Positions 1-64,000 of a stretch of DNA of 64,000 nucleotides are shown here, piece after piece. Position numbers and translations under genes: made by a program. The notes under the pieces are model-generated. The model saw only the letters and a program-made list of their open reading frames with translations, ran no database searches and was not told where the DNA came from. The DNA comes from Escherichia coli (GTDB lineage: Bacteria; Pseudomonadota; Gammaproteobacteria; Enterobacterales; Enterobacteriaceae). The number at the start of each line of letters is the position of its first letter. Within the stretch, counting starts at the first letter, position 1. The stretch lies in NCBI GenBank assembly GCA_902500125.1, contig GCA_902500125.1_4132.1. One strand, given 5' to 3'.

Positions 1-168
1 GGTTATAAGAAAGAAGTACAGAAGATTGATGTATTTGTTCGTGCATTAAGTCCAACACATGCACTATTTAAATTGTTTGATGAAGTAACTAAGTACAACA
101 CACCAAAAACACAACGCTATATTGAAACAGTACATAGTGTAATACTCACTGAATATGATGGAGAATGA
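1..168 (+). CDS. hypothetical protein, C-terminal fragment (gene begins left of window)
   Basis: Frame 1 open from base 1 to TGA 166-168; same strand and packing as following genes. Confidence 0.5.
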   Translation, partial: GYKKEVQKIDVFVRALSPTHALFKLFDEVTKYNTPKTQRYIETVHSVILTEYDGE

Positions 169-171
169 CAA

Positions 172-390
172 ATGAATTTATATCTAGTTGAAGGGTCAGT
201 ACAAGTATCCAAGCAAGACGGAGAAGGGTATCGTTTTTCACATGTAGAATATTTTAAGTACGTAGTAAAGGCCGATGGTCAGTACGACGCAGAAATTCAG
301 GTTGAAGAATCATTCCGTAAGAAGAATGATATTGGTAAATTTGAATACCAAGACTTACAATTCACTGTATGGCCTAGCATTAATGACTAA
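172..390 (+). CDS. hypothetical protein (72 aa)
   Basis: ORF track; GGAG at 160-163 upstream of ATG. Confidence 0.6.
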   Translation: MNLYLVEGSVQVSKQDGEGYRFSHVEYFKYVVKADGQYDAEIQVEESFRKKNDIGKFEYQDLQFTVWPSIND

Positions 391-595
391 GATGTGGTGG
401 TGTCATGGTGTCTACAATGTCTATGAATATGGTAGATTCAAAATGAGCAGCACCTATGCCAGACGTGTTAATGCGAAAAACCAAGTTGATGCTGCTTGTG
501 AGATTGTAGAGTGGTATGCAGAGTTCAATGCAATTGATTTTATGTACGAAATAGTTACAATAAATGTTGTACAAATTGACACGTCTTTGATATAA
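383..595 (+). CDS. hypothetical protein (70 aa)
   Basis: ORF 275..595 trimmed to ATG 383 (MTKMWW...); 8-nt overlap with previous stop; upstream part lies inside 172..390. Confidence 0.45.
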   Translation: MTKMWWCHGVYNVYEYGRFKMSSTYARRVNAKNQVDAACEIVEWYAEFNAIDFMYEIVTINVVQIDTSLI

Positions 596-629
596 TAACT
601 GTATCAAAACAACCGCAACTGAGGATACT

Positions 630-1292
630 ATGTTAGTTAATCTTAATTTCATCACTTCTCCTGATTGGGCATTGCGTGGTGTTTCTTTGAACTTTAAAGA
701 AACTAATTTCGACTACATTGGTGATTGTACTTTAGTTAATGCTACATTTGATCCTCATCATCCTTTTTGGGCTGAAATTCATGATCCTAATGTAAACAAT
801 AGTACATCTGTTATGACTATTGTACAGACGAAACATACAGGTATCCTCGCAGGTTACAGACCAGGACATGCGATTGAACACTTCACTGATTATGATGTAG
901 TAGATGAGTATCCAATGATCCATGAAGATGGAAGTTTATACACGTCAGAAGACTTCCGTGCTATCTTTAATAGTACTGATGACATTCTACCAAGTGGTCG
1001 TCCACGCCCTGAGTCTTATCTTATGCACTCGTCTTATGGTGTAGCAGATACGCTTGAACAGATTTTGACGAAGTACAAGAACCTTATTGAAGGTCCTGAA
1101 GAAATTGTCATGTGCTATCATCCAGTACTGAAGTCTGACCAACCAGAGAGTGGTGGGTGGCGTTGGCATAAGAATGGTGAGTACATCGGTACTAAGCGTA
1201 GTAAAGAACGCTTTGAGTACTTGTATGATGAGCCAGATGTTGAGGTTGTTTTATGTTATAATTTTCTTAAGGTGAAAAAGAAATGTATCTAG
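630..1292 (+). CDS. hypothetical protein (220 aa)
   Basis: ORF track; GAGGA 621-625 before ATG. Confidence 0.7.
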   Translation: MLVNLNFITSPDWALRGVSLNFKETNFDYIGDCTLVNATFDPHHPFWAEIHDPNVNNSTSVMTIVQTKHTGILAGYRPGHAIEHFTDYDVVDEYPMIHEDGSLYTSEDFRAIFNSTDDILPSGRPRPESYLMHSSYGVADTLEQILTKYKNLIEGPEEIVMCYHPVLKSDQPESGGWRWHKNGEYIGTKRSKERFEYLYDEPDVEVVLCYNFLKVKKKCI

Positions 1293-1525
1293 TATTGAGT
1301 TTTGTAGTTGCATTATTGTTTATGTTCTACCCTACACTAGTAGCAGTAGCCACTAAACGAAAGCTGGTGGATATCACTACTGTATTCTTGCTAAACGTGG
1401 CACTCGTTCTAGTGTCTATTATCATTCCCGTGAGCTTTACGGTTATTGATATTATTTCGGTATTACTCTTCGTGTTAAGTTATCTTATGCTTATTGAAGA
1501 AACAAATGTTGACAAACGTTCGTAG
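1283..1525 (+). CDS. small membrane protein (80 aa)
   Basis: ORF track; almost entirely hydrophobic (2-3 TM); AAGGTG upstream. Confidence 0.6.
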   Translation: MYLVLSFVVALLFMFYPTLVAVATKRKLVDITTVFLLNVALVLVSIIIPVSFTVIDIISVLLFVLSYLMLIEETNVDKRS

Positions 1526-1536
1526 TACTGTATAAT
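1509..1536 (+). promoter_or_regulatory. sigma70-like promoter
   Basis: TTGACA 1509-1514, 16-nt spacer containing AGTACTG, TATAAT 1531-1536; feeds 1583. Confidence 0.55.
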
Positions 1537-1582
1537 GGTTCCTGTAGTCTGAAACTTAACACTTAAACTTGAGGTAAAAAAT

Positions 1583-1909
1583 ATGCTATCAGTACTAATT
1601 TCAATTCCGTCTTTAATTCTGATTTGGCTTCTGGTTTACGAATGCTTTATTACTGATGATAATGATAAAAAAGAGTTCTCTGAGTTGTTTATGCTTGATT
1701 CACCGATTGTGCGTATTTTCTATACAGTCGTTGTGGTTTCAGTAATTGTATGGGTTTTGAGTTTTATCTTCCCACTCGGTGCAGTAGTTAAAACTTTGGA
1801 TTTAGTTGAGAACTTTGTTGCAATTATGTGGCTAATCAAAGCACTATTTGCAGGAAATGTTAAAATTTGGATTGATATTATCAAATTCAAGTTCACGAAT
1901 AAGATGTAA
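1583..1909 (+). CDS. membrane protein (108 aa)
   Basis: ORF track; GAGGT upstream; hydrophobic segments. Confidence 0.65.
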   Translation: MLSVLISIPSLILIWLLVYECFITDDNDKKEFSELFMLDSPIVRIFYTVVVVSVIVWVLSFIFPLGAVVKTLDLVENFVAIMWLIKALFAGNVKIWIDIIKFKFTNKM

Positions 1910-1933
1910 CAGTGAAAATATCTCTATAGTATT

Positions 1934-1970
1934 AAATACTTCTGTACATATATATAGTACAGAAGTATTT
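1934..1970 (+). terminator. 14-bp perfect hairpin, probable terminator
   Basis: AAATACTTCTGTAC / loop atatatata / GTACAGAAGTATTT directly after stop of 1583..1909; weak T tract. Confidence 0.5.
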
Positions 1971-1987
1971 CTCGTTAGAGGTTTGTT

Positions 1988-2347
1988 ATGAAGAGTTATA
2001 TAAAATTAATAGCACTTGTGTGTGCATTATTTTCATGTTTTAGTTATGGTGCAGCAGCAGAAACATATTGTCGTAGTACTAAGGGAACGTGGCATGTATT
2101 GACTAACGACCCTAGAAATGGTAAAAATATAGTTGTTGATGGTGTGATTTATCGTTTTAAAGTAGCAAGTATTATCGGTAATAAAAAAATCTCGACTTAT
2201 AGAGATGATTCTGGTACATTAGCAAACGTAATATTAATTGTAGACCCAAGAACTGGTAATGGTGATATCTATATAGTAATTTACTTGGACTCATCGGTAC
2301 GCCGTGACCTAGATATAGATAAATTGAACTTACACTGTGAAATATAG
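1988..2347 (+). CDS. small secreted protein, signal-peptide/Cys-pair family
   Basis: N-terminal signal peptide MKSYIKLIALVCALFSCFSYGAAA; Cys near mature N-terminus (ETYC) and C-terminus (LHCEI). Confidence 0.7.
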   Translation: MKSYIKLIALVCALFSCFSYGAAAETYCRSTKGTWHVLTNDPRNGKNIVVDGVIYRFKVASIIGNKKISTYRDDSGTLANVILIVDPRTGNGDIYIVIYLDSSVRRDLDIDKLNLHCEI

Positions 2348-2358
2348 GACTTAAAAAA

Positions 2359-2736
2359 ATGGTAAACACTATTTTACTTTTGTTGTTGAATATTCCAATT
2401 ATTCTGTCTTTTTTAATTTCTATTTTTATGGCAGGATATTGTTTAGTTGCAGTAATTCATTTCATTTTAACAAACAAATATGTCCTAATTTCTAAGCTTG
2501 ATTCTATTTTTGCTTGCGATTCGATTGCTTATAACTTGTGGTTAATTTGTTCTTGCATTATGGGAGTAACTTTCCTTCTGTATGTATTTGATGTCCTTGA
2601 CCAAAAGTTCGTATATATCAGTACTGGATTGGCTCTTTATCCTGCTACGTGGTACTTGATTTACGTTGGTGATATATGGTATAGTACTTATAAAGAATAT
2701 CAGTACAAGAAATCACTTAACGTTGGAGGAAAATAA
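2359..2736 (+). CDS. membrane protein (125 aa)
   Basis: ORF track; 3-4 hydrophobic segments. Confidence 0.65.
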   Translation: MVNTILLLLLNIPIILSFLISIFMAGYCLVAVIHFILTNKYVLISKLDSIFACDSIAYNLWLICSCIMGVTFLLYVFDVLDQKFVYISTGLALYPATWYLIYVGDIWYSTYKEYQYKKSLNVGGK

Positions 2737-2738
2737 TC

Positions 2739-3089
2739 ATGAAAATTATTTTATTTTTTGTATGTATGTTAATGTGTGGATTGTCATATGCTGAACCATT
2801 GGAAGGTTTAGTTTGTACAGATGGTAATATTAAACATATCTATCAAGGTGATAGTGACGATCGAGATATTGTATATATTGATGGACAATCATATACGTTT
2901 GTTAAAGAGCATACAGTAGGCGACATTAGCTTCACTGAGTTTTCTAACGACACAGACCCTAACTTCTTAGCGTTTATTGAAGTAGATGTATATGAAGATA
3001 GTAATGGTACACAATATGCTAAATTAGTTATGATGCGTCGTGGTGCTAAAGAAACTAGTTTTGGTGGCTTGTGTAAATATAAGGATTGA
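2739..3089 (+). CDS. small secreted protein, signal-peptide/Cys-pair family
   Basis: Signal peptide MKIILFFVCMLMCGLSYA; Cys pair LVCTDG ... GLCKYKD; paralog of 1988, 6964. Confidence 0.7.
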   Translation: MKIILFFVCMLMCGLSYAEPLEGLVCTDGNIKHIYQGDSDDRDIVYIDGQSYTFVKEHTVGDISFTEFSNDTDPNFLAFIEVDVYEDSNGTQYAKLVMMRRGAKETSFGGLCKYKD

Positions 3090-3093
3090 TATT

Positions 3094-3285
3094 ATGTTGA
3101 TTTATCAAAGTGATAATATTCGTGTTATGCAGCATCCCTACTTACAAATCTTTGATGTGCAGCAGTATATGGAAGGTGATGACCCAAGAACCTATGGTCG
3201 TAAGTATGATTACTTCACTGTAAAGCAGTGTAATAATATTAACGAAGTACGACAATTAGTTCAAGAACTTCAAAACAAAGGTTGA
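3094..3285 (+). CDS. hypothetical protein (63 aa)
   Basis: ORF 3040..3285 trimmed to ATG 3094 just after previous stop (3089); AAGGA upstream. Confidence 0.55.
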   Translation: MLIYQSDNIRVMQHPYLQIFDVQQYMEGDDPRTYGRKYDYFTVKQCNNINEVRQLVQELQNKG

Positions 3286-3311
3286 CTTCGGTCAGCCTTT
3301 TTTGTTATAAT
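3280..3311 (+). terminator. TTCG-loop terminator hairpin whose stem carries a -35 (terminator/promoter cassette)
   Basis: GGTTGAC-ttcg-GTCAGCC + T6; TTGACT 3282-3287 and TATAAT 3306-3311; stop TGA 3283-3285 lies inside the stem. Confidence 0.6.
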
Positions 3312-3339
3312 TCTCTTAATAAATTAGAGGATTTTAATT

Positions 3340-3780
3340 ATGTATGTATATCGTTTTGAACTTAAATTTAGTTACATTGAACCTAACTTAGATCCTGCAC
3401 GAACTGTAGGTCCGTTTGCACGGTATTCAACCAGATACAGTACTAAAAATGGATTTGACCGTTTGCTTATGACTACACCTTCTCAATTCCAACCTGAACC
3501 AACTGAGGATGGGATCTATTCAATCAAAAGTGGATGGGTATTTGGCTGTCAAAGTTTGAAAGATTTGTTCAGATTCTTCACTATGGACTTAGGTAAATTG
3601 CATCGTGCTGGGTTTGCTATATCTGTATATGAAGTTCCAGACCACCATGTAGACATTGGTCGTAATCAGGTTCAGTACTATTGCGGTAGTGCTAAATTAG
3701 TTCGTATCATGTCAGTTAAGGAAGCAAAGGATGAGTTCCGACAAAGTAAAAGAGAAACACATGAGGTAATATATGGATAA
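3340..3780 (+). CDS. hypothetical protein (146 aa)
   Basis: ORF track; GAGGA upstream. Confidence 0.65.
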   Translation: MYVYRFELKFSYIEPNLDPARTVGPFARYSTRYSTKNGFDRLLMTTPSQFQPEPTEDGIYSIKSGWVFGCQSLKDLFRFFTMDLGKLHRAGFAISVYEVPDHHVDIGRNQVQYYCGSAKLVRIMSVKEAKDEFRQSKRETHEVIYG

Positions 3781-4117
3781 AACTCAAATAGAATTAAAGA
3801 AATTTGTTTCATTCTATCTTCCTGATGACCCACGTAATTCACAAAAAGATATTGAATATTATAATATCCTATCTAAACAGTTAATGAGAAAGTTTCAACA
3901 GTGTTTAACTATATTCAATACAGATGGAAGACGTAGATACCGAATCGTTTCAATGAATGATGAAAACGCAAATTTCTTTGATTACGATGTAGTTTTTAGA
4001 GCATATAATGATGATCGTATAAAATTAAATTATGATCAAATTATACTTGACCTGAATGTTATATGTGTTATAATCACTCACGTAGCCGAACTTAATGGTT
4101 TTAAAGAATGGTATTGA
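3773..4117 (+). CDS. hypothetical protein (114 aa)
   Basis: ORF track; 8-nt overlap with previous gene. Confidence 0.6.
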   Translation: MDKTQIELKKFVSFYLPDDPRNSQKDIEYYNILSKQLMRKFQQCLTIFNTDGRRRYRIVSMNDENANFFDYDVVFRAYNDDRIKLNYDQIILDLNVICVIITHVAELNGFKEWY

Positions 4118-4131
4118 ATAGAGGATAACAT

Positions 4132-4398
4132 ATGAAGCTTAAATTACAATATAATGGATTTACTTTACGTAATGATACTGAATTTATTAATCGTTCTCCT
4201 GGTGCTGAACTGTTTTTACGAGAGATGAACATTCCTTTCATCATTACTACAGTGGGCGACCGTGAAGTTCTACAATATGCAGAGCATCCGATTATTGATG
4301 TTCCTTGGTACTCTGAGCATATGTACATGGATATGGCACGTCGCTACAACTGTAAGTTCGTAGTTGAAGGTGATAAAATTACAGTCGAATTTAAATAA
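4132..4398 (+). CDS. hypothetical protein (88 aa)
   Basis: ORF track; GAGGA upstream. Confidence 0.6.
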   Translation: MKLKLQYNGFTLRNDTEFINRSPGAELFLREMNIPFIITTVGDREVLQYAEHPIIDVPWYSEHMYMDMARRYNCKFVVEGDKITVEFK

Positions 4399-4409
4399 GG
4401 TAAATTAAA

Positions 4410-4703
4410 ATGATCAGTACTTCAGTTAATGAAAGCATCGTCGCTGACGTAGAAATGGTTAAAGAATGTGCAGATGAAACTCTTCGTGATATGTACATTA
4501 ATGATTTAATTACTGAATACGGTAGTCGTGGTGTACACGAATTTATTCGTTTAAGTGGAGAGTTGATGAAAAATCGAATTCGTATGAAGCTTAACGTACA
4601 TCCAAAAGCATGGGCATTTACATTAAAATACGCAGAAGATATTGTGAATTTGCGTCGAACTGAAGTATATGAACGTTTACACAATGGTATGTTAGATAAA
4701 TGA
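4410..4703 (+). CDS. hypothetical protein (97 aa)
   Basis: ORF track; close packing. Confidence 0.6.
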   Translation: MISTSVNESIVADVEMVKECADETLRDMYINDLITEYGSRGVHEFIRLSGELMKNRIRMKLNVHPKAWAFTLKYAEDIVNLRRTEVYERLHNGMLDK

Positions 4704-4712
4704 TTGTAAAAT

Positions 4713-4739
4713 AGGAATTCTTAAATGAATTCCTTTTTG
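4713..4739 (+). terminator. rho-independent terminator
   Basis: AGGAATTC-ttaaat-GAATTCCT followed by TTTT. Confidence 0.65.
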
Positions 4740-4755
4740 TTTATAAGGTATAGTA

Positions 4756-4977
4756 ATGAAATATATAGTACTTGTACTGATATTATTCAGTACTGTTGTA
4801 AGTGCTAAACAAAAAGAATATATTAAATGTATAAATTATGAAGAGAAATATGTTGAAACATATAAAAAAAGTATAATTAAAAACGTTTCGATTACTAACA
4901 GAGCAACAATCATTGTACTTAAAAATGGGTTAATTATGCTATATAAACCACACGTTAAATGTGAAATTATTAATTGA
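4756..4977 (+). CDS. small secreted protein, signal-peptide/Cys-pair family
   Basis: Signal peptide MKYIVLVLILFSTVVSA; Cys pair IKCINY ... VKCEIIN. Confidence 0.6.
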   Translation: MKYIVLVLILFSTVVSAKQKEYIKCINYEEKYVETYKKSIIKNVSITNRATIIVLKNGLIMLYKPHVKCEIIN

Positions 4978-4984
4978 GGAAATT

Positions 4985-5557
4985 ATGAATCGTAAAGGTC
5001 GTTTTAAAGTATCAAAAAAGAACAAAAGTTCTAGGTTTAAACCTATTGTTTTAACAGTTAAATCTAACAAAGATTTAACTGCACTTAGTAAAAAGATAAT
5101 TTCATCTAAGATTGAAGTATCATACGTAAATTCATTAAAATATATGAATGTCAAACCACTGGACCAACTCATTTCACTTATATTTGAACGTAATGATTTT
5201 GAGATATCAGTAGATGATTATAGAGCCTATAATGCTGGTTTCATTAATGTTACTTGTAATAAAAAACTAACTGAGTTGGAAAATTTGTCATGTATAATAA
5301 ATCTAGATAAAGGTGTTGTGAAGTACCATTTTGTACATTTCACTAATATCAATAATGGAATGGGTGTACAATCCAGACCTATAGTGCCTACGTGTGATGT
5401 TACTAAATTAGCAAAGCTCAATGATGAAGAATATTTTCAAGAAAGCATTGTAACTGAGCATTTAGATGATATAATAGCTACTTACAAAGAATGCATATGG
5501 GTGTTGAATGCTATAAAACCTAAATTGTGTTTAATGAATATTGTTCGTGATTTATGA
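4985..5557 (+). CDS. family C protein, long form with basic N-terminus (190 aa)
   Basis: ORF 4961 trimmed to ATG 4985 (GAGGA upstream); motif NDEEYFQESIVTEH shared with 59065-63737 genes. Confidence 0.65.
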   Translation: MNRKGRFKVSKKNKSSRFKPIVLTVKSNKDLTALSKKIISSKIEVSYVNSLKYMNVKPLDQLISLIFERNDFEISVDDYRAYNAGFINVTCNKKLTELENLSCIINLDKGVVKYHFVHFTNINNGMGVQSRPIVPTCDVTKLAKLNDEEYFQESIVTEHLDDIIATYKECIWVLNAIKPKLCLMNIVRDL

Positions 5558-5570
5558 ATGGGGAATCGTA

Positions 5571-6014
5571 ATGAGTTGGGTAAATGTTAATAGTATTGAA
5601 CTTAACGAACAAGATATTTTTGCATTTGTAAATTTAACTAATAACACAGTACTAAAAGGGCGTTTGTTCAGTGCGAGTGATGGATATAAATGGATCTCTT
5701 TGATGGATGATAGTGGTGTGATTTATAATGTAATGCAATTACCCCAATGGGTATATAGTAACACTGCCGACGATGTTCTTGCCGCAGTTATGCGTGAGTT
5801 TGAAAAACTCCCAGGTGGTGATATCAAAAACAAAGTTTTTAATGCAGAACGGAAAAATTATACAGCACAGCAGTTGGAATCCCTTGCCATTGCTGCTTAT
5901 CAAGCTGCTATTAAGAAGCCAGAGTGCGTTATTCTTAAGTATGTACCAGACTTAAAACTTACGTTGGAAGACATGGATGCATTCATTTTTACATCTGAAC
6001 TTGATCAGTACTAA
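5571..6014 (+). CDS. hypothetical protein (147 aa)
   Basis: ORF 5541 trimmed to ATG 5571 after previous stop; GGGGA upstream. Confidence 0.6.
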   Translation: MSWVNVNSIELNEQDIFAFVNLTNNTVLKGRLFSASDGYKWISLMDDSGVIYNVMQLPQWVYSNTADDVLAAVMREFEKLPGGDIKNKVFNAERKNYTAQQLESLAIAAYQAAIKKPECVILKYVPDLKLTLEDMDAFIFTSELDQY

Positions 6015-6021
6015 TTTAACT

Positions 6022-6051
6022 TTGGGACAACCATTCTTATTATGATATAAT
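6022..6051 (+). promoter_or_regulatory. sigma70-like promoter (weak -35)
   Basis: TTGGGA 6022-6027, 18-nt spacer, TATAAT 6046-6051 followed by GTTTTATGTC, the downstream box seen in the 34-52 kb promoters. Confidence 0.45.
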
Positions 6052-6129
6052 GTTTTATGTCATTCGATATAAATGACAACGGAACTATAAATATTATAGT
6101 AAAATTTATCTCTTATAGGAGTTATAAAA

Positions 6130-6513
6130 ATGGTTGGTAAATGGAATAAGAAAGATCCATCACATGATGTTGATATTTCTGGTCTAGACAATGCACATAA
6201 GCACAAGTATCTAGATTCACTAGGTCTTCTAAAACCAGACCAAAGTCTTGCACATGATCGTCCATCCCGTGAAAAAGCATTTAGCCTAGAATCACTAGGC
6301 CATGAGCTTAATCGTGTGTTTGAGGATCACCCAATCTATGTACGTGATATTATCGAGAAACTTAAAGTAACTCCTAAAGAGCACTTTAAAGCAACTGTAC
6401 ACTCTGCATTCCGTGCATTACATGAATCTCTAAAGAAAACTCACAATCTTCGTAAAATTCATGATGAAATCGTGAATGCAATCGAAAGTGAAAAACATAA
6501 GTTCAAGAAGTAA
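6130..6513 (+). CDS. hypothetical protein (127 aa)
   Basis: ORF track; AGGAG upstream; module YLDSLGLL...EKLKVTPKEHFKA resembles part of 7859..9118. Confidence 0.65.
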   Translation: MVGKWNKKDPSHDVDISGLDNAHKHKYLDSLGLLKPDQSLAHDRPSREKAFSLESLGHELNRVFEDHPIYVRDIIEKLKVTPKEHFKATVHSAFRALHESLKKTHNLRKIHDEIVNAIESEKHKFKK

Positions 6514-6520
6514 TAAAAAT

Positions 6521-6552
6521 GGTTGACTAAGGTCAGCCCTTTGTTGTATCAT
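6521..6552 (+). terminator. terminator/promoter cassette (variant)
   Basis: GGTTGAC-taag-GTCAGCC then CTTTG; TTGACT 6523-6528, TATCAT 6547-6552. Confidence 0.5.
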
Positions 6553-6581
6553 AACTTCTCAATATAACTGAGGTATCATAT

Positions 6582-6695
6582 ATGCAAGGTTTGAAATTTG
6601 TAGTTGCTGCCCTAATCGCTGCTGTTGTAGTGGGTACAGTATGTTATTCAATTGACACCTATATCAATACACCTAGTGTTGAACAAACCAAATAA
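6582..6695 (+). CDS. small membrane peptide (37 aa)
   Basis: Not in ORF track (<60 aa); ATG 6582 after GAGGT; MQGLKFVVAALIAAVVVGTVCY hydrophobic; fills the gap. Confidence 0.4.
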   Translation: MQGLKFVVAALIAAVVVGTVCYSIDTYINTPSVEQTK

Positions 6696-6703
6696 GGGAT
6701 ATC

Positions 6704-6967
6704 ATGGCTGAAACATTATCACTATATGCGTTAGTACTGTTATTTGTCGGATTTCTTCCCGCACTCATTACAGCCATTCGTGTTGTTAAACATGAAGCTG
6801 CATTGATTGTATGTAGTATTGGGTCGAACATTCTATTGTATTTCTTTTTGACAAATACTATTGTACTGTTTGCTTTCTTTATCATGATTCTGTGGGTACT
6901 TGTAATTCTCGGATTCTTCATTTGGTCATTGGTTGATCCTAAGAAAAAATCAGGAGAAGTGAAATGA
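6704..6967 (+). CDS. membrane protein (87 aa)
   Basis: ORF track; 2-3 TM segments. Confidence 0.6.
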   Translation: MAETLSLYALVLLFVGFLPALITAIRVVKHEAALIVCSIGSNILLYFFLTNTIVLFAFFIMILWVLVILGFFIWSLVDPKKKSGEVK

Positions 6968-7260
6968 AATTAATTATAGCAATGATAATGTGTTTGGCTT
7001 TCCCTGTACTGGCTACTCCTAATCTGGACTGCACACTGTTGCGTTCAGATGGTGACACACTTGAAATCAACACATATGAACTCTTTGGTCCAAGTGTAGT
7101 GGAGAATGAAACCACCTACAATTTCAAAGCTATTGACTTTGAAGGTAATGTTCCAGTACTAACTACAATGACTATTGACAAAACTACTTTACTCGGACGA
7201 ATCACCACACAACGCGGAGAAAGTAAAACATTCACAGCGAAAGCTGACTGTAACTACTAA
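6964..7260 (+). CDS. small secreted protein, signal-peptide/Cys-pair family
   Basis: ATGA overlap with previous gene; signal peptide MKLIIAMIMCLAFPVLA; Cys pair LDCTLL ... KADCNY. Confidence 0.65.
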   Translation: MKLIIAMIMCLAFPVLATPNLDCTLLRSDGDTLEINTYELFGPSVVENETTYNFKAIDFEGNVPVLTTMTIDKTTLLGRITTQRGESKTFTAKADCNY

Positions 7261-7282
7261 TGGTATAGTACAGTGAAAATAG

Positions 7283-7312
7283 GGTTGACTTCGGTCAACC
7301 TTTATATATAAT
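7283..7312 (+). terminator. terminator/promoter cassette
   Basis: GGTTGAC-ttcg-GTCAACC + TTT; TTGACT 7285-7290; TATAAT 7307-7312 overlaps ATG 7311. Confidence 0.5.
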
Positions 7313-7883
7313 GGAAGAAATAAACATGGAACGTTGGAAATTAATTCCTGATTATGACTATTCAATTTCTGATCATGGAAGAGTAAGAAACGAACAAACT
7401 GGATATATAAGTTGTGGATTTAAAAATAAAGATGGGTATGTGAAGGTCGATTTGTATCGCAATTCTGTGAAAAATAGAAAGGCGATTCATCGACTAGTAG
7501 CTGAAGCATTTTTACCACCACCCACACAGAAACAGTTACAGTGGGCGAGTAGAACAAAGAAAAAAGTTGTTCACATAAACCATAAAGATTGTAATAGAAG
7601 TAACAATCACTATTTGAATTTGGAATGGAACACAGCATCTGAAAACGTACTATATTCTTATTCACATGGTAACGCAACAACTAATCGTGGTGCTGCTGTG
7701 TTGACATGGGAAATTGTAAGAGAAATAAGAAAAGATTATAATGATAATTATAATGATGTGATAGAATATGCACGAGAAAATTGTAATAAATACCGTGTAT
7801 GTAAAAAAAACAATACGTCGTATTTTATACAATCAAACATGGATAGAGGATTAAAAATATGCCACAAGATAATGGGGATATGA
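7311..7883 (+). CDS. HNH homing endonuclease (NUMOD4 + HNH_3 type)
   Basis: ERWKLIPDYDYSISDHGRVRN (NUMOD4-like) and HINHKDCNRSNNHYLNLEWNTASEN (HNH); start could be ATG 7326. Confidence 0.85.
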   Translation: MEEINMERWKLIPDYDYSISDHGRVRNEQTGYISCGFKNKDGYVKVDLYRNSVKNRKAIHRLVAEAFLPPPTQKQLQWASRTKKKVVHINHKDCNRSNNHYLNLEWNTASENVLYSYSHGNATTNRGAAVLTWEIVREIRKDYNDNYNDVIEYARENCNKYRVCKKNNTSYFIQSNMDRGLKICHKIMGI

Positions 7884-9118
7884 AACATCGTAATGGTGGA
7901 CTAGTACAACACTCGGATAAATGGGCCGACCGAAATCGTCGCAAAAATAGTTATCAAGCAGGACAAGGTTCACGTGGTTCCAGAAACCAAGGAACGGGAC
8001 TTGCTGGTAAGGCAAACGCAGAAGCAGGTGAAGTTAAGAGTACTGAGAACATGACTGAGCTAGAAAAGCTACGTTATGTTAATTCATTGGGACTTCTTAA
8101 TGCTACACAAAAACAACGTCTAGCTGATATGGAACGTGAAGAAAAAGAAAAGTCTGCTCCTGCGAAAGAAGAACCAAAACAAGAAGCACCAAAGGCGGTT
8201 AACCCTGTCAAAGAACTGTCTGATAAGTTAGGTAAGATTTTTGCTAATAAACCACAACTTATCCAAGGTATTGTGAAAGAATTGCAATCTGTACCTAAAG
8301 AAGAATTAAAAGTCAAAGCACAAGCTGTACTTGATGCAATGAGTGGAAATACCAGTACTGAACCAACTGAAGTATTCAGTACTATAATGCGTGCACTTGA
8401 AGGTACGCAACAAGGTGATGTGCCTGCACAAGAGGAAGTAAGTCTTGAAAGCGTACTTAAAACATTTGATAGTATTGGTAAAGAAGACCGTGCTAATGCT
8501 CAACAAGTTAAGAATGTACTAGCTAAGTTAGAAAACCGTCTGGAAGGTAAAGACGATAAGATTAAATTAGTATCTGATGCAGTTAACGATGCACTTAAAT
8601 CTTATGTACAAGGTGAAAAGAGTCGTTTTGTAACTGCAATGGATGCTGCATTCAATACTATGAAAAAGTATGAAGCTGATCATGGTGAGAAGGTTACACG
8701 AGATGGTTATCTGATGCGTGATGATGAAGAAGGTGCAGTAGAACAGAATGATGTTCATTCAGACGAAGAAATTGATGACATGGAAGCTGAACTGTCACAA
8801 GACCGCCAAATGACTGAAAAATCCCATAACGAACTACAGAAATTAATGCAATGGGTTGCAGATGTTGGTGAAAAAGCTGGTGCTGATAAGAAGAGTATAA
8901 ACCGAAATCTTAGTTGGATTAAAGATAAAGTTGGTAACAACGCTCGTAAACTACAAAAAGCGTGGACTGATGTAGTGAATGGTGCTGTTGACATTGATGT
9001 TGAATCCGGTGAGGCATATGATTATGCATTGACTACACTTGATGACTCTTTCCGTGATTACGAAAATGGAAATGTAACTCCTTGGGAAAAGGATATCATG
9101 AGCAAATACGGTAAATGA
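7859..9118 (+). CDS. hypothetical protein (419 aa), basic Gly-rich N-terminus and acidic helical body
   Basis: ORF track; AGAGGA 8 nt upstream; overlaps end of HNH gene by 25 nt (alternative ATG 7880). Confidence 0.7.
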   Translation: MPQDNGDMKHRNGGLVQHSDKWADRNRRKNSYQAGQGSRGSRNQGTGLAGKANAEAGEVKSTENMTELEKLRYVNSLGLLNATQKQRLADMEREEKEKSAPAKEEPKQEAPKAVNPVKELSDKLGKIFANKPQLIQGIVKELQSVPKEELKVKAQAVLDAMSGNTSTEPTEVFSTIMRALEGTQQGDVPAQEEVSLESVLKTFDSIGKEDRANAQQVKNVLAKLENRLEGKDDKIKLVSDAVNDALKSYVQGEKSRFVTAMDAAFNTMKKYEADHGEKVTRDGYLMRDDEEGAVEQNDVHSDEEIDDMEAELSQDRQMTEKSHNELQKLMQWVADVGEKAGADKKSINRNLSWIKDKVGNNARKLQKAWTDVVNGAVDIDVESGEAYDYALTTLDDSFRDYENGNVTPWEKDIMSKYGK

Positions 9119-9128
9119 TAAAACAAAA

Positions 9129-9160
9129 GGTTGACTTCGGTCAGCCTTTTTTGTTATGAT
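9129..9160 (+). terminator. terminator/promoter cassette
   Basis: GGTTGAC-ttcg-GTCAGCC + T6; TTGACT 9131-9136, TATGAT 9155-9160. Confidence 0.6.
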
Positions 9161-9188
9161 GTTGGTATTAACTACAGAGGATAAAGTA

Positions 9189-9830
9189 ATGACTAAGCAA
9201 GACATATTCAAAACTTTAATTGACATTTTGCGTCCATCAAAAACTCGTTGTGCGATGGAGTTTGATATTCCTTATGCTGAACGCGTAATCTTTCCACAAG
9301 TTAAAGCTGCTGGACTTACTTTGCTTGGAATGGGGATGTACTCTGTAGTAGTTGAACATAAAAACTATCCTGGACGTGCATTTAAAGTAACCACTTCACG
9401 CTGGGATGGTTTTCGTGCTTATGCAAAGTACTGCATTGAAAACGCAGGAACCAAGTTTCTTCCAGTGATCTACAGTGCCAACGAACAAGGAAACTTTGGA
9501 TGGTATGAGATGGACAAGTACTATCCTATAATTAAACAAAAAAATAATTATGATGACTTTGTTAGTACTAAAATTGGAGATTTATATTCTTATGCACATG
9601 CTGGTCAGTACGCTACTTCAGTGAATGATATGCGTGGAAATTCTGAAGAGATTGCTATTGCAACGGTCGCTGCTAACATCATGAAAGAGTTTCACGGGCG
9701 TTTTGTACCAGACATTCATTCAAGTAATGTGATGATGGATAAAGATGGCAATGTATTCATTACTGATCCTCTTTCGTGTGATGTACGTAGAGAAATACCA
9801 GTTACTGAAGAAGATCCAGTTTTTTATTGA
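9189..9830 (+). CDS. protein kinase-like fold protein (213 aa)
   Basis: ORF 9156 trimmed to ATG 9189 (GAGGA); G-loop-like LLGMGMYSVV, RAFKV lysine, catalytic-loop-like DIHSSNVMM, then ITDP. Confidence 0.55.
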   Translation: MTKQDIFKTLIDILRPSKTRCAMEFDIPYAERVIFPQVKAAGLTLLGMGMYSVVVEHKNYPGRAFKVTTSRWDGFRAYAKYCIENAGTKFLPVIYSANEQGNFGWYEMDKYYPIIKQKNNYDDFVSTKIGDLYSYAHAGQYATSVNDMRGNSEEIAIATVAANIMKEFHGRFVPDIHSSNVMMDKDGNVFITDPLSCDVRREIPVTEEDPVFY

Positions 9831-9891
9831 CAGAACTGATGTTCTGGTGTATTCTTAATAAACCATAAAAATTGCGGTAAAGGATAAAATC

Positions 9892-10173
9892 ATGCGTTCA
9901 TTTGAAAACTTAATAGGTAAGCATCTTTTATCTGAAATTGATGCAGACGTTAAAGAATTATCCAAATCAAAAAGTTACATTCATTTGGATGAACTGTTTA
10001 TTAAGTACGGTGAGATTGGTTTTAAGTCATTATTTGTTTTTACTATGAAAGTACATAGTTTAAAGTACTTCGATTTGAGTTCTAAAGATGGTGAACCGAA
10101 TCTATATTACATGTATTACCTTAAGAACAAAGATGAAGCTAATACATTACTCTCTGAATATATATTGGGGTAA
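9892..10173 (+). CDS. hypothetical protein (93 aa)
   Basis: ORF track; AAGGA upstream. Confidence 0.6.
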   Translation: MRSFENLIGKHLLSEIDADVKELSKSKSYIHLDELFIKYGEIGFKSLFVFTMKVHSLKYFDLSSKDGEPNLYYMYYLKNKDEANTLLSEYILG

Positions 10174-10175
10174 AA

Positions 10176-10514
10176 ATGGAACAATATTTTGAATTAATAA
10201 ACAAAGTATCATTTTATGTAGTATCTTTGGTTTGGGTGTATTATATGTTTTGCTATATTATTGCATTCTTCCGATATACTACTTTATATGAACGTATCTA
10301 CTATGATGCCCCAATTTCATTCTTGATGTTTTGTGCATGTACGTGGGGAATATTAGAAGTACTGATATGTGGGTATAGTACTGATGAATTAAATCTGGTA
10401 TCGGTGTTGACTGGGTTTTCATTTGTTGTTATGATAGCTGCCGTTCCAGTATGGTTGTTCTTTGGACTAGTTCATCGCATTGATATATGGCGTTCTAATA
10501 TCCCTGAAAAGTAA
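10176..10514 (+). CDS. multi-TM family protein (112 aa)
   Basis: 3-4 hydrophobic segments; C-terminal tail RSNIPEK shared by the family. Confidence 0.65.
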   Translation: MEQYFELINKVSFYVVSLVWVYYMFCYIIAFFRYTTLYERIYYDAPISFLMFCACTWGILEVLICGYSTDELNLVSVLTGFSFVVMIAAVPVWLFFGLVHRIDIWRSNIPEK

Positions 10515-10523
10515 GGATTGGAA

Positions 10524-10865
10524 ATGATTTATTACACTAACATGTTTGCCTATGCTGTTGCTTGCATTTACATTGTTTACTTCTTATTCGGTGGAGTACT
10601 GTGCTTCTTTAAGTACAAAACGTTGTTCAACCGAATGTACCCAAATCATCCAATTGTAGTTGTACTTTTGATTCTTTCAGTTTCTCAAATAATCGTTGAA
10701 ACTACAATGGGTATCAGTAGTGTACATTATAGTTTTGGCACTATAGTAATTATTACTATGCTTATTGCATACATTTTAGTACTTGGATATGGTATCTTTG
10801 GTAATATTGGTATGAAAATGTATCATCGAATTAAAACATTACGTGATAATCTACCGGAGCGTTGA
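10524..10865 (+). CDS. multi-TM family protein (113 aa)
   Basis: ORF-track TTG 10518 trimmed to ATG 10524 (AAGGA 6 nt upstream); tail RDNLPER. Confidence 0.65.
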   Translation: MIYYTNMFAYAVACIYIVYFLFGGVLCFFKYKTLFNRMYPNHPIVVVLLILSVSQIIVETTMGISSVHYSFGTIVIITMLIAYILVLGYGIFGNIGMKMYHRIKTLRDNLPER

Positions 10866-10866
10866 T

Positions 10867-11211
10867 ATGTATAATTTGAACCTAATCTCATATATTATAA
10901 CAACACTGTTTACATTCTATGCCTTTGTTGGTATAATCCTACTGTACTTTAAATTTTATAAAGTGTTTAACCGTTTCTATCCTTCAATGGAGAATGAGTT
11001 TTTCTTTGTGTTGTACGTAGGTTACACATTAATGGCTACATGTTTCACTGTAGCCGATGGTGTCATCGGCATTAAAACTGATTCCCCAAATGGTAGTACG
11101 CTGGTTGCATTTATTCTTACTGGATTCCTTGCAACTTATATTGCCTTCATTACAACATGGTCAGTGGTTGAATTTCTCTTGCGACTACGAAAGAATATGC
11201 CGAATCGATAG
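10867..11211 (+). CDS. multi-TM family protein (114 aa)
   Basis: ORF 10843 trimmed to ATG 10867 right after previous stop; tail RKNMPNR. Confidence 0.65.
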   Translation: MYNLNLISYIITTLFTFYAFVGIILLYFKFYKVFNRFYPSMENEFFFVLYVGYTLMATCFTVADGVIGIKTDSPNGSTLVAFILTGFLATYIAFITTWSVVEFLLRLRKNMPNR

Positions 11212-11220
11212 GAGACATAT

Positions 11221-11475
11221 ATGTTTGCGTTGCGTAATAAAAACACTAAAGAATTATTATGTATTGATACCGTATGGGATTGTGCGGGATCAACTACAGT
11301 TCTTGAAGAAGGAACTGGATATTGCGTGTTTGTTGTTCATGATAGGAATGAACTCGAATTATTACTTGCTGAGTTCAATGCTGGTGGTAATCCTAACAGT
11401 ACTGAATACCCTGAGATTATCAATCCAGCACCACCAGGCTCTTATGAAATTCTACAACTGTGGGAGTTGAAGTAA
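11221..11475 (+). CDS. hypothetical protein (84 aa)
   Basis: ORF track; AGGAG upstream. Confidence 0.6.
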   Translation: MFALRNKNTKELLCIDTVWDCAGSTTVLEEGTGYCVFVVHDRNELELLLAEFNAGGNPNSTEYPEIINPAPPGSYEILQLWELK

Positions 11476-11855
11476 TGCGTCAAATGCACAAAGTAACCGA
11501 GCTAAACAAGCGTCTGGTTAAACAATCAATGTTCGAGGATAAAGAGTCTTATTATAACTTTAAACGTGCTGTAGAGGCTGCTATCCACATTCAGAAGCTT
11601 AAAGAACGTGGTTGTATTATTCTGGAAAATGGGTCGGAAGTTGTAACGGATGACTTTAGTGTAGCGTTTGATGTTTCACCTGACGGGACGCTATCAATGC
11701 CCCGCTTAGGAACTGGAAACATGACTGTTTGGGTTGGCTTCACTATGGGGAATGTACCTGGTACTGTGTACGTAGATGATGCGGAATTGAAAGACAGTTT
11801 CAAAAACTTATCTTATCTTGAACCACAATACGCACATGAAATGAATTTATTTTGA
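11475..11855 (+). CDS. hypothetical protein (126 aa)
   Basis: ORF 11460 trimmed to ATG 11475 (TAATG overlap with previous stop). Confidence 0.6.
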   Translation: MRQMHKVTELNKRLVKQSMFEDKESYYNFKRAVEAAIHIQKLKERGCIILENGSEVVTDDFSVAFDVSPDGTLSMPRLGTGNMTVWVGFTMGNVPGTVYVDDAELKDSFKNLSYLEPQYAHEMNLF

Positions 11856-11856
11856 G

Positions 11857-11913
11857 TTGACAAACACATTCAGTACTGTATAATGCTTATCAAGGGGATG
11901 AACTTCTCATCCC
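11857..11913 (+). promoter_or_regulatory. promoter + 5' stem-loop cassette (PeSL-like)
   Basis: TTGACA 11857, TATAAT 11879, hairpin GGGATGA-acttc-TCATCCC 11895-11913, SD GAGGA, ATG 11932. Confidence 0.6.
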
Positions 11914-11931
11914 TACAATCGAGGAACTACC

Positions 11932-12486
11932 ATGATTACTTTTAAGAAAACTGCTAACCACATCCATGAAATCTACATTAACGGTCACAAAGCTGGCCTT
12001 CTTCGTTTACTCGCCCATCATCCTGATGTTACCGTATCTGATAATGAACCTAAAGATTGGCGTGTATTTTTCTTTGGAAAGTACAGTGATTTTCAAGTAT
12101 CAAACCTGAAGAACATTCGTTCAGTATGCACGTTAACTGAAATTAAAGAAAAGTTAGAAAAAGCATTGAAAACTAATCCAGATGGTGTTCTTCCACCTGA
12201 TAACTTTGTAGAGAAAGGTTATGCATTAGCTCATTTCAAAGATGGTACTATTCAATCTATCAGTACTGAATATGAATATCAATGGACTGAGTACTTCACT
12301 TATGGATCGCGTAATACATTGATGGCTTCACGTAGTAAATTGGAAGAAGTACTGACTCGTATGAATGAACGCGAACGTCAATTTTATGACAAACCAGAAA
12401 TGTGGAGTTCAACTTACATTGACCGTATTGACTATGTTATTATGACTCCAATCTTTGACACTGCTTACTATGATTCTTTGAAATAA
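11932..12486 (+). CDS. hypothetical protein (184 aa)
   Basis: ORF track; own promoter/hairpin/SD. Confidence 0.7.
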   Translation: MITFKKTANHIHEIYINGHKAGLLRLLAHHPDVTVSDNEPKDWRVFFFGKYSDFQVSNLKNIRSVCTLTEIKEKLEKALKTNPDGVLPPDNFVEKGYALAHFKDGTIQSISTEYEYQWTEYFTYGSRNTLMASRSKLEEVLTRMNERERQFYDKPEMWSSTYIDRIDYVIMTPIFDTAYYDSLK

Positions 12487-12497
12487 GGATAACTTAT

Positions 12498-12674
12498 ATG
12501 AAACTACGTACTCGTAATCGACTGATGGATGCACTGTACCATGAACAGCTTTCACTGAATGAAGTGAAGCGACAGTTAATGTACACATATCTGTTACCCG
12601 ATCGCATTGCAAAACAACGTGCTAAAGAATTGCTGAAAGAAGCAATCGAGTACTGGGAATCTGATTCGTACTAA
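12498..12674 (+). CDS. hypothetical protein (58 aa)
   Basis: Not in ORF track; ATG 12498 after AAGGA; MKLRTRNRLMDALYHEQ...; fills gap. Confidence 0.45.
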   Translation: MKLRTRNRLMDALYHEQLSLNEVKRQLMYTYLLPDRIAKQRAKELLKEAIEYWESDSY

Positions 12675-12702
12675 TTGTCACGTTAATTAAGTGAGGCGAT
12701 AA

Positions 12703-12954
12703 ATGAAAATTTTATTAGTTCTAATACTACTAATTGTTTTACCATTTACGTTAGTATCCCCTGAACTTGCATGGAATGTGTTTGTGTACTTAGTATGTAC
12801 TATTGTAGTAAATGGTATCTTGTTCTTAGTTCTATTCATAAATGGAATAGGACACGGTGGAGGATGGACCAGTACTGCTGATATTGTACATAAAACCACT
12901 ATGTCTTTATTTGTAATGTGGAATTTATTCTGGACTTGGTTTGTGTTCTTCTAA
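12703..12954 (+). CDS. membrane protein (83 aa)
   Basis: ORF track; GAGG upstream; hydrophobic. Confidence 0.6.
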   Translation: MKILLVLILLIVLPFTLVSPELAWNVFVYLVCTIVVNGILFLVLFINGIGHGGGWTSTADIVHKTTMSLFVMWNLFWTWFVFF

Positions 12955-12962
12955 TTAAAAAT

Positions 12963-13334
12963 ATGAATATAGATTTGAAAGGTGCAACCCGAACTGTCAT
13001 ACTCATTGGGGAATATGCTATCAAGATTCCAACCTTTAAAAGTTGGAAGCTATTCTTAACAGGGATGATAGCTAACCTCAATGAACGTTCGTGGATGCAG
13101 TACTCCAATCGTAGTGATAGTAGTATCTGTCCTACGTTGTGGTCATCATGTACTGGACTAGTAACTGTACAGAAACGTTGTAAGCCAGTGCAACATAGGG
13201 GTTTATTTTGGGTGGAGTTGTGTGCTTTAGCATTGAATTCAGAGTTAAGTACTGACTTCTTCTATTCAGATGCGAAGCCAGAAAACTTTGGGTATCTGTG
13301 TGGTAAGTTGGTTAAACTTGATTATGGAGATTAA
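12963..13334 (+). CDS. minimal protein kinase-like protein (123 aa)
   Basis: ORF 12918 trimmed to ATG 12963; GEYAIKIP (VAIK-like), DAKPENF (DxKPxN catalytic loop), KLDYGD (DFG-like); very short for a kinase. Confidence 0.5.
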   Translation: MNIDLKGATRTVILIGEYAIKIPTFKSWKLFLTGMIANLNERSWMQYSNRSDSSICPTLWSSCTGLVTVQKRCKPVQHRGLFWVELCALALNSELSTDFFYSDAKPENFGYLCGKLVKLDYGD

Positions 13335-13335
13335 T

Positions 13336-13605
13336 ATGTACGCATTGTATAATAAAGAAAAGAAACGATTTGCTAAGGTTGAAATTTCGATTGATACATT
13401 TGACATGTTGGAGTACTGTATTGTAACGGACTTATATGCTAACTTGTATTACGTTCTTGATGACGTATCAGTACTGCAACGATTGCTTGAGAATTCCAAA
13501 AGTCAATGCCAGGACATCCATGATGGTTCATCTTATGAAACACCTGAGTGTCCCCACGGGCAACTCGATGGGTATGAGATTGTTAAGTTGGGAATTGTTG
13601 AGTAA
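13336..13605 (+). CDS. hypothetical protein (89 aa)
   Basis: ORF 13270 trimmed to ATG 13336 (GGAG upstream), 1 nt after previous stop. Confidence 0.55.
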   Translation: MYALYNKEKKRFAKVEISIDTFDMLEYCIVTDLYANLYYVLDDVSVLQRLLENSKSQCQDIHDGSSYETPECPHGQLDGYEIVKLGIVE

Positions 13606-13611
13606 AAGGTA

Positions 13612-13640
13612 TTGACACCGTACTCATTTAACTGTATTAT
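13612..13640 (+). promoter_or_regulatory. sigma70-like promoter
   Basis: TTGACA 13612-13617, 17-nt spacer, TATTAT 13635-13640. Confidence 0.55.
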
Positions 13641-13670
13641 GTATGTACACCAACTAATGAGGAATCGGAA

Positions 13671-14030
13671 ATGGCATCTTTATCTGAAATCACTGAACTG
13701 AATCCACTGGTAATTAGTACTGTTCAACGCACCAAGACGTTTTACTTCCGTCCTGCTGATGGATGGAAACGTGGAATGAATGGTGACTATCGAGTACTGG
13801 AAGATTCGCTCATCGAGCGTATCAACTCTGAACTACAGAAGTATGAAGGTGTTAAAGTTGTCCGTTCAACTTCTCGTTATTTTGAGTACTACATTGAGTC
13901 TTCAACTGTAAATGAAAACTCATCATTCTCGGTGGATAACACTGATATTCTTCGCAATGCAGTTGGTTTGCTATGCAACATTGCAGAAGAAATGGGATTA
14001 ACTATCACCACAATGAGTGAGTTAGAATAG
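13671..14030 (+). CDS. hypothetical protein (119 aa)
   Basis: ORF track; GAGGA upstream. Confidence 0.65.
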   Translation: MASLSEITELNPLVISTVQRTKTFYFRPADGWKRGMNGDYRVLEDSLIERINSELQKYEGVKVVRSTSRYFEYYIESSTVNENSSFSVDNTDILRNAVGLLCNIAEEMGLTITTMSELE

Positions 14031-14040
14031 AATAAAAAAA

Positions 14041-14072
14041 GGGTTGACTTAGGTCGGCCCTTTTGCTATTAT
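14041..14072 (+). terminator. terminator/promoter cassette
   Basis: GGGTTGAC-ttag-GTCGGCCC + TTTT; TTGACT 14044-14049, 17 nt, TATTAT 14067-14072. Confidence 0.6.
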
Positions 14073-14100
14073 ATCTATATCGAAACGAAGGAGACAAACC

Positions 14101-14874
14101 ATGACCCGTCAAGAGAAAGCAATCCAAATCGAAAAAAACTTCAATAGCATGATGGCTGCACTGGAATGCCTTCTTGATACACAAGCTAACTCTATCAACT
14201 CTCTGATCGTATCAGGTAAAGGTGGTGTTGGTAAAACTTATAACGTTGACCAACGGTTGCAGAAAGCTGATGATAACTTTGAAATCGACTACAAGAAAAT
14301 CAGTGGTAAAGTAACTACTTTGGGTCTGTACGAAGCACTGTATCGTTCACGTCATGCCGCATCAGTACTGTTACTTGATGACGTTGATATCTTCTCTGAC
14401 GAGACTAATATTGATTTGCTTAAAGCTGTGTTGGATACGTCAGAGAAGCGTGTAGTTTCTTACGCGACTTCTGCTAAGTACCTGGAACAGCAGGGTATCC
14501 CTAAGCAGTTTGAATTCCGTGGTAAAGTAATCTTTCTGACTAACAAAAACCTGTCACAGATTGCTAAAGGTAAAAGCAGCTTAGCACCACACATCGATGC
14601 ACTGATCACTCGTAGTATCTTTGTTGACCTGCAACTGTTCACCAACGAAGAAGTGATGATTCACATTGAGAACATCATGAACAAAACTAACATCCTTGAA
14701 AACAATGGTGTTAACAAAAATGGTTGTAAAGCAATCCTGAATTGGATGCTGAACAACGAAGAACGTTTGCGTAGTCCATCACTGCGTATGCCAGTACTGA
14801 TCGCTGGTTTGTATAATAAATTCCCATACGATTGGGAATCAATGGCAGAGAATATGTTCCTTGAGAAAATTTAA
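14101..14874 (+). CDS. P-loop NTPase, AAA-type ATPase (257 aa)
   Basis: Walker A SGKGGVGKT; Walker B VLLLDDVD; AGGAG upstream. Confidence 0.8.
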   Translation: MTRQEKAIQIEKNFNSMMAALECLLDTQANSINSLIVSGKGGVGKTYNVDQRLQKADDNFEIDYKKISGKVTTLGLYEALYRSRHAASVLLLDDVDIFSDETNIDLLKAVLDTSEKRVVSYATSAKYLEQQGIPKQFEFRGKVIFLTNKNLSQIAKGKSSLAPHIDALITRSIFVDLQLFTNEEVMIHIENIMNKTNILENNGVNKNGCKAILNWMLNNEERLRSPSLRMPVLIAGLYNKFPYDWESMAENMFLEKI

Positions 14875-14882
14875 TTACATGT

Positions 14883-14911
14883 ATTGACAGTACTACACTA
14901 TGGTAGTACTA
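14883..14911 (+). promoter_or_regulatory. sigma70-like promoter
   Basis: TTGACA 14883-14888, 17 nt, TACTAT 14906-14911. Confidence 0.5.
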
Positions 14912-14941
14912 TAACTTAATATTCACCACCGGAGATACGAT

Positions 14942-15280
14942 ATGCTTGAGTTTTTTAATTCAGATACAATGATTAGTATTACTTTGATTTATCTGTTTGG
15001 TTTTTTCTTTTATCATGCACTGGTTGTAGTACTGTGGTATTTTAAAAAGAAAATTGTTTTTAAACTGTATCCAGTAAGGAATTCATCACTAGTTCTTTAC
15101 ACACTAGTTCAAGGTTTGTTTGCAATTGTTGGTCTTATGGCACACTTAATTTATTGTGCCAATCCTCACTTGAACTCAATCTCACAATATATTGTATTCT
15201 TTGGGTTGTTCATTTGGTTAGTTGTATACTTAATCCATCTCATTATTCATGGTAGAGATAAAATTCGCGGAGACTTCTAA
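14942..15280 (+). CDS. multi-TM family protein (112 aa)
   Basis: Hydrophobic segments; tail RDKIRGDF; first of 7 tandem coupled paralogs. Confidence 0.65.
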   Translation: MLEFFNSDTMISITLIYLFGFFFYHALVVVLWYFKKKIVFKLYPVRNSSLVLYTLVQGLFAIVGLMAHLIYCANPHLNSISQYIVFFGLFIWLVVYLIHLIIHGRDKIRGDF

Positions 15281-15627
15281 TGTTTGAAGCTTATCTTGAG
15301 TTTTTAAGGAGTAGTTCAGTTGCACATTCACTTGCAGGGATTATTCTAACAACTTATGTATCATTTTGGGTAGTTATGTTTCTAGGATGGTATTTTAAAC
15401 GACAATTCTATAAACGTAATGGTGAAGATTTTATGAATTCTGCCATTAATCAATCGTTGTTTGCATCAACATTGATTGCATGTATTGTAGCAACACTCAC
15501 AGGAAAGGTACTACCAGCTTTTTCCGCAGTTTACGGCACACTTGGGATGATATGTTTAACTTTTATATTGACCATTAAAATTTGTTGTGTTATGATTGAA
15601 CTTCGAAATAAGATACCGGAGGAATGA
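15280..15627 (+). CDS. multi-TM family protein (115 aa)
   Basis: TAATG overlap; tail RNKIPEE. Confidence 0.65.
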   Translation: MFEAYLEFLRSSSVAHSLAGIILTTYVSFWVVMFLGWYFKRQFYKRNGEDFMNSAINQSLFASTLIACIVATLTGKVLPAFSAVYGTLGMICLTFILTIKICCVMIELRNKIPEE

Positions 15628-15962
15628 TGGAGTACTTTATTGATTTACTGCCGTGGTATATGAAAGTTAGTACCATGTACTATATTATTAGTGCTGGATT
15701 CTACTTTCTGATGTGGTTCTTTAAACGACCAATTTCAGTATTCATCGCTGATAACATGCTGCAATTAAAATTACACGCATGGTTTGGTATGGCGATGATT
15801 ATGCCTATTATTCACTACTCAATGATTAGTAGAGGTTTCCGTTCTAATGGTGAACCAATTGTATTAGTATTCTATTGGGGTTCAACTATTGCATATGTAA
15901 GTTTGTTGTTGTTCCCAGTCGTTCATAAGTTACGTGCTAAAGTTCCTGATGCGAGGTACTAA
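15624..15962 (+). CDS. multi-TM family protein (112 aa)
   Basis: ATGA overlap; tail RAKVPDARY. Confidence 0.65.
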   Translation: MMEYFIDLLPWYMKVSTMYYIISAGFYFLMWFFKRPISVFIADNMLQLKLHAWFGMAMIMPIIHYSMISRGFRSNGEPIVLVFYWGSTIAYVSLLLFPVVHKLRAKVPDARY

Positions 15963-16276
15963 TGGATATAGTAACATTGATTTACACGTTGTATTCATTC
16001 TATTTCATTATGTGTTGGGTTGGATTTTTATTTGTACTCAAGATGTTTGATTATGTTGAAAAACAGATAAAAGAATTTTGTATTCCTTTTATCGGTTCAA
16101 CCATTATTAGTGTTTCTTGTGTGTATTTTTTGGTTTTTGATCCACCAGATAACACTGCAATGATTGACTTGATGTTACTACCAACAACTGTTACTTTTTT
16201 ATGTAGTCTGATGCCGCCGATTAGCCGTGGACTAACAGAATTTAGACGCAATCAAAAGCGTAAACGAGGGATGTAA
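15962..16276 (+). CDS. multi-TM family protein (104 aa)
   Basis: TAATG overlap; basic tail RRNQKRKRGM. Confidence 0.65.
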   Translation: MDIVTLIYTLYSFYFIMCWVGFLFVLKMFDYVEKQIKEFCIPFIGSTIISVSCVYFLVFDPPDNTAMIDLMLLPTTVTFLCSLMPPISRGLTEFRRNQKRKRGM

Positions 16277-16644
16277 TGGAAATTGCTCTTATTATCTTAA
16301 CTGCTATGCTGTTTATTAGTACTGTGGTTATAATTGGTAAATTCTTTTGTGTATCATTTTTAGAAACGGTATACGATGAAATTGCTGATGATTATGAATT
16401 ACAAGCCGGATTTTTCATTACGTATTGGCTTAGTTTATTTTGTCTAGTCATTGCTTGGATTTTACATATCTTTAAATGGGGTATGGTAGACGGTGATCCT
16501 ATTATGGCAATTATTGTTCTAGTGTTTGGTATCCTTGGTGGTGCAGTGCATAATCTAATGGTTATCTGGCAAACTGTTCAATATGTTTTGGTTCCCTATT
16601 TCGAAAAGATGCACAGTACAATTAAAAAACGTAAACGAGGTTAG
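16276..16644 (+). CDS. multi-TM family protein (122 aa)
   Basis: TAATG overlap; basic tail IKKRKRG. Confidence 0.65.
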   Translation: MEIALIILTAMLFISTVVIIGKFFCVSFLETVYDEIADDYELQAGFFITYWLSLFCLVIAWILHIFKWGMVDGDPIMAIIVLVFGILGGAVHNLMVIWQTVQYVLVPYFEKMHSTIKKRKRG

Positions 16645-16645
16645 T

Positions 16646-17008
16646 ATGAACGGGATAGAATTATCTTTCGTTGGTCAATTACTAGTAATGGCGTATACAT
16701 TTATCTTCTCACTGAATGCATTCGTGTGCATTGGGAAGTACTTCCATAAGCGACCATTATCAAATATATATGATGTAATCCAAAAGAGATATAGTCCAGC
16801 ATATACTGTGTTGGGTACAGTATTCAATTTTGGTTTTATTGTATTAATAATTGGACTGTTCACATCCTCTTTGAATACAATAACCTTCGGTCTTATGATA
16901 TGTTCATTGGTATTAGCCGTAATTATATGTTGTTTAGTACTGCACCTTGTGGTACTATTGTATATAAAGATCTCTGAAATCCACCAACGTTTGGGTATGA
17001 GGAAATAA
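16646..17008 (+). CDS. multi-TM family protein (120 aa)
   Basis: ORF 16583 trimmed to ATG 16646, 1 nt after previous stop; tail HQRLGMRK. Confidence 0.65.
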   Translation: MNGIELSFVGQLLVMAYTFIFSLNAFVCIGKYFHKRPLSNIYDVIQKRYSPAYTVLGTVFNFGFIVLIIGLFTSSLNTITFGLMICSLVLAVIICCLVLHLVVLLYIKISEIHQRLGMRK

Positions 17009-17009
17009 T

Positions 17010-17381
17010 ATGAGTTACCGTGAGATATTTTCCATTATTTCAATTATTATGTTCAGTACTGGAACACTGGTATGGTTATTATACTTCTTCTGTATTAATC
17101 CAGTGTATAATATGTTATGTAATATTAAATCAAGTGCCGGATATATCACTTTTATGGTCTTTATGGGATATTATTGTCTAAGCATTTTAGGTGTTGTTTT
17201 GGTTGTTATATTTGATGTGGGACCAAATAGTGATGGTATGGAAATACATGAATTAATAACCATGTTTGGATGTATGATACCAACAGCACTACTGTTTGTA
17301 GCTACTGGTAGTGGATTGATAAAATTATATAATTATTTAAAATCCATTCATAATTCCATTCATAATAAGCGTATGTCATAA
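17010..17381 (+). CDS. multi-TM family protein (123 aa)
   Basis: 1 nt after previous stop; tail HNSIHNKRMS. Confidence 0.65.
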   Translation: MSYREIFSIISIIMFSTGTLVWLLYFFCINPVYNMLCNIKSSAGYITFMVFMGYYCLSILGVVLVVIFDVGPNSDGMEIHELITMFGCMIPTALLFVATGSGLIKLYNYLKSIHNSIHNKRMS

Positions 17382-17388
17382 TAAAAAA

Positions 17389-17410
17389 TCCAGTACTATT
17401 AAGTACTGGA
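17389..17410 (+). terminator. hairpin built from AGTACT half-sites (weak terminator)
   Basis: TCCAGTACT-atta-AGTACTGGA; A-run before, no T-run after. Confidence 0.35.
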
Positions 17411-17423
17411 TGTATAAGGAGTT

Positions 17424-18086
17424 ATGATGAAATCAAAATTAGGTTTGTTTTATAAAAACTATTTTGTTAAACAACGTAAATTTATAAAAAAATATTTCTC
17501 TGGCGAGAAGTCTAGTCCTATAATCTTTAAAAGACCAAGTTATAATACTTACTTAGCTGGTGCTAAACAGTCTAAGAAATTTATTACTCTTTTACATAAA
17601 AACAAAATTAAAGCTTCTTATGTTGAAACGAGAAGAAACTCATCAATAACTCCTGGTGATTTTATTGAGTACGGATGTTTCAATATTAAGTACAATGATA
17701 ATACATACTTTATGGATATTGATTGTAATACATCCAATCTTTTTAACATTGTAGTAAATCCATTAAAACAATATAATGTTTATGGTGATTCTATTATCAA
17801 ATTAATCAAAAACAAAGATAGCTTTGATTTTGAAATAAATGTTTTAGATGATAATTTTGACGAAGTACCAGTAAACCCTGAAATCTGTGATATTTTAAAC
17901 AGTTTAAAAGGTAGTACCTACACTATATCATCTGATTTAATGTTTCAGTACTCATTAATCCATAAAGATATTGAAAAGTATATTGAATGCTCCAAAATTT
18001 TGAATTATCTTTACGATGAATTTAAAAAGAGTTCTAAAATAACCGCATACACTTTGTACAATATTCCTAAAATGGTGAATCTTTGA
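17424..18086 (+). CDS. family C protein, long form with basic N-terminus (220 aa)
   Basis: AAGGAG upstream; motif SDLMFQYSLIHKD; 3' end overlaps convergent minus-strand ORF by 20 nt. Confidence 0.65.
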   Translation: MMKSKLGLFYKNYFVKQRKFIKKYFSGEKSSPIIFKRPSYNTYLAGAKQSKKFITLLHKNKIKASYVETRRNSSITPGDFIEYGCFNIKYNDNTYFMDIDCNTSNLFNIVVNPLKQYNVYGDSIIKLIKNKDSFDFEINVLDDNFDEVPVNPEICDILNSLKGSTYTISSDLMFQYSLIHKDIEKYIECSKILNYLYDEFKKSSKITAYTLYNIPKMVNL

Positions 18087-18490
18087 CAAATACAGTACTG
18101 GCAACTCCACCGTCTGTAACATATTGTCCAGTACTGTAAATTTGTATACCATCGGTTAAGTAAGTTCTGTATAAAGTTGCTGTAACATATACGTTATTCA
18201 TATTCATCTCTATTGGTAGTACACATTTGGTATAGGCTGAGACATCTGTTTGTGTACCTATACCTAATTGACCTGCGTTATCGCCTGTGTTATAACCAGT
18301 TGCGTAAACACCTAATGAAGTTATAATATGATTAGAAAAATATGAATAACCCAAACTCTTGAGATTCTCTACTGTACAACGTACCATCTGACATAAGGGC
18401 AAAAACTGTTGTATCAGATGAAGCTATTTTTGTTACAGAAGGTTGTATGTTCTGTTTTGATGATGTGATAATTCTTCGAAAGGGTAGCAT
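18067..18490 (-). pseudogene. decayed/frameshifted mini-member of the MLPF-propeller family
   Basis: ATG 18490 after GGAGG gives MLPFRRIITSS...DGTLYS, then stops. ORF 18402..18067 in another frame matches the C-terminus of 26650..27816 (GQLGIGTQTDVS...TDG..YSTG). Total about 140 aa versus 370-410. Confidence 0.55.
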
Positions 18491-18555
18491 TGTATCCTCC
18501 AAATGTAAATCGTTATTATATTTAGGACAAAAAAATGCCAGTACAAAATACTGGC
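18491..18555 (-). promoter_or_regulatory. terminator + late-type promoter/SD cassette (variant)
   Basis: Minus strand: GCCAGTAttttGTACTGGC + T7, then AAATATAATAA...GGAGG before ATG 18490. Confidence 0.5.
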
Positions 18556-18561
18556 TTTATT

Positions 18562-19767
18562 TTATATACCACGACTGGGTATTTTATATAATTGAAATTT
18601 AGTGTAATAATCAGAAACTGTTGTACCTGTCGCTTGTGGGATATAGCCACTCAAATACACATCCCCTTGATTATCCATATACACATTTGTACATTCACTT
18701 GGACAGAATAACTCGATGCTGCCAACTTTAGGTGCATCAACTGGAACTACAAATGTAGTACTTGATGTTGTATTACCGCGACCGAGCCTACCATATGTGT
18801 TTATACCACACATATAAAGTGAATTGTTAGTTTTAACCGTAAGACCACCATATGTTAATGAATTTGATTTCATTATCATATCATCTGATATTGGTAGAGT
18901 GGAGATTGTAGATAATACTGTCCCTGATGAAGCGGCTGAACCATTACCCAAGTTACCTTCCGATTGAATCCCACTTGCACGAACTGTATATGTATTATTC
19001 GTGTTGTGTTTAGATACAACCCATGATGCACTCCCACCAAGTTCATAATGTATAACAGTATTGTTGGCTAATGCACCCATTTGTGTCCATACTCTAATGT
19101 TAGTTTCACCATTACTTATACCAAGTGAACCCCATGTGTTTTGACCAGTTACCCAAAGTGTTTTATCAATTTTCTGCACAATCACTGCACTTGAACCTGT
19201 TTTTACACTATCCACATTCGTATTAATTGAAGTAAATGTTGATAATCTTGTGGTTGTGTTATTACCAAAATATCCCTGTGTATTTGCCCCCATTCCATAT
19301 AGCGTACCATTTTGAAGTAAAACAAAAATACCCTCCCCTACAATTTGAATGTCCTTAATTTGCGACAATTGTGTTGCATTGAATACTGATGTAAAATATG
19401 AAGTACAATCAGTATAAGTACTGACAGTACTTAATCCTGCACCAATAGCTCTACCTACGCCACTGTAATAAAATTTATTATCTTCGGTTTGGATTAAATT
19501 AAAAGAACCTTGGGCTGTTCTAAAACGTTTTACATTTTGGTATATTAAAGTCCACTCTTTTACTTTCGCATTAGGTACACCATTTCCGAATCCATAGTTT
19601 TGTGAACTAGTTCCACCTATACCCATTAAGTCTCCATTTTTATATAATAGTAAGAGTGCTGTTGCTGGAATAACTGACGCACTATAACCATTGTAAATAA
19701 AGATTTCTTTCACTTCAGGAACTTTCATTTTATTTGCGTATTTTATCATCCTTGGAAAAGGTAACAT
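18562..19767 (-). CDS. MLPF-tagged RCC1-like beta-propeller repeat protein (401 aa)
   Basis: Starts MLPFPRMIKYAN; repeats such as GANTQGYFGNNTTT, GQNTWGSLGISNGE, GINTYGRLGRGNTT. Confidence 0.75.
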   Translation of the reverse strand: MLPFPRMIKYANKMKVPEVKEIFIYNGYSASVIPATALLLLYKNGDLMGIGGTSSQNYGFGNGVPNAKVKEWTLIYQNVKRFRTAQGSFNLIQTEDNKFYYSGVGRAIGAGLSTVSTYTDCTSYFTSVFNATQLSQIKDIQIVGEGIFVLLQNGTLYGMGANTQGYFGNNTTTRLSTFTSINTNVDSVKTGSSAVIVQKIDKTLWVTGQNTWGSLGISNGETNIRVWTQMGALANNTVIHYELGGSASWVVSKHNTNNTYTVRASGIQSEGNLGNGSAASSGTVLSTISTLPISDDMIMKSNSLTYGGLTVKTNNSLYMCGINTYGRLGRGNTTSSTTFVVPVDAPKVGSIELFCPSECTNVYMDNQGDVYLSGYIPQATGTTVSDYYTKFQLYKIPSRGI

Positions 19768-19831
19768 AAAATCCTCCTTTATTCATTATACTATATTTAA
19801 TCAAAAAGAAAAGCCAGTGTTAAGTACTGGC
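19768..19831 (-). promoter_or_regulatory. terminator + late-type promoter/SD cassette
   Basis: Minus strand: hairpin 19831-19813 + T-run, TTAAATATAGTATAATGAATAAAGGAGG, ATG 19767. Confidence 0.6.
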
Positions 19832-19838
19832 ATAAAAT

Positions 19839-21008
19839 CTAAGCAGAAGGCATATTCTTCATCTTAATAAATGAAAATTGTGTACCAGTATTTGTGGTTT
19901 GATCAGTAAAATATGAATTACTCCCAGCCCAGTACAATTCATTATTGACTATACAATATATAACAGAACTCGAACTCTGTGAATACACACGACTTATATT
20001 TGATTGTTCTACTCCAGTACTGAACTGAACTACCCCCAACTGTGAACTTGGTATTACATTAGTTGGTCTACCTAAACCGTTAACACCCGCTCCACCACCA
20101 CATGTATATACTCCAGTACTATCAGTTGATATATTAACATAACCATTTCCGGCATTTTCAAATAGTATTTCACTGGGAACAACACCAAATCCTGTAAGAT
20201 CTATTTTCCTGAATGTAGTGTAAACAGTAGAACCACCAACACCTCTTCCACCATAATCATTAGAACCAGCCATATAGATACTATATCCAGAACTTCCTAA
20301 ACATAATAACTGTACGTTGTCATATAAAATTTGCATAGATATAACGTTATCAGGAATACTCAATACCGTAAAAGTAGTTAAAGAAGAACTTCCAATATTA
20401 CTACCAACCGATGTTCCACATCTGTAGTACTTACCGCCTTTTATATAATGGAACGATGAACCGCCTAACTTATGTGCTCCTATTTCACTTACCCCAGTAT
20501 CTATAAGAATGGGAGATACAACTTTGTTATTAACACCTAACTCAGATCTACTGTTCATACCGAACCCATATAAACGACCATCTAACATCAATATTAGTGT
20601 ACTACCTGACGTACCTGCTGACGTAAATTCTATATTCTTTATTTGCGACACGTCAATACCTACAAATAATGAAGTTACTTCAGTCCAGTTAACATATGAA
20701 CCACTAGCCCCAAAATATCCACCCATGTATAGTCCGGCACAATATAACTTATTATCAACCGTCTTTATTAATGTACCGGATACACACGCCCAAAAATCAT
20801 CAACTTCATAGGGTACATGTACCCAACCACCTAATACATCACTATCATTCCCTGTTCCTAATTTGTAGTTCGATCCAGAACCACGCATATACATATTCCC
20901 TGTACTATAAAGTAATCCGACATGTAATTGACTACCATCCAATTTCTTTATTTCGGGAAGAGTTGGTTTAATATTTCCGTACTTTAACATTCTTCCAAAA
21001 GGTAACAT
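19839..21008 (-). CDS. MLPF-tagged RCC1-like beta-propeller repeat protein (389 aa)
   Basis: ORF 21074 trimmed to ATG 21008 (MLPFGRMLKYGNI) after AAAGGAGG; GMNSRSELGVNNKV, GAGVNGLGRPTN. Confidence 0.75.
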   Translation of the reverse strand: MLPFGRMLKYGNIKPTLPEIKKLDGSQLHVGLLYSTGNMYMRGSGSNYKLGTGNDSDVLGGWVHVPYEVDDFWACVSGTLIKTVDNKLYCAGLYMGGYFGASGSYVNWTEVTSLFVGIDVSQIKNIEFTSAGTSGSTLILMLDGRLYGFGMNSRSELGVNNKVVSPILIDTGVSEIGAHKLGGSSFHYIKGGKYYRCGTSVGSNIGSSSLTTFTVLSIPDNVISMQILYDNVQLLCLGSSGYSIYMAGSNDYGGRGVGGSTVYTTFRKIDLTGFGVVPSEILFENAGNGYVNISTDSTGVYTCGGGAGVNGLGRPTNVIPSSQLGVVQFSTGVEQSNISRVYSQSSSSVIYCIVNNELYWAGSNSYFTDQTTNTGTQFSFIKMKNMPSA

Positions 21009-21072
21009 AATTCCTCCTTTATTCATTATACTATATTTAATACAAATAAGAAAGCCAGTACAAAGTACTGGC
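21009..21072 (-). promoter_or_regulatory. terminator + late-type promoter/SD cassette
   Basis: Hairpin GCCAGTACtttGTACTGGC (21072-21054) + T-run, TTAAATATAGTATAATGAATAAAGGAGG. Confidence 0.6.
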
Positions 21073-21086
21073 ATAGTTTTATAGTA

Positions 21087-22196
21087 TTATTTCGGCATTG
21101 TAATTGCAGACCATGAGTTCGTGGTAATAGGACCTGGCACATACAAAAAAGAACCACAAGCATAAATTTGATTATTACCATCAAATACTATACTAAAATG
21201 TGCACATGTGTATAATGCTGATTTTTCTGGGTTGTAATTATCTAAAGTTAGTGTATTGGTGAATCTACTCAAACCACCACCAGAACCATTTCTACCAAAT
21301 TCACCAGTACTGTATATCTTTCCTTCGGTTGTTGCGTACATATTAACATATGAAGTCGCACTTGATTTTGATATTTTATGTATCTTACTATCAATAGTAG
21401 TGGAGTTAAATGCAAATGGATATACTTGTGTGTTCGTTGTAATACCGTTACCAAGTTGACCAATATACTGCCAACCTGCGTTGTATATATTGCTGGCTGA
21501 ATAAGCAAGAGTACCAGTACTGTTACCACCAAATAGTTTAACACTTGTTAACCTGCTTACTAGTGTAGTATACTGTCCGGGACTTACGCCAAGTGAACCA
21601 TATCCACTGCTCCCGCAACCGAGAAGTTCATTATTTGATGTTAATATTAATGTGTTATTCTGTGTACCCAATATATCAAGGACTGTATTAGCTCCGGTAT
21701 TAACAACTGAAACAAAAGTACTCTGAACCGTGGAATACCCACCACCGAGTGAATAGTTACCATTCATGCCTCTACCATAAACAATCGAACCACTAGCATC
21801 AACGTAGTGCATTGTATCTGCACCAATTGATATCATTTTAATATTAGATATATGTGGAAATGAAGAAGTAACATTCAAACCACCCAACGGAATCATAGTA
21901 TTTCCTGTGCCTAATTGTGTGGTAACTCCATGCATTATGAATTCTTCACCCTTGAGATAAAGAATATTGTACGCACCAGCCCATGCATCAGTAACACCTT
22001 CTGAAATTAATATCCAAGTATTTCTTGTTGCTGTATTTTCAACGTTTAACTGCAAATACGTATTAACCCCACAACCATAAAGTGAGCCATCGCCATAGAG
22101 GACGTACAAATTATCAAGACCGCACAGAACTTTCTTTATCTTTGGAGCTTCAGGTGCAATATTTCCGTACTTAACCATTCTAGCAAAAGGTAACAT
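21087..22196 (-). CDS. MLPF-tagged RCC1-like beta-propeller repeat protein (369 aa)
   Basis: MLPFARMVKYGNI; GWQYIGQLGNGITTNTQ, GSSGYGSLGVSPG, GMNGNYSLGGGYS; SD overlaps stop of upstream gene. Confidence 0.75.
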   Translation of the reverse strand: MLPFARMVKYGNIAPEAPKIKKVLCGLDNLYVLYGDGSLYGCGVNTYLQLNVENTATRNTWILISEGVTDAWAGAYNILYLKGEEFIMHGVTTQLGTGNTMIPLGGLNVTSSFPHISNIKMISIGADTMHYVDASGSIVYGRGMNGNYSLGGGYSTVQSTFVSVVNTGANTVLDILGTQNNTLILTSNNELLGCGSSGYGSLGVSPGQYTTLVSRLTSVKLFGGNSTGTLAYSASNIYNAGWQYIGQLGNGITTNTQVYPFAFNSTTIDSKIHKISKSSATSYVNMYATTEGKIYSTGEFGRNGSGGGLSRFTNTLTLDNYNPEKSALYTCAHFSIVFDGNNQIYACGSFLYVPGPITTNSWSAITMPK

Positions 22197-22206
22197 AAAT
22201 TCCTCC

Positions 22207-23386
22207 TTAAATTTGTGGCAATTGGTATTCAGTTAAAGTCCATGTACCAACAACTGTCCCTACTGGAGACATACCAGTGTAGTATAATTTCCCACTCACA
22301 TATGCAAATAATGCATTGTCATTCGCAGCAACCAACGATGTTGACGGATCATAAACTACAGAATTTGGAAATTGTGCTTGGACGAAAATTGAAGCATTAT
22401 TAGATGAATTGTTACCAAGCTGTCCATAATTATTATACCCTGTTCCAAAAATACGACTTCCATTTCTATATAATAATCCCCTAGGGTTTTGTGAATATGT
22501 TTGTATAAATTCAAAATCGGAAACATTAGTTAATTGTAAATAAGTACTTTGTGGCGTTAAAGATATCTTATTAGTATTAGATAGAACACCATTTCCTAAT
22601 TGTCCGTGAATTTTGTGACCCTACACCATATAGCGGATAAGTATTATCTACATTAAGAACTATACCCAACATATTGTTATATGAAATTATATCAACTGGG
22701 TACTGGCCTGTAGGAAAACTATACTTTGTCCAACTCGTCAAAGTATCAGTAGCAGAACCAGTTAACAATGTACCAGTACTAGTTTTACCACATCTCCATG
22801 CTGAATTATCATTTTTAATTATCCAAGTTGGACTATTGAAAAATGAACTAACCTTTTTAACATTAATATTAACCTGTGTAAATGATGTAAGTGTAGATGA
22901 ACTACTACCCAACTCATAGGTTGAATTATCACCTATTGCGTAAAGAACACTATCATTTGTTAGTAAAAACATATTACGAACATTTGGATATATCTCCTTG
23001 ATATTATCCACATTAAAACCTAAAAAATAAGACGTACAATCAACAAATGTAGTACTTTGAACTGCCCTAGATGTACCAGTCCAAAAGTTCCAACCTGCAT
23101 AATAAAATTTATTATCATTGGTCTGAACTAAGCTATATGAAGCATTCCTTGTGCACCAAAAATTTTTCACATTTTGCATTAAGCGAACCCATTTGGTCTG
23201 TGTCGTTGTATTTCCAAGACCGAATATACCAGCATTGTTACCGCCAATACCCCACAAATCACCGTTCTTATACAGAATCATCAATGTGTTGTTGGTAAAA
23301 GCCGATGGTGCTTGCATTTTAATTACATTAGATTCATATACAGGTGCTATATTCCCGTACTTTAACATTCTCCCAAAAGGTAACAT
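22207..23386 (-). pseudogene. MLPF-tagged propeller paralog interrupted by a frameshift near 22620-22632
   Basis: ORF 23386..22577 (MLPFGRMLKYGNI, 269 aa) hits TAA. Shifted frame continues ..GHKIHGQLGNGVLSNTN..NYGQLGNNSS.. to TAA 22207-22209. Summed length about 392 aa equals the paralogs. Confidence 0.6.
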
Positions 23387-23394
23387 ATTCCCTC

Positions 23395-24570
23395 CTATTC
23401 CGGTAAAATCATTTTCTTCATTTTAACTTGTTGTGTACCTGGACTCTGTTCCTGAAACATAGACCCGTTACCACACCAGTACACCTCATTAGTACCCACT
23501 AACGCGTATAACACACCAGAACCACCTTGTACTGAAAATGCATTAACATCTGGTGCAACATCCATATCCTCATATTGTACCTGGTGGTAATAAGATCTTT
23601 CTGATGCAGTAGTAACAGGCCAACCAAGAGGAACACCACTACCACATGTATAAAGTTTACCATTCTGTGTCATTGCCATTATAAAATAATTCAAACTGTG
23701 ATTGTTCATCGACCCAGCATCTGGTATAATACCACTAATTGCAGGAGTGGTACTAAATGGACTCATGATAATAGTAGTGTCGCCATACCCTATTCCTAAA
23801 CAATAATCAGTGTTTTTTCCAGCAGTATATACATTAATCTTATTTCTATTGGATGTAAGTACTGAAGTGGTTTCAGGAGTACATGAAATACCAATAACTG
23901 TTCCAGATATATCAGTACTTACTGTAAATGTGGATAGTTTAGATGAACTTGAACCTAGGTTATAACTTGCATTATTACCACATCTGTAATATTGTCCATT
24001 TTTTACAAAATGGAAAGCACCACCCGACTGTGTTCCTGCGATTAAAGTAACACCCGTGTTAATCAAAATAGGTGTTGATTTTATTCCAGTAACACCCAAT
24101 TCACCCCCAGCATTACGGCCTATCCCATATAAGTTACCATCACTTAACAGAATTAACAAAGAACCATTGGATGCGGTAGTTTCGGTAGAAGCTATATCTT
24201 GAACTGTAGTAAGGCTTGGAATTGTAGACAATATAGATGTAATATTAGTCCATCCGGGAACAGGTGATGCAGATACACCGACATAGTTCATTTGCCCTGC
24301 TAAGTAAAATTCTCCGTCAGTCGTAAGTATAATTGTCCCTGCGAATAAACACCAAACATTAGAAACTTTATATGGACACTGTACCCACCCATTTTGTACA
24401 TACTCCGTACTATTATTTCCTAGCCTATAATGTGCACCACTTCCACGTAGATATAAGTTACCACTATCAAATAACATACCCATATGTGATGACGATGTAC
24501 TAATCTTTAATACACCAGAAGGTGCAGGTTTAATATTTCCATACTTAACCATTCTTGCAAAAGGTAACAT
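23395..24570 (-). CDS. MLPF-tagged RCC1-like beta-propeller repeat protein (391 aa)
   Basis: ORF 24588 trimmed to ATG 24570 (MLPFARMVKYGNI); GRNAGGELGVTGIKS; stop TAG overlaps SD of next gene. Confidence 0.75.
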   Translation of the reverse strand: MLPFARMVKYGNIKPAPSGVLKISTSSSHMGMLFDSGNLYLRGSGAHYRLGNNSTEYVQNGWVQCPYKVSNVWCLFAGTIILTTDGEFYLAGQMNYVGVSASPVPGWTNITSILSTIPSLTTVQDIASTETTASNGSLLILLSDGNLYGIGRNAGGELGVTGIKSTPILINTGVTLIAGTQSGGAFHFVKNGQYYRCGNNASYNLGSSSSKLSTFTVSTDISGTVIGISCTPETTSVLTSNRNKINVYTAGKNTDYCLGIGYGDTTIIMSPFSTTPAISGIIPDAGSMNNHSLNYFIMAMTQNGKLYTCGSGVPLGWPVTTASERSYYHQVQYEDMDVAPDVNAFSVQGGSGVLYALVGTNEVYWCGNGSMFQEQSPGTQQVKMKKMILPE

Positions 24571-24634
24571 ATTTCCTCCTTTATTCATTATACTATATTT
24601 AATACAAAAAGAAAAGCCAGTACTCTGTACTGGC
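24571..24634 (-). promoter_or_regulatory. terminator + late-type promoter/SD cassette
   Basis: Hairpin 24634-24616 + T-run, TTAAATATAGTATAATGAATAAAGGAGG. Confidence 0.6.
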
Positions 24635-24641
24635 CTATATT

Positions 24642-25379
24642 TTAGACTGAATTGTTAGGATAATATCTCCCACGTCCCCATATTATTCGCACAGCACCAC
24701 CACCAGCAGCCGTATAAGAAAAATTATCCCATATACTACCACCACCACCATACATCTTACCAGCACCACCACTACCAGCACCACCATTATATGAACCATC
24801 GTATCTACCGCCAATACCATTAGCACCTTGAACAATGATACCAGTACCACCACCCGTACCAATGAACGAGGTATTATAGAATGCACCACCACCACCGCCG
24901 CCGCCAGCACCATTTTCACCAGTGATTGCATCTCCGTTACCACCTTTACCAGTGTAGCCACCAGCACCACCACCAATGACTGCACCACCACTTACACCAG
25001 CGTTGCCCCCATTACCACCACCATCATTAATAGCGTTAGCAGCTTTCCCACCTAGTCCACCAACCCTATATTCACCAGTGAAGCTAACACATAGTTTTTC
25101 AGTTCCACGATATAAACCGTTTTCAACTGCTGTAGTAGTGTTGGGATGTGTAAGAGAAACACTTAAGTACTCACCACTAGTAACCGGAATATTATTACGC
25201 CACGATAAGCCGCCGCCAGCACCACGTTGACCACCCGGCGAAATAACACATACTGATATTTCGGTAACGCTAGCAGGAACTGTAAATTGTGTTGTTCCTA
25301 TTGTCGTGATTAATTGTTCACCATGTGGCTTATATTCAATTTCATTCCCGTACTTAATCATTCTTCCAAAAGGTAACAT
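24642..25379 (-). CDS. MLPF-tagged glycine-rich protein (245 aa), tail-fibre-like Gly-rich domain
   Basis: MLPFGRMIKYGNE, then QFTVPASVTEISVCVISPGGQ and long GGxGG runs (GAGGGGGGGAFYNTSFIGTGGGTG); no propeller repeats. Confidence 0.7.
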   Translation of the reverse strand: MLPFGRMIKYGNEIEYKPHGEQLITTIGTTQFTVPASVTEISVCVISPGGQRGAGGGLSWRNNIPVTSGEYLSVSLTHPNTTTAVENGLYRGTEKLCVSFTGEYRVGGLGGKAANAINDGGGNGGNAGVSGGAVIGGGAGGYTGKGGNGDAITGENGAGGGGGGGAFYNTSFIGTGGGTGIIVQGANGIGGRYDGSYNGGAGSGGAGKMYGGGGSIWDNFSYTAAGGGAVRIIWGRGRYYPNNSV

Positions 25380-25445
25380 AATTCCCTCCTTTATTCATTA
25401 TAATATATTTAATACAAAAAAGAAAAGCCAGTACAAAGTACTGGC
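25380..25445 (-). promoter_or_regulatory. terminator + late-type promoter/SD cassette
   Basis: Hairpin 25445-25427 + T-run, TTAAATATATTATAATGAATAAAGGAGGG. Confidence 0.6.
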
Positions 25446-25452
25446 ATAGTAT

Positions 25453-26580
25453 TCAAAAAGGTAAATCAATTTGCTTAGTAATAATAGTATCTAACGGTAT
25501 TGAACACAATGAGAAATTCTTTCCACCCGTATTTTTAGGATTATATCCATTCATCCATACATTATTACCTTCGTAAAATGTATTCCAGTATAAAGACCCA
25601 CTATATCGTGTATTCGAATTGAACGATGTAAAATTGAATTCTTGAAATGCTGTAAAATATGGAAGGGAACTTGAACTACTTCCCGTAAATGGGGTATGCC
25701 CAGTTGCTATTAGTTTGTTTGTATCTGCATTAATTAAAAATACAACACTAGTCGAATAGTCCAACGAATCAGGATGATATATATTACTCATATCACCTAT
25801 AGTAAAACCAACATCAAAAACTTTACTATGTGCACCACTACCAGCAAAAGTAGTTCCAGTTGCATATATTTTATTATCAGATGTTATCATTACAAAACCA
25901 ACACCAGAAACAAAACTGCATTTTATATCATAAGATATATCATCAAACAACGGAACAAATGTGGTTGCATCACCCGATGTTGCTTTAACTTGAAAGCTGT
26001 TATTTGAACCTGAACCATATACAGTTCCATCGTTTTTAATCTTAAACAATGTATCGCCAAGGTAACCGCCAAATATATTATCCACATTAGTGTCAAGTAC
26101 AGTCCACGCTGAAACATAATTTTTATGTCCTAAACCTAATGAACCACTTCGATTCCATCCTCTTCCATAAAGTGTTCCGTCTTTCATTAATATAAATGCT
26201 GTATAACCACATAACATTTTTTTAATTTGGGTAACATCTATACCAGTGAAATACACAGCCCAGTCAGTATATCCTTGTTGGAAAGTATTAGAATTCGTGA
26301 ATGCATATGTTGAACCTGAACCATATATTTTATCACCTTTAATAACAACGGAAAACGATCCTAACCATAAGTCATCAACTTCAGTTGTGATTTGTTGAAC
26401 TGCTCCTAACGATACAAACTGTGTACTTAAACCCGCATTATAGTTTGAATCTTCACCGTGTGCATATACAGTGCCATCTTGCATTAGAAACATTTCAAGA
26501 GTGTAACTAACAACACTTTTCTTTATATTATTAACTTCGATTATATTCCCATAATCAAACATTCTAACAAAAGGTAACAT
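25453..26580 (-). CDS. MLPF-tagged RCC1-like beta-propeller repeat protein (375 aa)
   Basis: MLPFVRMFDYGNI; GWNRSGSLGLGHKNYVS, GSGSNNSFQV. Confidence 0.7.
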   Translation of the reverse strand: MLPFVRMFDYGNIIEVNNIKKSVVSYTLEMFLMQDGTVYAHGEDSNYNAGLSTQFVSLGAVQQITTEVDDLWLGSFSVVIKGDKIYGSGSTYAFTNSNTFQQGYTDWAVYFTGIDVTQIKKMLCGYTAFILMKDGTLYGRGWNRSGSLGLGHKNYVSAWTVLDTNVDNIFGGYLGDTLFKIKNDGTVYGSGSNNSFQVKATSGDATTFVPLFDDISYDIKCSFVSGVGFVMITSDNKIYATGTTFAGSGAHSKVFDVGFTIGDMSNIYHPDSLDYSTSVVFLINADTNKLIATGHTPFTGSSSSSLPYFTAFQEFNFTSFNSNTRYSGSLYWNTFYEGNNVWMNGYNPKNTGGKNFSLCSIPLDTIITKQIDLPF

Positions 26581-26642
26581 ATTTCCCTCCTTTATTCAAT
26601 ATACTATATTTAATCAAAAAAAGCCAGTACTCAAGTACTGGC
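26581..26642 (-). promoter_or_regulatory. terminator + late-type promoter/SD cassette
   Basis: Hairpin 26642-26623 + T7, TTAAATATAGTATATTGAATAAAGGAGGG. Confidence 0.6.
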
Positions 26643-26649
26643 ATATCAA

Positions 26650-27816
26650 TTACGAAAAACGTGGATCATCAAGAACAAACACGGTACTACTTGGACCACC
26701 TTGTGTGGTGACAGCACTAGTACTGTAAAGAAAGTTACCATCTGTCATATAAGTTCTACGATTCGTACAAATAACTCTTACTTTATTCATATCGATATCA
26801 GGATTAGGTAATGGACATGAAGTATACACTGATACATCAGTACTTGTTCCTATTCCCAGCGTACCTTCATTTGTGGTTGAACCGCTATTCAACCCACTAG
26901 CATATATACCACTGCTTGTAATAACAAAAGTGGCGTAGAATGGAGAACCTTCACCTATATTTAATTTAGTTCCAGGTGGTTGTCTTGCCGCAGCAACCGC
27001 ACCATATGCTTTCCCACCAGATGTGGCAAGATTACCAAGAGCACCATACTGTTGTTGTCCACCATTATACACTGTGTTAGTGCCATCACTGTTAGTGTGG
27101 ATACCAATAGAATTATAGTTACTGTTGCTATATACTAAAGCGGCATTAGAAGTAACTGTATTTCGTGTATATACTTTATATTGTTGGGTAAAATTACCAC
27201 TAGTGGACGTACCCTGTACAGTTCCAGTGTAGTATATATATCCGTCTGTACCAATGAATGAGTGCATAACACTACCTGCAAAAATTTTTTCTGGAGTAAC
27301 ACCTGACGGTATTGTTGATTGTACAAATCTACCCACTACATTTGTTGTTGTATTATTTCCCAATTGACCGGAGTCACCATAACCACTTGACCATATGGTA
27401 TTGTTCTCAAGAAGAACACTAATTGATAATCTTGATAAAGCTATTTCTTTAACATCACTTTCTAATGTATCAAAAAATGAAGTACAATTTGTCCAAGTGT
27501 TCACTACGCTAGAACTAACACCAATTTGTTTATTATCACCAGAACTATAATAATTCCCATCATATGTTTGTATAAGTATAACAGAACCACCAACCCATAC
27601 TTTATCAACTGAACCAAACGTTCTTGTCCATGTGGTAACTATATCCCCGCTATTATTACCCAATCCAAAGCAACCACTACTATCTACGCCTCGTACATAT
27701 AAATCTCCTGAAGTCATCAGAACTGCACAGAATGATTGTGCACCTTTAACATCTTTAATTGGCTCTGGTTCAGGTGCAACATTTCCATAATCAAACATTC
27801 TTACAAAAGGTAACAT
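26650..27816 (-). CDS. MLPF-tagged RCC1-like beta-propeller repeat protein (388 aa)
   Basis: MLPFVRMFDYGNV; GYGDSGQLGNNTTTNV, NEGTLGIGTSTDVS, QQYGALGNLATSG. Confidence 0.75.
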   Translation of the reverse strand: MLPFVRMFDYGNVAPEPEPIKDVKGAQSFCAVLMTSGDLYVRGVDSSGCFGLGNNSGDIVTTWTRTFGSVDKVWVGGSVILIQTYDGNYYSSGDNKQIGVSSSVVNTWTNCTSFFDTLESDVKEIALSRLSISVLLENNTIWSSGYGDSGQLGNNTTTNVVGRFVQSTIPSGVTPEKIFAGSVMHSFIGTDGYIYYTGTVQGTSTSGNFTQQYKVYTRNTVTSNAALVYSNSNYNSIGIHTNSDGTNTVYNGGQQQYGALGNLATSGGKAYGAVAAARQPPGTKLNIGEGSPFYATFVITSSGIYASGLNSGSTTNEGTLGIGTSTDVSVYTSCPLPNPDIDMNKVRVICTNRRTYMTDGNFLYSTSAVTTQGGPSSTVFVLDDPRFS

Positions 27817-27850
27817 AAATCCCTCCTTTATTCATTATATCATATTTACC
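27817..27850 (-). promoter_or_regulatory. late-type promoter/SD (first cassette of the minus-strand block)
   Basis: Minus strand AAATATGATATAATGAATAAAGGAGGG before ATG 27816. Confidence 0.5.
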
Positions 27851-27865
27851 CCATAAACAAAACCC

Positions 27866-27894
27866 TTGACATCCTTTCAGTACTGATGTACTAT
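27866..27894 (+). promoter_or_regulatory. sigma70-like promoter for the family A array
   Basis: TTGACA 27866-27871, 17 nt (contains CAGTACTG), TACTAT 27889-27894; divergent from the minus-strand block. Confidence 0.55.
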
Positions 27895-27919
27895 AGAATG
27901 AATATAAGGAGAACTGCAC

Positions 27920-28147
27920 ATGACAAATACTTTTAAGTACTACCTCAATACTCTAAATGAACTAGAGTACGCGAAGTTTCTCGCGGATTGTTCGTGGCTA
28001 ATTGAGCTAAAAAAATATAACAGTACTGGATGTAACCTTATGCTGAACAATGCACTTGATACCCTTGTAGTGAGCATTTTACACAACAACATCTGCGGGG
28101 ATAGAAACAAACAATTATCAAAAATCTTAGTACTGCTATCTATATGA
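27920..28147 (+). CDS. family A small protein (75 aa, divergent first member)
   Basis: AAGGAG upstream; MTNTFKYYLNTL... Confidence 0.6.
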   Translation: MTNTFKYYLNTLNELEYAKFLADCSWLIELKKYNSTGCNLMLNNALDTLVVSILHNNICGDRNKQLSKILVLLSI

Positions 28148-28347
28148 ATATCGAACAGTACTACATCGATGCACTACCAACAAAAGGTCTACGTGAAAGC
28201 CTACTGCATACACAAACTAATTTCAAACACCTCAAACGTAGCCCTAAACTCCTGAACTCGTACAGGAATAATAACATAAGAAATGCTTTACAAGGGGTAG
28301 AATGTATGCAATACTATTACATCCTTACCCTATTAATCGAGTACTAA
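28144..28347 (+). CDS. family A small protein (67 aa)
   Basis: ATGA overlap; MNIEQYYIDALP...LTLLIEY. Confidence 0.65.
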   Translation: MNIEQYYIDALPTKGLRESLLHTQTNFKHLKRSPKLLNSYRNNNIRNALQGVECMQYYYILTLLIEY

Positions 28348-28348
28348 T

Positions 28349-28558
28349 ATGAATACTGAACATAAAGAATTCTACACCAAATACCTTAGCAACGAAGAAC
28401 AATTGTTTCTAAGGAGTGTATCACCTGTAAGTACCAATACTCAATTCGGTAGAGATTGCTTTAATAATTGTATACGTAGTACTCTAGAAGCAATCGAATG
28501 CAATAACAAAAATATTATGTACTCAGGTTTAATAGGACTAATATATTTCTATGAATAA
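28349..28558 (+). CDS. family A small protein (69 aa)
   Basis: TAAtATG junction; MNTEHKEFYTKYLS...IGLIYFYE; close paralog of 31333. Confidence 0.65.
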   Translation: MNTEHKEFYTKYLSNEEQLFLRSVSPVSTNTQFGRDCFNNCIRSTLEAIECNNKNIMYSGLIGLIYFYE

Positions 28559-28745
28559 TCATAAAGATTTCTATTGTAGTAAACTACCCAAACAAGAACA
28601 GCTATCATTCTCTTTAGCACCACCTATGAGAAAGGATAATCTGTATTATAATTACGATTTCAGGATGGTGACACGTTATGCAATAGAACATCAATTTCCT
28701 GAAACTAAGTACTTATCTATCATGAACATCATCTTTAAGTTCTAA
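28551..28745 (+). CDS. family A small protein (64 aa)
   Basis: 8-nt overlap; MNNHKDFYCSKLP...; close paralog of 31535. Confidence 0.65.
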   Translation: MNNHKDFYCSKLPKQEQLSFSLAPPMRKDNLYYNYDFRMVTRYAIEHQFPETKYLSIMNIIFKF

Positions 28746-28756
28746 AAGAGTACTAT

Positions 28757-28969
28757 ATGAAAACTATGAACATTCATCAGTACTACTTGGATATTCTCCC
28801 TAAAGATGTACAGTTCATCCTTAAACAAGAATACAGTACTTTAAAAAACCTTAAAAGAACCGCACCGAATGTATTAATCCTGCACCAAGAAAATGTAGTT
28901 GATAATATTCTACAAGGTGTACCAGGAACCGAGTACTTTAACATAATAAGGCTAATTACATTACCATGA
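28757..28969 (+). CDS. family A small protein (70 aa)
   Basis: M(KTM)NIHQYYLDILP...; family alignment would favour ATG 28766. Confidence 0.6.
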   Translation: MKTMNIHQYYLDILPKDVQFILKQEYSTLKNLKRTAPNVLILHQENVVDNILQGVPGTEYFNIIRLITLP

Positions 28970-29151
28970 ATCATATATTATACTATTACCAAAATCTATC
29001 CGACAGGGACAAGTACACCCACAACTCCCATGTATGGTACTACAAACGCGGTAGTATAAGGGACAAACAACATTACTTCAGTACTGCTATAAAAGAAACA
29101 CTAACAACTAAGTACACGTACAGAGCAGTACTGAAACTTATTGATATGTAA
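28966..29151 (+). CDS. family A small protein (61 aa)
   Basis: ATGA overlap; MNHILYYYQNLS...AVLKLIDM. Confidence 0.6.
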   Translation: MNHILYYYQNLSDRDKYTHNSHVWYYKRGSIRDKQHYFSTAIKETLTTKYTYRAVLKLIDM

Positions 29152-29161
29152 AGAGAATACT

Positions 29162-29347
29162 ATGAATACATTTGAGTACTATACAAATAAACTATCTATG
29201 CCAGAAAGATCTCATCTCTATGTGTGGAGAAATGCGTATAAAAGCGGCAATAAACTTATACAAAGAAATTCCCTTACAGTGTGTACAAATTTAATTAAAG
29301 CAGAGTACCGCACATATATTGAAGTACTGAAACTAATCTCTATCTAA
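29162..29347 (+). CDS. family A small protein (61 aa)
   Basis: ORF-track TTG 29141 trimmed to ATG 29162 (AAGAGA upstream); MNTFEYYTNKLS...EVLKLISI. Confidence 0.6.
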   Translation: MNTFEYYTNKLSMPERSHLYVWRNAYKSGNKLIQRNSLTVCTNLIKAEYRTYIEVLKLISI

Positions 29348-29355
29348 GGTACTCT

Positions 29356-29535
29356 ATGCAAGAATTCTATATCTATAAACTTCAGCACAAAGATAGATAC
29401 AACTATAATAAATTCCAAAGGTACTACACAGTCGGGAACAAAAGAGATAAAAAACGATACTTTCTATCATGTACAGTAGAAGCACAAAACGAAAAGTACA
29501 CGTACAGAGAAGTACTGAAACTCATCTCTATGTAA
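29356..29535 (+). CDS. family A small protein (59 aa)
   Basis: Not in ORF track (<60 aa); MQEFYIYKLQ...EVLKLISM. Confidence 0.55.
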   Translation: MQEFYIYKLQHKDRYNYNKFQRYYTVGNKRDKKRYFLSCTVEAQNEKYTYREVLKLISM

Positions 29536-29543
29536 GGAATAAT

Positions 29544-29723
29544 ATGCAAGAATACTATATAGAACACATAAACATTAAAGACCGTTTCATGTACGACACC
29601 TTCGTGAAGTACTACAACCTGGCAACTAACAGTACTAAAAATATTAATCTCAATAGCTGCATTCATCACGCACTAACAAAAGATAATCCCTTCAGGGAAA
29701 TCCTCGCACTAGCATCTGTATAA
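29544..29723 (+). CDS. family A small protein (59 aa)
   Basis: ORF 29469 trimmed to ATG 29544 (AAGGA upstream); MQEYYIEHIN...EILALASV. Confidence 0.55.
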   Translation: MQEYYIEHINIKDRFMYDTFVKYYNLATNSTKNINLNSCIHHALTKDNPFREILALASV

Positions 29724-29733
29724 AGGAAACCAA

Positions 29734-30393
29734 ATGAAACTTAATGCACACAGCAAACAATACCTTAAGCACTTTAAGTACCTCAACAGTATTCAAGCAG
29801 AATCTATTACATCTGCATATACGTATCACCCTAATGTACTAAAGAAACGAAATAAAAAGAAAAAATCCAGAAATGTTCTCGTATCTAAGAACCTCAAATC
29901 GTACTTGAAGAAAAATAATATAGCTCTTGCTTTTATTAATATCTATCATACTGATTTAAAAGTATTGAGTACTAATACCAGCACAAAAGCACTAAAGAAT
30001 GCATCTATCTATATACACATGGATAATATCCCGTGCACTATAATTCTATCTTTCGGGAATGTATACTTCTTCGGGAATTGTAATAGCACCCATGATATCA
30101 GTACTGCACAATTCCAAATCGGCGATATGTACTGCATGGGTTCAGAAAAAATACACGATAACATGCACTTCTTCCAAAAGCAACGTACTAACGAAACTGA
30201 TACAGTACTGCAATTCCTCAAAGAACTACAAAACAAAGAATTAACACCAGAAGAAGAATTCATGTACAGTACTGTAATCGATAATCCAGAACTCTATAAA
30301 AACGCGTACAAACTAACAAAACATGTACAGGAACTTATCAGTACTGATAAGAAATTTCATAACCTCATTACGTATATTACAAACTATGTATAA
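29734..30393 (+). CDS. family C-related protein, long form with basic N-terminus (219 aa)
   Basis: AAGGA upstream; KKRNKKKKSRN N-region; TPEEEFMYSTVID resembles the EEYFQxSL motif; interrupts the family A array. Confidence 0.6.
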   Translation: MKLNAHSKQYLKHFKYLNSIQAESITSAYTYHPNVLKKRNKKKKSRNVLVSKNLKSYLKKNNIALAFINIYHTDLKVLSTNTSTKALKNASIYIHMDNIPCTIILSFGNVYFFGNCNSTHDISTAQFQIGDMYCMGSEKIHDNMHFFQKQRTNETDTVLQFLKELQNKELTPEEEFMYSTVIDNPELYKNAYKLTKHVQELISTDKKFHNLITYITNYV

Positions 30394-30571
30394 AGAATAC
30401 TACATAGAGAAACTCCCAATGTATCTCCAACACCTTCTACCAACAGAACCATTGGGTATAGAAAAAAACTACGAAAAAGACTACTTCATTCAGTGCACTA
30501 AATCCTCGATATATATTGAAGACTATAATCGAGTACTGTATCACATCCTTTTACTAATATATAGGTACTAA
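30386..30571 (+). CDS. family A small protein (61 aa)
   Basis: ORF 30323 trimmed to ATG 30386; MYKEYYIEKLP...ILLLIYRY. Confidence 0.6.
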   Translation: MYKEYYIEKLPMYLQHLLPTEPLGIEKNYEKDYFIQCTKSSIYIEDYNRVLYHILLLIYRY

Positions 30572-30572
30572 T

Positions 30573-30755
30573 ATGCACAAAGAATACTACACACAATTTC
30601 TCCCCAGCATTTTTGAACACTACGCCAGATACAAAGTCCCTATGGATAACGATTTGGCAGTACTGGGATTCAATAACTGCATAGAACGAAGTATAGAAAA
30701 TAGTAGTAGTTATGACCAGCTATATAACACTATCCTACTTATATTCAGGTACTAA
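30573..30755 (+). CDS. family A small protein (60 aa)
   Basis: TAAtATG junction; MHKEYYTQFLP...TILLIFRY. Confidence 0.65.
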   Translation: MHKEYYTQFLPSIFEHYARYKVPMDNDLAVLGFNNCIERSIENSSSYDQLYNTILLIFRY

Positions 30756-30756
30756 T

Positions 30757-30945
30757 ATGCATAAAGAATACTACACAAAATATTTCCCAATGTACCTCAG
30801 TACTAATCTATTAGATAAACCTCGCGGTATCAATGCACAAAACGATAAAGTGTACTTTACTATGTGCACTAAAGCATGTATACTAGATTTTGACAGCTAT
30901 CATCGAGTACTGTATCATACCCTGTACCTAGCTTTCGTATTCTAA
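30757..30945 (+). CDS. family A small protein (62 aa)
   Basis: ORF 30712 trimmed to ATG 30757 (TAAtATG); MHKEYYTKYFP... Confidence 0.65.
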   Translation: MHKEYYTKYFPMYLSTNLLDKPRGINAQNDKVYFTMCTKACILDFDSYHRVLYHTLYLAFVF

Positions 30946-30954
30946 AAGAACAAT

Positions 30955-31140
30955 ATGCATAAAGAATTCTACTTAAGCCATCTCGATCTAAACTCCCAAA
31001 TGCTTATACCACTAATCCCAATAGATATCAAGGATAAGAAAAATACCGAACAATTCATTTACCATACACAGTGTGCGATCACCCCAAATTACATTCCATA
31101 TGAATTGTACTACATTATCGCCCTAATATATAGGTACTAA
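30955..31140 (+). CDS. family A small protein (61 aa)
   Basis: MHKEFYLSHLD...IIALIYRY. Confidence 0.65.
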   Translation: MHKEFYLSHLDLNSQMLIPLIPIDIKDKKNTEQFIYHTQCAITPNYIPYELYYIIALIYRY

Positions 31141-31141
31141 T

Positions 31142-31327
31142 ATGCATAGAGAATACTACACACAATTTGTTAAAGGGAACTACAAACATGCCGTACCCAG
31201 AACCCCTTTAAATTCTCATGACCCAAGTACTATATTCTTGTTTAATGACGCAATACGTACAGTACTCAATACTAAAGATGAACAAGTGCAGTACGTATTC
31301 TTACTATTACTTATATACAGACACTAA
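31142..31327 (+). CDS. family A small protein (61 aa)
   Basis: TAAtATG; MHREYYTQFVK...LLLLIYRH. Confidence 0.65.
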   Translation: MHREYYTQFVKGNYKHAVPRTPLNSHDPSTIFLFNDAIRTVLNTKDEQVQYVFLLLLIYRH

Positions 31328-31332
31328 CTAAT

Positions 31333-31542
31333 ATGAATAAAGAACATAAAGAATACTACTCCAAACACCTCAGCCCCTCAGAACAAATGTTTCTAAGGAC
31401 TACTCCACCTTTAAGTACTAATACATTTTTCGGCAGAGTATGCTACAATAATTGTATTCAAATGACTTTAAACGCAAACGAAGATGGTAACAGTACTAAC
31501 CTGTACTCAGGTATCATAGGTATACTATTCCTGTATGAATAA
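31333..31542 (+). CDS. family A small protein (69 aa)
   Basis: MNKEHKEYYSKHLS...IGILFLYE. Confidence 0.65.
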   Translation: MNKEHKEYYSKHLSPSEQMFLRTTPPLSTNTFFGRVCYNNCIQMTLNANEDGNSTNLYSGIIGILFLYE

Positions 31543-31723
31543 TTACAAAGACTTCTATTTGAATACACTACCTACTGTACTTTCTCTAAGTGCTCAATGT
31601 AAAATCCCGCTGGATAATGCTTACGCCAGATATAGCTATTCCATAACTGTTAATCGATGTATAGAGAATCATTGCAGTACTAACCAGTACTATAACATAA
31701 TCCTACTTATATTCAGGTACTAA
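31535..31723 (+). CDS. family A small protein (62 aa)
   Basis: 8-nt overlap; MNNYKDFYLNTLP...IILLIFRY. Confidence 0.65.
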   Translation: MNNYKDFYLNTLPTVLSLSAQCKIPLDNAYARYSYSITVNRCIENHCSTNQYYNIILLIFRY

Positions 31724-31724
31724 T

Positions 31725-31907
31725 ATGAATAAAGAACATAAAGAATTCTATATACGAAAACTAACATTCGTCCCCGTAAGAATATATAAAGAATGCGACC
31801 CAAGATTATACCTATGGCACTTCAATGAGTGCATAAAAGATTCTATATACCATAAGAACTATAAAGAACAATTGTGCTCAGTACTAACACTAGTACTATC
31901 ATATTAA
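31725..31907 (+). CDS. family A small protein (60 aa)
   Basis: TAAtATG; MNKEHKEFYIRKLT...VLTLVLSY. Confidence 0.65.
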   Translation: MNKEHKEFYIRKLTFVPVRIYKECDPRLYLWHFNECIKDSIYHKNYKEQLCSVLTLVLSY

Positions 31908-31922
31908 TTAATAGAGAATACT

Positions 31923-32114
31923 ATGTATAAAAACTTCTATATAAGTAAACTAAAAGAAAATGAACAAGTATGGATTAGATCTATAATTCCACTGGCATTT
32001 AATAGATATGCATTTAACAGATGTACCGAGATTGCTATAGACCCTTATAATATTAAAGAGAATGTACAGTATAATCAGTACTACTATATCTTAATGCTTA
32101 TATATAGAAAGTAA
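31923..32114 (+). CDS. family A small protein (63 aa)
   Basis: AGAGAA upstream; MYKNFYISKLK...ILMLIYRK; last member. Confidence 0.65.
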   Translation: MYKNFYISKLKENEQVWIRSIIPLAFNRYAFNRCTEIAIDPYNIKENVQYNQYYYILMLIYRK

Positions 32115-32130
32115 TTAAACACATAGAGAC

Positions 32131-32222
32131 AGGGGAAGCTCCTAGTGAACAACCTTTATGTACAGGCGAATTGTTAAAATTCAGCCTGGACAAATGCGAT
32201 CACTAGGATTCTCCCCAGGCTA
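32131..32222. repeat. interleaved inverted repeats (A-B-A'-B')
   Basis: A GGGGAAGCTCCTAGTGA 32132-32148 / A' TCACTAGGATTCTCCCC 32200-32216; B AGCCTGG 32183-32189 / B' CCAGGCT 32215-32221. Confidence 0.45.
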
Positions 32223-32290
32223 AACCCCGTAATCATAGGTAGTCATAAGTAATCATATATAAACATTTATATGAGCACCGTAGAATCACA

Positions 32291-32388
32291 GAATGATTAT
32301 ATATGATTCAGTACTGATTAGTATAGACAAGATTGCTCAAGAATGCACGGAAATGTGTGTGAATGATTATATATGATTCAGTACTGAT
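32291..32388. repeat. 28-bp direct repeat pair
   Basis: GAATGATTATATATGATTCAGTACTGAT at 32291-32318 and 32361-32388. Confidence 0.8.
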
Positions 32389-32674
32389 ATGCCACTAAGT
32401 AGGCAGAGGAAGTCTGCCGTACTTTGTAGTTTCCAAGCTCCTTTTCCATTTTGCAAATTACATCAAATGTAATCAAAAGTAATCACACAATGATTAGTAC
32501 TGAATTATTACTTTCACCTTAATTACAATTACCCTTTTACCCTTCGGGGTAAAATTCCATTACCCCTTGAGGCTCCAGCAAAAAGTTGGTTAGTACTCCA
32601 TCCTAAATCTCGATCCTAAAAATTTTGGAGTACCTATGAAATAAAAGTTGGATCTTCGAAAGTTGAAATTTACG

Positions 32675-32704
32675 TTGGGACGTTTATGATTTGTGGGATA
32701 TAAT
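32675..32704 (+). promoter_or_regulatory. possible promoter (weak -35)
   Basis: TTGGGA 32675, 18 nt, TATAAT 32699; same layout as 6022-6051. Confidence 0.35.
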
Positions 32705-32762
32705 GATGTTTGTAGTCGGGTAGTTCTCAAGAATATCAGTACTGAATAATGAAAGAAAGCTA

Positions 32763-32790
32763 TTGACATTATGATTCAGTACTGTATAAT
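32763..32790 (+). promoter_or_regulatory. sigma70-like promoter with no downstream ORF
   Basis: TTGACA 32763-32768, 16 nt (CAGTACTG), TATAAT 32785-32790, GTTCTACATAGAGAG start region; no SD or ORF follows. Confidence 0.55.
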
Positions 32791-32976
32791 GTTCTACATA
32801 GAGAGATGAGTTGCCGCAAACAATTCATTCACTCTACCTCCTGTCGTGAGACAGTACTGAAAGGATAGTTCCTCCTATGGGTGGTACATCTTTTTATAAC
32901 CTCTTTTTTCGTAATATAAACAGTACTGATATTAACAGAATGGTGTCAGTACTGATTTTAATCTAAAGCATTATGC

Positions 32977-32995
32977 CACCAGCTTGTGCTGGTGG
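32977..32995. other. hairpin made of Chi and its complement
   Basis: CCACCAGC-ttgt-GCTGGTGG; + strand Chi at 32988-32995. Confidence 0.8.
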
Positions 32996-33192
32996 ATTCC
33001 CTCTAACAGTATTCAGTACTACATGATGGTCTTCATCCTCCTAGGGTAACATAGTGAGGGCTATGATGGCAGTACTGAATACTCCCTTTCAAAAGATAGA
33101 TCTATGGTATAGTACTGACGGATTTTGGGTGTAGTTACCCTGGGTGGATTTTGGACGTAGATATGTCTAGCCCTCCAGAAGTCTGGAAGTAA

Positions 33193-33328
33193 AGATGGCT
33201 ATCCATCTAGACGGCTAAACGGCTAGATTTCTGGATGGCTGGATGGCTAGATTTCTGGATGGCTGGATGGCTAGACGTTTGGACGGCTAAACGGCTAGAT
33301 GGTTACACGTCTGGAAGTATAGACGGCT
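33193..33328. repeat. iteron-like array of the octamer RRAYGGCT (10-11 copies), with 24-bp tandem unit x2
   Basis: AGATGGCT 33193, AGACGGCT 33209, AAACGGCT 33217, GGATGGCT 33233/33241/33257/33265, GGACGGCT 33281, AAACGGCT 33289, AGACGGCT 33321; flanked by GTCTGGAAGTA 33181 and 33309. Confidence 0.8.
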
Positions 33329-33489
33329 AAATCAAAATTTTATTTTGTTTTTTCCAATAGTTCCCCTACCGCGTGGGGATAGTTTCCCCGCAGTATCTGG
33401 AGTTAGATTTTTCTGAATCTGGAATCATTATCTTATAAACTGGGGGCAATGTCAACGGCCTGGACGGATATTTTTAAAAATTTTTTCAG

Positions 33490-33580
33490 TACTGAATTTT
33501 GGGCGTAACTATGCACCCGGTGGGCTTGAGTCTTTCTCGACTTGATGGAACTATTATACAGTACTGAAAAAATAAAGCAA
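33490..33580 (-). promoter_or_regulatory. U element: promoter + conserved transcribed core
   Basis: Minus strand TTGCTT (33580-33575), 16 nt, TATAAT (33558-33553), then ...ATCAAGTCGAGAAAGACTCAAGCCCACCGGGTGC (core 33525-33513). Confidence 0.45.
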
Positions 33581-33639
33581 TACCCTGGAAGCAAAAAAAT
33601 TTTAATTAATTTGCTTGCTATCCTGGGCCGGACTATGGT

Positions 33640-33702
33640 ACTATATTTCAGTACTGAGAAAGTGCGTTTGCCTGCTAGGGTGCGGGAGTGTATCCTTTTT
33701 TT
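33640..33702 (+). promoter_or_regulatory. U element, degenerate copy (core + T7)
   Basis: CTAGGGTGCGGGAGTGTATCC 33675-33695 followed by T7; no good promoter; converges on next element. Confidence 0.3.
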
Positions 33703-33711
33703 ATATCTTGA

Positions 33712-33796
33712 ATTTTGGGCGTAATTCCGCACCCCCTGGGGTTTCCGCTTTCTCGCGTCTATGTAGTAATTATACGCTTTTTCAGGATCAAGTCAA
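33712..33796 (-). promoter_or_regulatory. U element: promoter + conserved transcribed core
   Basis: Minus strand TTGACT (33796-33791), 16 nt, TATAAT (33774-33769), TACTACATAGACGCGAGAAAGCGGAAACCCCAGGGGGTGC. Confidence 0.45.
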
Positions 33797-33949
33797 TACC
33801 TAAAAACAAAATAATTGAAAATAATTTAACGCGTTTAAACGGCCCGTAAAGCCCTGGAATGATTAGAATGGTGCAAATGTATAGCTTAGGTGTATTAATG
33901 CGTTAGAATGCGTCTGAGGCCGTTTTACGGGGTATAGGGATGATTTAGT

Positions 33950-34115
33950 GGATTGATTCAGTACTGAATAATAGTACTCCTATATAGAAAGATAGTTCCC
34001 CTGGATTGATTCAGTACTGAATAATAGTACTCCTATATAGAAAGATAGTTCCCCTGGATGGTTGCAGTACTGAATGATAGTACTGAATAATAGTTCCCCT
34101 ATATAGAAAGAAAAC
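33950..34115. repeat. 53-bp tandem repeat, 2 exact copies + 1 diverged
   Basis: GGATTGATTCAGTACTGAATAATAGTACTCCTATATAGAAAGATAGTTCCCCT at 33950-34002 and 34003-34055; variant 34056-34115. Confidence 0.85.
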
Positions 34116-34142
34116 TATTTTAAAAGTATTTGTAGAAAGTAC

Positions 34143-34202
34143 TTGCAAACTAAGTTTAACGGCGTATAATGTTTTACATCGAGAGCGGGAACACTTCCCG
34201 CT
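34143..34202 (+). promoter_or_regulatory. PeSL-like cassette (early-type promoter + stem-loop)
   Basis: -35 TTGCAA 34143; -10 TATAAT 34165 + GTTTTACATC; hairpin 34184-34202; ATG 34226. Confidence 0.7.
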
Positions 34203-34225
34203 ACATATTACGAGAGATTAAAACG

Positions 34226-34588
34226 ATGGCGACTCAAATCACTAAAATTATTGCTAACCTGGTTAACTTTCGCGACGAGATGAAAGATCTTCCGGCAGAA
34301 ACGGTAAAAATTCACATTTCAGCTTATCGGGAACTTATTGCAATGTTACCGCTTAAGCGTGAACAATACGCCGCGACCGTGATGCTTGATGCGATGATCC
34401 ATAAGATGATCGCCAGTGATTTAACGATGGTTTATCAGTATATGGGCGAAAATTTCGCGGTGTATAGTAAACCAGTACCAGGAATGGAAAGTACAGAAGT
34501 ATTACACGGTTTAAATTTAAAACAAGATGCATGGGATAATATGCCTCGTTTCCTGGTATGGGCTGACAGTGGCAAGATTTACGAATAA
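34226..34588 (+). CDS. hypothetical protein (120 aa)
   Basis: ORF 34169 trimmed: its first 19 codons read through the -10 and hairpin; ATG 34226 follows GAGAGA. Confidence 0.65.
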   Translation: MATQITKIIANLVNFRDEMKDLPAETVKIHISAYRELIAMLPLKREQYAATVMLDAMIHKMIASDLTMVYQYMGENFAVYSKPVPGMESTEVLHGLNLKQDAWDNMPRFLVWADSGKIYE

Positions 34589-34602
34589 GTTTTAGAAAGT
34601 AC

Positions 34603-34661
34603 TTGCAAACTAAGTTTAAAAGCGTATAATGTTTTACATCAGGTGGGGAATAGTTCCCCAC
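34603..34661 (+). promoter_or_regulatory. PeSL-like cassette
   Basis: TTGCAA 34603; TATAAT 34625; hairpin GTGGGGAA-tag-TTCCCCAC 34643-34661; ATG 34682. Confidence 0.7.
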
Positions 34662-34681
34662 TATATAAGAGGATTAAAAAA

Positions 34682-34921
34682 ATGGCTAAATCAAAAATGT
34701 TCTTAGGTCACAAAAACAAAACTCATTGGAATGTAAGCCTTTGGATTAATAACGATGAGTCATTGTACCGGTTGGCCCAGGACTTTATTAACGATAGCAC
34801 TAATCGCAATGATGCGGCCCGTCATATGATGTTATTTTTAGAACAGACTGGACAAGATAAAACACCGGACGGATTCAAATATAGCACTACTGCGATCCGT
34901 GCGGCTATGGTTGGAATGTAA
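34682..34921 (+). CDS. hypothetical protein (79 aa), paralog of 36724..36963
   Basis: Trimmed from 34643; shared GHKNKTHWNVSLWINN..ESLYRLAQ...TPDGFKYSTTAIRAAMVGM. Confidence 0.7.
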   Translation: MAKSKMFLGHKNKTHWNVSLWINNDESLYRLAQDFINDSTNRNDAARHMMLFLEQTGQDKTPDGFKYSTTAIRAAMVGM

Positions 34922-35009
34922 TAGAATAGAATTTATTTAAAGTACTATTGCACGGGGATAGTACTTTATAATAGTGTTTTATTCATACACCAACGATAAG
35001 GGCAACAGC

Positions 35010-35276
35010 ATGAATATTAAGTATTTTGCGACGCGTGAACAAGCTCGGATCGCCGCTCGCCAGGACGGGGCAACGTTTAAAGATATGGGCGTACAATCGG
35101 AACGTGGTAAACGTTGGGCCATTGTAAAGCGTAGTACAGCCAGATCATTACAGTACTGGTTAGCGGCGTTAAAAAGTCCCGATAGTGTATCGCGTCGAGT
35201 GGTAGAAATAAAGCTCGACCGAAAGGGCAACCGCGTGACCGTGTACCGTACTAAAAAGATTGCAGTACTTGAATAA
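35010..35276 (+). CDS. hypothetical protein (88 aa), paralog of 46942..47337
   Basis: Trimmed from 34974; KYFATREQARIAARQDGATFKDMG...DRKGNRVTVY shared with 46942. Confidence 0.65.
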   Translation: MNIKYFATREQARIAARQDGATFKDMGVQSERGKRWAIVKRSTARSLQYWLAALKSPDSVSRRVVEIKLDRKGNRVTVYRTKKIAVLE

Positions 35277-35283
35277 AAAGTAC

Positions 35284-35342
35284 TTGCACCGTACTGATAA
35301 AAGCGTATAATGTTTTACATCGAGAGCGGGAACTCTTCCCGC
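35284..35342 (+). promoter_or_regulatory. PeSL-like cassette
   Basis: TTGCAC 35284; TATAAT 35306; hairpin 35326-35342; SD GGAG. Confidence 0.7.
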
Positions 35343-35363
35343 CTATAACCTGGAGTAATGAAA

Positions 35364-35594
35364 ATGACTAATATGTATATGACTGAAGTTAAAACCGTAA
35401 AAGATACTACCACGAATAAAACTACTTACTTACAGCGGATCTGTGGTGTATGGCAACGTATCAGCAAATCAAAGTACTTTAAATTAACATCATATGCAAA
35501 CCGTTCGGATTCATTCAGTACTGAAATAAAAGGTAATAAAGTACACCAATACGGCACTTATTATTATTACAGCCTGGACGCGATTGCAGTATAA
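35364..35594 (+). CDS. hypothetical protein (76 aa)
   Basis: ATG 35364 is 8 nt after GGAG (ATG 35358 is too close to the SD). Confidence 0.6.
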   Translation: MTNMYMTEVKTVKDTTTNKTTYLQRICGVWQRISKSKYFKLTSYANRSDSFSTEIKGNKVHQYGTYYYYSLDAIAV

Positions 35595-35624
35595 GCAGTT
35601 TACAAATCTTTACAATTGCCGGTA

Positions 35625-35704
35625 TTGACTTATTTTGTCAGTACTGGCATAATGTATTCATTGGCAGATAAGCCGTAGCCCATAGGGTGCGGGAGTGTAT
35701 CTAT
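35625..35704 (+). promoter_or_regulatory. U element: promoter + conserved transcribed core
   Basis: TTGACT 35625, 17 nt, CATAAT 35648; core GCCCATAGGGTGC 35678-35690; TGTATCTAT 35696-35704. Confidence 0.5.
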
Positions 35705-35734
35705 AGAAAAATTAGTTTAGTATAGTTACAATTG

Positions 35735-35797
35735 TGCACCCGGTGGGTTAGCTGTTGTCATGGGGTATATTATGCCAGTACTTGATAATGCTGTCAA
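35735..35797 (-). promoter_or_regulatory. U element, convergent partner of 35625-35704
   Basis: Minus strand TTGACA (35797-35792), 17 nt, CATAAT (35774-35769), core AACCCACCGGGTGC (35759-35746). Confidence 0.5.
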
Positions 35798-35843
35798 TAC
35801 TTTTTTTTAATATTCAGTACTGAAAACTATTTTTAAAAAGTAC

Positions 35844-35871
35844 TTGTAAACTATGTTTAAAGGCGTATAAT
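35844..35871 (+). promoter_or_regulatory. early-type promoter (upstream of tandem pair)
   Basis: AGTACTTGTAA: TTGTAA 35844; TATAAT 35866 + GTTTTACATC. Confidence 0.6.
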
Positions 35872-35876
35872 GTTTT

Positions 35877-35953
35877 ACATCAGGACGGGGAACGAAATAA
35901 GTAACTTCCCGTTAAGTAGCCCAGGAGTAAGGCACACGAAAAACTCCCCTGAT
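35877..35953 (+). ncRNA. conserved structured leader RNA (copy 1 of 3)
   Basis: Closing helix ATCAGG/CCTGAT; inner hairpin ACGGGGAA..TTCCCGT; motifs TAAGTAG, AGTAAG, ACGAAAAACT; near-identical at 46016-46090. Confidence 0.4.
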
Positions 35954-35961
35954 AAAATAGT

Positions 35962-35989
35962 TTGACAATAGAAAGTAAAAGCGTATAAT
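35962..35989 (+). promoter_or_regulatory. sigma70-like promoter (downstream of tandem pair)
   Basis: TTGACA 35962, 16 nt, TATAAT 35984; ATG 36022. Confidence 0.6.
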
Positions 35990-36021
35990 ACTTACATCAA
36001 CTACTGAATGAGGGTTACAAA

Positions 36022-36633
36022 ATGAAAACTATCACTACTACTACTTTTGTTATGGCTTTTTCTGAACTGAACGCAGAACAAAAAACGGCGGCTATCGAAC
36101 TGGTTCGGGATCGTGAGCGTTCATGTGAGGATAATTTCTTTGCTGAGGGCGTTATCGAGTACTATAAAGAAACAGTACTACCAGAATACGGCATAGATGA
36201 AGCTGAATTGCAATACAGTGGTTTTTGGTCGCAAGGTGACGGTGCATCAATCAGTACTAACCACGTTGACGCTGAGAAGTTTTTACGCAAGGTTAAGGCG
36301 TTAACGAAATATCGTTCAATCCGTCACCTGTTGAACGAGGATGATTTAGAAATGAGTGTAGAACGTTTCCAATCACGCTACGCACACGAAAACACGGTAG
36401 GCGGTTGCGTTGATACTCGCTACACTGATTTAACTGTAAAACAGGCGGCATTGGCTGAGGATCTGGAAAACTTACTGACTGATGCGATCCGTGAATTATC
36501 TCGTAAGTTGTACCGTGATTTAGAGAATGCATATGAGGATCAATTCACTACTGAAAACATTACTGCACTGATTGAGGGTAACGAATATCAATTCAATGTT
36601 ATTGATGGCGTAGTGGAATCAATCGAATATTAA
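36022..36633 (+). CDS. hypothetical protein (203 aa)
   Basis: ORF track; GAGGG upstream; acidic; motif GFWSQGDGAS; function not recognised. Confidence 0.7.
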   Translation: MKTITTTTFVMAFSELNAEQKTAAIELVRDRERSCEDNFFAEGVIEYYKETVLPEYGIDEAELQYSGFWSQGDGASISTNHVDAEKFLRKVKALTKYRSIRHLLNEDDLEMSVERFQSRYAHENTVGGCVDTRYTDLTVKQAALAEDLENLLTDAIRELSRKLYRDLENAYEDQFTTENITALIEGNEYQFNVIDGVVESIEY

Positions 36634-36644
36634 TTTAAAAAGTA

Positions 36645-36705
36645 CTTGTAAACTAAGTTTAAAAGCGTATAATACTTTACATCAAGGCGGGGAGTGGTTC
36701 CCCGC
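36645..36705 (+). promoter_or_regulatory. PeSL-like cassette
   Basis: TTGTAA 36645; TATAAT 36668; hairpin GCGGGGA-gtggt-TCCCCGC 36687-36705. Confidence 0.7.
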
Positions 36706-36723
36706 TCAAACGAGGATTTAAAA

Positions 36724-36963
36724 ATGGCTAGTACTAAAACTTACAACGGACACAAAAACAAAACTCATTGGAATGTAAGCCTTTGGATTAATAACGGTGA
36801 GTCATTGTATCGGCTTGCTCAAAGTTGCATCGCACAAAGTAGAACTAAAGATATTGCTGCGGAATGTATGTACCGCAGATTAAAAGCCAACGGTACTACT
36901 ACAACGCCGGACGGCTTTAAGTATAGCACTACTGCGATCCGTGCTGCAATGGTTGGAATGTAA
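36724..36963 (+). CDS. hypothetical protein (79 aa), paralog of 34682..34921
   Basis: Trimmed from 36694 to ATG 36724 after GAGGA. Confidence 0.7.
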   Translation: MASTKTYNGHKNKTHWNVSLWINNGESLYRLAQSCIAQSRTKDIAAECMYRRLKANGTTTTPDGFKYSTTAIRAAMVGM

Positions 36964-37020
36964 TATTCAGTACTGAGATAATGGCGGGTAATAGTTCCCG
37001 CCTTTACTGAGGGTTATCTA

Positions 37021-37281
37021 ATGAGTAAAGTAATTAGCTATACAGCACTAAGCAAGTCATTATCTATTAGCCAGTGCACCGATGGTTATTGGCTTTATGA
37101 TGAAACGCGTGGAATGAATTTAGCTATGCGTGCAAAAACTGCTGAGGCGGCGTATCTTGAGGCACTGGAATACTACCAGGAACGTTTAACGGAAGTAGAA
37201 GAAGATTATAAAAGCCTCAAAGCGAAAGTAGATCATTTCGTCGGTCAATTCATCGAGGAAGACGACGATAAACAATACTGA
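37021..37281 (+). CDS. hypothetical protein (86 aa)
   Basis: ORF track; GAGGG upstream; preceded by hairpin GGCGGG-taatagtt-CCCGCC. Confidence 0.6.
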   Translation: MSKVISYTALSKSLSISQCTDGYWLYDETRGMNLAMRAKTAEAAYLEALEYYQERLTEVEEDYKSLKAKVDHFVGQFIEEDDDKQY

Positions 37282-37291
37282 AAAAAAGTAC

Positions 37292-37350
37292 TTGCAATTA
37301 GTTTTCAGTACTGTATAATGGTTTACATCAAAGGGAGAAATGGTTCTCCC
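37292..37350 (+). promoter_or_regulatory. PeSL-like cassette
   Basis: TTGCAA 37292; TATAAT 37314; hairpin GGGAGAA-atgg-TTCTCCC 37333-37350. Confidence 0.7.
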
Positions 37351-37369
37351 TGGTAATGAGGAAAATAAA

Positions 37370-37591
37370 ATGGCTAATATCACTACTCTTTCCCAACTGG
37401 AAGCACTGGTGAAATCTATGCGGGAACATGCCGACAAAATCGGCGTACAAGATCCAGCCGTTTGCTTCTGCGACGAATTGAATGATGATACCCTGGTAAT
37501 AGCAGAAGTCCAGGACGTTTCTAACTATTCATCGCGTTACACTGGCGGCGTAGCAAATAAAGGCGACTTCTGTTTATACCTTACAAAATAA
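37370..37591 (+). CDS. hypothetical protein (73 aa)
   Basis: Trimmed from 37340 to ATG 37370 after GAGGAA. Confidence 0.65.
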   Translation: MANITTLSQLEALVKSMREHADKIGVQDPAVCFCDELNDDTLVIAEVQDVSNYSSRYTGGVANKGDFCLYLTK

Positions 37592-37595
37592 CAAC

Positions 37596-37626
37596 GCGGG
37601 GAGATAATAACTCCCCGTTACTTTTT
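37596..37626 (+). terminator. rho-independent terminator
   Basis: CGGGGAG-ataataa-CTCCCCG then TTACTTTTT. Confidence 0.6.
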
Positions 37627-37639
37627 CAGTACTGAATCA

Positions 37640-37726
37640 TTTAATAGACGGATCTCGGCACCCGGTGGGTTAGTGACTGTTTCGTCTTGATGTAGTAATT
37701 ATGCCAGTACTGGATGCACTTGTCAA
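37640..37726 (-). promoter_or_regulatory. U element: promoter + conserved transcribed core
   Basis: Minus strand TTGACA (37726-37721), 17 nt, CATAAT (37703-37698), TACTACATCAAGACGAAACAGTCACTAACCCACCGGGTGC (core 37671-37658). Confidence 0.5.
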
Positions 37727-37759
37727 CAACTATTTTTCAAATACTTTTTATTAAAATAC

Positions 37760-37814
37760 TTGCAATTAGTTTTTAAACGCGTATAATGTTTTGCATAGGG
37801 GGAGCGGTTCCCCC
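37760..37814 (+). promoter_or_regulatory. PeSL-like cassette
   Basis: TTGCAA 37760; TATAAT 37782; hairpin GGGGGA-gcggt-TCCCCC 37798-37814. Confidence 0.7.
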
Positions 37815-37835
37815 TGGTAACTAAGGAATAATAAA

Positions 37836-38072
37836 ATGCTTGAACAAATCAAATCAACGACTTCGAATGTAACGGGAACGGTAGCACACTTTACTAGTGA
37901 TGAATCGCGGGGCGTACCCTATTGTGCTGTACATGTAAACACTGATGGCAACTACTGGTTTACTGTTTACGGATCATATTCCTTTGGACGACCAGGGCAT
38001 CAAAAAATTCTGGATAAAGTACAGCCAACGGGTAAAAATATCACTGCTGAAATGTTTTATAAAAAATCATAA
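37836..38072 (+). CDS. hypothetical protein (78 aa)
   Basis: ORF track; TAAGGAA SD. Confidence 0.65.
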   Translation: MLEQIKSTTSNVTGTVAHFTSDESRGVPYCAVHVNTDGNYWFTVYGSYSFGRPGHQKILDKVQPTGKNITAEMFYKKS

Positions 38073-38077
38073 AGTAC

Positions 38078-38136
38078 TTGATAATAGTTTTTAGTACTGT
38101 ATAATATTTTACATCGCAAGGGGGAGCGGTTCCCCC
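38078..38136 (+). promoter_or_regulatory. PeSL-like cassette
   Basis: TTGATA 38078; TATAAT 38100; hairpin 38120-38136 identical to the one at 37798. Confidence 0.65.
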
Positions 38137-38156
38137 TGGTAACTAAGGATAATCAA

Positions 38157-38456
38157 ATGAAAATTGCAATCATCGCCCTGGCTTTATCTGTTTCCTCTTT
38201 CGCTGTTAATGCGTCATTAGATGTAAGTAGTGAAAAATTCATTCAGTGCACTGTTGCAATGACCGATGAAAGTACTGGCGAGATTGTATTAAAGGATCTG
38301 GAGATTCAGCCGGAAGCATTTAAAAACGGCCCGTTCCATGAAGAAGACGAAAACGGTAGCACGACAATTTATTATGATGCCAGTACTAAACGCGGTTCGG
38401 TCACTGTAATGGATACTGAGAAAGTAACGCATACCGGCGTTATTAATTGCCGTTGA
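38157..38456 (+). CDS. small secreted protein, signal-peptide/Cys-pair family
   Basis: Signal peptide MKIAIIALALSVSSFAVNA; Cys pair IQCTVA ... VINCR. Confidence 0.7.
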   Translation: MKIAIIALALSVSSFAVNASLDVSSEKFIQCTVAMTDESTGEIVLKDLEIQPEAFKNGPFHEEDENGSTTIYYDASTKRGSVTVMDTEKVTHTGVINCR

Positions 38457-38477
38457 TAGATACTACGGGGTAACATC

Positions 38478-38708
38478 ATGACTAAGCGAATTGTTTTACT
38501 TAACGAAAGCAGTACTACACAACTACTTAACGCCGTGCATTATGATATTGAAACGAGCGTTAATCTTATCAGTACTGTAGTACTGTTGGACACTGGAAAG
38601 GTCGCCAATGATAAAGCGATTGCAGGTATATTAACGGATCTTGAGCCTGGTAGCAGTGCACCAATAACGTTAAATGGTAAAGTGTTTAATATTTTACTCA
38701 CTGATTAA
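38478..38708 (+). CDS. hypothetical protein (76 aa)
   Basis: ORF track; GGGG upstream. Confidence 0.6.
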   Translation: MTKRIVLLNESSTTQLLNAVHYDIETSVNLISTVVLLDTGKVANDKAIAGILTDLEPGSSAPITLNGKVFNILLTD

Positions 38709-38714
38709 GTACAT

Positions 38715-38737
38715 AGCCCACCTGGTGGGCTTTTTTG
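38715..38737 (+). terminator. rho-independent terminator
   Basis: AGCCCACCTGGTGGGCT + T6. Confidence 0.75.
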
Positions 38738-38790
38738 TTTTTGTAGTATCGTAGTACTGAGATACTTTGAAAATAGTTTTAAGAAAGTAG

Positions 38791-38818
38791 TTGACATTAC
38801 CGCAGAAAAGCGTAGAAT
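38791..38818 (+). promoter_or_regulatory. sigma70-like promoter
   Basis: TTGACA 38791, 16 nt, TAGAAT 38813. Confidence 0.55.
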
Positions 38819-38823
38819 GTATT

Positions 38824-38898
38824 ACATCAAGACGGGGAGCACTAAGTAGACCGCCAGTAAGTCGAACGAAAAACTGGACACGTCGAGAAAACTTTGAT
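38824..38898 (+). ncRNA. structured leader RNA (diverged copy 3)
   Basis: ACATCAAGACGGGGAG...; closing helix ATCAAG/CTTTGAT; shares TAAGTAG, AGTAAG, ACGAAAAACT with 35877 and 46016. Confidence 0.3.
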
Positions 38899-38941
38899 AC
38901 ACTAATAAACGTAAACTAAACTTTAATTGAGGATTTATAAA

Positions 38942-39424
38942 ATGGCTAATGTAAAATCATTCATCAAAGCACTGGTAGCAAATGAAACTAACGTCGCGGC
39001 TGAGATCCTGGCTGAACTGGATAACGATACCATGAAAGCGGTACGCAATAATTTTAACATCGCGTACAGTACTGCGAAAGAACTACAAGCAAATAAAGCG
39101 GCAGAGATTGAAGCAGCGAAGGCGGCCCGTGAAGCAGAACTACAAGCAACAATTGAAAGTATCCAGGCGGCAGTAGTTGGGCTGGATCTGGAAGTAGTTA
39201 CCGAGATGGCACAAAAAGCCCTGGCGGTTAAGTACGGGGAAGATAAGCCGGAATCTAAGCCTAAAAAATGGATTCAAGAACGTGTAGCGGTAGTACTTGA
39301 TAACGGGGAAGAATATCTGATTCCGGTGCGTGGTAACTGCATTGCGGTAGTACTGGATGCTATCAAAGAAAGCGGATTGACTCGCGAGGAATGGATCGAA
39401 GCTCATCGCAAAGTTGAAGCATAA
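38942..39424 (+). CDS. hypothetical protein (160 aa), Ala/Glu-rich helical centre
   Basis: Trimmed from 38927 to ATG 38942 after GAGGA. Confidence 0.65.
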   Translation: MANVKSFIKALVANETNVAAEILAELDNDTMKAVRNNFNIAYSTAKELQANKAAEIEAAKAAREAELQATIESIQAAVVGLDLEVVTEMAQKALAVKYGEDKPESKPKKWIQERVAVVLDNGEEYLIPVRGNCIAVVLDAIKESGLTREEWIEAHRKVEA

Positions 39425-39445
39425 CAATTAAAGTACTGAATCATT

Positions 39446-39472
39446 AGCCCACTTATACAGTGGGCTTTTTTG
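39446..39472 (+). terminator. rho-independent terminator
   Basis: AGCCCACT-tatac-AGTGGGCT + T6. Confidence 0.75.
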
Positions 39473-39552
39473 TGTTTATCGTTTACCAGGCCACCAGCAC
39501 CGCCTAGAAACGATTCTAACGTATTAAACTGTTTATCTGATGCATTGCCCTA

Positions 39553-39560
39553 GCTGGTGG
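39553..39560 (+). other. intergenic Chi octamer
   Basis: GCTGGTGG; its complement CCACCAGC lies at 39491-39498. Confidence 0.8.
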
Positions 39561-39625
39561 CGTTAAAGTCGTTAGAATGCGATTGAGTGCGTTTAAAGTA
39601 TTTTGCAAAAAGTAATAAAAAGTAC

Positions 39626-39687
39626 TTGCACGATTAAGAGATTAGCGTATAATGTTTTACATCGAGAGGGGGAAACGGTTCTCCTTC
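39626..39687 (+). promoter_or_regulatory. PeSL-like cassette
   Basis: TTGCAC 39626; TATAAT 39648; imperfect hairpin 39666-39687. Confidence 0.65.
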
Positions 39688-39708
39688 CAAATCAAAGGAA
39701 TCAAAACA

Positions 39709-39936
39709 ATGGCTATCGTAATCGCTTATGTAACTGGTACTACTGGCACTTCTTCTACTGTTGCTGTAATTACCAACAAGAAAGGTGCGGAATTACATTC
39801 TGCAATGGATACCTGGGCGGTAAATGAGTTCGGTCAGTGGGCAAGTGTAGCATATGTTGAAACCTATCAAGTGCCAACCATTAGCTTAACGGATCTCGGT
39901 GTAGATCGTATCCTTTGCCTGGATGAATTAAATTAA
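39709..39936 (+). CDS. hypothetical protein (75 aa)
   Basis: Trimmed from 39652 to ATG 39709 after AAGGAA. Confidence 0.65.
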   Translation: MAIVIAYVTGTTGTSSTVAVITNKKGAELHSAMDTWAVNEFGQWASVAYVETYQVPTISLTDLGVDRILCLDELN

Positions 39937-39944
39937 AAAAGTAC

Positions 39945-40005
39945 TTGCAAAGTAAGTTGGATAAAGTATAATACATTACATCAAGGGGAGAAAATGGTTC
40001 TCCCC
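39945..40005 (+). promoter_or_regulatory. PeSL-like cassette
   Basis: TTGCAA 39945; TATAAT 39967; hairpin GGGGAGAA..TTCTCCCC 39985-40005. Confidence 0.7.
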
Positions 40006-40023
40006 ACTAAGAGGAAACTAAAA

Positions 40024-40167
40024 ATGAAAACTTGTCAATGTGGTAAAAAATCTATTACTGGTTTGAAACGGGGCGTTGCTCTTTGTCAGTATCACTATAA
40101 CGCTCAGGTATGGGGTAAAGAGTGGGCCGACCAGGTGGAAGCAGTAAAGAAAGCAAAAAGTAAGTAA
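40024..40167 (+). CDS. small Cys-containing protein (47 aa)
   Basis: Not in ORF track; own cassette + AGAGGAAA SD; MKTCQCGKK...ALCQYHYNAQ (CxC...CxxH). Confidence 0.55.
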   Translation: MKTCQCGKKSITGLKRGVALCQYHYNAQVWGKEWADQVEAVKKAKSK

Positions 40168-40186
40168 AATTATTATCACAGTACTA

Positions 40187-40215
40187 TTGACATAGATTGA
40201 TAGTACTGGCATAAT
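40187..40215 (+). promoter_or_regulatory. class-2 promoter (AGTACT-flanked)
   Basis: AGTACTATTGACA: TTGACA 40187, 17 nt, CATAAT 40210; about 85-bp unit repeated at 40445-40542. Confidence 0.65.
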
Positions 40216-40248
40216 AGATTTTATCAAGACAACTAAGAGGAAACAATA

Positions 40249-40461
40249 ATGGCTATCATCACAAAAATCAAAGTAAACAAATCACTGGTTAAGCTGGAAG
40301 AAGTGAAAGAAGGTTATAAAGTATCGTGGTGCGGCATGTATCGGATTTTTACAGATGTTGACGATGCAATCAATTACTACACTGACACGGTAAAAAACTT
40401 TGTTCGTGCTGATGTGGTTATGGCAGTGGCAACACACAAAGCATCGAAAGAAAGTAAGTAA
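40249..40461 (+). CDS. hypothetical protein (70 aa)
   Basis: ORF track; AGAGGAAA SD. Confidence 0.65.
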   Translation: MAIITKIKVNKSLVKLEEVKEGYKVSWCGMYRIFTDVDDAINYYTDTVKNFVRADVVMAVATHKASKESK

Positions 40462-40480
40462 AAATATTATCACAGTACTA

Positions 40481-40509
40481 TTGACATAGTTTGATAGTAC
40501 TGGCATAAT
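40481..40509 (+). promoter_or_regulatory. class-2 promoter (repeat of 40187)
   Basis: TTGACA 40481, CATAAT 40504. Confidence 0.65.
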
Positions 40510-40542
40510 AGATTTTATCAAGACAACTAAGAGGAAATTAAA

Positions 40543-40887
40543 ATGGCTAATATCAACACTATCGCAAAACAAAATATCAACCTGTCTTCTGTTGAAGTTG
40601 TACATATTGCCGCTCGGCGTTGGTTCCAGGCTTCATATGGTAACACTTATTTCTCTTTAAGTGTAGACGTAGAAATTGATGGTAATTTTATTGAAGTAGT
40701 AAACGTGCCGTTCCAATATGGATACGGGGATCACTTTGACACTGTAGCAATGGAAGAATTTAGCAAGGTTATTAATATGGAAGATAAAGAGTTTTTACGC
40801 GGTTCTTATCTTTCCCGTTTTTGCCGTGACAATAATATCACTGTTTACAGTTCGGTAACTGATGTTAAACGCAAAAAAGATCTTTAA
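40543..40887 (+). CDS. hypothetical protein (114 aa), paralog of 46523..46846
   Basis: Shared NTY..S, F.YGYG and C-terminal DVKRKKD(L/M). Confidence 0.7.
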   Translation: MANINTIAKQNINLSSVEVVHIAARRWFQASYGNTYFSLSVDVEIDGNFIEVVNVPFQYGYGDHFDTVAMEEFSKVINMEDKEFLRGSYLSRFCRDNNITVYSSVTDVKRKKDL

Positions 40888-40967
40888 TTAGCTTTACTTT
40901 ATGCAGATACTTTGATATAGTGTCTGCATAGGGGAAAGAAATTAAATTAACTTAAGAGGATCGTATA

Positions 40968-41237
40968 ATGAAAAATATCAGTACTTTAATCGATGCAGGT
41001 ACACATGTTCGGCGGTCTATGGTTGCAACCAGTACTACAAAACAAGTAGCGAGCGGTTATCTTGTATTTGTGCACGATGGTAAACTCCTGGAACGTTCAA
41101 TCAATTTTGATGTTAAAAACAATTGCCGTTTTATTATCTTTCGCCGTGAACAATATAAGATCGACATTCCAGCGAAGCCCATTAGCGGTGCGTACAATGT
41201 GCAATCATTGTTTGAGCGTCAACCATACACCTATTAA
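40968..41237 (+). CDS. hypothetical protein (89 aa)
   Basis: ORF track; AAGAGGA SD. Confidence 0.6.
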   Translation: MKNISTLIDAGTHVRRSMVATSTTKQVASGYLVFVHDGKLLERSINFDVKNNCRFIIFRREQYKIDIPAKPISGAYNVQSLFERQPYTY

Positions 41238-41288
41238 TCAAAACATCGTTAGCGGTCGATTCAGGCCGCTTATATTGGGGATTATACC

Positions 41289-41561
41289 ATGAACGTTAAT
41301 CAAGTACTGAATGAGATCGAAAGCATCATTAAACCGATGAAGCGTACTGATGCTATGTTAACACCGGAAGAATGCCGCCTTTATGAGCGTTACAGCGTCG
41401 AACAAGTCCAGGCAATGGCTATGGCTACCCCAGCCGTTAAACCGCCTGAGAATGCGTTACAGGACGTTACAGGGGATTATATCATCAATCCAGTACTAGG
41501 GAAGATGGCTGCAATCACCGAAGATCAACAAGACTACTTAAGCCAGTACTTAAAAGGTTAA
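41289..41561 (+). CDS. hypothetical protein (90 aa)
   Basis: ORF track; GGGGA upstream. Confidence 0.6.
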   Translation: MNVNQVLNEIESIIKPMKRTDAMLTPEECRLYERYSVEQVQAMAMATPAVKPPENALQDVTGDYIINPVLGKMAAITEDQQDYLSQYLKG

Positions 41562-41566
41562 TTAAT

Positions 41567-41776
41567 ATGCTTACTGTACAGGATAAGATCGACATCTTAA
41601 AGGTTAATATGTATGTGATTGATGCCGTACCTGGTAAAGTATTTGCATACGATGACACTACTGTAAGCGATTTCTACTATAGCCAGGCCGTGGGGGATCT
41701 TTCTGTACAGTCGGTTATTGAAAACGTAGTTAATGCAGCGTATGAGCATTTACTTTCAAATAGTACTTGCAATTAG
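41567..41776 (+). CDS. hypothetical protein (69 aa)
   Basis: ORF track; last codons ..NSTCN* are encoded by the next cassette's AATAGTACTTGCAATTAG. Confidence 0.6.
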   Translation: MLTVQDKIDILKVNMYVIDAVPGKVFAYDDTTVSDFYYSQAVGDLSVQSVIENVVNAAYEHLLSNSTCN

Positions 41777-41826
41777 TTTTTAAACGCGTATAATGTTTTA
41801 CATGAAGGGGAGAAATGATTCTCCCC
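41767..41826 (+). promoter_or_regulatory. PeSL-like cassette
   Basis: TTGCAA 41767; TATAAT 41789; hairpin GGGGAGAA-atga-TTCTCCCC 41807-41826. Confidence 0.7.
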
Positions 41827-41845
41827 ACTAATTAAGGAATATGAA

Positions 41846-41992
41846 ATGAAAGCATCAAAAAAGAGTAATACTAAGAAAGCACGTTCACCTTTCGCTGGGG
41901 TATTCCCTTTACGTTTCGTTGATGAAGTAGTTTCCTACCCGCCGGGCCTTACTCCTGAGATGGTAGAAAGTTTGCGTAAATCTAAAAAATAG
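41846..41992 (+). CDS. small basic protein (48 aa)
   Basis: Not in ORF track; own cassette + AAGGAA SD; MKASKKSNTKKARSPFAG...; stop TAG lies in next cassette. Confidence 0.5.
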   Translation: MKASKKSNTKKARSPFAGVFPLRFVDEVVSYPPGLTPEMVESLRKSKK

Positions 41993-41995
41993 TAC

Positions 41996-42055
41996 TTGCA
42001 ATTAGTTTTTAGTACTGTATAATAGTTTACATGAAGGGGAGAAATGATTCTCCCC
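41996..42055 (+). promoter_or_regulatory. PeSL-like cassette
   Basis: TTGCAA 41996; TATAAT 42018; hairpin 42036-42055. Confidence 0.7.
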
Positions 42056-42073
42056 AATAACAGGAGAAACAAA

Positions 42074-42226
42074 ATGAAACAATACAACGCTCGGTTTGAT
42101 GTTACTATCGGTAACGGCAAAGGTCAATTCTCTTTCAGTACTCGCAAAAGTTATACAGAAAACTTCCTGCGTAATTGTGCACTGACCGCCGCTCAAATTA
42201 AACATTATTTTCAGGCTAAAAAATGA
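42074..42226 (+). CDS. small protein (50 aa)
   Basis: Trimmed from 42044 to ATG 42074 after AGGAGAAA. Confidence 0.55.
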   Translation: MKQYNARFDVTIGNGKGQFSFSTRKSYTENFLRNCALTAAQIKHYFQAKK

Positions 42227-42312
42227 AATCATTAGCTTATTACAGTTCAGCGGTGATCGGTGCATTGATCGCGGCATTGTTAGTAACCTATCTATTCTTT
42301 ATGGTGATTTAA
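42223..42312 (+). CDS. hydrophobic micro-protein (29 aa)
   Basis: ATGA-coupled to previous gene; MKSLAYYSSAVIGALIAALLVTYLFFMVI (one TM). Confidence 0.4.
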   Translation: MKSLAYYSSAVIGALIAALLVTYLFFMVI

Positions 42313-42453
42313 ATGAATCCTAACGGTTTAATTTACAGTACTCCTAAAACGAAAGCAGATAAAGCGAAAGCACGTAAAGCGAAAGTAAAGGAGTACATTA
42401 AGCAAGGCATGACGCGAAAGGCCGCACTACTCAGAGTAAAGGCTGAAAAATAA
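42313..42453 (+). CDS. small basic protein (46 aa)
   Basis: ATG directly after previous TAA; Lys-rich KADKAKARKAKVKEY. Confidence 0.4.
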   Translation: MNPNGLIYSTPKTKADKAKARKAKVKEYIKQGMTRKAALLRVKAEK

Positions 42454-42460
42454 TTGAAAA

Positions 42461-42548
42461 AAGGGTTGACTCCGGTCAGTCCCTTTGCTATTATATATAC
42501 ATACCAGCGATACACTGGCGGCCCATAGGGTGCACAAATGTATCTATT
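42461..42548 (+). promoter_or_regulatory. composite cassette: terminator hairpin carrying -35, plus U element core
   Basis: GGGTTGAC-tccg-GTCAGTCCC; TTGACT 42466, 17 nt, TATTAT 42489; core GCCCATAGGGTGC 42521-42533; TGTATCTATT 42539-42548. Confidence 0.55.
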
Positions 42549-42588
42549 ATATAAGTATTGAGTACTGAAAACTATTTTTAAAAAGTAC

Positions 42589-42648
42589 TTGCAAACTATC
42601 TCAATAAGCGTATAATGTTTTACATCGAAAGGGGAAACGGTTTCCCCT
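42589..42648 (+). promoter_or_regulatory. PeSL-like cassette
   Basis: TTGCAA 42589; TATAAT 42611; hairpin AGGGGAAA-cgg-TTTCCCCT 42630-42648. Confidence 0.7.
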
Positions 42649-42667
42649 GGTAATAAGGAAACAAATC

Positions 42668-43009
42668 ATGACTATCTCAATTGCTCAATCTAACTTTGAA
42701 AATGAAATCATCGCCCAGGCACTGCGTTTAAATGATGGTCGGGCCGAAATTAATTACGGTTTCAATTCAGGCGGTTGTGAAAAATATCAGTACTTTGTAA
42801 CGGCTGATGGCGGTGTCCTGGGTATCAATACAGTTATTGTAAACATCCAAAAAATTAATTTCAATGATCCAGACGATAGCCAGTTTTACATCACGGGCGT
42901 AGACGTGAACTATGAGGATGACTCACTAACTGATGACTACACTGGTGAAACGTTAGAAAGTGCATACTGTGAAGATGATTATCAGTCCGGTCCAGAAGAT
43001 TTCGAATAA
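42668..43009 (+). CDS. hypothetical acidic protein (113 aa)
   Basis: ORF track; TAAGGAAA SD. Confidence 0.65.
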   Translation: MTISIAQSNFENEIIAQALRLNDGRAEINYGFNSGGCEKYQYFVTADGGVLGINTVIVNIQKINFNDPDDSQFYITGVDVNYEDDSLTDDYTGETLESAYCEDDYQSGPEDFE

Positions 43010-43023
43010 TATAAAAAAATAGT

Positions 43024-43083
43024 TTGACAATAGATTATAGTACTGTATAATAGTTTACATCAAGGGGAGAAAAACTTCTCCCC
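43024..43083 (+). promoter_or_regulatory. PeSL-like cassette
   Basis: TTGACA 43024; TATAAT 43046; hairpin 43064-43083. Confidence 0.7.
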
Positions 43084-43105
43084 ACTAACAGAGAGAGAAA
43101 ACAAA

Positions 43106-43318
43106 ATGGCTAATATCTGCACTGTACTGAAAAATGCAAAACAAGTTTTATTTTCTGATCACGATCATTTAAACAAGGATATTACTGGCGTTCGGAATAT
43201 CAAAGATGTAAAAAGTGTTATGGGTATCTATTGCAATATGAAACGTGTTGGAACGTTCGGCGACAAAGTACTATACCAGGCAGGGGATTACAATTTTACA
43301 CTGACTATCATTAACTAA
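43106..43318 (+). CDS. hypothetical protein (70 aa)
   Basis: ORF track; GAGAGAGAAA SD region. Confidence 0.65.
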   Translation: MANICTVLKNAKQVLFSDHDHLNKDITGVRNIKDVKSVMGIYCNMKRVGTFGDKVLYQAGDYNFTLTIIN

Positions 43319-43337
43319 AAATATATTACCAGTACTA

Positions 43338-43365
43338 TTGACATAGTTTGATAGTACTGTATAAT
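43338..43365 (+). promoter_or_regulatory. class-2 promoter
   Basis: AGTACTATTGACA: TTGACA 43338, 16 nt, TATAAT 43360. Confidence 0.65.
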
Positions 43366-43409
43366 AAGTTTTATAAACAGTAGTTAACTTAACCTAAGAG
43401 AGAAATAAA

Positions 43410-43553
43410 ATGATCGCACTGGATTCATTCATCGACGCAGTACTGGCAAAAACTGGCGAGGATCTGACCGCAGAACAATACGCGATGATCGAGCAATGTC
43501 AGCAAGACGGTAAATCGGTGAAAGATACTGTTAAGATTATCCGCAAGATGTAA
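43410..43553 (+). CDS. small protein (47 aa)
   Basis: Not in ORF track; AAGAGAGAAA SD; MIALDSFIDAVLAKTGEDL... Confidence 0.5.
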   Translation: MIALDSFIDAVLAKTGEDLTAEQYAMIEQCQQDGKSVKDTVKIIRKM

Positions 43554-43560
43554 TATTATA

Positions 43561-43587
43561 GCCCACTGGTCAACGCTGGTGGGCTTT
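43561..43587 (+). terminator. terminator hairpin containing Chi
   Basis: GCCCAC...GTGGGC + TTT; 3' arm includes GCTGGTGG 43575-43582. Confidence 0.5.
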
Positions 43588-43658
43588 AATCCTTTACCCT
43601 ATACAATGCCAGTACTAAACCGTTTATCTCGTTAGAATGCGTTACAGGACGTTTGACA

Positions 43659-43856
43659 ATGATTAGCATGAAATCAGTACAAAAACAAATAGAAACATTA
43701 TCAAAAATTAAACGTAAACAGTACTCGTTAGAATATACAATCAATGGTAACTATCATCTAATGAAAGAGAATAATTTTATTGTCATTGATGAATCATTGC
43801 AAATCATTAGTATAGTACTGAAAGCATTAATCAATGACAGAAAAAAATTAAAATAA
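43659..43856 (+). CDS. hypothetical protein (65 aa)
   Basis: ORF-track TTG 43653 trimmed to ATG 43659; AT-richer than neighbours; weak SD. Confidence 0.45.
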   Translation: MISMKSVQKQIETLSKIKRKQYSLEYTINGNYHLMKENNFIVIDESLQIISIVLKALINDRKKLK

Positions 43857-43860
43857 TCTA

Positions 43861-43944
43861 TTGACAATATCATCCAGTACTGGCATAATACTTACATCAA
43901 GACGAGAACGTCACTAACCCATAGGGTGCACAAATGTAACTATA
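43861..43944 (+). promoter_or_regulatory. U element: promoter + conserved transcribed core
   Basis: TTGACA 43861, 17 nt, CATAAT 43884; ACTTACATCAAGACGAGAACGTCACTAACCCATAGGGTGC (core to 43930). Confidence 0.5.
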
Positions 43945-43951
43945 TAATATC

Positions 43952-44022
43952 GATCAATAAATGATCAAAAAAGTACTGGATCAATTTAACATAAGGAGTA
44001 TAATTCTGATCAATTCTTGATC
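43952..44022. repeat. cluster of five GATCAA(A/T) motifs
   Basis: GATC at 43952, 43963, 43979, 44008, 44019, each followed by AA; non-coding. Confidence 0.8.
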
Positions 44023-44084
44023 AAAGGCAATATACGCAGTTGAATTTATATAGACATTACAAAGGCGTTACTATCCGTGGTAAT

Positions 44085-44092
44085 GCTGGTGG
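44085..44092 (+). other. intergenic Chi octamer
   Basis: GCTGGTGG. Confidence 0.8.
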
Positions 44093-44185
44093 ATATGTAG
44101 TATCATATGGTTTGAATAAGATTAGCACTAGTAGTATTATTGTAGCATTACAGTACTATAGTATTTTTATAATGAGGTTAAAATA

Positions 44186-44443
44186 ATGGCAGTAGGATAC
44201 GCGAAAGACGGGGCCGAACAAGACGAGATTCACGCAGTGATTCAGGCCGCCGTTAACCACGCTAGAAAGCAAATTAACGCACAAAGAGAATCACTGGTAC
44301 ATTGCCTCGACTGCGGCGATAAAATCCCTGAGAATCGACGCCAGGCCGTTATAGGGTGCATGTATTGTATTACTTGCCAGGAGGATCATGATAGTACTTT
44401 TAAAAGAGATCCGCGTAATTGTTGGCATAGATCTATGAGATAA
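44186..44443 (+). CDS. TraR/DksA-family C4 zinc-finger protein (85 aa)
   Basis: CLDCGDKIPENRRQAVIGCMYCITCQ = CxxC-x17-CxxC with the IP..RR signature; GAGG SD. Confidence 0.8.
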   Translation: MAVGYAKDGAEQDEIHAVIQAAVNHARKQINAQRESLVHCLDCGDKIPENRRQAVIGCMYCITCQEDHDSTFKRDPRNCWHRSMR

Positions 44444-44450
44444 AAAGTAA

Positions 44451-44478
44451 TTGACAGTACTGAAAGATAGTGTATAAT
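44451..44478 (+). promoter_or_regulatory. sigma70-like promoter
   Basis: TTGACA 44451, 16 nt, TATAAT 44473 + GTTTTATATC. Confidence 0.65.
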
Positions 44479-44507
44479 GTTTTATATCTTAACTGAGGAT
44501 AGTAATC

Positions 44508-44864
44508 ATGGGAATACAACATATCACGCGTACTACTGACAATGGAGAGATCACTGGTTATCAGGTACAGGGCAAAGTAGCACAATTGCAGTACTGGTTT
44601 GTTAAACGTGGAATCATTGCACCGGATCTTGATTATGACCGTGTAGCGTTTATTGATTCTCTTTATGTTGATCCTGATAGTCGGGGCAATGGTGAAGGTA
44701 ACGAATTAATGAATGCCTTTATCGATGCCGCCGATGATTCAGATTGTATCATCTTAGAATGCGATACGGGAGAAGATAACGCCTTTAATCTTAAAGAATG
44801 GTACGAAGGTTTCGGATTCGAGGTATTGATAGATAGTGAATATCCTATCATGATTTTATCATAG
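44508..44864 (+). CDS. GNAT-family N-acetyltransferase (118 aa)
   Basis: LYVDPDSRGNGEGNELMNAF (motif A-like R-x-x-G-x-G) and WYEGFGFE tail; short for a GNAT. Confidence 0.55.
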   Translation: MGIQHITRTTDNGEITGYQVQGKVAQLQYWFVKRGIIAPDLDYDRVAFIDSLYVDPDSRGNGEGNELMNAFIDAADDSDCIILECDTGEDNAFNLKEWYEGFGFEVLIDSEYPIMILS

Positions 44865-44867
44865 TAC

Positions 44868-44924
44868 TTGCATTTAGTTTTCAGTACTGTTATAGTACTT
44901 GCATCAAGGGGAAACATCTTCCCC
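44868..44924 (+). promoter_or_regulatory. PeSL-like cassette, degenerate -10
   Basis: TTGCAT 44868; TTATAG 44890; hairpin GGGGAA-acatc-TTCCCC 44908-44924. Confidence 0.45.
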
Positions 44925-44942
44925 TACTAAGAGGAAATAAAA

Positions 44943-45131
44943 ATGGAAAACTTATCAAGTATTTTAGTACAAGATGATTTCGGTAATCCTGGAAGTGCTA
45001 TCATTGTTCGGGGCAATAAAGCAACGTTTGTTATTGCTGGTGGACCCGTACAGCGTAGCATTAAAAATAATGCTGTTACCATTAATAATGTACGCTATCG
45101 CTTAGATAAAGAATTAATTCATAAACTGTAA
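44943..45131 (+). CDS. hypothetical protein (62 aa)
   Basis: ORF track; AGAGGAAA SD. Confidence 0.6.
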   Translation: MENLSSILVQDDFGNPGSAIIVRGNKATFVIAGGPVQRSIKNNAVTINNVRYRLDKELIHKL

Positions 45132-45139
45132 AAAAGTAC

Positions 45140-45199
45140 TGGATAATAGATTATAGTACTGTATAATAGTTTACATGAAGGGGAGAAATGATTCTCCCC
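45140..45199 (+). promoter_or_regulatory. PeSL-like cassette (degenerate -35)
   Basis: TGGATA 45140; TATAAT 45162; hairpin 45180-45199. Confidence 0.55.
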
Positions 45200-45216
45200 A
45201 CTAAGAGGAAAGAAAA

Positions 45217-45429
45217 ATGCAAGGTCAACTAATCGTTCGTAAATGGTCTGATACTAACGAAAAACCGTGGGATGTACAATACATCGCCCCCAATGGTGAA
45301 TCCAGATATCAACCAGGTGTAACGCATAGTACTGAGCAATTCGCCGCCGCTCATCGCGAACGTCTGTTACAATCAATGCAGCAAGGTTTCGGTGAAAAAT
45401 TCATTCAGGATCATTGGCTGAAAGATTAA
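45217..45429 (+). CDS. hypothetical protein (70 aa)
   Basis: ORF track; AGAGGAAA SD. Confidence 0.65.
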   Translation: MQGQLIVRKWSDTNEKPWDVQYIAPNGESRYQPGVTHSTEQFAAAHRERLLQSMQQGFGEKFIQDHWLKD

Positions 45430-45436
45430 AAAGTAC

Positions 45437-45494
45437 TTGCACTGTACTGAATAAAGTGTATAATGTTTTATATCGGAAGGGGAATAGTTCCCCT
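45437..45494 (+). promoter_or_regulatory. PeSL-like cassette
   Basis: TTGCAC 45437; TATAAT 45459; hairpin AGGGGAA-tag-TTCCCCT 45478-45494. Confidence 0.7.
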
Positions 45495-45515
45495 CCTAAC
45501 AAAGAGGAAAGTATA

Positions 45516-45689
45516 ATGGTCCAGGTAGAATTAACAGTACTGAAAGATCTGTTTTATCGGATTGGTACTACTGGCGAATATCCGAAGGGTGATAATGCAA
45601 AACTTTACGTATCACTCGACTTATGGCAACGCGAACAATTAGCAACGGCCTGGCGTAAAGGCAAAGCAGATAGCGAGGTGAAAGCATGA
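45516..45689 (+). CDS. small protein (57 aa)
   Basis: Trimmed from 45414 to ATG 45516 after AGAGGAAA. Confidence 0.55.
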   Translation: MVQVELTVLKDLFYRIGTTGEYPKGDNAKLYVSLDLWQREQLATAWRKGKADSEVKA

Positions 45690-45835
45690 AAGAATTCTTA
45701 TTTGAAGTAGTGTTTCAAGGTGTCGGTAGTAACCAACTGATTCGCTCAAGTGGTTATAATGTTAACCAGGCATGGAATAACATTAAACAAATGTACCCGA
45801 ACGCTATCACCTATCGCAACCCGAAAGAAGTTTAA
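45686..45835 (+). CDS. small protein (49 aa)
   Basis: Not in ORF track; ATGA-coupled; MKEFLFEVVFQGVGSNQ... Confidence 0.45.
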   Translation: MKEFLFEVVFQGVGSNQLIRSSGYNVNQAWNNIKQMYPNAITYRNPKEV

Positions 45836-45848
45836 AAATAATTGAAAA

Positions 45849-45930
45849 AGGGATTGACTCCGGTCAGTCCCTTTGCTATTATATACGCATAGAAACAAAT
45901 TAGCCCACCGGGTGCATAAATGTATCTATT
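45849..45930 (+). promoter_or_regulatory. composite cassette: terminator hairpin carrying -35, plus U element core
   Basis: AGGGATTGAC-tccg-GTCAGTCCCT; TTGACT 45854, TATTAT 45877; core GCCCACCGGGTGC 45903-45915; TGTATCTATT 45921-45930; Chi 45935-45942 follows. Confidence 0.55.
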
Positions 45931-45982
45931 GTTTGCTGGTGGCTAGTACTATCAAGTACTGAAAACTATTTTTAAAAAGTAC

Positions 45983-46010
45983 TTGCATTGTAATTAGAAT
46001 CAAGTATAAT
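45983..46010 (+). promoter_or_regulatory. early-type promoter (upstream of tandem pair)
   Basis: TTGCAT 45983; TATAAT 46005. Confidence 0.6.
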
Positions 46011-46015
46011 GTTTT

Positions 46016-46090
46016 ACATCAGGACGGGGAACGAAACAAGTAACCCCGTTAAGTAGTCCAGGAGTAAGACATACGAAAAACTCCCCTGAT
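46016..46090 (+). ncRNA. conserved structured leader RNA (copy 2 of 3)
   Basis: Near-identical to 35877-35953; inner stem ACGGGG/CCCCGT. Confidence 0.4.
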
Positions 46091-46098
46091 AAAATAGT

Positions 46099-46126
46099 TT
46101 GACAATAGAAAGTAAACGAGTATAAT
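46099..46126 (+). promoter_or_regulatory. sigma70-like promoter (downstream of tandem pair)
   Basis: TTGACA 46099, 16 nt, TATAAT 46121. Confidence 0.6.
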
Positions 46127-46159
46127 ACTTACATCAACCACTGATAAGGAAACATTAAA

Positions 46160-46435
46160 ATGCGGATTCTACTGACAGCTAACGAAATCGAACAAGTACT
46201 GACTACTAACCTGGAACAATGGAAACGTGATGCAGATATCCAGGCGGTTCAATGGCTTAACGATAAGTTAACGCCGGATGACTTAAGCAAGATTGTAGAT
46301 CCTCAATTCTACGAAGATATTCACGACACGGCTTTAAGCGTCGAGGATGTACTTGATAAGCATTACATTAATACCGATTTACAGGTTTACGGGCGTAAAA
46401 ACTTTATCACTATTCACGACATTTACAATACTTAA
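46160..46435 (+). CDS. hypothetical protein (91 aa)
   Basis: ORF track; AAGGAAA SD. Confidence 0.65.
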   Translation: MRILLTANEIEQVLTTNLEQWKRDADIQAVQWLNDKLTPDDLSKIVDPQFYEDIHDTALSVEDVLDKHYINTDLQVYGRKNFITIHDIYNT

Positions 46436-46438
46436 GTA

Positions 46439-46500
46439 TTGACAAAGTATCTTAGTACTGTATAATAGTTTACATCAAGGCGGGGAAATGGTTCCCCTCC
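46439..46500 (+). promoter_or_regulatory. PeSL-like cassette
   Basis: TTGACA 46439; TATAAT 46461; hairpin 46479-46500. Confidence 0.7.
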
Positions 46501-46522
46501 TAACAAAGAGAGAGAAATAAAA

Positions 46523-46846
46523 ATGGCTATGATCCTTACCCAGAAAGTGGAATTGAAAATTGTAACCTCCTTTGACATTAAAGTTAATCGCTGGACTGAT
46601 CGGAACGGCAATACTTACCACTCTTGCTACGTGTCTGCGTTAATTGGCGACCGCTGGGAAGACCTGGGACACGAAACCTTTACATACGGTTACGGTACGC
46701 AAGGCGAATACACTGGTTTGGAGATCATTAAAGAAACCGTTATAGGTTTCAACCCGAAAGAAAAAGTTATGCACCGCATCGAAAAAGAGATTAACAAAGA
46801 AATAACAGTTCGCTACTACGATGTAAAACGTAAGAAAGACATGTAA
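46523..46846 (+). CDS. hypothetical protein (107 aa), paralog of 40543..40887
   Basis: ORF track; shared motifs (see 40543). Confidence 0.7.
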   Translation: MAMILTQKVELKIVTSFDIKVNRWTDRNGNTYHSCYVSALIGDRWEDLGHETFTYGYGTQGEYTGLEIIKETVIGFNPKEKVMHRIEKEINKEITVRYYDVKRKKDM

Positions 46847-46868
46847 TAGAATCCATTTAAAGTACTAT

Positions 46869-46897
46869 TTGACATTGCCCAGATAGTACTTTATAAT
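46869..46897 (+). promoter_or_regulatory. sigma70-like promoter
   Basis: TTGACA 46869, 17 nt, TATAAT 46892; a decayed copy lies upstream of 35010. Confidence 0.6.
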
Positions 46898-46941
46898 AGA
46901 CTCTAACTTGTAGTACTAACTCAACTAATAGGATGTATACC

Positions 46942-47337
46942 ATGATTACTAAATTCTACGCTACCCGTGAAGCTGCCCGTATTGTTGCACGCGAGGAAGG
47001 AGCAGCATTTAAAGACATGGGAACGACAGCACCGAAAGGTCAACGCTGGGCCGTACAGTTCAAAGAAATCTCTGATATTGTGAATTCACCTGAGCCAGTA
47101 CTAACAGCAGCAGAACTAAAACGAGCGGATATGCTGGCGGCAATACTTGACGCACAAGATGAGTTTATCGCTGATTCTGATATCAAAGTACAGGTAAACC
47201 ACACCGCATGGACTCACGCGGATCACCTGGCAAACCTTAAGCGTCCAAGTGAACTGATTCGCAACCAGAAAGAGATCCGACATGATCGTAAGGGTAATCG
47301 TGTAACAGTATACAGTAAACGCCGCCAGGTTATCTAA
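46942..47337 (+). CDS. hypothetical protein (131 aa), paralog of 35010..35276
   Basis: ATG 46942 is 9 nt after AGGA (ATG 46933 overlaps the SD). Confidence 0.65.
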   Translation: MITKFYATREAARIVAREEGAAFKDMGTTAPKGQRWAVQFKEISDIVNSPEPVLTAAELKRADMLAAILDAQDEFIADSDIKVQVNHTAWTHADHLANLKRPSELIRNQKEIRHDRKGNRVTVYSKRRQVI

Positions 47338-47359
47338 TAACTTGCAGTACTAACAACAC

Positions 47360-47384
47360 GGCGGGATCAGTTCCCGCCTTTTTT
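47360..47384 (+). terminator. rho-independent terminator
   Basis: GGCGGGA-tcagt-TCCCGCC + T6. Confidence 0.75.
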
Positions 47385-47398
47385 ATAGGACAAACAAA

Positions 47399-47653
47399 AT
47401 GATTAAGGTTCAACTATATAAAGATAACATCTTACGGGTACACTATAAAGCACCGAAGAGAATCATCACAAAGGCCGTACAGCTTGCTAATGAGTTTATT
47501 AATGGTAACCTATTACCAAGGAAGTTAAGCAACGGGAAACTGCGTGTAATCGACGTGGACACTAACAACAGGATAGTAATCGAGAACACAGGAAAAATAA
47601 ACCTTTATGAGCATCAACAATACAATAAGAAAATAAAACTAATATCACGTTGA
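47399..47653 (+). CDS. hypothetical protein (84 aa)
   Basis: ORF track; AGGA upstream. Confidence 0.6.
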   Translation: MIKVQLYKDNILRVHYKAPKRIITKAVQLANEFINGNLLPRKLSNGKLRVIDVDTNNRIVIENTGKINLYEHQQYNKKIKLISR

Positions 47654-47678
47654 CAGTACTCAAATGTTTTAGTATTAT
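47650..47678 (+). promoter_or_regulatory. sigma70-like promoter (about 60-bp unit repeated at 47924)
   Basis: TTGACA 47650, 17 nt, TATTAT 47673. Confidence 0.6.
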
Positions 47679-47706
47679 GTACACATACCAACACGGGAGA
47701 AACAAA

Positions 47707-47925
47707 ATGAAATTATCTAAAATCGAAAAGAAAACTATTGATGAAGCAGTTAAGCACGGTTATACCTTTCGTAATGATTCACATTTTACCAATTTTCAAC
47801 AGGGGTATCGTACTATTAAAAAACTAATTGACAAAGGTTTATTAGTTGAAGTCAATAATGGGAACGGTATCGAGTATCAGCCAACCCAAGACGCATTATC
47901 TTTAAAGAAATATAATATTATCTAA
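47707..47925 (+). CDS. hypothetical protein (72 aa)
   Basis: ORF-track TTG 47650 trimmed to ATG 47707 after GGGAGAAA. Confidence 0.6.
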   Translation: MKLSKIEKKTIDEAVKHGYTFRNDSHFTNFQQGYRTIKKLIDKGLLVEVNNGNGIEYQPTQDALSLKKYNII

Positions 47926-47954
47926 TTGACAGTACTCAAATGTTTTAGTACTAT
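47926..47954 (+). promoter_or_regulatory. sigma70-like promoter (repeat of 47650)
   Basis: TTGACA 47926, 17 nt, TACTAT 47949. Confidence 0.55.
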
Positions 47955-47983
47955 ATGTACATACCAACACGGGGAAAAACAAA

Positions 47984-48226
47984 ATGATTACTTTAGAAAA
48001 ACGTATCAAAGAAACTACATCGCTGGTGGAATTGTTAACAGTACTCAAATGTAAAACAACACCATTCAGCACGCCGGACTTTATTAATATGGTTGATGTT
48101 AATGGTCGCTATCGTATCACGGTCGAACAAGGAGCGGCGAAAGTATTCAGTACTAAAAACACGAAGGAAGTGATCCACGCCGTTAATGTTAAAAAAGTAG
48201 TTGCCATTGATAGTAAAGTACTGTAA
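47984..48226 (+). CDS. hypothetical protein (80 aa)
   Basis: ORF track; GGGGAAAA upstream; contains Chi at 48022. Confidence 0.6.
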   Translation: MITLEKRIKETTSLVELLTVLKCKTTPFSTPDFINMVDVNGRYRITVEQGAAKVFSTKNTKEVIHAVNVKKVVAIDSKVL

Positions 48227-48257
48227 TATAGTTTCATTAACTCAAGGAGAACATGCA

Positions 48258-48842
48258 ATGCGTAATTATACTAAATTCATCCGTACACTGTCAGAAATGG
48301 AAACCAACAAAGAGATCCTTTCAGCTTGTCGGTTAGCTGGCCTGGAGATCATCGGTGCTGGTTCTTCCCGTATAGTTTTCGCTTTAAATGATCGGTTAGT
48401 GATTAAGGTCGCGAATTGTGATGCGGGTGTAGAACAAAATGAAACTGAATGTAAGGTATGGAATTTTTTAGACTATGACCGCCCTCAGTTGAAACAGTAC
48501 TTTGCAAAGGTGCATATGCATTTATGCGATCCTGATAATATGTTTATCGTTATGGATCGGTTGAGTACTGCAAGCAAAGGTAGTGTGAAGCACGTAAACG
48601 CGTGCAATGAATTAAAGTACAATATTAAACGTAATGCAATCGAACGCCAGCACCGCTTTGCTGATGCACTACAACACGTCGATGATACATTATCAACACT
48701 AACGATAAGAGATATCAGAAAACAGAATATCGGCCAGGATCGTAATGGCCTTATTAAAGTACTTGATTACGGTTTAACCTGCAATATCTGGAATCAGTAC
48801 TATAAAAAGCGTGATGTGGCAGCAAGTAAGGTAACACGATAA
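48258..48842 (+). CDS. protein kinase-like fold protein (194 aa)
   Basis: Trimmed to ATG 48258 after AAGGAG; G-loop IIGAGSSRIVF, LVIKVA lysine, IRDIRKQNIG catalytic-loop-like, VLDYGL (DFG-like). Confidence 0.55.
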   Translation: MRNYTKFIRTLSEMETNKEILSACRLAGLEIIGAGSSRIVFALNDRLVIKVANCDAGVEQNETECKVWNFLDYDRPQLKQYFAKVHMHLCDPDNMFIVMDRLSTASKGSVKHVNACNELKYNIKRNAIERQHRFADALQHVDDTLSTLTIRDIRKQNIGQDRNGLIKVLDYGLTCNIWNQYYKKRDVAASKVTR

Positions 48843-48855
48843 AAAAGATTAAAAA

Positions 48856-48942
48856 AGGGATTGACTCCGGTCAGTCCCTTTGCTATTATATATCCATTGA
48901 GAGATAACTCACTGACCCATAGGGTGCGGAAGTGTATCTATT
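48856..48942 (+). promoter_or_regulatory. composite cassette: terminator hairpin carrying -35, plus U element core
   Basis: TTGACT 48861, TATTAT 48884; core CCCATAGGGTGC 48916-48927; TGTATCTATT 48933-48942. Confidence 0.55.
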
Positions 48943-48983
48943 ATATAAGTATTCAGTACTGAAAACTATTTTTTAAAAAGTAC

Positions 48984-49044
48984 TTGCATTGTACTTAGAA
49001 TCAAGTATAATGTTTTATATCGAGAGGGGGAAATGGTTCTCCCT
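48984..49044 (+). promoter_or_regulatory. PeSL-like cassette
   Basis: TTGCAT 48984; TATAAT 49006; hairpin 49025-49044. Confidence 0.7.
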
Positions 49045-49065
49045 GGTATATTAAGGAATAAAATC

Positions 49066-49287
49066 ATGACTACAATGACTTGCATTTACGCTTCCAATCG
49101 TCTGAATGATGCGGCCTTTAATGTTGATTCAGAATATCAATGTTATCGGGATGAAAATAAAAAAGTTTTTGTAGTTGATAATAATGGTTTCCATATTGAA
49201 TTACAATCCGGCTTCACTGGTGTTGATGGTAAATCAGTATGGGGCGTACAGGATGATAAAGGTACATATCATTTTAAACGTAATTAA
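49066..49287 (+). CDS. hypothetical protein (73 aa)
   Basis: Trimmed from 49033 to ATG 49066 after AAGGAA. Confidence 0.65.
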   Translation: MTTMTCIYASNRLNDAAFNVDSEYQCYRDENKKVFVVDNNGFHIELQSGFTGVDGKSVWGVQDDKGTYHFKRN

Positions 49288-49291
49288 GTAT

Positions 49292-49350
49292 TTGACAAAG
49301 TATCTTAGTACTGTATAATAGTTTACATCAAGGGGAGAATAGTTCTCCCC
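49292..49350 (+). promoter_or_regulatory. PeSL-like cassette
   Basis: TTGACA 49292; TATAAT 49314; hairpin GGGGAGAA-tag-TTCTCCCC 49332-49350. Confidence 0.7.
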
Positions 49351-49371
49351 GATACTAAAAGGAATAAAATC

Positions 49372-49776
49372 ATGACTACTACTAATCTTGCTCGGAATAT
49401 CGCCAACGATAAAAATCATGCTGCAATGGTCGCTGGTTACATTGAAGCTATGCAATTCAGTACTGTACATAATGATAACGGCGATTACCTGGAAGATTAT
49501 GAGTTATCTGATGAAGCACGTCAAGCGGCGGTGATTGCATGTTCTCGCTTCATTGAGAAACACGGTAATGATCTGGAAGTAGTTCGCGGTATGTTTATTG
49601 ATTACGGTTATGAGCAAGCTGGTCATGATCTGTTCCTTACCCGCGAAGGTCACGGAACTGGTTTTTGGGATCGTGGTTTAGGTCACTATGGCGATGTATT
49701 CACGAAGTACTGCGAAGAAATCAACGTTTGCGATCCCTATGTAGGCGATGATAACTTAATCTATATGGGCGAATAA
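49372..49776 (+). CDS. hypothetical protein (134 aa)
   Basis: ORF track; AAGGAA SD; motif GHDLFLTREGHGTGFWDRG; function not recognised. Confidence 0.7.
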   Translation: MTTTNLARNIANDKNHAAMVAGYIEAMQFSTVHNDNGDYLEDYELSDEARQAAVIACSRFIEKHGNDLEVVRGMFIDYGYEQAGHDLFLTREGHGTGFWDRGLGHYGDVFTKYCEEINVCDPYVGDDNLIYMGE

Positions 49777-49782
49777 AAGTAT

Positions 49783-49841
49783 TTGACAAAGTATATCAGT
49801 ACTGTATAATAGTTTACATCAAGGGGAGAATAGTTCTCCCC
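49783..49841 (+). promoter_or_regulatory. PeSL-like cassette
   Basis: TTGACA 49783; TATAAT 49805; hairpin 49823-49841 (same as 49332). Confidence 0.7.
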
Positions 49842-49863
49842 AATACTAAAAGGAAACAAAATT

Positions 49864-50136
49864 ATGTCCAGCTACTCCGCTACTATGATCATTAAAGATA
49901 TGAACGGTAATCCTACTTCTGCTGGTGGATCATTTGGAAATATTAACTTAGATGGGCGGTTATCCATGCAATCAGCCATCGATGCAGCGAAAGAAGTTTT
50001 TAAGAATGAATGTACTGTTAGTAAGCTGGATTATATGGGTTTCGCTATCGAGAAAACTACTCGTTTTGTGAACTACAAAAATCCACTGATGATTGATACT
50101 AACCTGAAAGCTAACGAAGTGGGGTACTTATTATGA
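49864..50136 (+). CDS. hypothetical protein (90 aa)
   Basis: ORF track; AAGGAAA SD; contains Chi at 49921. Confidence 0.65.
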   Translation: MSSYSATMIIKDMNGNPTSAGGSFGNINLDGRLSMQSAIDAAKEVFKNECTVSKLDYMGFAIEKTTRFVNYKNPLMIDTNLKANEVGYLL

Positions 50137-50324
50137 CAGTAGAAGAAGTAAAAAAAGTACTGGCAGTACTACGATATCATAATCATTGCAAGGTGAAGAA
50201 TGATCCTGATTATCTTGATTCATCCCTGGAGGAAGACACCTTGAACGCTATAAGCCATATGCAGACATTAGCAAAGCGTATGACTGAAAAGAACATGCCG
50301 GACTATATCGGAAATAAAATTTAA
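50133..50324 (+). CDS. hypothetical protein (63 aa)
   Basis: ATGA-coupled to previous gene. Confidence 0.6.
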   Translation: MTVEEVKKVLAVLRYHNHCKVKNDPDYLDSSLEEDTLNAISHMQTLAKRMTEKNMPDYIGNKI

Positions 50325-50331
50325 AAAGTAC

Positions 50332-50393
50332 TTGCATTGTAGTTAGATTAACGTATAATGTTTTATATCGAGAGGGGGAAATGGTTTCCCCTC
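50332..50393 (+). promoter_or_regulatory. PeSL-like cassette
   Basis: TTGCAT 50332; TATAAT 50354; hairpin 50372-50393. Confidence 0.7.
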
Positions 50394-50411
50394 AAGTCCA
50401 GGAGATACACA

Positions 50412-50675
50412 ATGAACACTATCGAAATCACTATCAATGCACACGTATACGACAACGTAGTACTGCAAACTACTATGACCGCTAATGATACCAGTACTTT
50501 GCGGAATACTGTTATTAGTGCCGTATGTGCTGCAATCGGTGATGTATCCCTGGAAAATGCAGAACATATCAACAACGGTTTCACTATGTGCAAGCGTGAT
50601 AACGCAAAACATATCATCGTGGAAGGTTACGGCGGTGTAGAATTTAATGTTTATATGAAAAAAGTACTTGCATAA
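50412..50675 (+). CDS. hypothetical protein (87 aa)
   Basis: Trimmed from 50358 to ATG 50412 after AGGAGA; C-terminus KKVLA* is encoded by the next cassette's AAAAAAGTACTTGCATAA. Confidence 0.65.
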   Translation: MNTIEITINAHVYDNVVLQTTMTANDTSTLRNTVISAVCAAIGDVSLENAEHINNGFTMCKRDNAKHIIVEGYGGVEFNVYMKKVLA

Positions 50676-50724
50676 TAACTAAAACAAAGTATAATGTTTT
50701 GCATAGGGGGAGATATCCTCCCCC
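50668..50724 (+). promoter_or_regulatory. PeSL-like cassette
   Basis: TTGCAT 50668; TATAAT 50690; hairpin GGGGGAG-atatc-CTCCCCC 50706-50724. Confidence 0.7.
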
Positions 50725-50742
50725 ACTAAAAGGAGTAATAAA

Positions 50743-50967
50743 ATGGCTAACTTTGATGAACTGATGCGGGAAGTAGCTAACCTGGCAGAAGAGAAGAAAT
50801 CATTCGATTCTATCTATAACACCGCTCACCGTGATTCAGTACTGGCATGTAACCAGGATCAAAAAGATGAACTAATCGCCACCTATCATGAAGCATGGAA
50901 GTACTACCGACAATGGGAGAAAGAAGAAAGTGAGTCTACCATTGACGGCCTCAATAATCTAATCTAA
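50743..50967 (+). CDS. hypothetical protein (74 aa)
   Basis: ORF track; AAGGAG SD. Confidence 0.65.
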   Translation: MANFDELMREVANLAEEKKSFDSIYNTAHRDSVLACNQDQKDELIATYHEAWKYYRQWEKEESESTIDGLNNLI

Positions 50968-50986
50968 AAGTTTTATTTCAGTACTA

Positions 50987-51015
50987 TTGACATAGCTTGA
51001 TAGTACTGATGTAAT
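50987..51015 (+). promoter_or_regulatory. class-2 promoter
   Basis: AGTACTATTGACA: TTGACA 50987, 17 nt, TGTAAT 51010. Confidence 0.55.
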
Positions 51016-51043
51016 AACTTTACTAACTACAAGGGGAAACATA

Positions 51044-51301
51044 ATGGATCAGTTCACACAATATCGGGTAAATCCTCAAGCTATGGCCTACGTAGAAGAC
51101 CATAAAACGTTACCAGTACTGCAACCAGTTAAAGGCCATATCTATCGTGCAATGTCGTGGTGTGCGGCCCAGGATGGCTATAAAACCGTAGCCGTTGGTA
51201 TGTACTGCGGTAATGGTGAATGGTTTGATCCAAATAATCCGGTATCCATTGACAGTACTGAAAAAATGAAATGGGCCGACTACATCGAAGATATTTCATA
51301 A
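51044..51301 (+). CDS. hypothetical protein (85 aa)
   Basis: ORF track; AGGGGAAA upstream. Confidence 0.65.
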   Translation: MDQFTQYRVNPQAMAYVEDHKTLPVLQPVKGHIYRAMSWCAAQDGYKTVAVGMYCGNGEWFDPNNPVSIDSTEKMKWADYIEDIS

Positions 51302-51308
51302 AAACTAT

Positions 51309-51369
51309 TTGACAGTACTAACCAGTAATGTATAATGTTTTACATAGAGCGGGGGAATAGTTCTCCCGC
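51309..51369 (+). promoter_or_regulatory. PeSL-like cassette
   Basis: TTGACA 51309; TATAAT 51331; hairpin 51349-51369. Confidence 0.7.
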
Positions 51370-51391
51370 CAATAGTTTGGAGTAAAACATT

Positions 51392-51592
51392 ATGTCTATC
51401 GCTATCGCCCTGGTTGAAGTACTGAAAGAAGCTAAAGCCAACCAGATCGACGTAAAGATCCAGGAACTACAAAACGGCTTAATCGGCTGTACTTGTACCG
51501 CTGGTGGAGCGGCAGACTATCGAGAACACGAATCACTCGAATCACTGGTTCGGTATCTTACCATGATCGTTGATGATTGGAGAATCATCTAA
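51392..51592 (+). CDS. hypothetical protein (66 aa)
   Basis: ORF track; GGAG SD; contains Chi at 51500. Confidence 0.65.
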   Translation: MSIAIALVEVLKEAKANQIDVKIQELQNGLIGCTCTAGGAADYREHESLESLVRYLTMIVDDWRII

Positions 51593-51608
51593 CAAAAAAG
51601 AATAAAAA

Positions 51609-51687
51609 AGGGATTGACTCCGGTCAGTCCCTTTGCTATTATATACGCATAGACAAAAACTAGCCCACAGGGTGCATAGGTGTATCC
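51609..51687 (+). promoter_or_regulatory. composite cassette: terminator hairpin carrying -35, plus U element core
   Basis: TTGACT 51614, TATTAT 51637; core GCCCACAGGGTGC 51663-51675; TGTATCC 51681; Chi 51722-51729 follows. Confidence 0.55.
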
Positions 51688-51754
51688 AAAATATATAGTT
51701 AATAACGGTGAGTAACTATCTGCTGGTGGAACTAAAACTATTAATAAAAAAGTA

Positions 51755-51816
51755 TTGACAAAGTATATCAGTACTGCAATAATGTATCTCGTAGGGCGGC
51801 AATGGTGCGACGGCCC
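51755..51816 (+). promoter_or_regulatory. promoter + weak stem-loop (degenerate PeSL)
   Basis: TTGACA 51755; -10 CAATAAT near 51777; GC-rich imperfect hairpin 51794-51816. Confidence 0.45.
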
Positions 51817-51836
51817 ACAAAGTTAGGAGATTCAAA

Positions 51837-52169
51837 ATGACTACTTCAATCGCTATCGTTAAAGCTTTCATCCGTACTAATGTTTCCTCTGTATTCATCG
51901 ACGGCCTCGACCGTAACGTAGAATACTCAATCATTATCGCACAAACGGCAAACGGTTCTCGGTACATCCTGAATGATAGTGAAGCAAATCACTACTACTT
52001 CACTAAAGCCACTGGCTTTAAACGCATCGATGCTGATGTAGTATACGCTAAGATGAATAAGCTGGTAGACAAGATTAACGCGAAAGGTACTATCGATTTA
52101 CAGTACTGGACCGAAACCGATCCAGAATATGGATCTCACCGCTACCTGAATCCAGGTATTAAAATGTAA
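51837..52169 (+). CDS. hypothetical protein (110 aa)
   Basis: ORF track; AGGAGA SD. Confidence 0.65.
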   Translation: MTTSIAIVKAFIRTNVSSVFIDGLDRNVEYSIIIAQTANGSRYILNDSEANHYYFTKATGFKRIDADVVYAKMNKLVDKINAKGTIDLQYWTETDPEYGSHRYLNPGIKM

Positions 52170-52176
52170 AAAGTAC

Positions 52177-52238
52177 TTGCATAGTACTTAGAATCAAGTA
52201 TAATGTTTTACATAGAGAGGGGGAAATGGTTCTCCCTC
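52177..52238 (+). promoter_or_regulatory. PeSL-like cassette
   Basis: TTGCAT 52177; TATAAT 52199; hairpin 52217-52238. Confidence 0.7.
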
Positions 52239-52258
52239 CTAAATTAAGGAGTTTTATC

Positions 52259-52660
52259 ATGACCTTCTCAATCAATTCCTTCGCTGACGTTTTAGTACTG
52301 GCCCGGACTTTTGGTAAAGCTGGCCTTGAACACGCTGTAAGTAATGGTCATATGCACCCTGAATATTGCCGCATCATTGGAAGCTGTAAACGTTGGGCCG
52401 TGTCCCGTAACATTGAGATTGAAAACTTCAATGACGGTAACAACGAATATACAGTTGATGCAGTATTCGAATCCGTTGATCTCGGCGGTATCTATAACAC
52501 TAACCTGAATGATGTGCGTATCGTTCGCACGGGGTTCGGTGCTTATGATGTATCTATCCGTGAAGCTATGGACAAGGGATACATTAGCAAGGACCAGTTA
52601 GCTTACATCATGCAGCAAACTAAGGAACGTAACGAAGCACGTACTATCTTAGGGCTGTAA
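52259..52660 (+). CDS. hypothetical protein (133 aa)
   Basis: Trimmed from 52226 to ATG 52259 after AAGGAG. Confidence 0.65.
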   Translation: MTFSINSFADVLVLARTFGKAGLEHAVSNGHMHPEYCRIIGSCKRWAVSRNIEIENFNDGNNEYTVDAVFESVDLGGIYNTNLNDVRIVRTGFGAYDVSIREAMDKGYISKDQLAYIMQQTKERNEARTILGL

Positions 52661-52684
52661 GCAATACACATCACCAAACATCAT

Positions 52685-52704
52685 AGGCCGCTCTCTAGCG
52701 GCCT
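52685..52704 (+). terminator. GC hairpin, possible terminator
   Basis: AGGCCGCT-ctct-AGCGGCCT; no T tract. Confidence 0.4.
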
Positions 52705-52728
52705 TAACTATATCAGGAGGGCATACAT

Positions 52729-52938
52729 ATGTTCTATACAGTATACAGCGTTCTAGGCACTATTGCAGGCGTACATGATAACGTCGATAGTGCTATGCGT
52801 ACAGTACTGCAACAGGTTCCACTAAAGCCTAAGACCATTAAGCAGATGACAGCACGACTAACCAGGGCGACGGCTGGCGTGGAAGTATGGCAGGACTATG
52901 GGGATACACAGATAATCGTAAGCGTAACGAAGGATTAA
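52729..52938 (+). CDS. hypothetical protein (69 aa)
   Basis: ORF track; AGGAGG SD; last gene of the GC-richer block. Confidence 0.65.
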   Translation: MFYTVYSVLGTIAGVHDNVDSAMRTVLQQVPLKPKTIKQMTARLTRATAGVEVWQDYGDTQIIVSVTKD

Positions 52939-52967
52939 TGCGTAAAAGGATTTAGTACTGAATCATA

Positions 52968-53030
52968 AAAAAGTCAAGGCATTTTTAAAAATCAGCGTTA
53001 AAAAAATGCATAGGTAATCCCTTGACTTTT
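52968..53030. repeat. 11-bp inverted repeat pair
   Basis: AAAAGTCAAGG ... CCTTGACTTTT separated by about 40 nt in a non-coding gap. Confidence 0.6.
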
Positions 53031-53129
53031 ATGAATAAAAAGGGATTGGACTATGGCAAAATGCGTAGGGGGCTTAACTGCGGGTAACCTTAGCGACTTC
53101 GATAAAGGGGTATTACTAATAAAATGTTA

Positions 53130-53157
53130 TTGACTTTTTATACGAATCGTATATTAT
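53130..53157 (+). promoter_or_regulatory. sigma70-like promoter for the family B array
   Basis: TTGACT 53130-53135, 16 nt, TATTAT 53152-53157. Confidence 0.5.
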
Positions 53158-53187
53158 AGGATTGATATTATTTTTAATGGAGTCCCT

Positions 53188-53385
53188 ATGCGTATTTTAA
53201 CTCAAGCAGAACATCACGAAAGACTTATCAATAACATGGCATATATCCTACATATGTCACATATCCGTGGTATTGCATATAAGCGTGAATTGGTTATGGC
53301 ACTATTCATTGGAACTAACTTTCAGGAAAGGTATGTCAAGGATTGGATTTCATATTTAATTGAAGATATAACGGGTAAACTATGA
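53188..53385 (+). CDS. family B small protein (65 aa)
   Basis: GGAG SD; motif FIGTNFQERYVKDWISYLIEDI. Confidence 0.65.
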   Translation: MRILTQAEHHERLINNMAYILHMSHIRGIAYKRELVMALFIGTNFQERYVKDWISYLIEDITGKL

Positions 53386-53590
53386 AAATTATCACACAAT
53401 TTCAACTATATAATCTTATGATCGAATATAGAAAGAATATATATATATACCAGATGAGTTATCTAGGGATGAAAAAAAGTTTATTCTATCGGAGTGGTGG
53501 ATGATGGCTGGACTGGGAACCAACTTCCAAGAAAGTTTTGTTAATGATTGGATTTTACATTTAATAAAAGATATAAAGAGTAAACAATGA
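53382..53590 (+). pseudogene. family B member disrupted at an (AT)7 run
   Basis: ATG 53382 (ATGA-coupled) gives MKIITQFQLYNLMIEYRKNIYIY. The conserved C-half (..SEWWMMAGLGTNFQESFVNDWILHLIKDI) is in another frame. The switch lies in ATATATATATATAT 53436-53449. Confidence 0.55.
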
Positions 53591-53796
53591 AAACTATAAC
53601 ACGAACCCAATCATTAGGTCTTATCTTGAAATACATGGACTTAATGTTGGATATCAGCAAAGACCTTCCTAAAACTGAAATCCAAGTTGCAAGAGCAGAG
53701 ATCCGCATGTTGGCTGTACTGAACACAAACCATCAGGAAGATTATGTTGAAGAATGGATTCGATTTTTAATAGAAGATATAAAGAGTAAATTATGA
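53587..53796 (+). CDS. family B small protein (69 aa)
   Basis: ATGA overlap; VLNTNHQEDYVEEWIRFLIEDI. Confidence 0.65.
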   Translation: MKTITRTQSLGLILKYMDLMLDISKDLPKTEIQVARAEIRMLAVLNTNHQEDYVEEWIRFLIEDIKSKL

Positions 53797-54008
53797 TTAT
53801 TATAGAAAACTCATATCAATATACTGAACGCATCGCTGCCAGACAACTTGAAATCCTCATAATATACGAAGAGACTTCTGATTTAAACTTAGCCGAGGTA
53901 TTGGAAAATGATATACTATTGGGTGCATTCTTAGGAACAGACTATCAGAAGTATTATGAGGAAAAGTATTTGTCATCTCTTGAGAAATATATCAGGAGCA
54001 AATTATGA
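53793..54008 (+). CDS. family B small protein (71 aa)
   Basis: ATGA overlap; FLGTDYQKYYEEKYL. Confidence 0.65.
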   Translation: MIIIENSYQYTERIAARQLEILIIYEETSDLNLAEVLENDILLGAFLGTDYQKYYEEKYLSSLEKYIRSKL

Positions 54009-54217
54009 TTTTTTTAACACCAGAAGAATATAAGAAACGTTTCAATTCCGCACAGGGTGAAATCTTACTTATATACCTTTCAAATGCAGACCTTAACTTA
54101 TCAAGGGTATTAGAAAAAGATTTACTTATGGGTGCATTCCTTGATACAGACTTTCAGGTGTATTATGTAGGGGAATACTTAATTGCACTTCAGAATTATA
54201 TCAGGAGTAAACTATGA
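54005..54217 (+). CDS. family B small protein (70 aa)
   Basis: ATGA overlap; FLDTDFQVYYVGEYL. Confidence 0.65.
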   Translation: MIFLTPEEYKKRFNSAQGEILLIYLSNADLNLSRVLEKDLLMGAFLDTDFQVYYVGEYLIALQNYIRSKL

Positions 54218-54441
54218 AACATTTAAGTAATTCCGAGAAGAATAAAATTATCATTGCTGCAATAAACAAATATTTTACACTTCCTCACAAAGAAGGTTTA
54301 TGTATAAGAGAACACAGGATAAACACCACCGATATACGCATGATGGCTGTACTGGGGACGAACTTCCAGGAAGAGTATGTTATTGCACACATAGTTGCAC
54401 TCAAGAATTACATTATGGACAAATGTAATGAACATCATTAA
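54214..54441 (+). CDS. family B small protein (75 aa)
   Basis: ATGA overlap; VLGTNFQEEYVIAHI. Confidence 0.65.
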   Translation: MKHLSNSEKNKIIIAAINKYFTLPHKEGLCIREHRINTTDIRMMAVLGTNFQEEYVIAHIVALKNYIMDKCNEHH

Positions 54442-54652
54442 TAACTTTGAATACGAGGCCCGTGCTAAGAGTGCCAGAAAAAAAGAGAACACCATTTACT
54501 TCACTATGATGTACTTACAATGGACTGAAATTGAAGAAAAGGTTGCTGAAGTATGGATGTTGGAATTCATGGGGACGCAGTATCAGAATAGGTTTGCGGG
54601 TGAGTATATCAATGTTCTTATGAAACAAATAGAAAGAAAGGAAAAGAACTAA
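54428..54652 (+). CDS. family B small protein (74 aa)
   Basis: ORF 54395 trimmed to ATG 54428; FMGTQYQNRFAGEYI. Confidence 0.6.
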   Translation: MNIINNFEYEARAKSARKKENTIYFTMMYLQWTEIEEKVAEVWMLEFMGTQYQNRFAGEYINVLMKQIERKEKN

Positions 54653-54810
54653 TGGTTTTCATTAACATATCTGACCAACTCGATACTAAACTAGAAGTCG
54701 AGCAGAGTGAGGGATGGATGTTGTACTTTCTTGGAACTTCTCATCAGAATTTTTATATCCATGAACACATAGTTGCACTCACAAATCTAATAAGGGATAA
54801 ATGTAAATGA
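54652..54810 (+). CDS. family B small protein, short (52 aa)
   Basis: Not in ORF track; TAATG junction; FLGTSHQNFYIHEHI. Confidence 0.55.
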   Translation: MVFINISDQLDTKLEVEQSEGWMLYFLGTSHQNFYIHEHIVALTNLIRDKCK

Positions 54811-55064
54811 AACACTTGACGAACGATGAATATTCACTTAGAATTCGAAAGCTCACCCCAGAAGCAAGAGTAATCTACGATGACGATGCACTTTCATGGA
54901 ACGAGATGAAAGTTAAAGTTCATGAGCTATGGTTGCTGTACTTTGTGGGAACCCAATATCAAGAGAAATATTGTACCGATTATCTTGAACAACTAATGGA
55001 TCTTATACAGATAAAACTAAATGAACGAATTGTGGAAAAATATGAAAACTTTATCAAGCACTGA
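54807..55064 (+). CDS. family B small protein (85 aa)
   Basis: ATGA overlap; FVGTQYQEKYCTDYL. Confidence 0.65.
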   Translation: MKHLTNDEYSLRIRKLTPEARVIYDDDALSWNEMKVKVHELWLLYFVGTQYQEKYCTDYLEQLMDLIQIKLNERIVEKYENFIKH

Positions 55065-55293
55065 GTATCAAACTGCCCTCTTCTCCCTTCTAAACACCCT
55101 CCGCACGAACAATAAACTTTATAATTCCCGTGAAGCTGATATCGTCAACGCTGATGTATATCTTAATAAATTCATAGGGACTAACTATCAAGAACTGTTC
55201 ACTCTACGATATATCGCTGCATTGAGAAACGAAATATCAGATAAAACCCGTCAAGCCAGAAGAGAATGGAATAAACAATGCGACAAAGACTAA
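55042..55293 (+). CDS. family B small protein (83 aa)
   Basis: ORF 55021 trimmed to ATG 55042 (either is possible); FIGTNYQELFTLRYI. Confidence 0.55.
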   Translation: MKTLSSTEYQTALFSLLNTLRTNNKLYNSREADIVNADVYLNKFIGTNYQELFTLRYIAALRNEISDKTRQARREWNKQCDKD

Positions 55294-55514
55294 ATCACAA
55301 AATGTATTGTAAACTATTGCAGACACTGGCACAGAAACACTATGACACTGTATCTGAAATATTACCCTATGATATCATGCGTTTAATTCATAGTGAGGCA
55401 GAGATGCTTGTACTGATGACAGGCACTGATAAAAAAGCAATTGCCAAATCAATAGATATGTTCATCGAAGCACAATGTCAACACATTAGAACCGAGATAT
55501 GGAGACGAGAATGA
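55278..55514 (+). CDS. family B-related small protein, divergent (78 aa)
   Basis: Position and size fit the array; motif degraded (LMTGTDKKAIAKSI). Confidence 0.55.
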   Translation: MRQRLNHKMYCKLLQTLAQKHYDTVSEILPYDIMRLIHSEAEMLVLMTGTDKKAIAKSIDMFIEAQCQHIRTEIWRRE

Positions 55515-55726
55515 TAACACTAAATGAGTTTCAGTATCATTGGAGGTTACAAACTATCAAATCAAAAGTGTATAGTATTGTGTTAAACAAATCTATTGCA
55601 CAAGAGGACAAATGTGTTATAATAGCTGAAATGAAGTTGGGTGCTTTCGTAGGGACAAACTATCAAAACATCTACACTGACGTATTGTTAAGTGCCTTAC
55701 GTAACAAGGTGGTATCCAAAATATGA
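55511..55726 (+). CDS. family B small protein (71 aa)
   Basis: ATG 55511 is 6 nt after GGAG and ATGA-coupled (ORF track 55499); FVGTNYQNIYTDVLL. Confidence 0.6.
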   Translation: MITLNEFQYHWRLQTIKSKVYSIVLNKSIAQEDKCVIIAEMKLGAFVGTNYQNIYTDVLLSALRNKVVSKI

Positions 55727-55941
55727 GAAATTTACAAGGCTTTGAATACATCAGACTCCTGAAAACATGCACCAGCAGAAGGAAAATCTTATCAAGCGAT
55801 AAGAGCATCCAAGCTAACCTTAAGCACGCACTAGTAACTGAACTCTATGTAGGTGCACTCTTAGGCACAAACTATCAACAAATGTATGTGGATCTATGGA
55901 TTGACGCTCTACAGAAAGAGGTTAAAAGTAAATGCAAATGA
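55723..55941 (+). CDS. family B small protein (72 aa)
   Basis: ATGA overlap; LLGTNYQQMYVDLWI. Confidence 0.65.
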   Translation: MRNLQGFEYIRLLKTCTSRRKILSSDKSIQANLKHALVTELYVGALLGTNYQQMYVDLWIDALQKEVKSKCK

Positions 55942-56150
55942 TTAATTTAAGTAAAGATGAATATTATGAACGTCTTGCAAAAACTTATCCAGCACGTAAG
56001 GCCGTTTATGATAGTCACATTATTGAACGCTCAAAGAAGTTGATTGTAGTAAATGAGATTAAGATGCTTTCAGTCTTAGGAACAAACTATCAAGAGAATG
56101 CTGTACTGTTGTTAATTGATGCCCTCCAGAGAGAGATACAAAGTAAATGA
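55932..56150 (+). CDS. family B small protein (72 aa)
   Basis: ATGCAAATGA junction (alternative ATG 55938); VLGTNYQENAVLLLI. Confidence 0.6.
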   Translation: MQMINLSKDEYYERLAKTYPARKAVYDSHIIERSKKLIVVNEIKMLSVLGTNYQENAVLLLIDALQREIQSK

Positions 56151-56395
56151 TTCATTTATCTTACCATGATTATCAAAAACGTTTAAATGCATCAAGGGAT
56201 ATAAGGATTCAAATCTTCAATAACAAAAAATTGAAACCTGACACCAGAAGAATCAAAATGATAGAAGCAGAGTTATGCAACTTCCTGGGGACGAACTATC
56301 AGGCAGGTAAGGTAAAAAACTATCTTAGAGAACTAATGATTTGTATCGAAAATAAATGTGAGGTTGATGAACATGCAAATGATCAATTTAAGTAA
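56147..56395 (+). CDS. family B small protein (82 aa)
   Basis: ATGA overlap; FLGTNYQAGKVKNYL. Confidence 0.65.
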   Translation: MIHLSYHDYQKRLNASRDIRIQIFNNKKLKPDTRRIKMIEAELCNFLGTNYQAGKVKNYLRELMICIENKCEVDEHANDQFK

Positions 56396-56636
56396 AGATG
56401 AATATACCGAGCGTATGACAAAAATTACGCACAAACGTAATACAATCTATCACAACCCAGAAATTCAACACAGTAAGAAAATGATTATGATGCGTGAGTT
56501 AAAGATGGGTGTATTCTTGGGAACAAACTATCAAGAGCCAGAAGTAAATCGATTAATTGCTGAGTTACTATTGGAAATCAAAGGTAAGCTGTACTTTCAT
56601 CAAATGACCCAGCCACTGAGGTGTACTGATCGATGA
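56373..56636 (+). CDS. family B small protein (87 aa)
   Basis: ORF 56358 trimmed to ATG 56373 (MQMINLSKDEY, as in 55932); FLGTNYQEPEVNRLI. Confidence 0.6.
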   Translation: MQMINLSKDEYTERMTKITHKRNTIYHNPEIQHSKKMIMMRELKMGVFLGTNYQEPEVNRLIAELLLEIKGKLYFHQMTQPLRCTDR

Positions 56637-56884
56637 ATGCGATGAATATTGTGAATAACATCAGATTAGCAGAAAGATTTGATAGAATTGGGGAAGCACT
56701 GAGAAGATACGATAAAGAATATGGTCATTTGAGCTTTTCTATAGAAAAGAGATATGAACTTGAAGCAGAGTTTAAAATGCAGAGTCTCTTAGGCACACAG
56801 TATCAAAACCAATATATTCAAACTTGGATTGATTGTTTAATCCAGACAATTTACGTAAGAAACATTAAATGCAAAATGAAATGA
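56633..56884 (+). CDS. family B small protein (83 aa)
   Basis: ATGA overlap; LLGTQYQNQYIQTWI. Confidence 0.65.
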   Translation: MNAMNIVNNIRLAERFDRIGEALRRYDKEYGHLSFSIEKRYELEAEFKMQSLLGTQYQNQYIQTWIDCLIQTIYVRNIKCKMK

Positions 56885-57129
56885 TATACTTAACCTATAA
56901 TGAATACGTCGAGAGATTAGTTCGTGCCAAGAGATATACCAATAAACGTCCAATTGACCTAAACCAAACCCCAGCAGAAAGGAGTGCAGAAGTATTATTC
57001 CAATCACTACCATATCTTCTGGGAACTGATAGACAAGAGGAATATGTTGCACGTATGATTAGATATCTTAAAATCACTATTAAGGAAAAAGTAAATGCAA
57101 ATGCAAATGAAATACTTAACAGACGATGA
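56869..57129 (+). CDS. family B small protein (86 aa)
   Basis: LLGTDRQEEYVARMI; alternative ATG 56881. Confidence 0.6.
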   Translation: MQNEMIYLTYNEYVERLVRAKRYTNKRPIDLNQTPAERSAEVLFQSLPYLLGTDRQEEYVARMIRYLKITIKEKVNANANEILNRR

Positions 57130-57352
57130 GTTAAAAGAACGACTAATTAAATCCAGAAAACTTACAAATCAACTTCCAAACGACACAAACAAGTCACATG
57201 CCGAAAGGAGTGCAGAAGTTTTATACATTCAACTCATGTACTTTCTTGGTACTGACAGACAAGAGTATTACATTGAAAGTATGCTTCGATATCTTAAATT
57301 CTCTATAAAGGAAAAGATACATGCTCAAGAATTTAAAAATCCTAACAGTTAA
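57095..57352 (+). CDS. family B small protein (85 aa)
   Basis: FLGTDRQEYYIESML; close paralog of 56869. Confidence 0.6.
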   Translation: MQMQMKYLTDDELKERLIKSRKLTNQLPNDTNKSHAERSAEVLYIQLMYFLGTDRQEYYIESMLRYLKFSIKEKIHAQEFKNPNS

Positions 57353-57563
57353 TGAATATCATAAGATTGTAATGAAAACTAATAGTGAAATTTCTAAAAA
57401 ATCAAACCCAAAGTACATACTGGAACACACATTCGAAGAACGTCAATTAGCTCTAGTTGAAGCAAAACTTCTTGCACTCCTAGGGACTAACTATCAAGAA
57501 GAATACATCAGAAAACTAATATACCTTTTAACTAAACATATAAGAAAAAGAAAAAATGCATGA
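57321..57563 (+). CDS. family B small protein (80 aa)
   Basis: AAGGA SD; LLGTNYQEEYIRKLI. Confidence 0.65.
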   Translation: MLKNLKILTVNEYHKIVMKTNSEISKKSNPKYILEHTFEERQLALVEAKLLALLGTNYQEEYIRKLIYLLTKHIRKRKNA

Positions 57564-57790
57564 AACACTTGACAGATGATGAACATGGGCTTATAGTAAT
57601 GGATGTAATCAACATCGAATACAAAAAGTTGATACGCTACCGTTGTTATGAAGATAAGCAACTCGTTCTAGCAGAACAGAAGTTGTTTCGACTCTTAAAC
57701 ACAAACTTCCAAGCACAATACGAAGAATCGTATATGTACCTTTTGGCGAGGAAAGCAAAAAGAGATTATGAAAATTTTAAGCAAAGGTGA
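57560..57790 (+). CDS. family B small protein (76 aa)
   Basis: ATGA overlap; LLNTNFQAQYEESYM. Confidence 0.65.
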   Translation: MKHLTDDEHGLIVMDVINIEYKKLIRYRCYEDKQLVLAEQKLFRLLNTNFQAQYEESYMYLLARKAKRDYENFKQR

Positions 57791-57983
57791 TTCAGTAATA
57801 TTACTTATAGAGAGTTCAAGTAAATTCTTAAACATAACACTGTCTGATATAGATGAAGATGACAAAGAAGTACTGAGAGCAGATTTAAGAGTACTGTTAC
57901 ATATCGGAACAAACCTACAAGAAGAATATGTAGAGTGCTACATCAATGAACTTAAAGAATTAGTACTGAGAAAATGCAAATGA
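57768..57983 (+). CDS. family B small protein (71 aa)
   Basis: HIGTNLQEEYVECYI. Confidence 0.6.
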   Translation: MKILSKGDSVILLIESSSKFLNITLSDIDEDDKEVLRADLRVLLHIGTNLQEEYVECYINELKELVLRKCK

Positions 57984-58201
57984 AAATCATTACCGATGCA
58001 GAATACCTAACAATCATAAATGGACTGTTTTTGAAGCTCTTCGTCATTAACACATCAGATATACCAGATATGGATAAAATTATTAAGAGAAATGAAGTCT
58101 ATGTTCTAGCTACCCTTGGAACGAACTATCAAGAACACGACATTAAAGATTATATTAATACACTTAAACGAGCGATTGAACTAAAATGCCAAAACCACTA
58201 G
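57974..58201 (+). CDS. family B small protein (75 aa)
   Basis: ATGCAAATGA junction; TLGTNYQEHDIKDYI. Confidence 0.6.
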   Translation: MQMKIITDAEYLTIINGLFLKLFVINTSDIPDMDKIIKRNEVYVLATLGTNYQEHDIKDYINTLKRAIELKCQNH

Positions 58202-58401
58202 GAACAGCAGAATACATTGAACTAATGGGATTACACTTCTCATCCTTTCAGAAACTTATGCGAGAATCAAAGAATGATTTAGAATATACCATCAGAGGTT
58301 CCGATTTAAGAATGCTTCTCACCCTAGACACAGATTCCCAAGAGCGATTTGTCAATGAGCATATTAGAGCACTTTTAATGGAAATTCAAAGTAAACTATG
58401 A
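58186..58401 (+). CDS. family B small protein (71 aa)
   Basis: TLDTDSQERFVNEHI. Confidence 0.6.
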   Translation: MPKPLGTAEYIELMGLHFSSFQKLMRESKNDLEYTIRGSDLRMLLTLDTDSQERFVNEHIRALLMEIQSKL

Positions 58402-58613
58402 AGGTAATATCAAATCAAGAGTACTTGGCACTATTCAGGAAGAATAATCACAAATATATGGCACTTGATTCAAGAACTGATATAAGTGAACTTGAAAAAA
58501 ATCTTTTGCGTTCAGATATGATAGTACTGACACTCTTAGGAACACAGCATCAAGAGAGAACTGTTAATTCACACATAGGGATTCTAATGCAGATAGTACA
58601 GGAAAAGATATGA
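58398..58613 (+). CDS. family B small protein (71 aa)
   Basis: ATGA overlap; LLGTQHQERTVNSHI. Confidence 0.65.
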   Translation: MKVISNQEYLALFRKNNHKYMALDSRTDISELEKNLLRSDMIVLTLLGTQHQERTVNSHIGILMQIVQEKI

Positions 58614-58831
58614 GAATCATAACACAACAAGATATTCTTAAGTTCACAAGGGTTCATGCATCTGAATTTGATGCTATATTATCAAAAAGTTACAACAACC
58701 CTTATACAGAAGATGTACACTACAATGAATTATGGGTGTATATACTTTTAGGTACAGATCATCAAGAGCAAGCAGTACAGAAGTATTTGTTAGCTTTACG
58801 TGATGCTACTGCTAATGGAGTACGTGTTTAA
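58610..58831 (+). CDS. family B small protein (73 aa)
   Basis: ATGA overlap; LLGTDHQEQAVQKYL. Confidence 0.65.
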   Translation: MRIITQQDILKFTRVHASEFDAILSKSYNNPYTEDVHYNELWVYILLGTDHQEQAVQKYLLALRDATANGVRV

Positions 58832-58832
58832 T

Positions 58833-59075
58833 ATGAAAGTACTGACAGAACTAGAAATGTATCATAGATTTAATAAGTACTATCATTTACTTAAGCCTAT
58901 ACAGAGGATTAAATGTCCATTTGAAGAGAAACAGGTATTAATTTATGAGCATAAGTTATTTGTATCATTAGGTACAGATCAACAAGAGTACTATTTGACG
59001 TTGTACTTGATTACATTAATAGATTTAATTTACTATAAAACCAAACAAGCTAATAAAGAGAAATATGAAAACTAA
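58833..59075 (+). CDS. family B small protein (80 aa)
   Basis: ORF 58800 trimmed to ATG 58833, 1 nt after previous stop; SLGTDQQEYYLTLYL. Confidence 0.6.
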   Translation: MKVLTELEMYHRFNKYYHLLKPIQRIKCPFEEKQVLIYEHKLFVSLGTDQQEYYLTLYLITLIDLIYYKTKQANKEKYEN

Positions 59076-59409
59076 TATACAACTCAAGGTATATAAATCA
59101 TTTGAACATACATATATCAAAAGTAGTCTATGTAGAGATGTAATGGATTACAAGGGTAAGCCATTCACAATTACTTATGATTCTTATGTTGATGATTTAT
59201 ATATATCATTTGTTAATTACGAAAATAAAATATACAAGCACGTTGATATTAAAGATTTAAGTACTTTATCACCAGAGGAATACTTCCAGGAATCATTAGT
59301 ATGGGATTTAGAGTTCCCTATGCCATTAGTACATAAGATGATAGTACTAATGAAAGAATCTAAACAGGAGCCTAATAGTGCTTATGAAGAACACATTATT
59401 GAGTATTAA
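59065..59409 (+). CDS. family C protein, short form (114 aa)
   Basis: Motif LSPEEYFQESLVWDLEFPMPLVHKM. Confidence 0.65.
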   Translation: MKTNIQLKVYKSFEHTYIKSSLCRDVMDYKGKPFTITYDSYVDDLYISFVNYENKIYKHVDIKDLSTLSPEEYFQESLVWDLEFPMPLVHKMIVLMKESKQEPNSAYEEHIIEY

Positions 59410-59779
59410 GAGTACTGATAATATTAAGAGTTATACAAGCTCAAGTACTGTGACAATCGAAGTGAATTCTATTAATGCTGGTAATGCAGTAGATAAGTTC
59501 TTTATTGCTCAAGGGTACAGGAAAGATATTCATCAATATTGTTCAGTATATGGGGAGTACAATAGTACTGAAGATATAATTTATTGGTCAACACATCAAG
59601 ATTATCTAACTAAAATTGGAGTCCCAGATGTTAGTACTTTATCTGAAGAAGAATACTTTCAGTACAGCTTAATATGTGATGTACCTATACCTTTAGGGTT
59701 AATCAAGGGTATACAGGAAGAGGTTCATAAGCTTAAATCCATGAGTAAAGGTACTTTCATTAGAACAGTGCAATACTAG
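59378..59779 (+). CDS. family C protein (133 aa)
   Basis: GTG 59378 is 9 nt after AGGAG (alternative ATG 59384); LSEEEYFQYSLICDVPIPLGLIKG. Confidence 0.6.
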   Translation: MLMKNTLLSIKSTDNIKSYTSSSTVTIEVNSINAGNAVDKFFIAQGYRKDIHQYCSVYGEYNSTEDIIYWSTHQDYLTKIGVPDVSTLSEEEYFQYSLICDVPIPLGLIKGIQEEVHKLKSMSKGTFIRTVQY

Positions 59780-59780
59780 C

Positions 59781-59809
59781 TTGACAGTACTTTTCATTAC
59801 TGATATAGT
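59781..59809 (+). promoter_or_regulatory. sigma70-like promoter
   Basis: TTGACA 59781, 17 nt, TATAGT 59804. Confidence 0.5.
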
Positions 59810-59838
59810 ACACTAACGTTAATCATAGGGTAAAAATT

Positions 59839-60084
59839 ATGTTAAATTTTTTAAATTTCCTTATCGTTTTGTGTATTGTTCTTGGGATTGCACCATTTGT
59901 ATTGTATTTCATGGATTCAGATGAAATGCAGAAGATGAATTGTACAAGGACAGGACAGAGTAGAGAAGAGACGATTCTTATGCCTGTTACGGTTATTGTT
60001 AACAACATGCCCATTACAAACATGGTCCCTACCCTAACGACAACGTACCAGTACTCTTGTGCTGACGGAGAGAGGTGGAGATGA
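59839..60084 (+). CDS. membrane protein (81 aa)
   Basis: ORF track; N-terminal TM MLNFLNFLIVLCIVLGIAPFVLYF. Confidence 0.6.
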   Translation: MLNFLNFLIVLCIVLGIAPFVLYFMDSDEMQKMNCTRTGQSREETILMPVTVIVNNMPITNMVPTLTTTYQYSCADGERWR

Positions 60085-60401
60085 AATTTAATATAGCAAA
60101 AACATCGAGTATATGTATTTTTGGTTATGCAGAAGAGTTAGGTGATATTGACATTCTTTTGTACAAAAAGGATGGTGTTATGCATTTCAAGTACCAGGAT
60201 GAAGAGGCAGACAATTATCTTTTACCTAATTTAGTACAAATGCAGGAAGAGGAATTATTCCAGTACAGCTTAGTATACGACATTGATATTTGCACGATGC
60301 CAGTACTAATTAGTATTCAAAAAGTGATGCTCGATATGTATGATAAGCTAATACAAGGTACATCAGGGAGAATCATTGAAATCGATATACAAGACAATTA
60401 A
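60075..60401 (+). CDS. family C protein, short form (108 aa)
   Basis: GGTGGAG SD; QEEELFQYSLVYDIDICTMPVLISIQK. Confidence 0.65.
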   Translation: MEMKFNIAKTSSICIFGYAEELGDIDILLYKKDGVMHFKYQDEEADNYLLPNLVQMQEEELFQYSLVYDIDICTMPVLISIQKVMLDMYDKLIQGTSGRIIEIDIQDN

Positions 60402-60594
60402 TCAAGAATGGAAGACCCAAAAGTACAGGGAATTCAACAGGAATTTTACAAAAGATGCATTGAATTTAAAAACAACAGAGTTTGATATGTTTATTTTTCT
60501 TGGAACACGTTCACAAGAACAATTTGTTCATTATTATATAAATTCGTTGCGAACGGAGATAGTATGCAAAACACAGGGTATTATAAAAAGGTAA
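60376..60594 (+). CDS. family B-like small protein (72 aa)
   Basis: TTG start 5 nt after GGGAG (no in-frame ATG until codon 46); FLGTRSQEQFVHYYINSL. Confidence 0.5.
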   Translation: MKSIYKTINQEWKTQKYREFNRNFTKDALNLKTTEFDMFIFLGTRSQEQFVHYYINSLRTEIVCKTQGIIKR

Positions 60595-60830
60595 ACCAAT
60601 ATTTGTACGCTACAAAGTACAGGGATTTTTGTTTAAAGGGTGGTGATGAAGATTTTTCTTTGCGATTATCAGAATTTAATCTGTTATTTTATCTTGGTAC
60701 AAAAGAACAAGAAGAAATGGCACAGAAATTTATCAAGCACCTTTTACAAAAAATTAATATGCAAATTTTGATGCTTAAGTTACAGAATGAGATAAATGAA
60801 TATGAATCCAGAAATAGTACAGGATCTTAA
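60564..60830 (+). CDS. family B-like small protein (88 aa)
   Basis: GGAGAT SD; YLGTKEQEEMAQKFIKHL. Confidence 0.6.
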   Translation: MQNTGYYKKVNQYLYATKYRDFCLKGGDEDFSLRLSEFNLLFYLGTKEQEEMAQKFIKHLLQKINMQILMLKLQNEINEYESRNSTGS

Positions 60831-61188
60831 ACAAGTAATATTCCTTTTGAATACCAGAAGTGAATTGTATACAGAGTTAAAAGAGATTAATGCATTTTAT
60901 CAGAATTTTGTAATCCAAGAGTTCAGTGATTTAATTACAGATGCATTATTTGAATTCTCGGAGAAATACAAAGGAACAGAGTTCAGTGTTAAGAATGTTA
61001 TTCGTCCAAGTACAAGGAAAATTATATTATCACATTTTACATTTGACAATAAAGATTTATTCAGTCATAATCCAAGTACAGCTTTATATTTTATTCCTGA
61101 TTCAGACAAAAATCATCCTATTCATTACGGATGGATTTTGTCATATATAGTACAAGGAAAGGAGTATCCTATTAAATGGAAAGATTAG
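60796..61188 (+). CDS. hypothetical protein (130 aa)
   Basis: ORF track. Confidence 0.6.
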   Translation: MNMNPEIVQDLKQVIFLLNTRSELYTELKEINAFYQNFVIQEFSDLITDALFEFSEKYKGTEFSVKNVIRPSTRKIILSHFTFDNKDLFSHNPSTALYFIPDSDKNHPIHYGWILSYIVQGKEYPIKWKD

Positions 61189-61337
61189 GGCGATTAGATT
61201 ATTACACAATTAATACAAATTATTTGTTGAGTAATATAAAATCCGATTACAAAATATGGATAAAGAACAGAGATAGCATGTGTTATGAATTTTATTTAGA
61301 TTATGCTATCAAACGATTTTTAAGAGAAGAACATTAA
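61176..61337 (+). CDS. small protein (53 aa)
   Basis: Not in ORF track; ATG 61176 after GGAG; ends TAATG into next gene; fills gap. Confidence 0.4.
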   Translation: MERLGRLDYYTINTNYLLSNIKSDYKIWIKNRDSMCYEFYLDYAIKRFLREEH

Positions 61338-61540
61338 TGCAAAAGATTAATACGATAACATTAAATGCATTACAGGATTCATTATTAGATAGTATTAAGA
61401 TGTATTACAATATACATTTGAAGGGTGGTATTGATAATTACGATTATTATTTGAGTTTAATTACATTTGAGCACCTTTCAGTACAGGACAGGATTATACA
61501 TCCTACAAATCCTAGGTATCCATCGATAGGTAAATTATGA
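61337..61540 (+). CDS. hypothetical protein (67 aa)
   Basis: ORF track; TAATG junction. Confidence 0.55.
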   Translation: MQKINTITLNALQDSLLDSIKMYYNIHLKGGIDNYDYYLSLITFEHLSVQDRIIHPTNPRYPSIGKL

Positions 61541-62085
61541 ATGAGATAGATTTATTAGCACACAAGATAAGTACAATAATGCTTATCCTCAATAACAACC
61601 ATCCTATATCGCAGATAGATGGAATCCTGAGTCAGAGGACAGGTGGTAGTTTATATTTGTCCATAAACGCAGATATCGCAAGGAAATACATTGATATTGA
61701 TGTTGAAATCGAATATGATACAACGGGGATTGTTGATGTAGGAGCATTAATCAGTTCAAATCCAGTATCAGCATCCCCATTGACCAAAGATGTTAGTACA
61801 GGATTCGAAGGATATTTGTGGTACAATACCAATGATGATTATTTTATATATCAGCATTCCAATACAAATTATGATGAAGACAAATTTCAGTTCATAGACC
61901 CTTATGATGAAGCTGAAGTATTTCAAAAATCATTAATCACAAAACCGCATGAGATGATGTATCTAATGTTATTCAGTACAATGCATTTGAATCCATTAAT
62001 TAAAGGTTTAAAATTTTATATTCAATTAAATTTAGTCCATGTAGTTTATGATTTATTAATGCAAGGATATAGTTATGAAGTATAA
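61537..62085 (+). CDS. family C protein, long form (182 aa)
   Basis: ATGA overlap; DEAEVFQKSLITKPHEMMYLMLFSTMHLNPL. Confidence 0.65.
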   Translation: MNEIDLLAHKISTIMLILNNNHPISQIDGILSQRTGGSLYLSINADIARKYIDIDVEIEYDTTGIVDVGALISSNPVSASPLTKDVSTGFEGYLWYNTNDDYFIYQHSNTNYDEDKFQFIDPYDEAEVFQKSLITKPHEMMYLMLFSTMHLNPLIKGLKFYIQLNLVHVVYDLLMQGYSYEV

Positions 62086-62386
62086 AATGATGTATACCCC
62101 AGATATGATTTATGTTGAATTAGAAGATGATGACGATGGGTGGAATTTGATTTATTCAAGAAGTTCAGGTTGGTACATGGCACATTTAAATGATTCGATA
62201 GTTACAGATTATTTTGTAGATTTCAATACATTATCCGATGAAGAATTGTTCCAACAGCAATTAGTGATTGACACGGGTGGTTATGATGTCTTATTATTAA
62301 AAAAGATACAAAAAGCTGTTATTGATTTTAAGCCCATGATATGGCAAAGGAAATATTATGACCTCGAAGTACCATACCAGCAATGA
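62075..62386 (+). CDS. family C protein, short form (103 aa)
   Basis: AAGGA SD; LSDEELFQQQLVIDTGGYDVLLLKKIQK. Confidence 0.65.
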   Translation: MKYKMMYTPDMIYVELEDDDDGWNLIYSRSSGWYMAHLNDSIVTDYFVDFNTLSDEELFQQQLVIDTGGYDVLLLKKIQKAVIDFKPMIWQRKYYDLEVPYQQ

Positions 62387-62924
62387 AATTCAGTACACCT
62401 ACGCTAATGCAATCCTTATGGGACAAAAGTTAGCTTGTATTGTTGCAGCCTTATATAATGCCCAGAAATATCACAAGCGTCATTTCCACAAATGTATTGG
62501 TATTATTCCATCGAAGTACAATACATATATTGCGTGCACGAGTCATTTTGATAAACGATTCAATACACCTGATACCCCAAATGCCAGTAGTGTTATTGGT
62601 CTTTTGGATTTCGCACCTGGTGCTGTTATTGGAAAGAATGATTTAGAGTACACATGGTATAATAAAAATGCCCCGTTAGTAATGGGAAAATATGATACAG
62701 AAACGAATAAAACAATAGAGTACAATACATATAAATCAGAGGAAGAATTTTTCCAAGGTTCATTGCTTGTACCAGTGCGTTTGTTGTTTTATAATGTCCT
62801 TATTAGTACAGTACACAATAGTCCATTACACAAGAATCACAAAATTAATTTCAATTTTTGTGCTTATGCGATTGATGGTGTGTATGAGTGTTTAATGGAG
62901 GTATTGAGTTATGAAGCTGAATAA
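62358..62924 (+). CDS. family C protein, long form (188 aa)
   Basis: AAGGA SD; SEEEFFQGSLLVPVRLLFYNVLISTVHNSPL. Confidence 0.65.
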   Translation: MTSKYHTSNEIQYTYANAILMGQKLACIVAALYNAQKYHKRHFHKCIGIIPSKYNTYIACTSHFDKRFNTPDTPNASSVIGLLDFAPGAVIGKNDLEYTWYNKNAPLVMGKYDTETNKTIEYNTYKSEEEFFQGSLLVPVRLLFYNVLISTVHNSPLHKNHKINFNFCAYAIDGVYECLMEVLSYEAE

Positions 62925-63252
62925 TACATTTGATATTAATAAGTTAAGAGAATGGTTTTATAGTATTGAAATTGAAGCCATCCCGTATCATAGATATGAA
63001 CAATATAATTTAACCAGTATTGATATCCGTGAGTTGTACGCGTATTATCAAAGTGCATTAGAGATGCATAAGTTATTTTTGAGTACAGATTTTGTTATAA
63101 ATTACAATTTTGAGGAATTTAATAATTATAATTTAGTACAGAAATATGTAGTAGCAAAGTACATGTACCTTCAAGGAATTACAAGTAATTTGGAATTCAA
63201 TACAGTCCTGGCTTTAGTTGAGGTAATTTTATGCAGTACATGTATGATTTAG
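62911..63252 (+). CDS. hypothetical protein (113 aa)
   Basis: GGAGG SD. Confidence 0.6.
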   Translation: MKLNNTFDINKLREWFYSIEIEAIPYHRYEQYNLTSIDIRELYAYYQSALEMHKLFLSTDFVINYNFEEFNNYNLVQKYVVAKYMYLQGITSNLEFNTVLALVEVILCSTCMI

Positions 63253-63737
63253 AGTTTAGTTTAGATGCTGCCTTTAAATTTGTTCACAAGATAGAAACAA
63301 TATACAGTACATTATGTGCAATACAATCAGTATCATCTGAGTTTGATGTTGGTGAAAAATATCAGGTATGGAATAATACATTTCTAAACAAAGAACGTTG
63401 CTCTACGGGGTTTAATATTTTAACATTTAATCCCAGCAATTGTTACCCAGAGAAGCATGAACGTTATCCGAATGACGACATGTGGTTTGATTACACAAAA
63501 GATGGTGATATGTCATCCCTTGTAGTTCCTGATGATTTTAATGCCGAAGATTTAACGAAAGAGTGGTGGTTTCAACAGAATTTAGTACACGATGATATTG
63601 ATTTATTTTTTTATGTAGTATTTAAAATGCTTTACCACAACAATATATTAAAAGATAGTGTGTTTTTTTCATGTCTATATATTGATGATTTGTACAATGA
63701 AATCCAAATCAACATGCCCAGAACGCCTGTATCGTAA
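63231..63737 (+). CDS. family C protein, long form (168 aa)
   Basis: GAGG SD; LTKEWWFQQNLVHDDIDLFFYVVFKMLYHNNIL. Confidence 0.65.
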   Translation: MQYMYDLEFSLDAAFKFVHKIETIYSTLCAIQSVSSEFDVGEKYQVWNNTFLNKERCSTGFNILTFNPSNCYPEKHERYPNDDMWFDYTKDGDMSSLVVPDDFNAEDLTKEWWFQQNLVHDDIDLFFYVVFKMLYHNNILKDSVFFSCLYIDDLYNEIQINMPRTPVS

Positions 63738-63762
63738 GATATGGGCTTTTTTCGTTTTGGTA

Positions 63763-63791
63763 TTGACAAAGAAGTGCAAAGCTGTTATCAT
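63763..63791 (+). promoter_or_regulatory. sigma70-like promoter
   Basis: TTGACA 63763, 17 nt, TATCAT 63786; preceded by GGGC + T6. Confidence 0.5.
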
Positions 63792-63819
63792 GTGTAATCA
63801 TTTTAAAGGAGAACATATA

Positions 63820-64000
63820 GTGAGTTTCATAATCCCAAGTACATACGAAGATGCATCAAGTGCAGTGTATAAGGTTCATTATATTTTTAATTTAATTATT
63901 AGTGCATCAAAAAATAAAATGTATGCACCTCTTGTGAAATATGATAAAAATGAGGAAATTTTTGTTAGCACAGAACAAACGATTTTTCCATATTTCAAAG
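63820..64000 (+). CDS. hypothetical protein, N-terminal fragment (runs off window)
   Basis: GTG 63820 is 7 nt after AAGGAG; frame open to the window end. Confidence 0.5.
   Translation, partial: MSFIIPSTYEDASSAVYKVHYIFNLIISASKNKMYAPLVKYDKNEEIFVSTEQTIFPYFK

Follow-up and report, generated by a model that had tools for sequence, protein, structure and literature searches.

A conserved cluster of GATC-containing boxes at a predicted internal promoter among the early genes of Asteriusvirus jumbo coliphages

Dam-sensitive promoters and operators are known from IS10 pIN, the phage P1 cre promoter, phage Mu mom (OxyR), pap (Lrp) and agn43 (OxyR), where one to three GATCs lie in the site of a known host protein. 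The locus described here, which lies in a 64,000-nucleotide stretch of DNA (hereafter, the window), resembles these systems in having GATC in or near a -35, a -10 or a regulator site, an arrangement in which methylation and binding can compete. It differs in that each of its five GATCs is the core of one copy of a 7–8-bp box, with strict 11-bp pairing, and in that its binder is putative.

Small autoregulated repressors of phages and plasmids that act on arrays of short repeats form another known group, which includes Arc/Mnt, CopG and omega with its heptad repeats. As in those systems, a protein of ~50 residues is encoded 3' of short boxes that overlap its own promoter and are spaced about one turn apart; unlike them, the protein here is a candidate binder with a predicted fold of four strands and a helix (AP2-like) rather than a ribbon-helix-helix, and two clades with homologues lack the boxes. 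The pac site of phage P1 consists of TGATCA/G hexamer repeats regulated by Dam. Several TGATCA-type hexamers are likewise clustered in ~70–160 bp at our locus, which, in contrast to pac, is neither at a genome end nor beside terminase genes and is missing from viable relatives.

The SeqA targets oriC and the dnaA promoter (PMC2691817) share with the locus clustered GATCs whose neighbours lie roughly a helical turn from each other on the same side of the DNA, whereas the locus is an accessory phage promoter region that is apparently no origin, is dispensable, and has conserved GATC flanks. The T4-type PeSL cassettes (PMC2839356, PMC4122927) are also small early genes with their own sigma-70 promoters and hairpin/promoter motifs, and their promoter-plus-ORF modules come and go; the indel seen here, in a Rak2-like phage, is bounded by 10-bp microhomology at ORF ends and not by a promoter-hairpin motif. 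AP2/ERF and ApiAP2 DNA-binding domains (PDB 6sy0, 7et4) complete the list of closest known systems. We found no mention of the GATC-box element in the literature searched and nothing relevant on Asteriusvirus promoters. The locus is a cis-regulatory module not described before, set in an accessory early operon; its general kind is familiar, and it holds no surprise of principle.

Genomic context of the locus

To our knowledge, almost nothing is known about the timing of the hundreds of tiny early genes in the terminal repeats of Rak2-like jumbo phages, and the locus offers an entry into the early regulation of jumbo phages. When positions 43400–44900 of the window were compared with phage records, the 42 matches (80–99% identity) were all jumbo myoviruses of 310–386 kb and of the 121Q/PBECO4 type, with E. 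coli and Salmonella given as hosts. By these matches, the window is Asteriusvirus, that is, a 121Q/PBECO4-like jumbo coliphage. The locus lies ~11–12 kb from the left end in records that are start-aligned or have annotated physical ends, and within an annotated 21,525-bp direct terminal repeat in vB_Ec-M-J; the terminal repeat of fEgEco12 measures 20,993 bp (PMC13070987). We place the locus among the small early genes of this ~21-kb direct terminal repeat. Around it, very small genes follow one another on a single strand, and most of them have a sigma-70-type promoter of their own, in agreement with the RpoD-type early promoters reported for CBB, a related phage (PMC5259590); neighbouring genes carry composite hairpin/promoter motifs.

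The features of the locus are collected in Table 1. A direct repeat bounds a 330-bp module that comprises promoter P1, a leader, the boxes and a small gene. P1 has 11 of 12 consensus matches and the TG in a consensus scan, its hexamers are invariant in eight relatives, and we infer that it is a strong promoter. The leader, 50 nt long, is invariant across eight Asteriusvirus sequences except for one substitution in Turkey3. Nine copies of its core, CCCAYNGGGTGC, occur in the window, and the small hairpin that precedes the core varies in sequence and stays complementary. Rfam gave no relevant match in 42300–46300 at E-values up to 5.

Table 1. Features of the locus, in window coordinates
Feature	Position	Strand	Details
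10-bp direct repeat TTAAAATAAT, left copy	43848..43857	+	bounds the 330-bp module
P1, putative early sigma-70 promoter	43861..43889	+	TTGACA, 17 nt, CATAAT, extended -10 TG; predicted start ~43896
5' leader element	43895..43945	+	CAT, hairpin GACG-AGAA-CGTC (43901-43912), CCCATAGGGTGC (43918-43929), then ACAAATGTAACTAT
Box pair 1, GATCAATAAATGATCAA	43952..43968	+	GATC starts 11 bp apart, -59/-48 of the inferred P_int start; invariant in 8 Asteriusvirus sequences
P_int, putative sigma-70-type promoter	43976..44004	+	-35 CTGGAT (43976-43981), 17 nt, -10 TATAAT (43999-44004); inferred start ~44011
Single box, GATCAA	43979..43984	+	overlaps the P_int -35 region; invariant in the Asteriusvirus alignment
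Box pair 2, GATCAATTCTTGATCAA	44008..44024	+	GATC starts 11 bp apart, -3/+9 of P_int
48-codon gene, TTG start	44040..44186	+	stop overlaps the DksA-like start (TAATG); PHROG 38664
Chi octamer, GCTGGTGG	44085..44092	+	inside the small gene, codons N-A-G-G
10-bp direct repeat TTAAAATAAT, right copy	44178..44187	+	bounds the 330-bp module
DksA/TraR C4 zinc-finger gene, 85 aa	44186..44443	+	Pfam PF01258, E = 3.7e-9; PHROG 54

The original prediction had placed a cluster of GATC sites and a Chi site in a 240-bp gap upstream of a TraR/DksA gene. The neighbour does belong to the DksA/TraR family, by the Pfam and PHROG matches listed. The supposed gap holds a conserved 48-codon ORF that is annotated in several GenBank records, so the true non-coding stretch is 43857–44039; for annotation, the gap is a gene with its control region and not an origin. 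The Chi octamer is present, but it is absent from 121Q, vB_Ec-M-J, Turkey3 and the PBECO4 group, and this lack of conservation excludes it from the element. As an observation in its own right, Chi in general shows strong enrichment in this region of the phage genome.

The GATC boxes and a predicted internal promoter

The five GATCs are located as first reported, at 43952, 43963, 43979, 44008 and 44019, and each is part of GATCAA followed by A or T. Their density, five in 71 bp (43952–44022), compares with a window mean of 2.16 per kb and a mean of 1.65 per kb in the genome of TH47, a close relative whose complete genome (352,450 bp) we used for a genome-wide GATC count. The expectation of about 0.3 sites in 70 bp that accompanied the prediction assumed uniform base composition; the window mean gives 0.15. 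Elsewhere in the window, GATC reaches a maximum of three per ~70 bp, and the cluster accounts for five of the 13 plus-strand GATCAA hexamers in the 64 kb. Random placement of the window's 138 GATCs yielded at least five in 70 bp in 0.2% of trials, and for the clustering of the GATCAA hexamer a Poisson estimate over all start positions gives ~3e-8.

The genome-wide count bears on whether GATC is otherwise avoided. TH47 has 581 GATCs where 1132–1243 are expected, an approximately two-fold under-representation, and the homologous locus is the only place in its 352 kb with at least four GATCs in 75 bp. The boxes are also unique to that locus, except for one lone TTGATCAAAAATTGATC dyad elsewhere. 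GATC is thus scarce outside the cluster, whose density is unlike the genome average. The reading of a GATC cluster that is non-random, conserved and located at a predicted promoter is supported.

That promoter, P_int, lies among the boxes, whose GATCs start at -59, -48, -32, -3 and +9 when ~44011 is taken as +1, as suggested by the -10 hexamer TATAAT (43999–44004). The -10 is consensus and invariant in all relatives aligned. The -35 is weak in the window, with three of six consensus matches, and for this reason P_int is missing from the promoter scan list. The homologous promoters match the consensus at 10 of 12 positions both in PBECO4 (TTGATC-16-TATAAT), where the single box reads TTGATC and is itself the -35 hexamer, and in Hallingskeid (TTGACT-17-AATAAT). 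The hexamers and their conservation suggest that P_int is active.

The boxes follow the consensus tTGATCAAw. Across two phage clades, 33 of the 41 sites read GATCAA on the coding strand and 24 of 41 read TTGATC, which amounts to a strand bias toward sense-strand GATCAA. Three boxes read TGATCA, and the second box of pair 2 is a full palindrome, TTGATCAA. Among the relatives examined, the GATC core is lost at one box position only, in a single lineage (L108/L109). Pair 2 occurs in the 121Q/fEgEco12 group. It has been lost from the PBECO4 group, which retains all three upstream boxes and has acquired a further GATC, the fourth, in their midst. The two pairs resemble each other (GATCAAtnnntGATCAAa), which makes duplication part of the history of the boxes. 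The 11-bp spacing would have the two boxes of each pair look to the same side of the helix, and the conserved unit, being longer than the GATC recognized by Dam, points to a sequence-specific protein.

Two other candidate signals in this stretch were rejected. AAGGAG at 43994, considered as the ribosome-binding site of a mini-ORF, is replaced in relatives by AAGGCG or AAAGTAG, and only stop codons follow it in frame. Promoter-like matches on the minus strand that use TTGATC as a -35 were judged a by-product of the resemblance of TTGATC to TTGACA.

Conservation of the boxes and of the adjacent small gene

The layout recurs in an Erwinia-phage clade, made up here of Hallingskeid and six further distinct metagenomic sequences. 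The small proteins of Asteriusvirus and of this clade are ~23–38% identical; against the window protein in particular, the Erwinia-clade homologues score 28–33% in the alignment and 36–38% in BLAST local alignments. All seven sequences show the same order: leader element, TTGATCAAnaaaTGATCAA, TTGACW-17 nt-AATAAT, TGATCAATAATTGATC, ribosome-binding site and gene, with the second pair, TGATCAATAATTGATC, flanking the -10. Their boxes are at -59, -48, -16 and -5, the upstream pair being exactly at the -59/-48 of Asteriusvirus. Within the clade the -35, the -10 and the boxes do not change, and the sequence of the 17-nt spacer varies freely; this is the signature of a promoter with operators. Between the two clades, only a 56-bp stretch that contains the leader core and pair 1 still aligns.

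Asteriusvirus and the Erwinia-phage clade have the boxes along with the small gene, and phages of the ph0011 type have lost both. The CBB-like and RaK2-like homologues are boxless: upstream of these two groups we found ordinary early promoters and no GATCAA box. Scanning IMG/VR for GATCAANAAATGATCAA returned 90 matches, by our estimate about the chance level, and a scan for the pair-gap-pair arrangement returned 37; in each case 121Q was the only related record. The pair-gap-pair matches lie mostly in collagen-like coding sequence (G-S-K-G-D-Q-G) or other repeats, and one array (L126) is inside an ORF.

The 48-codon ORF is annotated in 121Q, PBECO4 and fEgEco12, its product matches PHROG 38664 at E = 1.8e-31, and its frame is kept in the diverged PBECO4 group with a dN/dS of 0.30 (intergenic region and ORF being 79% identical). 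Taken together, these data mark it as a real gene. A single 48-aa query found only one cluster of homologues and a six-sequence profile was needed; with it we recovered 15 homologous protein clusters, the named ones from Rak2-like jumbo phages. Homologues come from jumbo phages of Erwinia, Pectobacterium and Klebsiella and from metagenomic contigs. A metagenome scan with the Erwinia-clade protein gave seven matches, all in long ORFs unrelated to the small protein; by eye these look like acyl-CoA dehydrogenases, with KRDGDSYV as the common word.

The window protein is basic (six K+R, no D+E), whereas the RaK2-type homologue is acidic (four K+R, 12 D+E). AlphaFold2, given a 16-sequence alignment, predicted four beta-strands followed by one helix (mean pLDDT 90), a model whose likeness to AP2 is at the level of fold only. 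Sequence profiles place the small protein in no DNA-binding family: three members of its family had no Pfam match at E-values up to 10, AP2/ERF (PF00847) included, and a PDB sequence search gave nothing meaningful. Foldseek against PDB gave nothing significant; structure matches of the small fold include the Toxoplasma mitoribosome, a phage capsid protein, MmoD and PH-like domains. In BFVD the fold is common, and there only among uncharacterised small phage proteins. A nucleic-acid-binding role for the 48-aa protein is plausible.

The original prediction had also pointed to the neighbouring DksA/TraR gene; by the comparison, the cluster travels with the small gene instead. In ph0011 the whole 330-bp module is missing, as seen directly, and a single copy of TTAAAATAAT joins the upstream ORF to the DksA-like gene; UE-S1 and phAPEC6 lack the module by BLAST pattern. 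Phages of the ph0011 type thus retain the DksA-like gene without boxes, and the Erwinia-phage clade has boxes and small gene with another gene downstream, the gene 3' of the small gene differing between clades and being DksA-like only in Asteriusvirus. It follows that the boxes belong to the small gene and not to DksA. In the window the DksA-like gene is probably co-transcribed with its small neighbour. Natural isolates without the module also show it to be dispensable, which argues against an origin or pac site, and such presence/absence variants can serve as controls.

Possible roles of the boxes

Our leading reading, which we hold tentatively, is that the boxes are a cis-regulatory operator for a sequence-specific protein. 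The five tTGATCAAw boxes, two 11-bp pairs and a single, would bracket an internal sigma-70-type promoter that sits 3' of a putatively strong early promoter and 5' of the 48-codon gene, which would in turn be translationally coupled to the DksA-like gene. A sequence-specific DNA-binding protein would occupy the boxes cooperatively and set the output of P_int. The best candidate for this putative binder is the small, basic, predicted AP2-like product of the adjacent gene, which would exert negative feedback on its own promoter. Since every box has a GATC core, how far the boxes are occupied would probably vary with Dam methylation of the phage genome, and methylation by host Dam or by a phage enzyme of the PF05869 family could modulate binding. 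The comparison shows the boxes with their spacing, conservation and placement relative to the promoter hexamers, and also that the small gene is real and the module dispensable; promoter activity, protein binding, the identity of the binder and any role of methylation are what we infer.

The operator reading draws on the excess of the cluster over chance and its uniqueness in the 352-kb genome of a relative, and on a layout of leader, pair, promoter, pair, ribosome-binding site and gene that is common to two clades. It is also favoured because conservation reaches past GATC to the GATCAA of 33 of the 41 sites, because boxes and small gene are gained or lost together as a 330-bp unit, and because the small gene is real, as its PHROG match and dN/dS indicate. 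Against a simple pairing of operator and regulator speak the boxless CBB-like and RaK2-like homologues and the acidic RaK2-type protein; further points against the reading are the PBECO4 group without pair 2, the missing match to any DNA-binding family, the occurrence of the small fold in proteins that do not bind DNA, and the poor -35 of the window.

Were the operator reading correct, the locus would be a compact switch of ~330 bp with defined boxes, two promoters, a candidate 48-residue regulator from an uncharacterised family and, as a passenger, the gene for an RNA-polymerase-binding DksA-like protein. Should the small protein bind the boxes, PHROG 38664 and a widespread small phage fold would gain a function, and boxes sensitive to methylation would add a new case to those of epigenetic control in lytic phages. 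A more specific version, which we regard as doubtful, makes the 48-residue AP2-fold protein a minimal transcription factor whose binding is gated by Dam methylation of the GATC operators, according to whether the genome is newly injected, replicated or hemimethylated. If this were true, the factor would act as a replication-coupled timer for an early operon with a DksA-like secondary-channel factor.

Less likely than an operator for a phage protein, though still a serious rival, is a pure Dam/SeqA switch, in which methylation of the GATCs near the -35, -10 and +1 of P_int, together with SeqA bound to the hemimethylated 11-bp pairs after replication, would switch this early promoter on or off with no phage binder. 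GATC is the most invariant core of the boxes, given that its loss is confined to the one position in L108/L109, and in TH47 it is concentrated at this locus alone despite its two-fold depletion genome-wide. The hosts concerned, E. coli, Salmonella and Erwinia, we take to be Dam+ enterobacteria. A constraint on GATC only would, however, leave the flanks free, and the flanking T and AA are conserved; we know of no requirement of either Dam or SeqA for them. In two clades, moreover, the boxes accompany one particular small gene, and the CBB and RaK2 clades, with other Dam+ hosts, have the homologous gene without a GATC cluster. In favour of the switch, SeqA prefers GATC pairs on one helix face, which the pairs here, about one helical turn apart, fit (PMC2691817). 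In addition, TH47 encodes an adenine methyltransferase of the PF05869 'Dam' family (E = 3.5e-33), and N6-adenine methyltransferases have been reported in papers on Asteriusvirus; tblastn gave no match for a Dam of the MethyltransfD12 type.

We consider it improbable that the boxes act as RNA. Because GAUCAA is complementary to UUGAUC, pair 1 could pair with pair 2 in the 5' UTR of the P1 transcript as an imperfect hairpin of ~20 bp (an RNase III processing site, say, or a structure that controls translation), or the GAUCAA repeats could bind an RNA-binding protein. The strand bias of the boxes (33 of 41 against 24 of 41) would suit such an element, and AP2-fold proteins can also bind RNA, as the matches to the Toxoplasma mitoribosome illustrate. 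The Erwinia-phage clade has a predicted consensus hairpin, and in contig L107 the arms are perfectly complementary over 17 nt (z = -5.1). In the window, however, z is -2.7, no more than a modest gain over shuffled sequence. Of the 21 predicted pairs, none has a compensatory change and one is broken without compensation, the PBECO4 group has the first arm without the second, and the would-be loop is occupied by a sigma-70 promoter that is conserved and has its spacer fixed at 17 nt.

A replication origin or pac-like packaging site made of GATC-containing iterons, comparable to oriC or to the TGATCA repeats of phage P1 pac, is very unlikely. It would account for repeated GATC-containing boxes, three of them TGATCA, within a terminal repeat, and a TTGATCAAAAAATGATCAR array in the GC-rich viral contig L030/L096, which is unrelated, lies, as read by eye, between a small-terminase-like ORF, an ORF with an HNH motif and a large-terminase-like ORF. 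Yet the segment is missing from ph0011 and, by BLAST pattern, from UE-S1 and phAPEC6, all isolated phages. Its position is not terminal, the ends of the repeat being ~11–12 kb away, and within its transcription unit it separates a promoter from the gene that this promoter serves. The cluster contains no DnaA box, and the cumulative GC skew of TH47 is monotonic, with no turning point there. The suggestion that dense Dam sites marked a SeqA- or Dam-controlled origin or promoter is supported for the promoter location, and an origin is unlikely given the module-free relatives, the missing DnaA box and the featureless skew.

Equally hard to credit is that the boxes have no function and reflect local duplication of an AT-rich 19-bp unit containing GATC by chance: the likeness of the pairs does make duplication part of their history, but the boxes are kept while their surroundings diverge to ~79% identity within Asteriusvirus, and the Erwinia-phage clade, alignable over 56 bp only, has identical promoter-relative positions.

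Module boundaries and 3′ end of the small gene

A 10-bp direct repeat, TTAAAATAAT, flanks the 330-bp module, which carries the promoter, the leader, the GATCAA boxes and the 48-codon small gene. The Asteriusvirus isolate ph0011 lacks this module, and the gap falls exactly between the two repeats, which shows a route by which these phages acquire or shed individual small genes. The 3′ end of the small gene (44130-44186, ~55 nt) is nearly invariant across the Asteriusvirus groups and the other part of the gene diverges much more. Almost all synonymous positions in this stretch are also kept: the alignment varies there at two columns, with one or three sequences differing. Such conservation suggests either that a signal for translating the adjoining DksA-like gene overlaps this stretch or that the stretch was recently homogenised. 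The coordinates of this and other features are listed in the table.

Positions of repeated features in the window and at retrieved loci
Feature	Strand	Window positions	Other loci
Module-bounding repeat TTAAAATAAT		43848-43857, 44178-44187	L009:1940-1965
Composite terminator/promoter motif		~42463-42494, 45851-45882, 48858-48889, 51611-51642	
Leader element	(-) where marked	33524(-), 35679, 35747(-), 37669(-), 42522, 43918, 45904, 48916, 51664	L008:2505
AGTACT (examples)		43611, 43720, 43814, 43876, 43972, 44152, 44393, 44456, 44590	
Chi	+	1363, 11380, 32988, 39553, 43575, 44085, 45036, 45935, 48022, 49921, 51500, 51722	
Chi	-	24700, 24958, 32976, 39491	

Motifs at the early promoters

Composite terminator/promoter motifs recur in the window, each with the -35 sequence TTGACT within a hairpin stem, followed after 17 nt by TATTAT. 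The hairpin reads GGGTTGACTCCGGTCAGTCCC in the copy at 42463 and GGGATTGACTCCGGTCAGTCCC in the remaining three, and the motifs are similar to PeSL cassettes, which occur in T4-type phages (PMC4122927). Immediately 3′ of the early promoters lies a conserved element, common also to an Erwinia phage, that comprises CAT, an optional small hairpin, an invariant CCCAYNGGGTGC and then RNARNTGTAWCTA. The hairpin varies in sequence among copies while its complementarity is kept. The element has no counterpart in Rfam and could represent either a 5′ leader RNA motif not described before or a site that acts as DNA.

Over-represented and avoided sites

The palindrome AGTACT, often as CAGTACTG, is massively over-represented across the whole window, with 278 occurrences in 64 kb. 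The complete genome of the close relative TH47 (MT446416.1, loci L149-L156) holds 917 copies vs 119 expected (7.7-fold), by far the strongest enrichment of any 6-bp palindrome. Density is 2.4 per kb within long ORFs and 3.0 per kb elsewhere, and is highest in the terminal repeat. Enrichment also appears at loci of the related jumbo phages CBB and RaK2 and at Hallingskeid-like loci, and is absent from the unrelated viral contigs examined. A literature search on AGTACT over-representation found nothing.

Chi (GCTGGTGG) is likewise in excess, at 16 copies in the window against 0.63 expected and with a strand bias of 12:4; all but two of the 12 plus-strand copies fall in the equivalent of the direct terminal repeat. 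TH47 carries 17 and 6 copies on its two strands, where ~1 per strand would be expected. This excess may protect the ends of the linear genome from RecBCD.

Strong restriction-site avoidance is also evident in TH47, which contains no CGATCG, CAGCTG, AGGCCT or AGCGCT (~35 expected of each) and from which several GC-only palindromes are absent too. GATC occurs there at half its expected frequency, and the genome encodes a 174-aa PF05869 ‘Dam’-family adenine methyltransferase (reverse-complement coordinate ~303731).

Box-like sites elsewhere

Outside the window, a lone intergenic box pair, TTGATCAAAAATTGATC, lies at ~326030 of the TH47 reverse complement; a hairpin precedes it and a 174-aa ORF follows. 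The putative box-binding factor may have a second target here. Five tandem copies of TTGATCAAAAAATGATCAR occur in two unrelated GC-rich IMG/VR contigs (L030:2837-2911 and L096:1394-1448). Nearby ORFs, read by eye alone, look small-terminase-like, HNH-motif and intein-containing large-terminase-like, and the array, which repeats the 7-mer of the boxes, could serve as a cos/pac-type recognition site.

Follow-up and report, generated by a model that had tools for sequence, protein, structure and literature searches.

Two AGTACT-free islands beside the terminal repeat of an Asteriusvirus genome carry a one-base derivative of the palindrome in near-uniform orientation

Chi (GCTGGTGG) and KOPS are read by DNA translocases or nucleases moving one way. 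In phage T7, the uniform orientation of the EcoP15I sites (CAGCAG) reportedly blocks cleavage by this type III enzyme, which is said, after work by Meisel et al. in 1992, to require two inversely oriented sites. The first-step-transfer DNA of phage T5 has been reported to be free of EcoRI sites, and we know of no motif-switch zone described beside the terminal repeat of T5 or SPO1. As for HIP1 (GCGATCGC), the highly iterated palindrome of cyanobacteria, we are not aware of any report of a strand-oriented one-base derivative. In S. elongatus PCC 7942, HIP1 is present in 7402 copies against 60 expected and is thought to arise in situ by mutation; its absence from some stretches has been explained by recent xenologous origin or by selection against it (PMC3025956). 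RpoD-like promoters were described in and near the terminal repeat in the CBB paper (PMC5259590), and relatives of the phage studied here encode three methyltransferases (annotation, Sharanji paper).

The 64,000 nucleotides analysed here, called the window, belong to an E. coli phage with a genome of roughly 370 kb, an Asteriusvirus (Rak2-like jumbo phage). Rak2-like jumbo phages rank with the largest phages known and are candidates for phage therapy, and more than 80% of their genes are without known function. AGTACT was the commonest hexamer of the window, with 278 copies when 20.8 were expected from dinucleotide shuffles; its enrichment was 13-fold in the window and 7.6-fold genome-wide. 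Sharanji, a 95%-identical relative with a complete genome, contained 902 copies against 119 expected. In two phages of other genera, RaK2 and CBB, the palindrome was enriched 7x and 16x, respectively, giving a 7-16-fold enrichment over three genera. Between the window and Sharanji, AGTACT was conserved at 215 of 227 sites, compared with a mean of 85% for 315 control hexamers, and per-base identity reached 0.98 within the motif versus 0.955 in its flanks. As for HIP-type motifs, AGTACT was over-represented in both coding and non-coding DNA: 82% of the sites were in coding DNA, in all three frames, and the density peaked in intergenic and promoter DNA (8/kb versus 3.4/kb). Two extended forms of the motif, CAGTACTG and TTCAGTACTGAA, are perfect DNA palindromes, which are typical of dimer sites.

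An initial annotation of the window had reported a 4.9-kb interval without AGTACT that coincides with 21 genes of one family (family B). Both points were borne out by a computational scan: AGTACT was absent between the copies at 52954-52959 and 57869-57874, a start-to-start gap of 4915 bp, and the 21 family B open reading frames lie at 53188-57790. The flanking sites exist as described, but their coordinates had been given 1-4 bases off (52953, 57868, 57886 and 57963 for actual positions 52954, 57869, 57890 and 57962). The features of the region are as follows.

32398..53090, no strand: direct terminal repeat (DTR), 20.7 kb, one collapsed copy in the window; boundary set by homology to relatives
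52954..52959, no strand: last AGTACT before island 1, 16 bp past the final DTR gene (52729-52938) and ~131 bp before the DTR end; same arrangement in 121Q and vB_Ec-M-J
52960..57868, no strand: island 1, 4909 bp without AGTACT, with 14 GTAC
53130..53157, + strand: promoter-like site TTGACT-16-TATTAT (consensus scan), 40 bp past the DTR end, with the first family B gene 30 bp further on
53188..57790, + strand: 21 family B genes, tightly packed, 52-92 aa, with overlapping stop/start codons and an L-G-T-x-x-Q-E motif
53715..57242, + strand: ten TGTACT, starting at 53715, 54348, 54510, 54722, 54937, 55409, 56102, 56590, 56622 and 57237
57869..60307, no strand: intervening segment, 2.4 kb, with 17 AGTACT (7/kb) and six + strand AGTACA; family B continues here with members 22-27 (57768-59075), accompanied by three paralogs of another family and a gene for a small membrane protein
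60308..64000, no strand: first 3.7 kb of island 2, without AGTACT, beginning 2.4 kb after island 1 and extending past the window end (7.7 kb in Sharanji)
60376..60830, + strand: two more family B-like genes, in island 2, each with AGTACA at a homologous K-Y-R codon position

The left edge of island 1 matches the junction between the DTR and unique DNA, for which two records gave independent mappings. In one, vB_Ec-M-J, the sequence opens at the base equivalent to 32398, and the feature annotated as 'Direct Terminal Repeats' (1-21525) closes at about 53092; the G17 record begins with the base that maps to 53090 and ends with the one that maps to 32398. The DTR itself contains 142 AGTACT (6.9/kb), about 50 small + strand genes and consensus sigma-70-type promoters. 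The predicted promoter at 53130..53157 is without AGTACT, and it is the only good candidate found by the consensus scan until 57569. This junction, the second island and the strand-specific one-base replacement of the motif had all been missed by the initial annotation.

We then looked at how unusual such a gap is. The next-longest AGTACT-free gap of the window was 1189 bp. At the mean density of the window, the probability of finding no AGTACT in 4.9 kb is about 5e-10, and a comparable gap was obtained in 0 of 200,000 uniform placements. In Sharanji, the largest gaps were 7722 and 5378 bp, the latter being the homologue of island 1, and the third largest was 2103 bp. Only two gaps above 2.2 kb were thus present in 350 kb, both just inside the left DTR. 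The initial annotation was to be refuted by gaps of this size being common genome-wide; they are not, but the gap is not alone, since a second, larger island lies nearby. The spacing of AGTACT had a CV of 0.75-0.83 versus 0.99 for random placement, with a maximum gap of 2.1 kb against 3.3 kb in simulations. Composition predicts 1.1-1.7 AGTACT in island 1 (probability of none, 0.18-0.33) and 0.9-2.5 in island 2, with none observed in either. The zero in island 1 is remarkable relative to the enrichment of the genome and unremarkable relative to random sequence. Because only 1.1-1.7 copies are predicted, it is weak evidence when taken alone, and the evidence for active avoidance comes from the statistics of the variants in place of the bare count.

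In island 1, the 14 GTAC included, on the + strand, ten TGTACT and one GGTACT, both of which had been seen in the initial annotation. TGTACT was the top-enriched hexamer of the island in the window (9x over composition), and also in Sharanji and A4. The base preceding GTACT was T in 10-11 of 11 cases and never A, whereas elsewhere it is A in 71% (Fisher p=1.6e-6); with the relatives included, it was T in 6-11 cases per genome and again never A. No use was made in island 1 of synonymous codons that would give AGTACT, for instance GCA-GTA-CTG in place of GCT-GTA-CTG. TGTACT was conserved at 6 of 7 sites versus phage A4 and at 8 of 8 versus vB_Ec-M-J, for control hexamers at 0.45 and 0.60, respectively. 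Six of the ten copies occupy one homologous place just 5' of the L-G-T codons, in two reading frames (A/L-V-L and L/M-Y-F), and in members B21 and B24 the equivalent place carries AGTACT. It should be noted that the enrichment of TGTACT is based on about 10 sites, and that hydrophobic codons (V-L, Y-F) at the shared position favour GTAC.

A second variant was found in island 2. The part present in the window contains 33 GTAC, none of them in GTACT, and 23 of the 24 AGTAC are AGTACA, distributed over all three reading frames and unrelated genes. The same pattern was observed in Sharanji, A4, Turkey5, JNE01 and 121Q. In six genomes taken together, none of about 245 AGTAC was followed by T (the incomplete copy of the window contributes 24 and the five relatives 36-56 each), compared with 69% elsewhere (Fisher p=1e-21) and with a T content of about 30%. 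For island 2 this conditional count is decisive, unlike the bare number of sites. Enrichment there was strongest for AGTACA, CAGTAC and GTACAG (15-19x), AGTACA itself being enriched 15-18x. The variants of the islands have the flanks preferred by AGTACT, with C at -1 and G at +6, and they occur in all reading frames, including those where the change alters the amino acid. On the + strand of Sharanji, the ratio of AGTACA to TGTACT was about 41-43:0 in island 2 (50:1 over the two covering 5-kb bins) and 1:10 in island 1. Elsewhere it was 222:176, which tracks base composition and shows no coding-strand preference. Orientation of the asymmetric motif is thus near-uniform within each island, as for polar motifs of the Chi/KOPS type. 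The polarity switches at about 57.25-57.41 kb, inside ordinary family B genes, where we found no non-coding region, repeat or skew change. No description of such a pattern, palindrome-free with a one-strand variant instead, was found in the literature searched.

The island pattern was present at the same place and with the same motif state in 7 of the 7 Asteriusvirus sequences examined, and it was kept in Turkey5 and JNE01 though the islands no longer align at the nucleotide level. The islands have the GC content of the genome (0.34). RSCU correlated with that of the bulk genome at 0.77 in island 1 and 0.73 in island 2, at least as well as in the DTR. For tetranucleotide usage, island 1 gave correlations of 0.49-0.56 (9th-19th percentile), and island 2, at 0.38-0.53, had the lowest in the genome; the GC3 of island 2 was intermediate. 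GCGC was absent from the islands (8.9 expected) as from the genome (292 expected), and CCGG and CGCG were depleted in both. Among family B proteins, 26 of 28 matched PHROG 4148, which has no assigned function (profile match, best E-value 1.8e-24). A three-helix bundle is their predicted fold; Pfam gave no match, and the comparison with PDB folds gave none that was significant. The initial annotation had proposed a different selective history for the front of the family B array and, as one option, selection against the site. Both are supported by the data, the latter since GTACT in island 1 is never preceded by A, the synonymous changes creating AGTACT are unused and the state is kept in seven genome sequences.

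The same annotation had also considered a recent acquisition. Recent import of island 1 is unsupported, as the island is found in every Asteriusvirus examined and shares the total GCGC avoidance of the genome. Island 1 is a head-to-tail array of one gene family, as expected from a recent tandem amplification of a founder gene that happened to be motif-free. However, the 28 family B paralogs are on average just 24% identical in amino acids (best pair 53%), so this origin, also put forward in the annotation, is refuted. Front and back members, whose comparison had been advised, do not form separate clades (0.25 within front, 0.25 within back and 0.23 between), and the array with its motif state is common to lineages more than 20% different in DNA; we give a recent amplification practically no chance. 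In another reading, that of an old lineage-specific insertion, the arrays would have been added at the DTR junction in the Asteriusvirus ancestor without special selection and never have gained the AGTACT enrichment of the genome, the variants being by-products of their amino acids and codons. By tblastn, family B was found only in Asteriusvirus (36 records), and since RaK2 and CBB carry the palindrome and lack the islands, the arrays being Asteriusvirus-specific, an old insertion with its own history retains some probability. The one or two AGTACT per island predicted by composition, the atypical tetranucleotide usage and intermediate GC3 of island 2, and the single homologous codon position of six TGTACT also speak for it. 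Nevertheless, we consider it unlikely: the strong enrichment of AGTACA in every frame and in unrelated genes, the complete lack of T after AGTAC and the flanks shared with the genome-wide motif are not expected from it. Moreover, the pattern outlasts sequence turnover beyond alignability, the absolute GCGC avoidance is common to islands and genome, and paralogs this divergent had ample time to equilibrate.

A signal read on transcripts was also weighed. AGUACU could be the target, for instance, of an RNA-binding protein or endoribonuclease of phage or host origin that sets mRNA lifetime, with the long, promoter-poor array operons selected to be free of it and thereby to escape. The frame-independence of AGTACT, its abundance in transcribed coding DNA, the + strand transcription of both islands and the resemblance of island 1 to one long operon starting at the site at 53130 are consistent with this. 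In contrast, the UGUACU and AGUACA of the islands are exact reverse complements, which is expected of one oriented DNA element and unexplained for RNA. AGTACT is densest in intergenic and promoter DNA, its extended forms are palindromes of the dimer-site kind, the two variants have no coding-strand preference outside the islands, and escape alone would not enrich one specific variant. An RNA-level signal thus appears quite improbable. Finally, the islands could form a zone of restriction avoidance, in DNA reaching the cell ahead of the synthesis of a protective function; the host enzyme would be of the ScaI type, which cuts AGTACT. The islands are near one physical genome end, and other palindromes are very strongly avoided genome-wide, as the GCGC counts illustrate. 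Yet AGTACT is densest in the terminal repeat, which separates the islands from the genome end, the genome contains about 900 AGTACT, and avoidance alone leaves the enrichment of one oriented variant unexplained; we consider such a zone very unlikely.

The explanation that we favour, and to which we give about an even chance, is that the phage has two conserved polarity islands starting at the DTR junction, where the palindrome is selected against and replaced by an asymmetric one-base derivative in one orientation each, and that island 1 is neither a recent amplification nor a recent import. In this view, (C)AGTACT(G) is a DNA-level signal selected across the genome and conserved between genera. 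TGTACT on the coding strand of island 1, the family B array, equals AGTACA on the other strand, and in island 2 AGTACA is on the coding strand. The position of the polarity switch in unremarkable family B genes and the low tetranucleotide correlation of island 2 (0.38) speak against this explanation, as do the Asteriusvirus-specific arrays, the weak zero of island 1 and the small number of TGTACT. A putative reader, perhaps a DNA-binding dimer or else a methyltransferase or nickase that acts on each strand once, would then use both strands elsewhere, the bottom strand alone in island 1 and the top strand alone in island 2. Both arrays beside the left terminal repeat may in this way be marked or processed strand-specifically. 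A more speculative extension, which we regard as rather unlikely, is that AGTACT marks both strands for a DNA transaction peculiar to the clade and that the islands are a built-in polarity device setting its direction. This transaction might be strand nicking, priming, helicase or clamp loading, or methylation, for which the palindrome would permit either strand everywhere. In the islands, a start on one strand only would impose one direction: island 1 would send the transaction leftward over the terminal repeat, and island 2 would send it rightward into the genome. Such a device might be used for duplication of the terminal repeat in concatemer processing or for the direction of replication near the genome end.

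About 900 evenly spaced AGTACT under purifying selection in at least three genera imply an undescribed system reading phage DNA genome-wide. The islands are natural mutants of this signal, which point to the base that matters (position 6, T versus A), to the importance of orientation and to a different treatment of the region beside the terminal repeat. The function of AGTACT is open to simple testing, for example by comparing binding of CAGTACTG and CAGTACAG, and the islands offer a sequence-only means of locating the physical genome ends in Asteriusvirus assemblies.

The large terminal repeats of T5 (pre-early region) and SPO1 (terminal redundancy) resemble that of this phage, each being a long direct repeat full of small genes with strong host-type promoters and followed by further early genes, but this likeness concerns the neighbourhood of the island and not the island itself. 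The EcoP15I sites of T7 are, like the island variants, asymmetric sites in a single orientation within a phage genome. However, the whole T7 genome is uniform, whereas in the present phage the palindromic form abounds outside the islands. Because a palindrome holds both orientations at once, evasion of an EcoP15I-like enzyme is not the genome-wide logic. Chi and the KOPS/FtsK-orienting sequences share with the islands short asymmetric motifs in one orientation per domain and a fixed place where this orientation flips. Their asymmetry extends over the whole genome, with flips at the replication origin and dif, while in the phage polarity is restricted to two 3-8 kb domains, the one-base variant derives from a palindrome used everywhere outside them, the flip occurs within ordinary genes and nothing points to a translocase. 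HIP1 and AGTACT are both short palindromes massively over-represented in coding and non-coding DNA, and the function of both is still unsettled; HIP1 is an octamer in a cell and AGTACT a hexamer in a virus, with evenly spaced sites. Unlike the HIP1-less stretches, the AGTACT-free stretches of the phage do not look clearly foreign, and they are not empty, as a one-base derivative with a strand orientation takes the place of the palindrome at equal density.

The DNA of the window is 89-97% identical to that of the E. coli Asteriusvirus jumbo phages G17, Sharanji, PBECO4, 121Q and SP27. AGTACT is a DNA signal that is under selection throughout these genomes. No hexamer is more common in the 64-kb window, which has 278 copies against 20.8 expected from dinucleotide-preserving shuffles, and 902 copies were counted in the whole 350-kb genome of Sharanji, a complete relative (119 expected). 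AGTACT also ranked first or nearly first by enrichment in two phages of other genera, RaK2 from Klebsiella (119 vs 17 expected in 50 kb) and CBB from Pectobacterium (266 vs 17). Coding copies in the window fall in all three frames (54/52/40), and density is 8/kb in non-coding vs 3.4/kb in coding DNA. At -1 the flanks favour C and are depleted of G; at +6 they favour G and are depleted of C. When the window was compared with Sharanji (95.7% identity), 215 of 227 AGTACT were unchanged, the mean for 315 other frequent hexamers being 85%, and per-base identity was 0.98 in the motif and about 0.955 alongside. Spacing was more even than by chance (CV 0.75-0.83 vs 0.99): over 314 kb no gap was longer than 2.1 kb, compared with about 3.3 kb for sites placed at random. 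This suggests a process needing a site within every 1-2 kb.

A minority of AGTACT adjoin promoter elements (AGTACTTGCAA, AGTACTGTATAAT). Promoters do not account for the signal in full, since only about 20-35 of the 142 sites in the direct terminal repeat (DTR) lie in contexts like these, and 82% of the Sharanji copies are within genes with no sharp peak around gene starts or stops. A likeness to the operators of SlmA, LexA or TrpR was also rejected, the flanks mismatching with G at -1 and C at +6 depleted. Within the part of the jumbo and Rak2-like phage literature that was covered, no mention of AGTACT or CAGTACTG was found, and a term search of the Sharanji, CBB, G17 and RaK2 papers returned nothing on the AGTACT motif; this silence is no proof of novelty. 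Two transposon-sequencing studies of phages deal with phages other than these.

The initial annotation had described an interval, 52,959-57,867, devoid of AGTACT but containing TGTACT and GGTACT, and coinciding with the first 21 genes of family B, an array of tandem small paralogs. A scan of the window bore this out: sites at 52954 and 57869 flank an empty interval in which both variants are present and 21 family B ORFs were counted, the coordinates alone being off by 1-4 bases. The resulting gap of 4915 bp (island 1) is four times the second largest within the window (1189 bp); at the site density of the window it would arise with a probability of about 5e-10, and 200,000 random placements yielded no such gap. 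AGTACT is also absent from 60302 to the window end (island 2), a point missing from the annotation. Motif-free gaps of this size are not common genome-wide. Sharanji has only two above 2.2 kb, of 5378 bp and 7722 bp, the third largest measuring 2103 bp. The former is the homologue of island 1 and the latter begins 2.4 kb further on, so that island 1 is one of a unique pair. We consider the gap real, statistically robust, conserved and apparently undescribed.

AGTACT and its variants along Sharanji, by distance from the left genome end
0-20.7 kb, terminal repeat: AGTACT 4-11 per kb
20.7-25.9 kb, island 1: no AGTACT; TGTACT 2-3 per kb
25.9-28.3 kb, intervening segment: 16 AGTACT
28.3-36.0 kb, island 2: no AGTACT; AGTACA 4-8 per kb
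beyond 36 kb, rest of genome: AGTACT 5-10 per kb, then settling to 2-3 per kb

Along the same genome, GC3 declines steadily away from the left end, from 0.37 in the repeat to 0.35 in island 1, 0.32 in the intervening segment, 0.30 in island 2, 0.275 in the next 24 kb and 0.227 in the bulk. Window positions 50000-60000 gave megablast-level matches to six records labelled 'Campylobacter phage', an unexpected host label.

The limits of the terminal repeat were taken from two relatives. In vB_Ec-M-J, 'Direct Terminal Repeats' are annotated at 1-21525, base 1 corresponding to window 32398 and the repeat end to about 53092. The G17 record includes both repeats in its assembly, as read coverage indicated; its first base falls at window 53090 and its last at 32398. 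As these independent records agree, the terminal repeat is placed at window 32398-53090, and the window would be a collapsed junction consisting of the right end of unique DNA, the repeat and the left end of unique DNA. The repeat has the highest AGTACT density. Around its end, the following features were located.

52954: last AGTACT before island 1, 131 bp inside the repeat end
53130: promoter-like TTGACT-16-TATTAT, past the repeat end
53188: start of the first family B gene

These positions indicate that island 1 starts at the junction between repeat and unique DNA, as it also does in 121Q and vB_Ec-M-J.

Several other features of the repeat were noted. Its first 1.7 kb (32398-34150) is gene-free and carries a 53-bp tandem repeat (2.6 copies, 33949-34084) with two AGTACT per unit (TTCAGTACTGAATAATAGTACT), together with short repeats of the CTGGATGG type at 33206-33329. 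Both kinds of repeat may serve as signals for end recognition or packaging. GGCC, CCGG, CGCG and GATC, depleted in the rest of the genome, are not depleted in the DTR, while CTAG is strongly so (19 vs 68 expected), and few parts of the genome are less typical in tetranucleotide usage. Two identical 28-bp hairpins (AAAGGGATTGACTCCGGTCAGTCCCTTT) lie at 48854-48881 and 51607-51634, each with an embedded -35-like TTGACT, which superimposes a promoter-like site on a terminator-like stem. Shortly before the repeat end, at about 53020-53052, there is a related hairpin.

The islands are not simply empty. Of 14 GTAC in island 1 of the window, ten are within TGTACT, one is within GGTACT and only one belongs to an AGTAC. 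The window part of island 2 has 33 GTAC, with AGTACA making up 23 of the 24 AGTAC and GTACT absent. TGTACT is the reverse complement of AGTACA, and the two islands therefore carry the same asymmetric element in opposite directions. An unbiased ranking of hexamers by enrichment put TGTACT first for island 1 of the window, Sharanji and A4 (about 9-fold), and AGTACA, CAGTAC and GTACAG at the head for island 2 of Sharanji and A4 (15-19-fold). The variants have the same C(-1)/G(+6) flanks as AGTACT. In island 2, T never follows AGTAC (window 0/24, Sharanji 0/46, A4 0/56, Turkey5 0/36, JNE01 0/42, 121Q 0/41), against 69% outside the islands (Fisher p=1e-21 vs island 2). In island 1, GTACT is preceded by T in 6-11 cases per genome and by A never (p=1.6e-6). 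Outside the islands, AGTACA and TGTACT occur 222:176, the ratio expected from base composition. Variant sites are conserved above control hexamers (TGTACT 14/15, AGTACA 13/19), and both islands are still present in Turkey5 and JNE01, where the region is unalignable to the window.

These results show selection against the full palindrome combined with selection for one oriented derivative. Selection against the site was among the options of the initial annotation, and it is the one that the absent completions, by T in island 2 and by A in island 1, support. Decay of old AGTACT by the least harmful mutation would predict AGCACT, AGTATT or BGTACT depending on frame, yet one variant prevails in all frames: AGTACA in island 2 is distributed 7/6/5, including frames where T->A alters the amino acid. 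Six family B TGTACT sit at the same spot before L-G-T codons, in two different frames; in B21 and B24, which come later in the array, it is taken by AGTACT.

Of the two other origins proposed by the annotation, recent amplification is refuted and recent import is unsupported. The 28 family B proteins average 24% amino-acid identity, with a maximum of 53%, and members before and after 57.8 kb did not form separate groups. Island 1 is found in every Asteriusvirus examined, it does not stand out in GC content or codon usage, and the avoidance of GCGC that marks the genome (0 vs 292 expected in the 350 kb of Sharanji) extends to the islands (0 vs 8.9). An old, lineage-specific origin is possible; family B was found in Asteriusvirus only, and no AGTACT-free island was seen in CBB or in RaK2 (NC_019526, 230-280 kb). 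In the RaK2 stretch, an AGTACT-dense early region (5-9/kb, 230-244 kb) is followed by a decrease to 1-3/kb with 81 AGTACA vs 40 TGTACT on the + strand, which may be a milder form of the island arrangement. Separately, GCGC is missing from the window (0 vs 64 expected) and from 50 kb of CBB, and 24 GC-rich palindromic hexamers have zero copies in the window, which is extreme restriction-site avoidance.

Family B corresponds to PHROG 4148 (function unknown) and has no Pfam match. AlphaFold confidently models it as a three-helix bundle (pLDDT 97), which has no significant fold match in the PDB and matches only its own relatives in BFVD. The genes overlap stop-to-start, and the only good promoter candidates predicted in the area are at 53130 and 57569, which makes a single operon the probable arrangement of island 1. 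Family B possibly acts in host takeover, as judged from other genes beside terminal repeats. No tRNAs were found in the window and no Rfam families in 31.8-64 kb. Three other paralog groups were observed.

18562-27816 (-): eight paralogous genes, 245-411 aa, annotated in relatives as RCC1-repeat or 'DNA condensation' proteins; lowest AGTACT density in the window outside the islands
27920-32114: family A, tandem 60-75 aa paralogs directly upstream of the terminal repeat; AGTACT-dense (about 8/kb), often via E/Q-Q-Y-Y codons near the N-terminus, a density opposite to that of family B across the repeat
59065-60401 and 61537-63737: second paralog family, 103-188 aa, sharing an 'EE-x-FQ-x-SL' motif and taking up a large share of both island 2 and the intervening segment; the intervening-segment members have AGTACT, the island 2 members AGTACA only

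In a palindrome both strands carry the same word; in its derivative only one strand carries it. The simplest reading is that a reader of (C)AGTACT(G) would work on both strands almost everywhere and would be confined to the bottom strand in island 1 and to the top strand in island 2. Candidates for such a reader are a dimeric DNA-binding protein and enzymes that act once on each strand, for example a methyltransferase or a nickase. By our own reasoning, the T-to-A change affects the major groove and not the minor one, which would allow one reader, but not another, to tell the two forms apart. A reader acting on RNA is less likely: transcription uses the same strand in both islands, and yet their variants are reverse complements. 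Nor is a replication origin between the two supported: the segment is fully coding, the polarity switches within ordinary genes and no skew change exceeds what gene-family composition gives. For the DNA reader, the density peak in the DTR and the AGTACT-bearing tandem repeats point to a possible role tied to the genome ends, to replication or packaging, or to protein binding across the genome.

The islands are similar to polar motifs such as Chi and KOPS, and to the one-way EcoP15I sites of T7. To our knowledge, there is no other case of a genome-wide palindrome swapped for an oriented one-base derivative in defined domains beside a terminal repeat, and the pattern appears to be undescribed. 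The genome-wide AGTACT signal itself resembles HIP1, the iterated palindrome of cyanobacteria, for which motif-poor genes have been read either as foreign or as selected against (PMC3025956).
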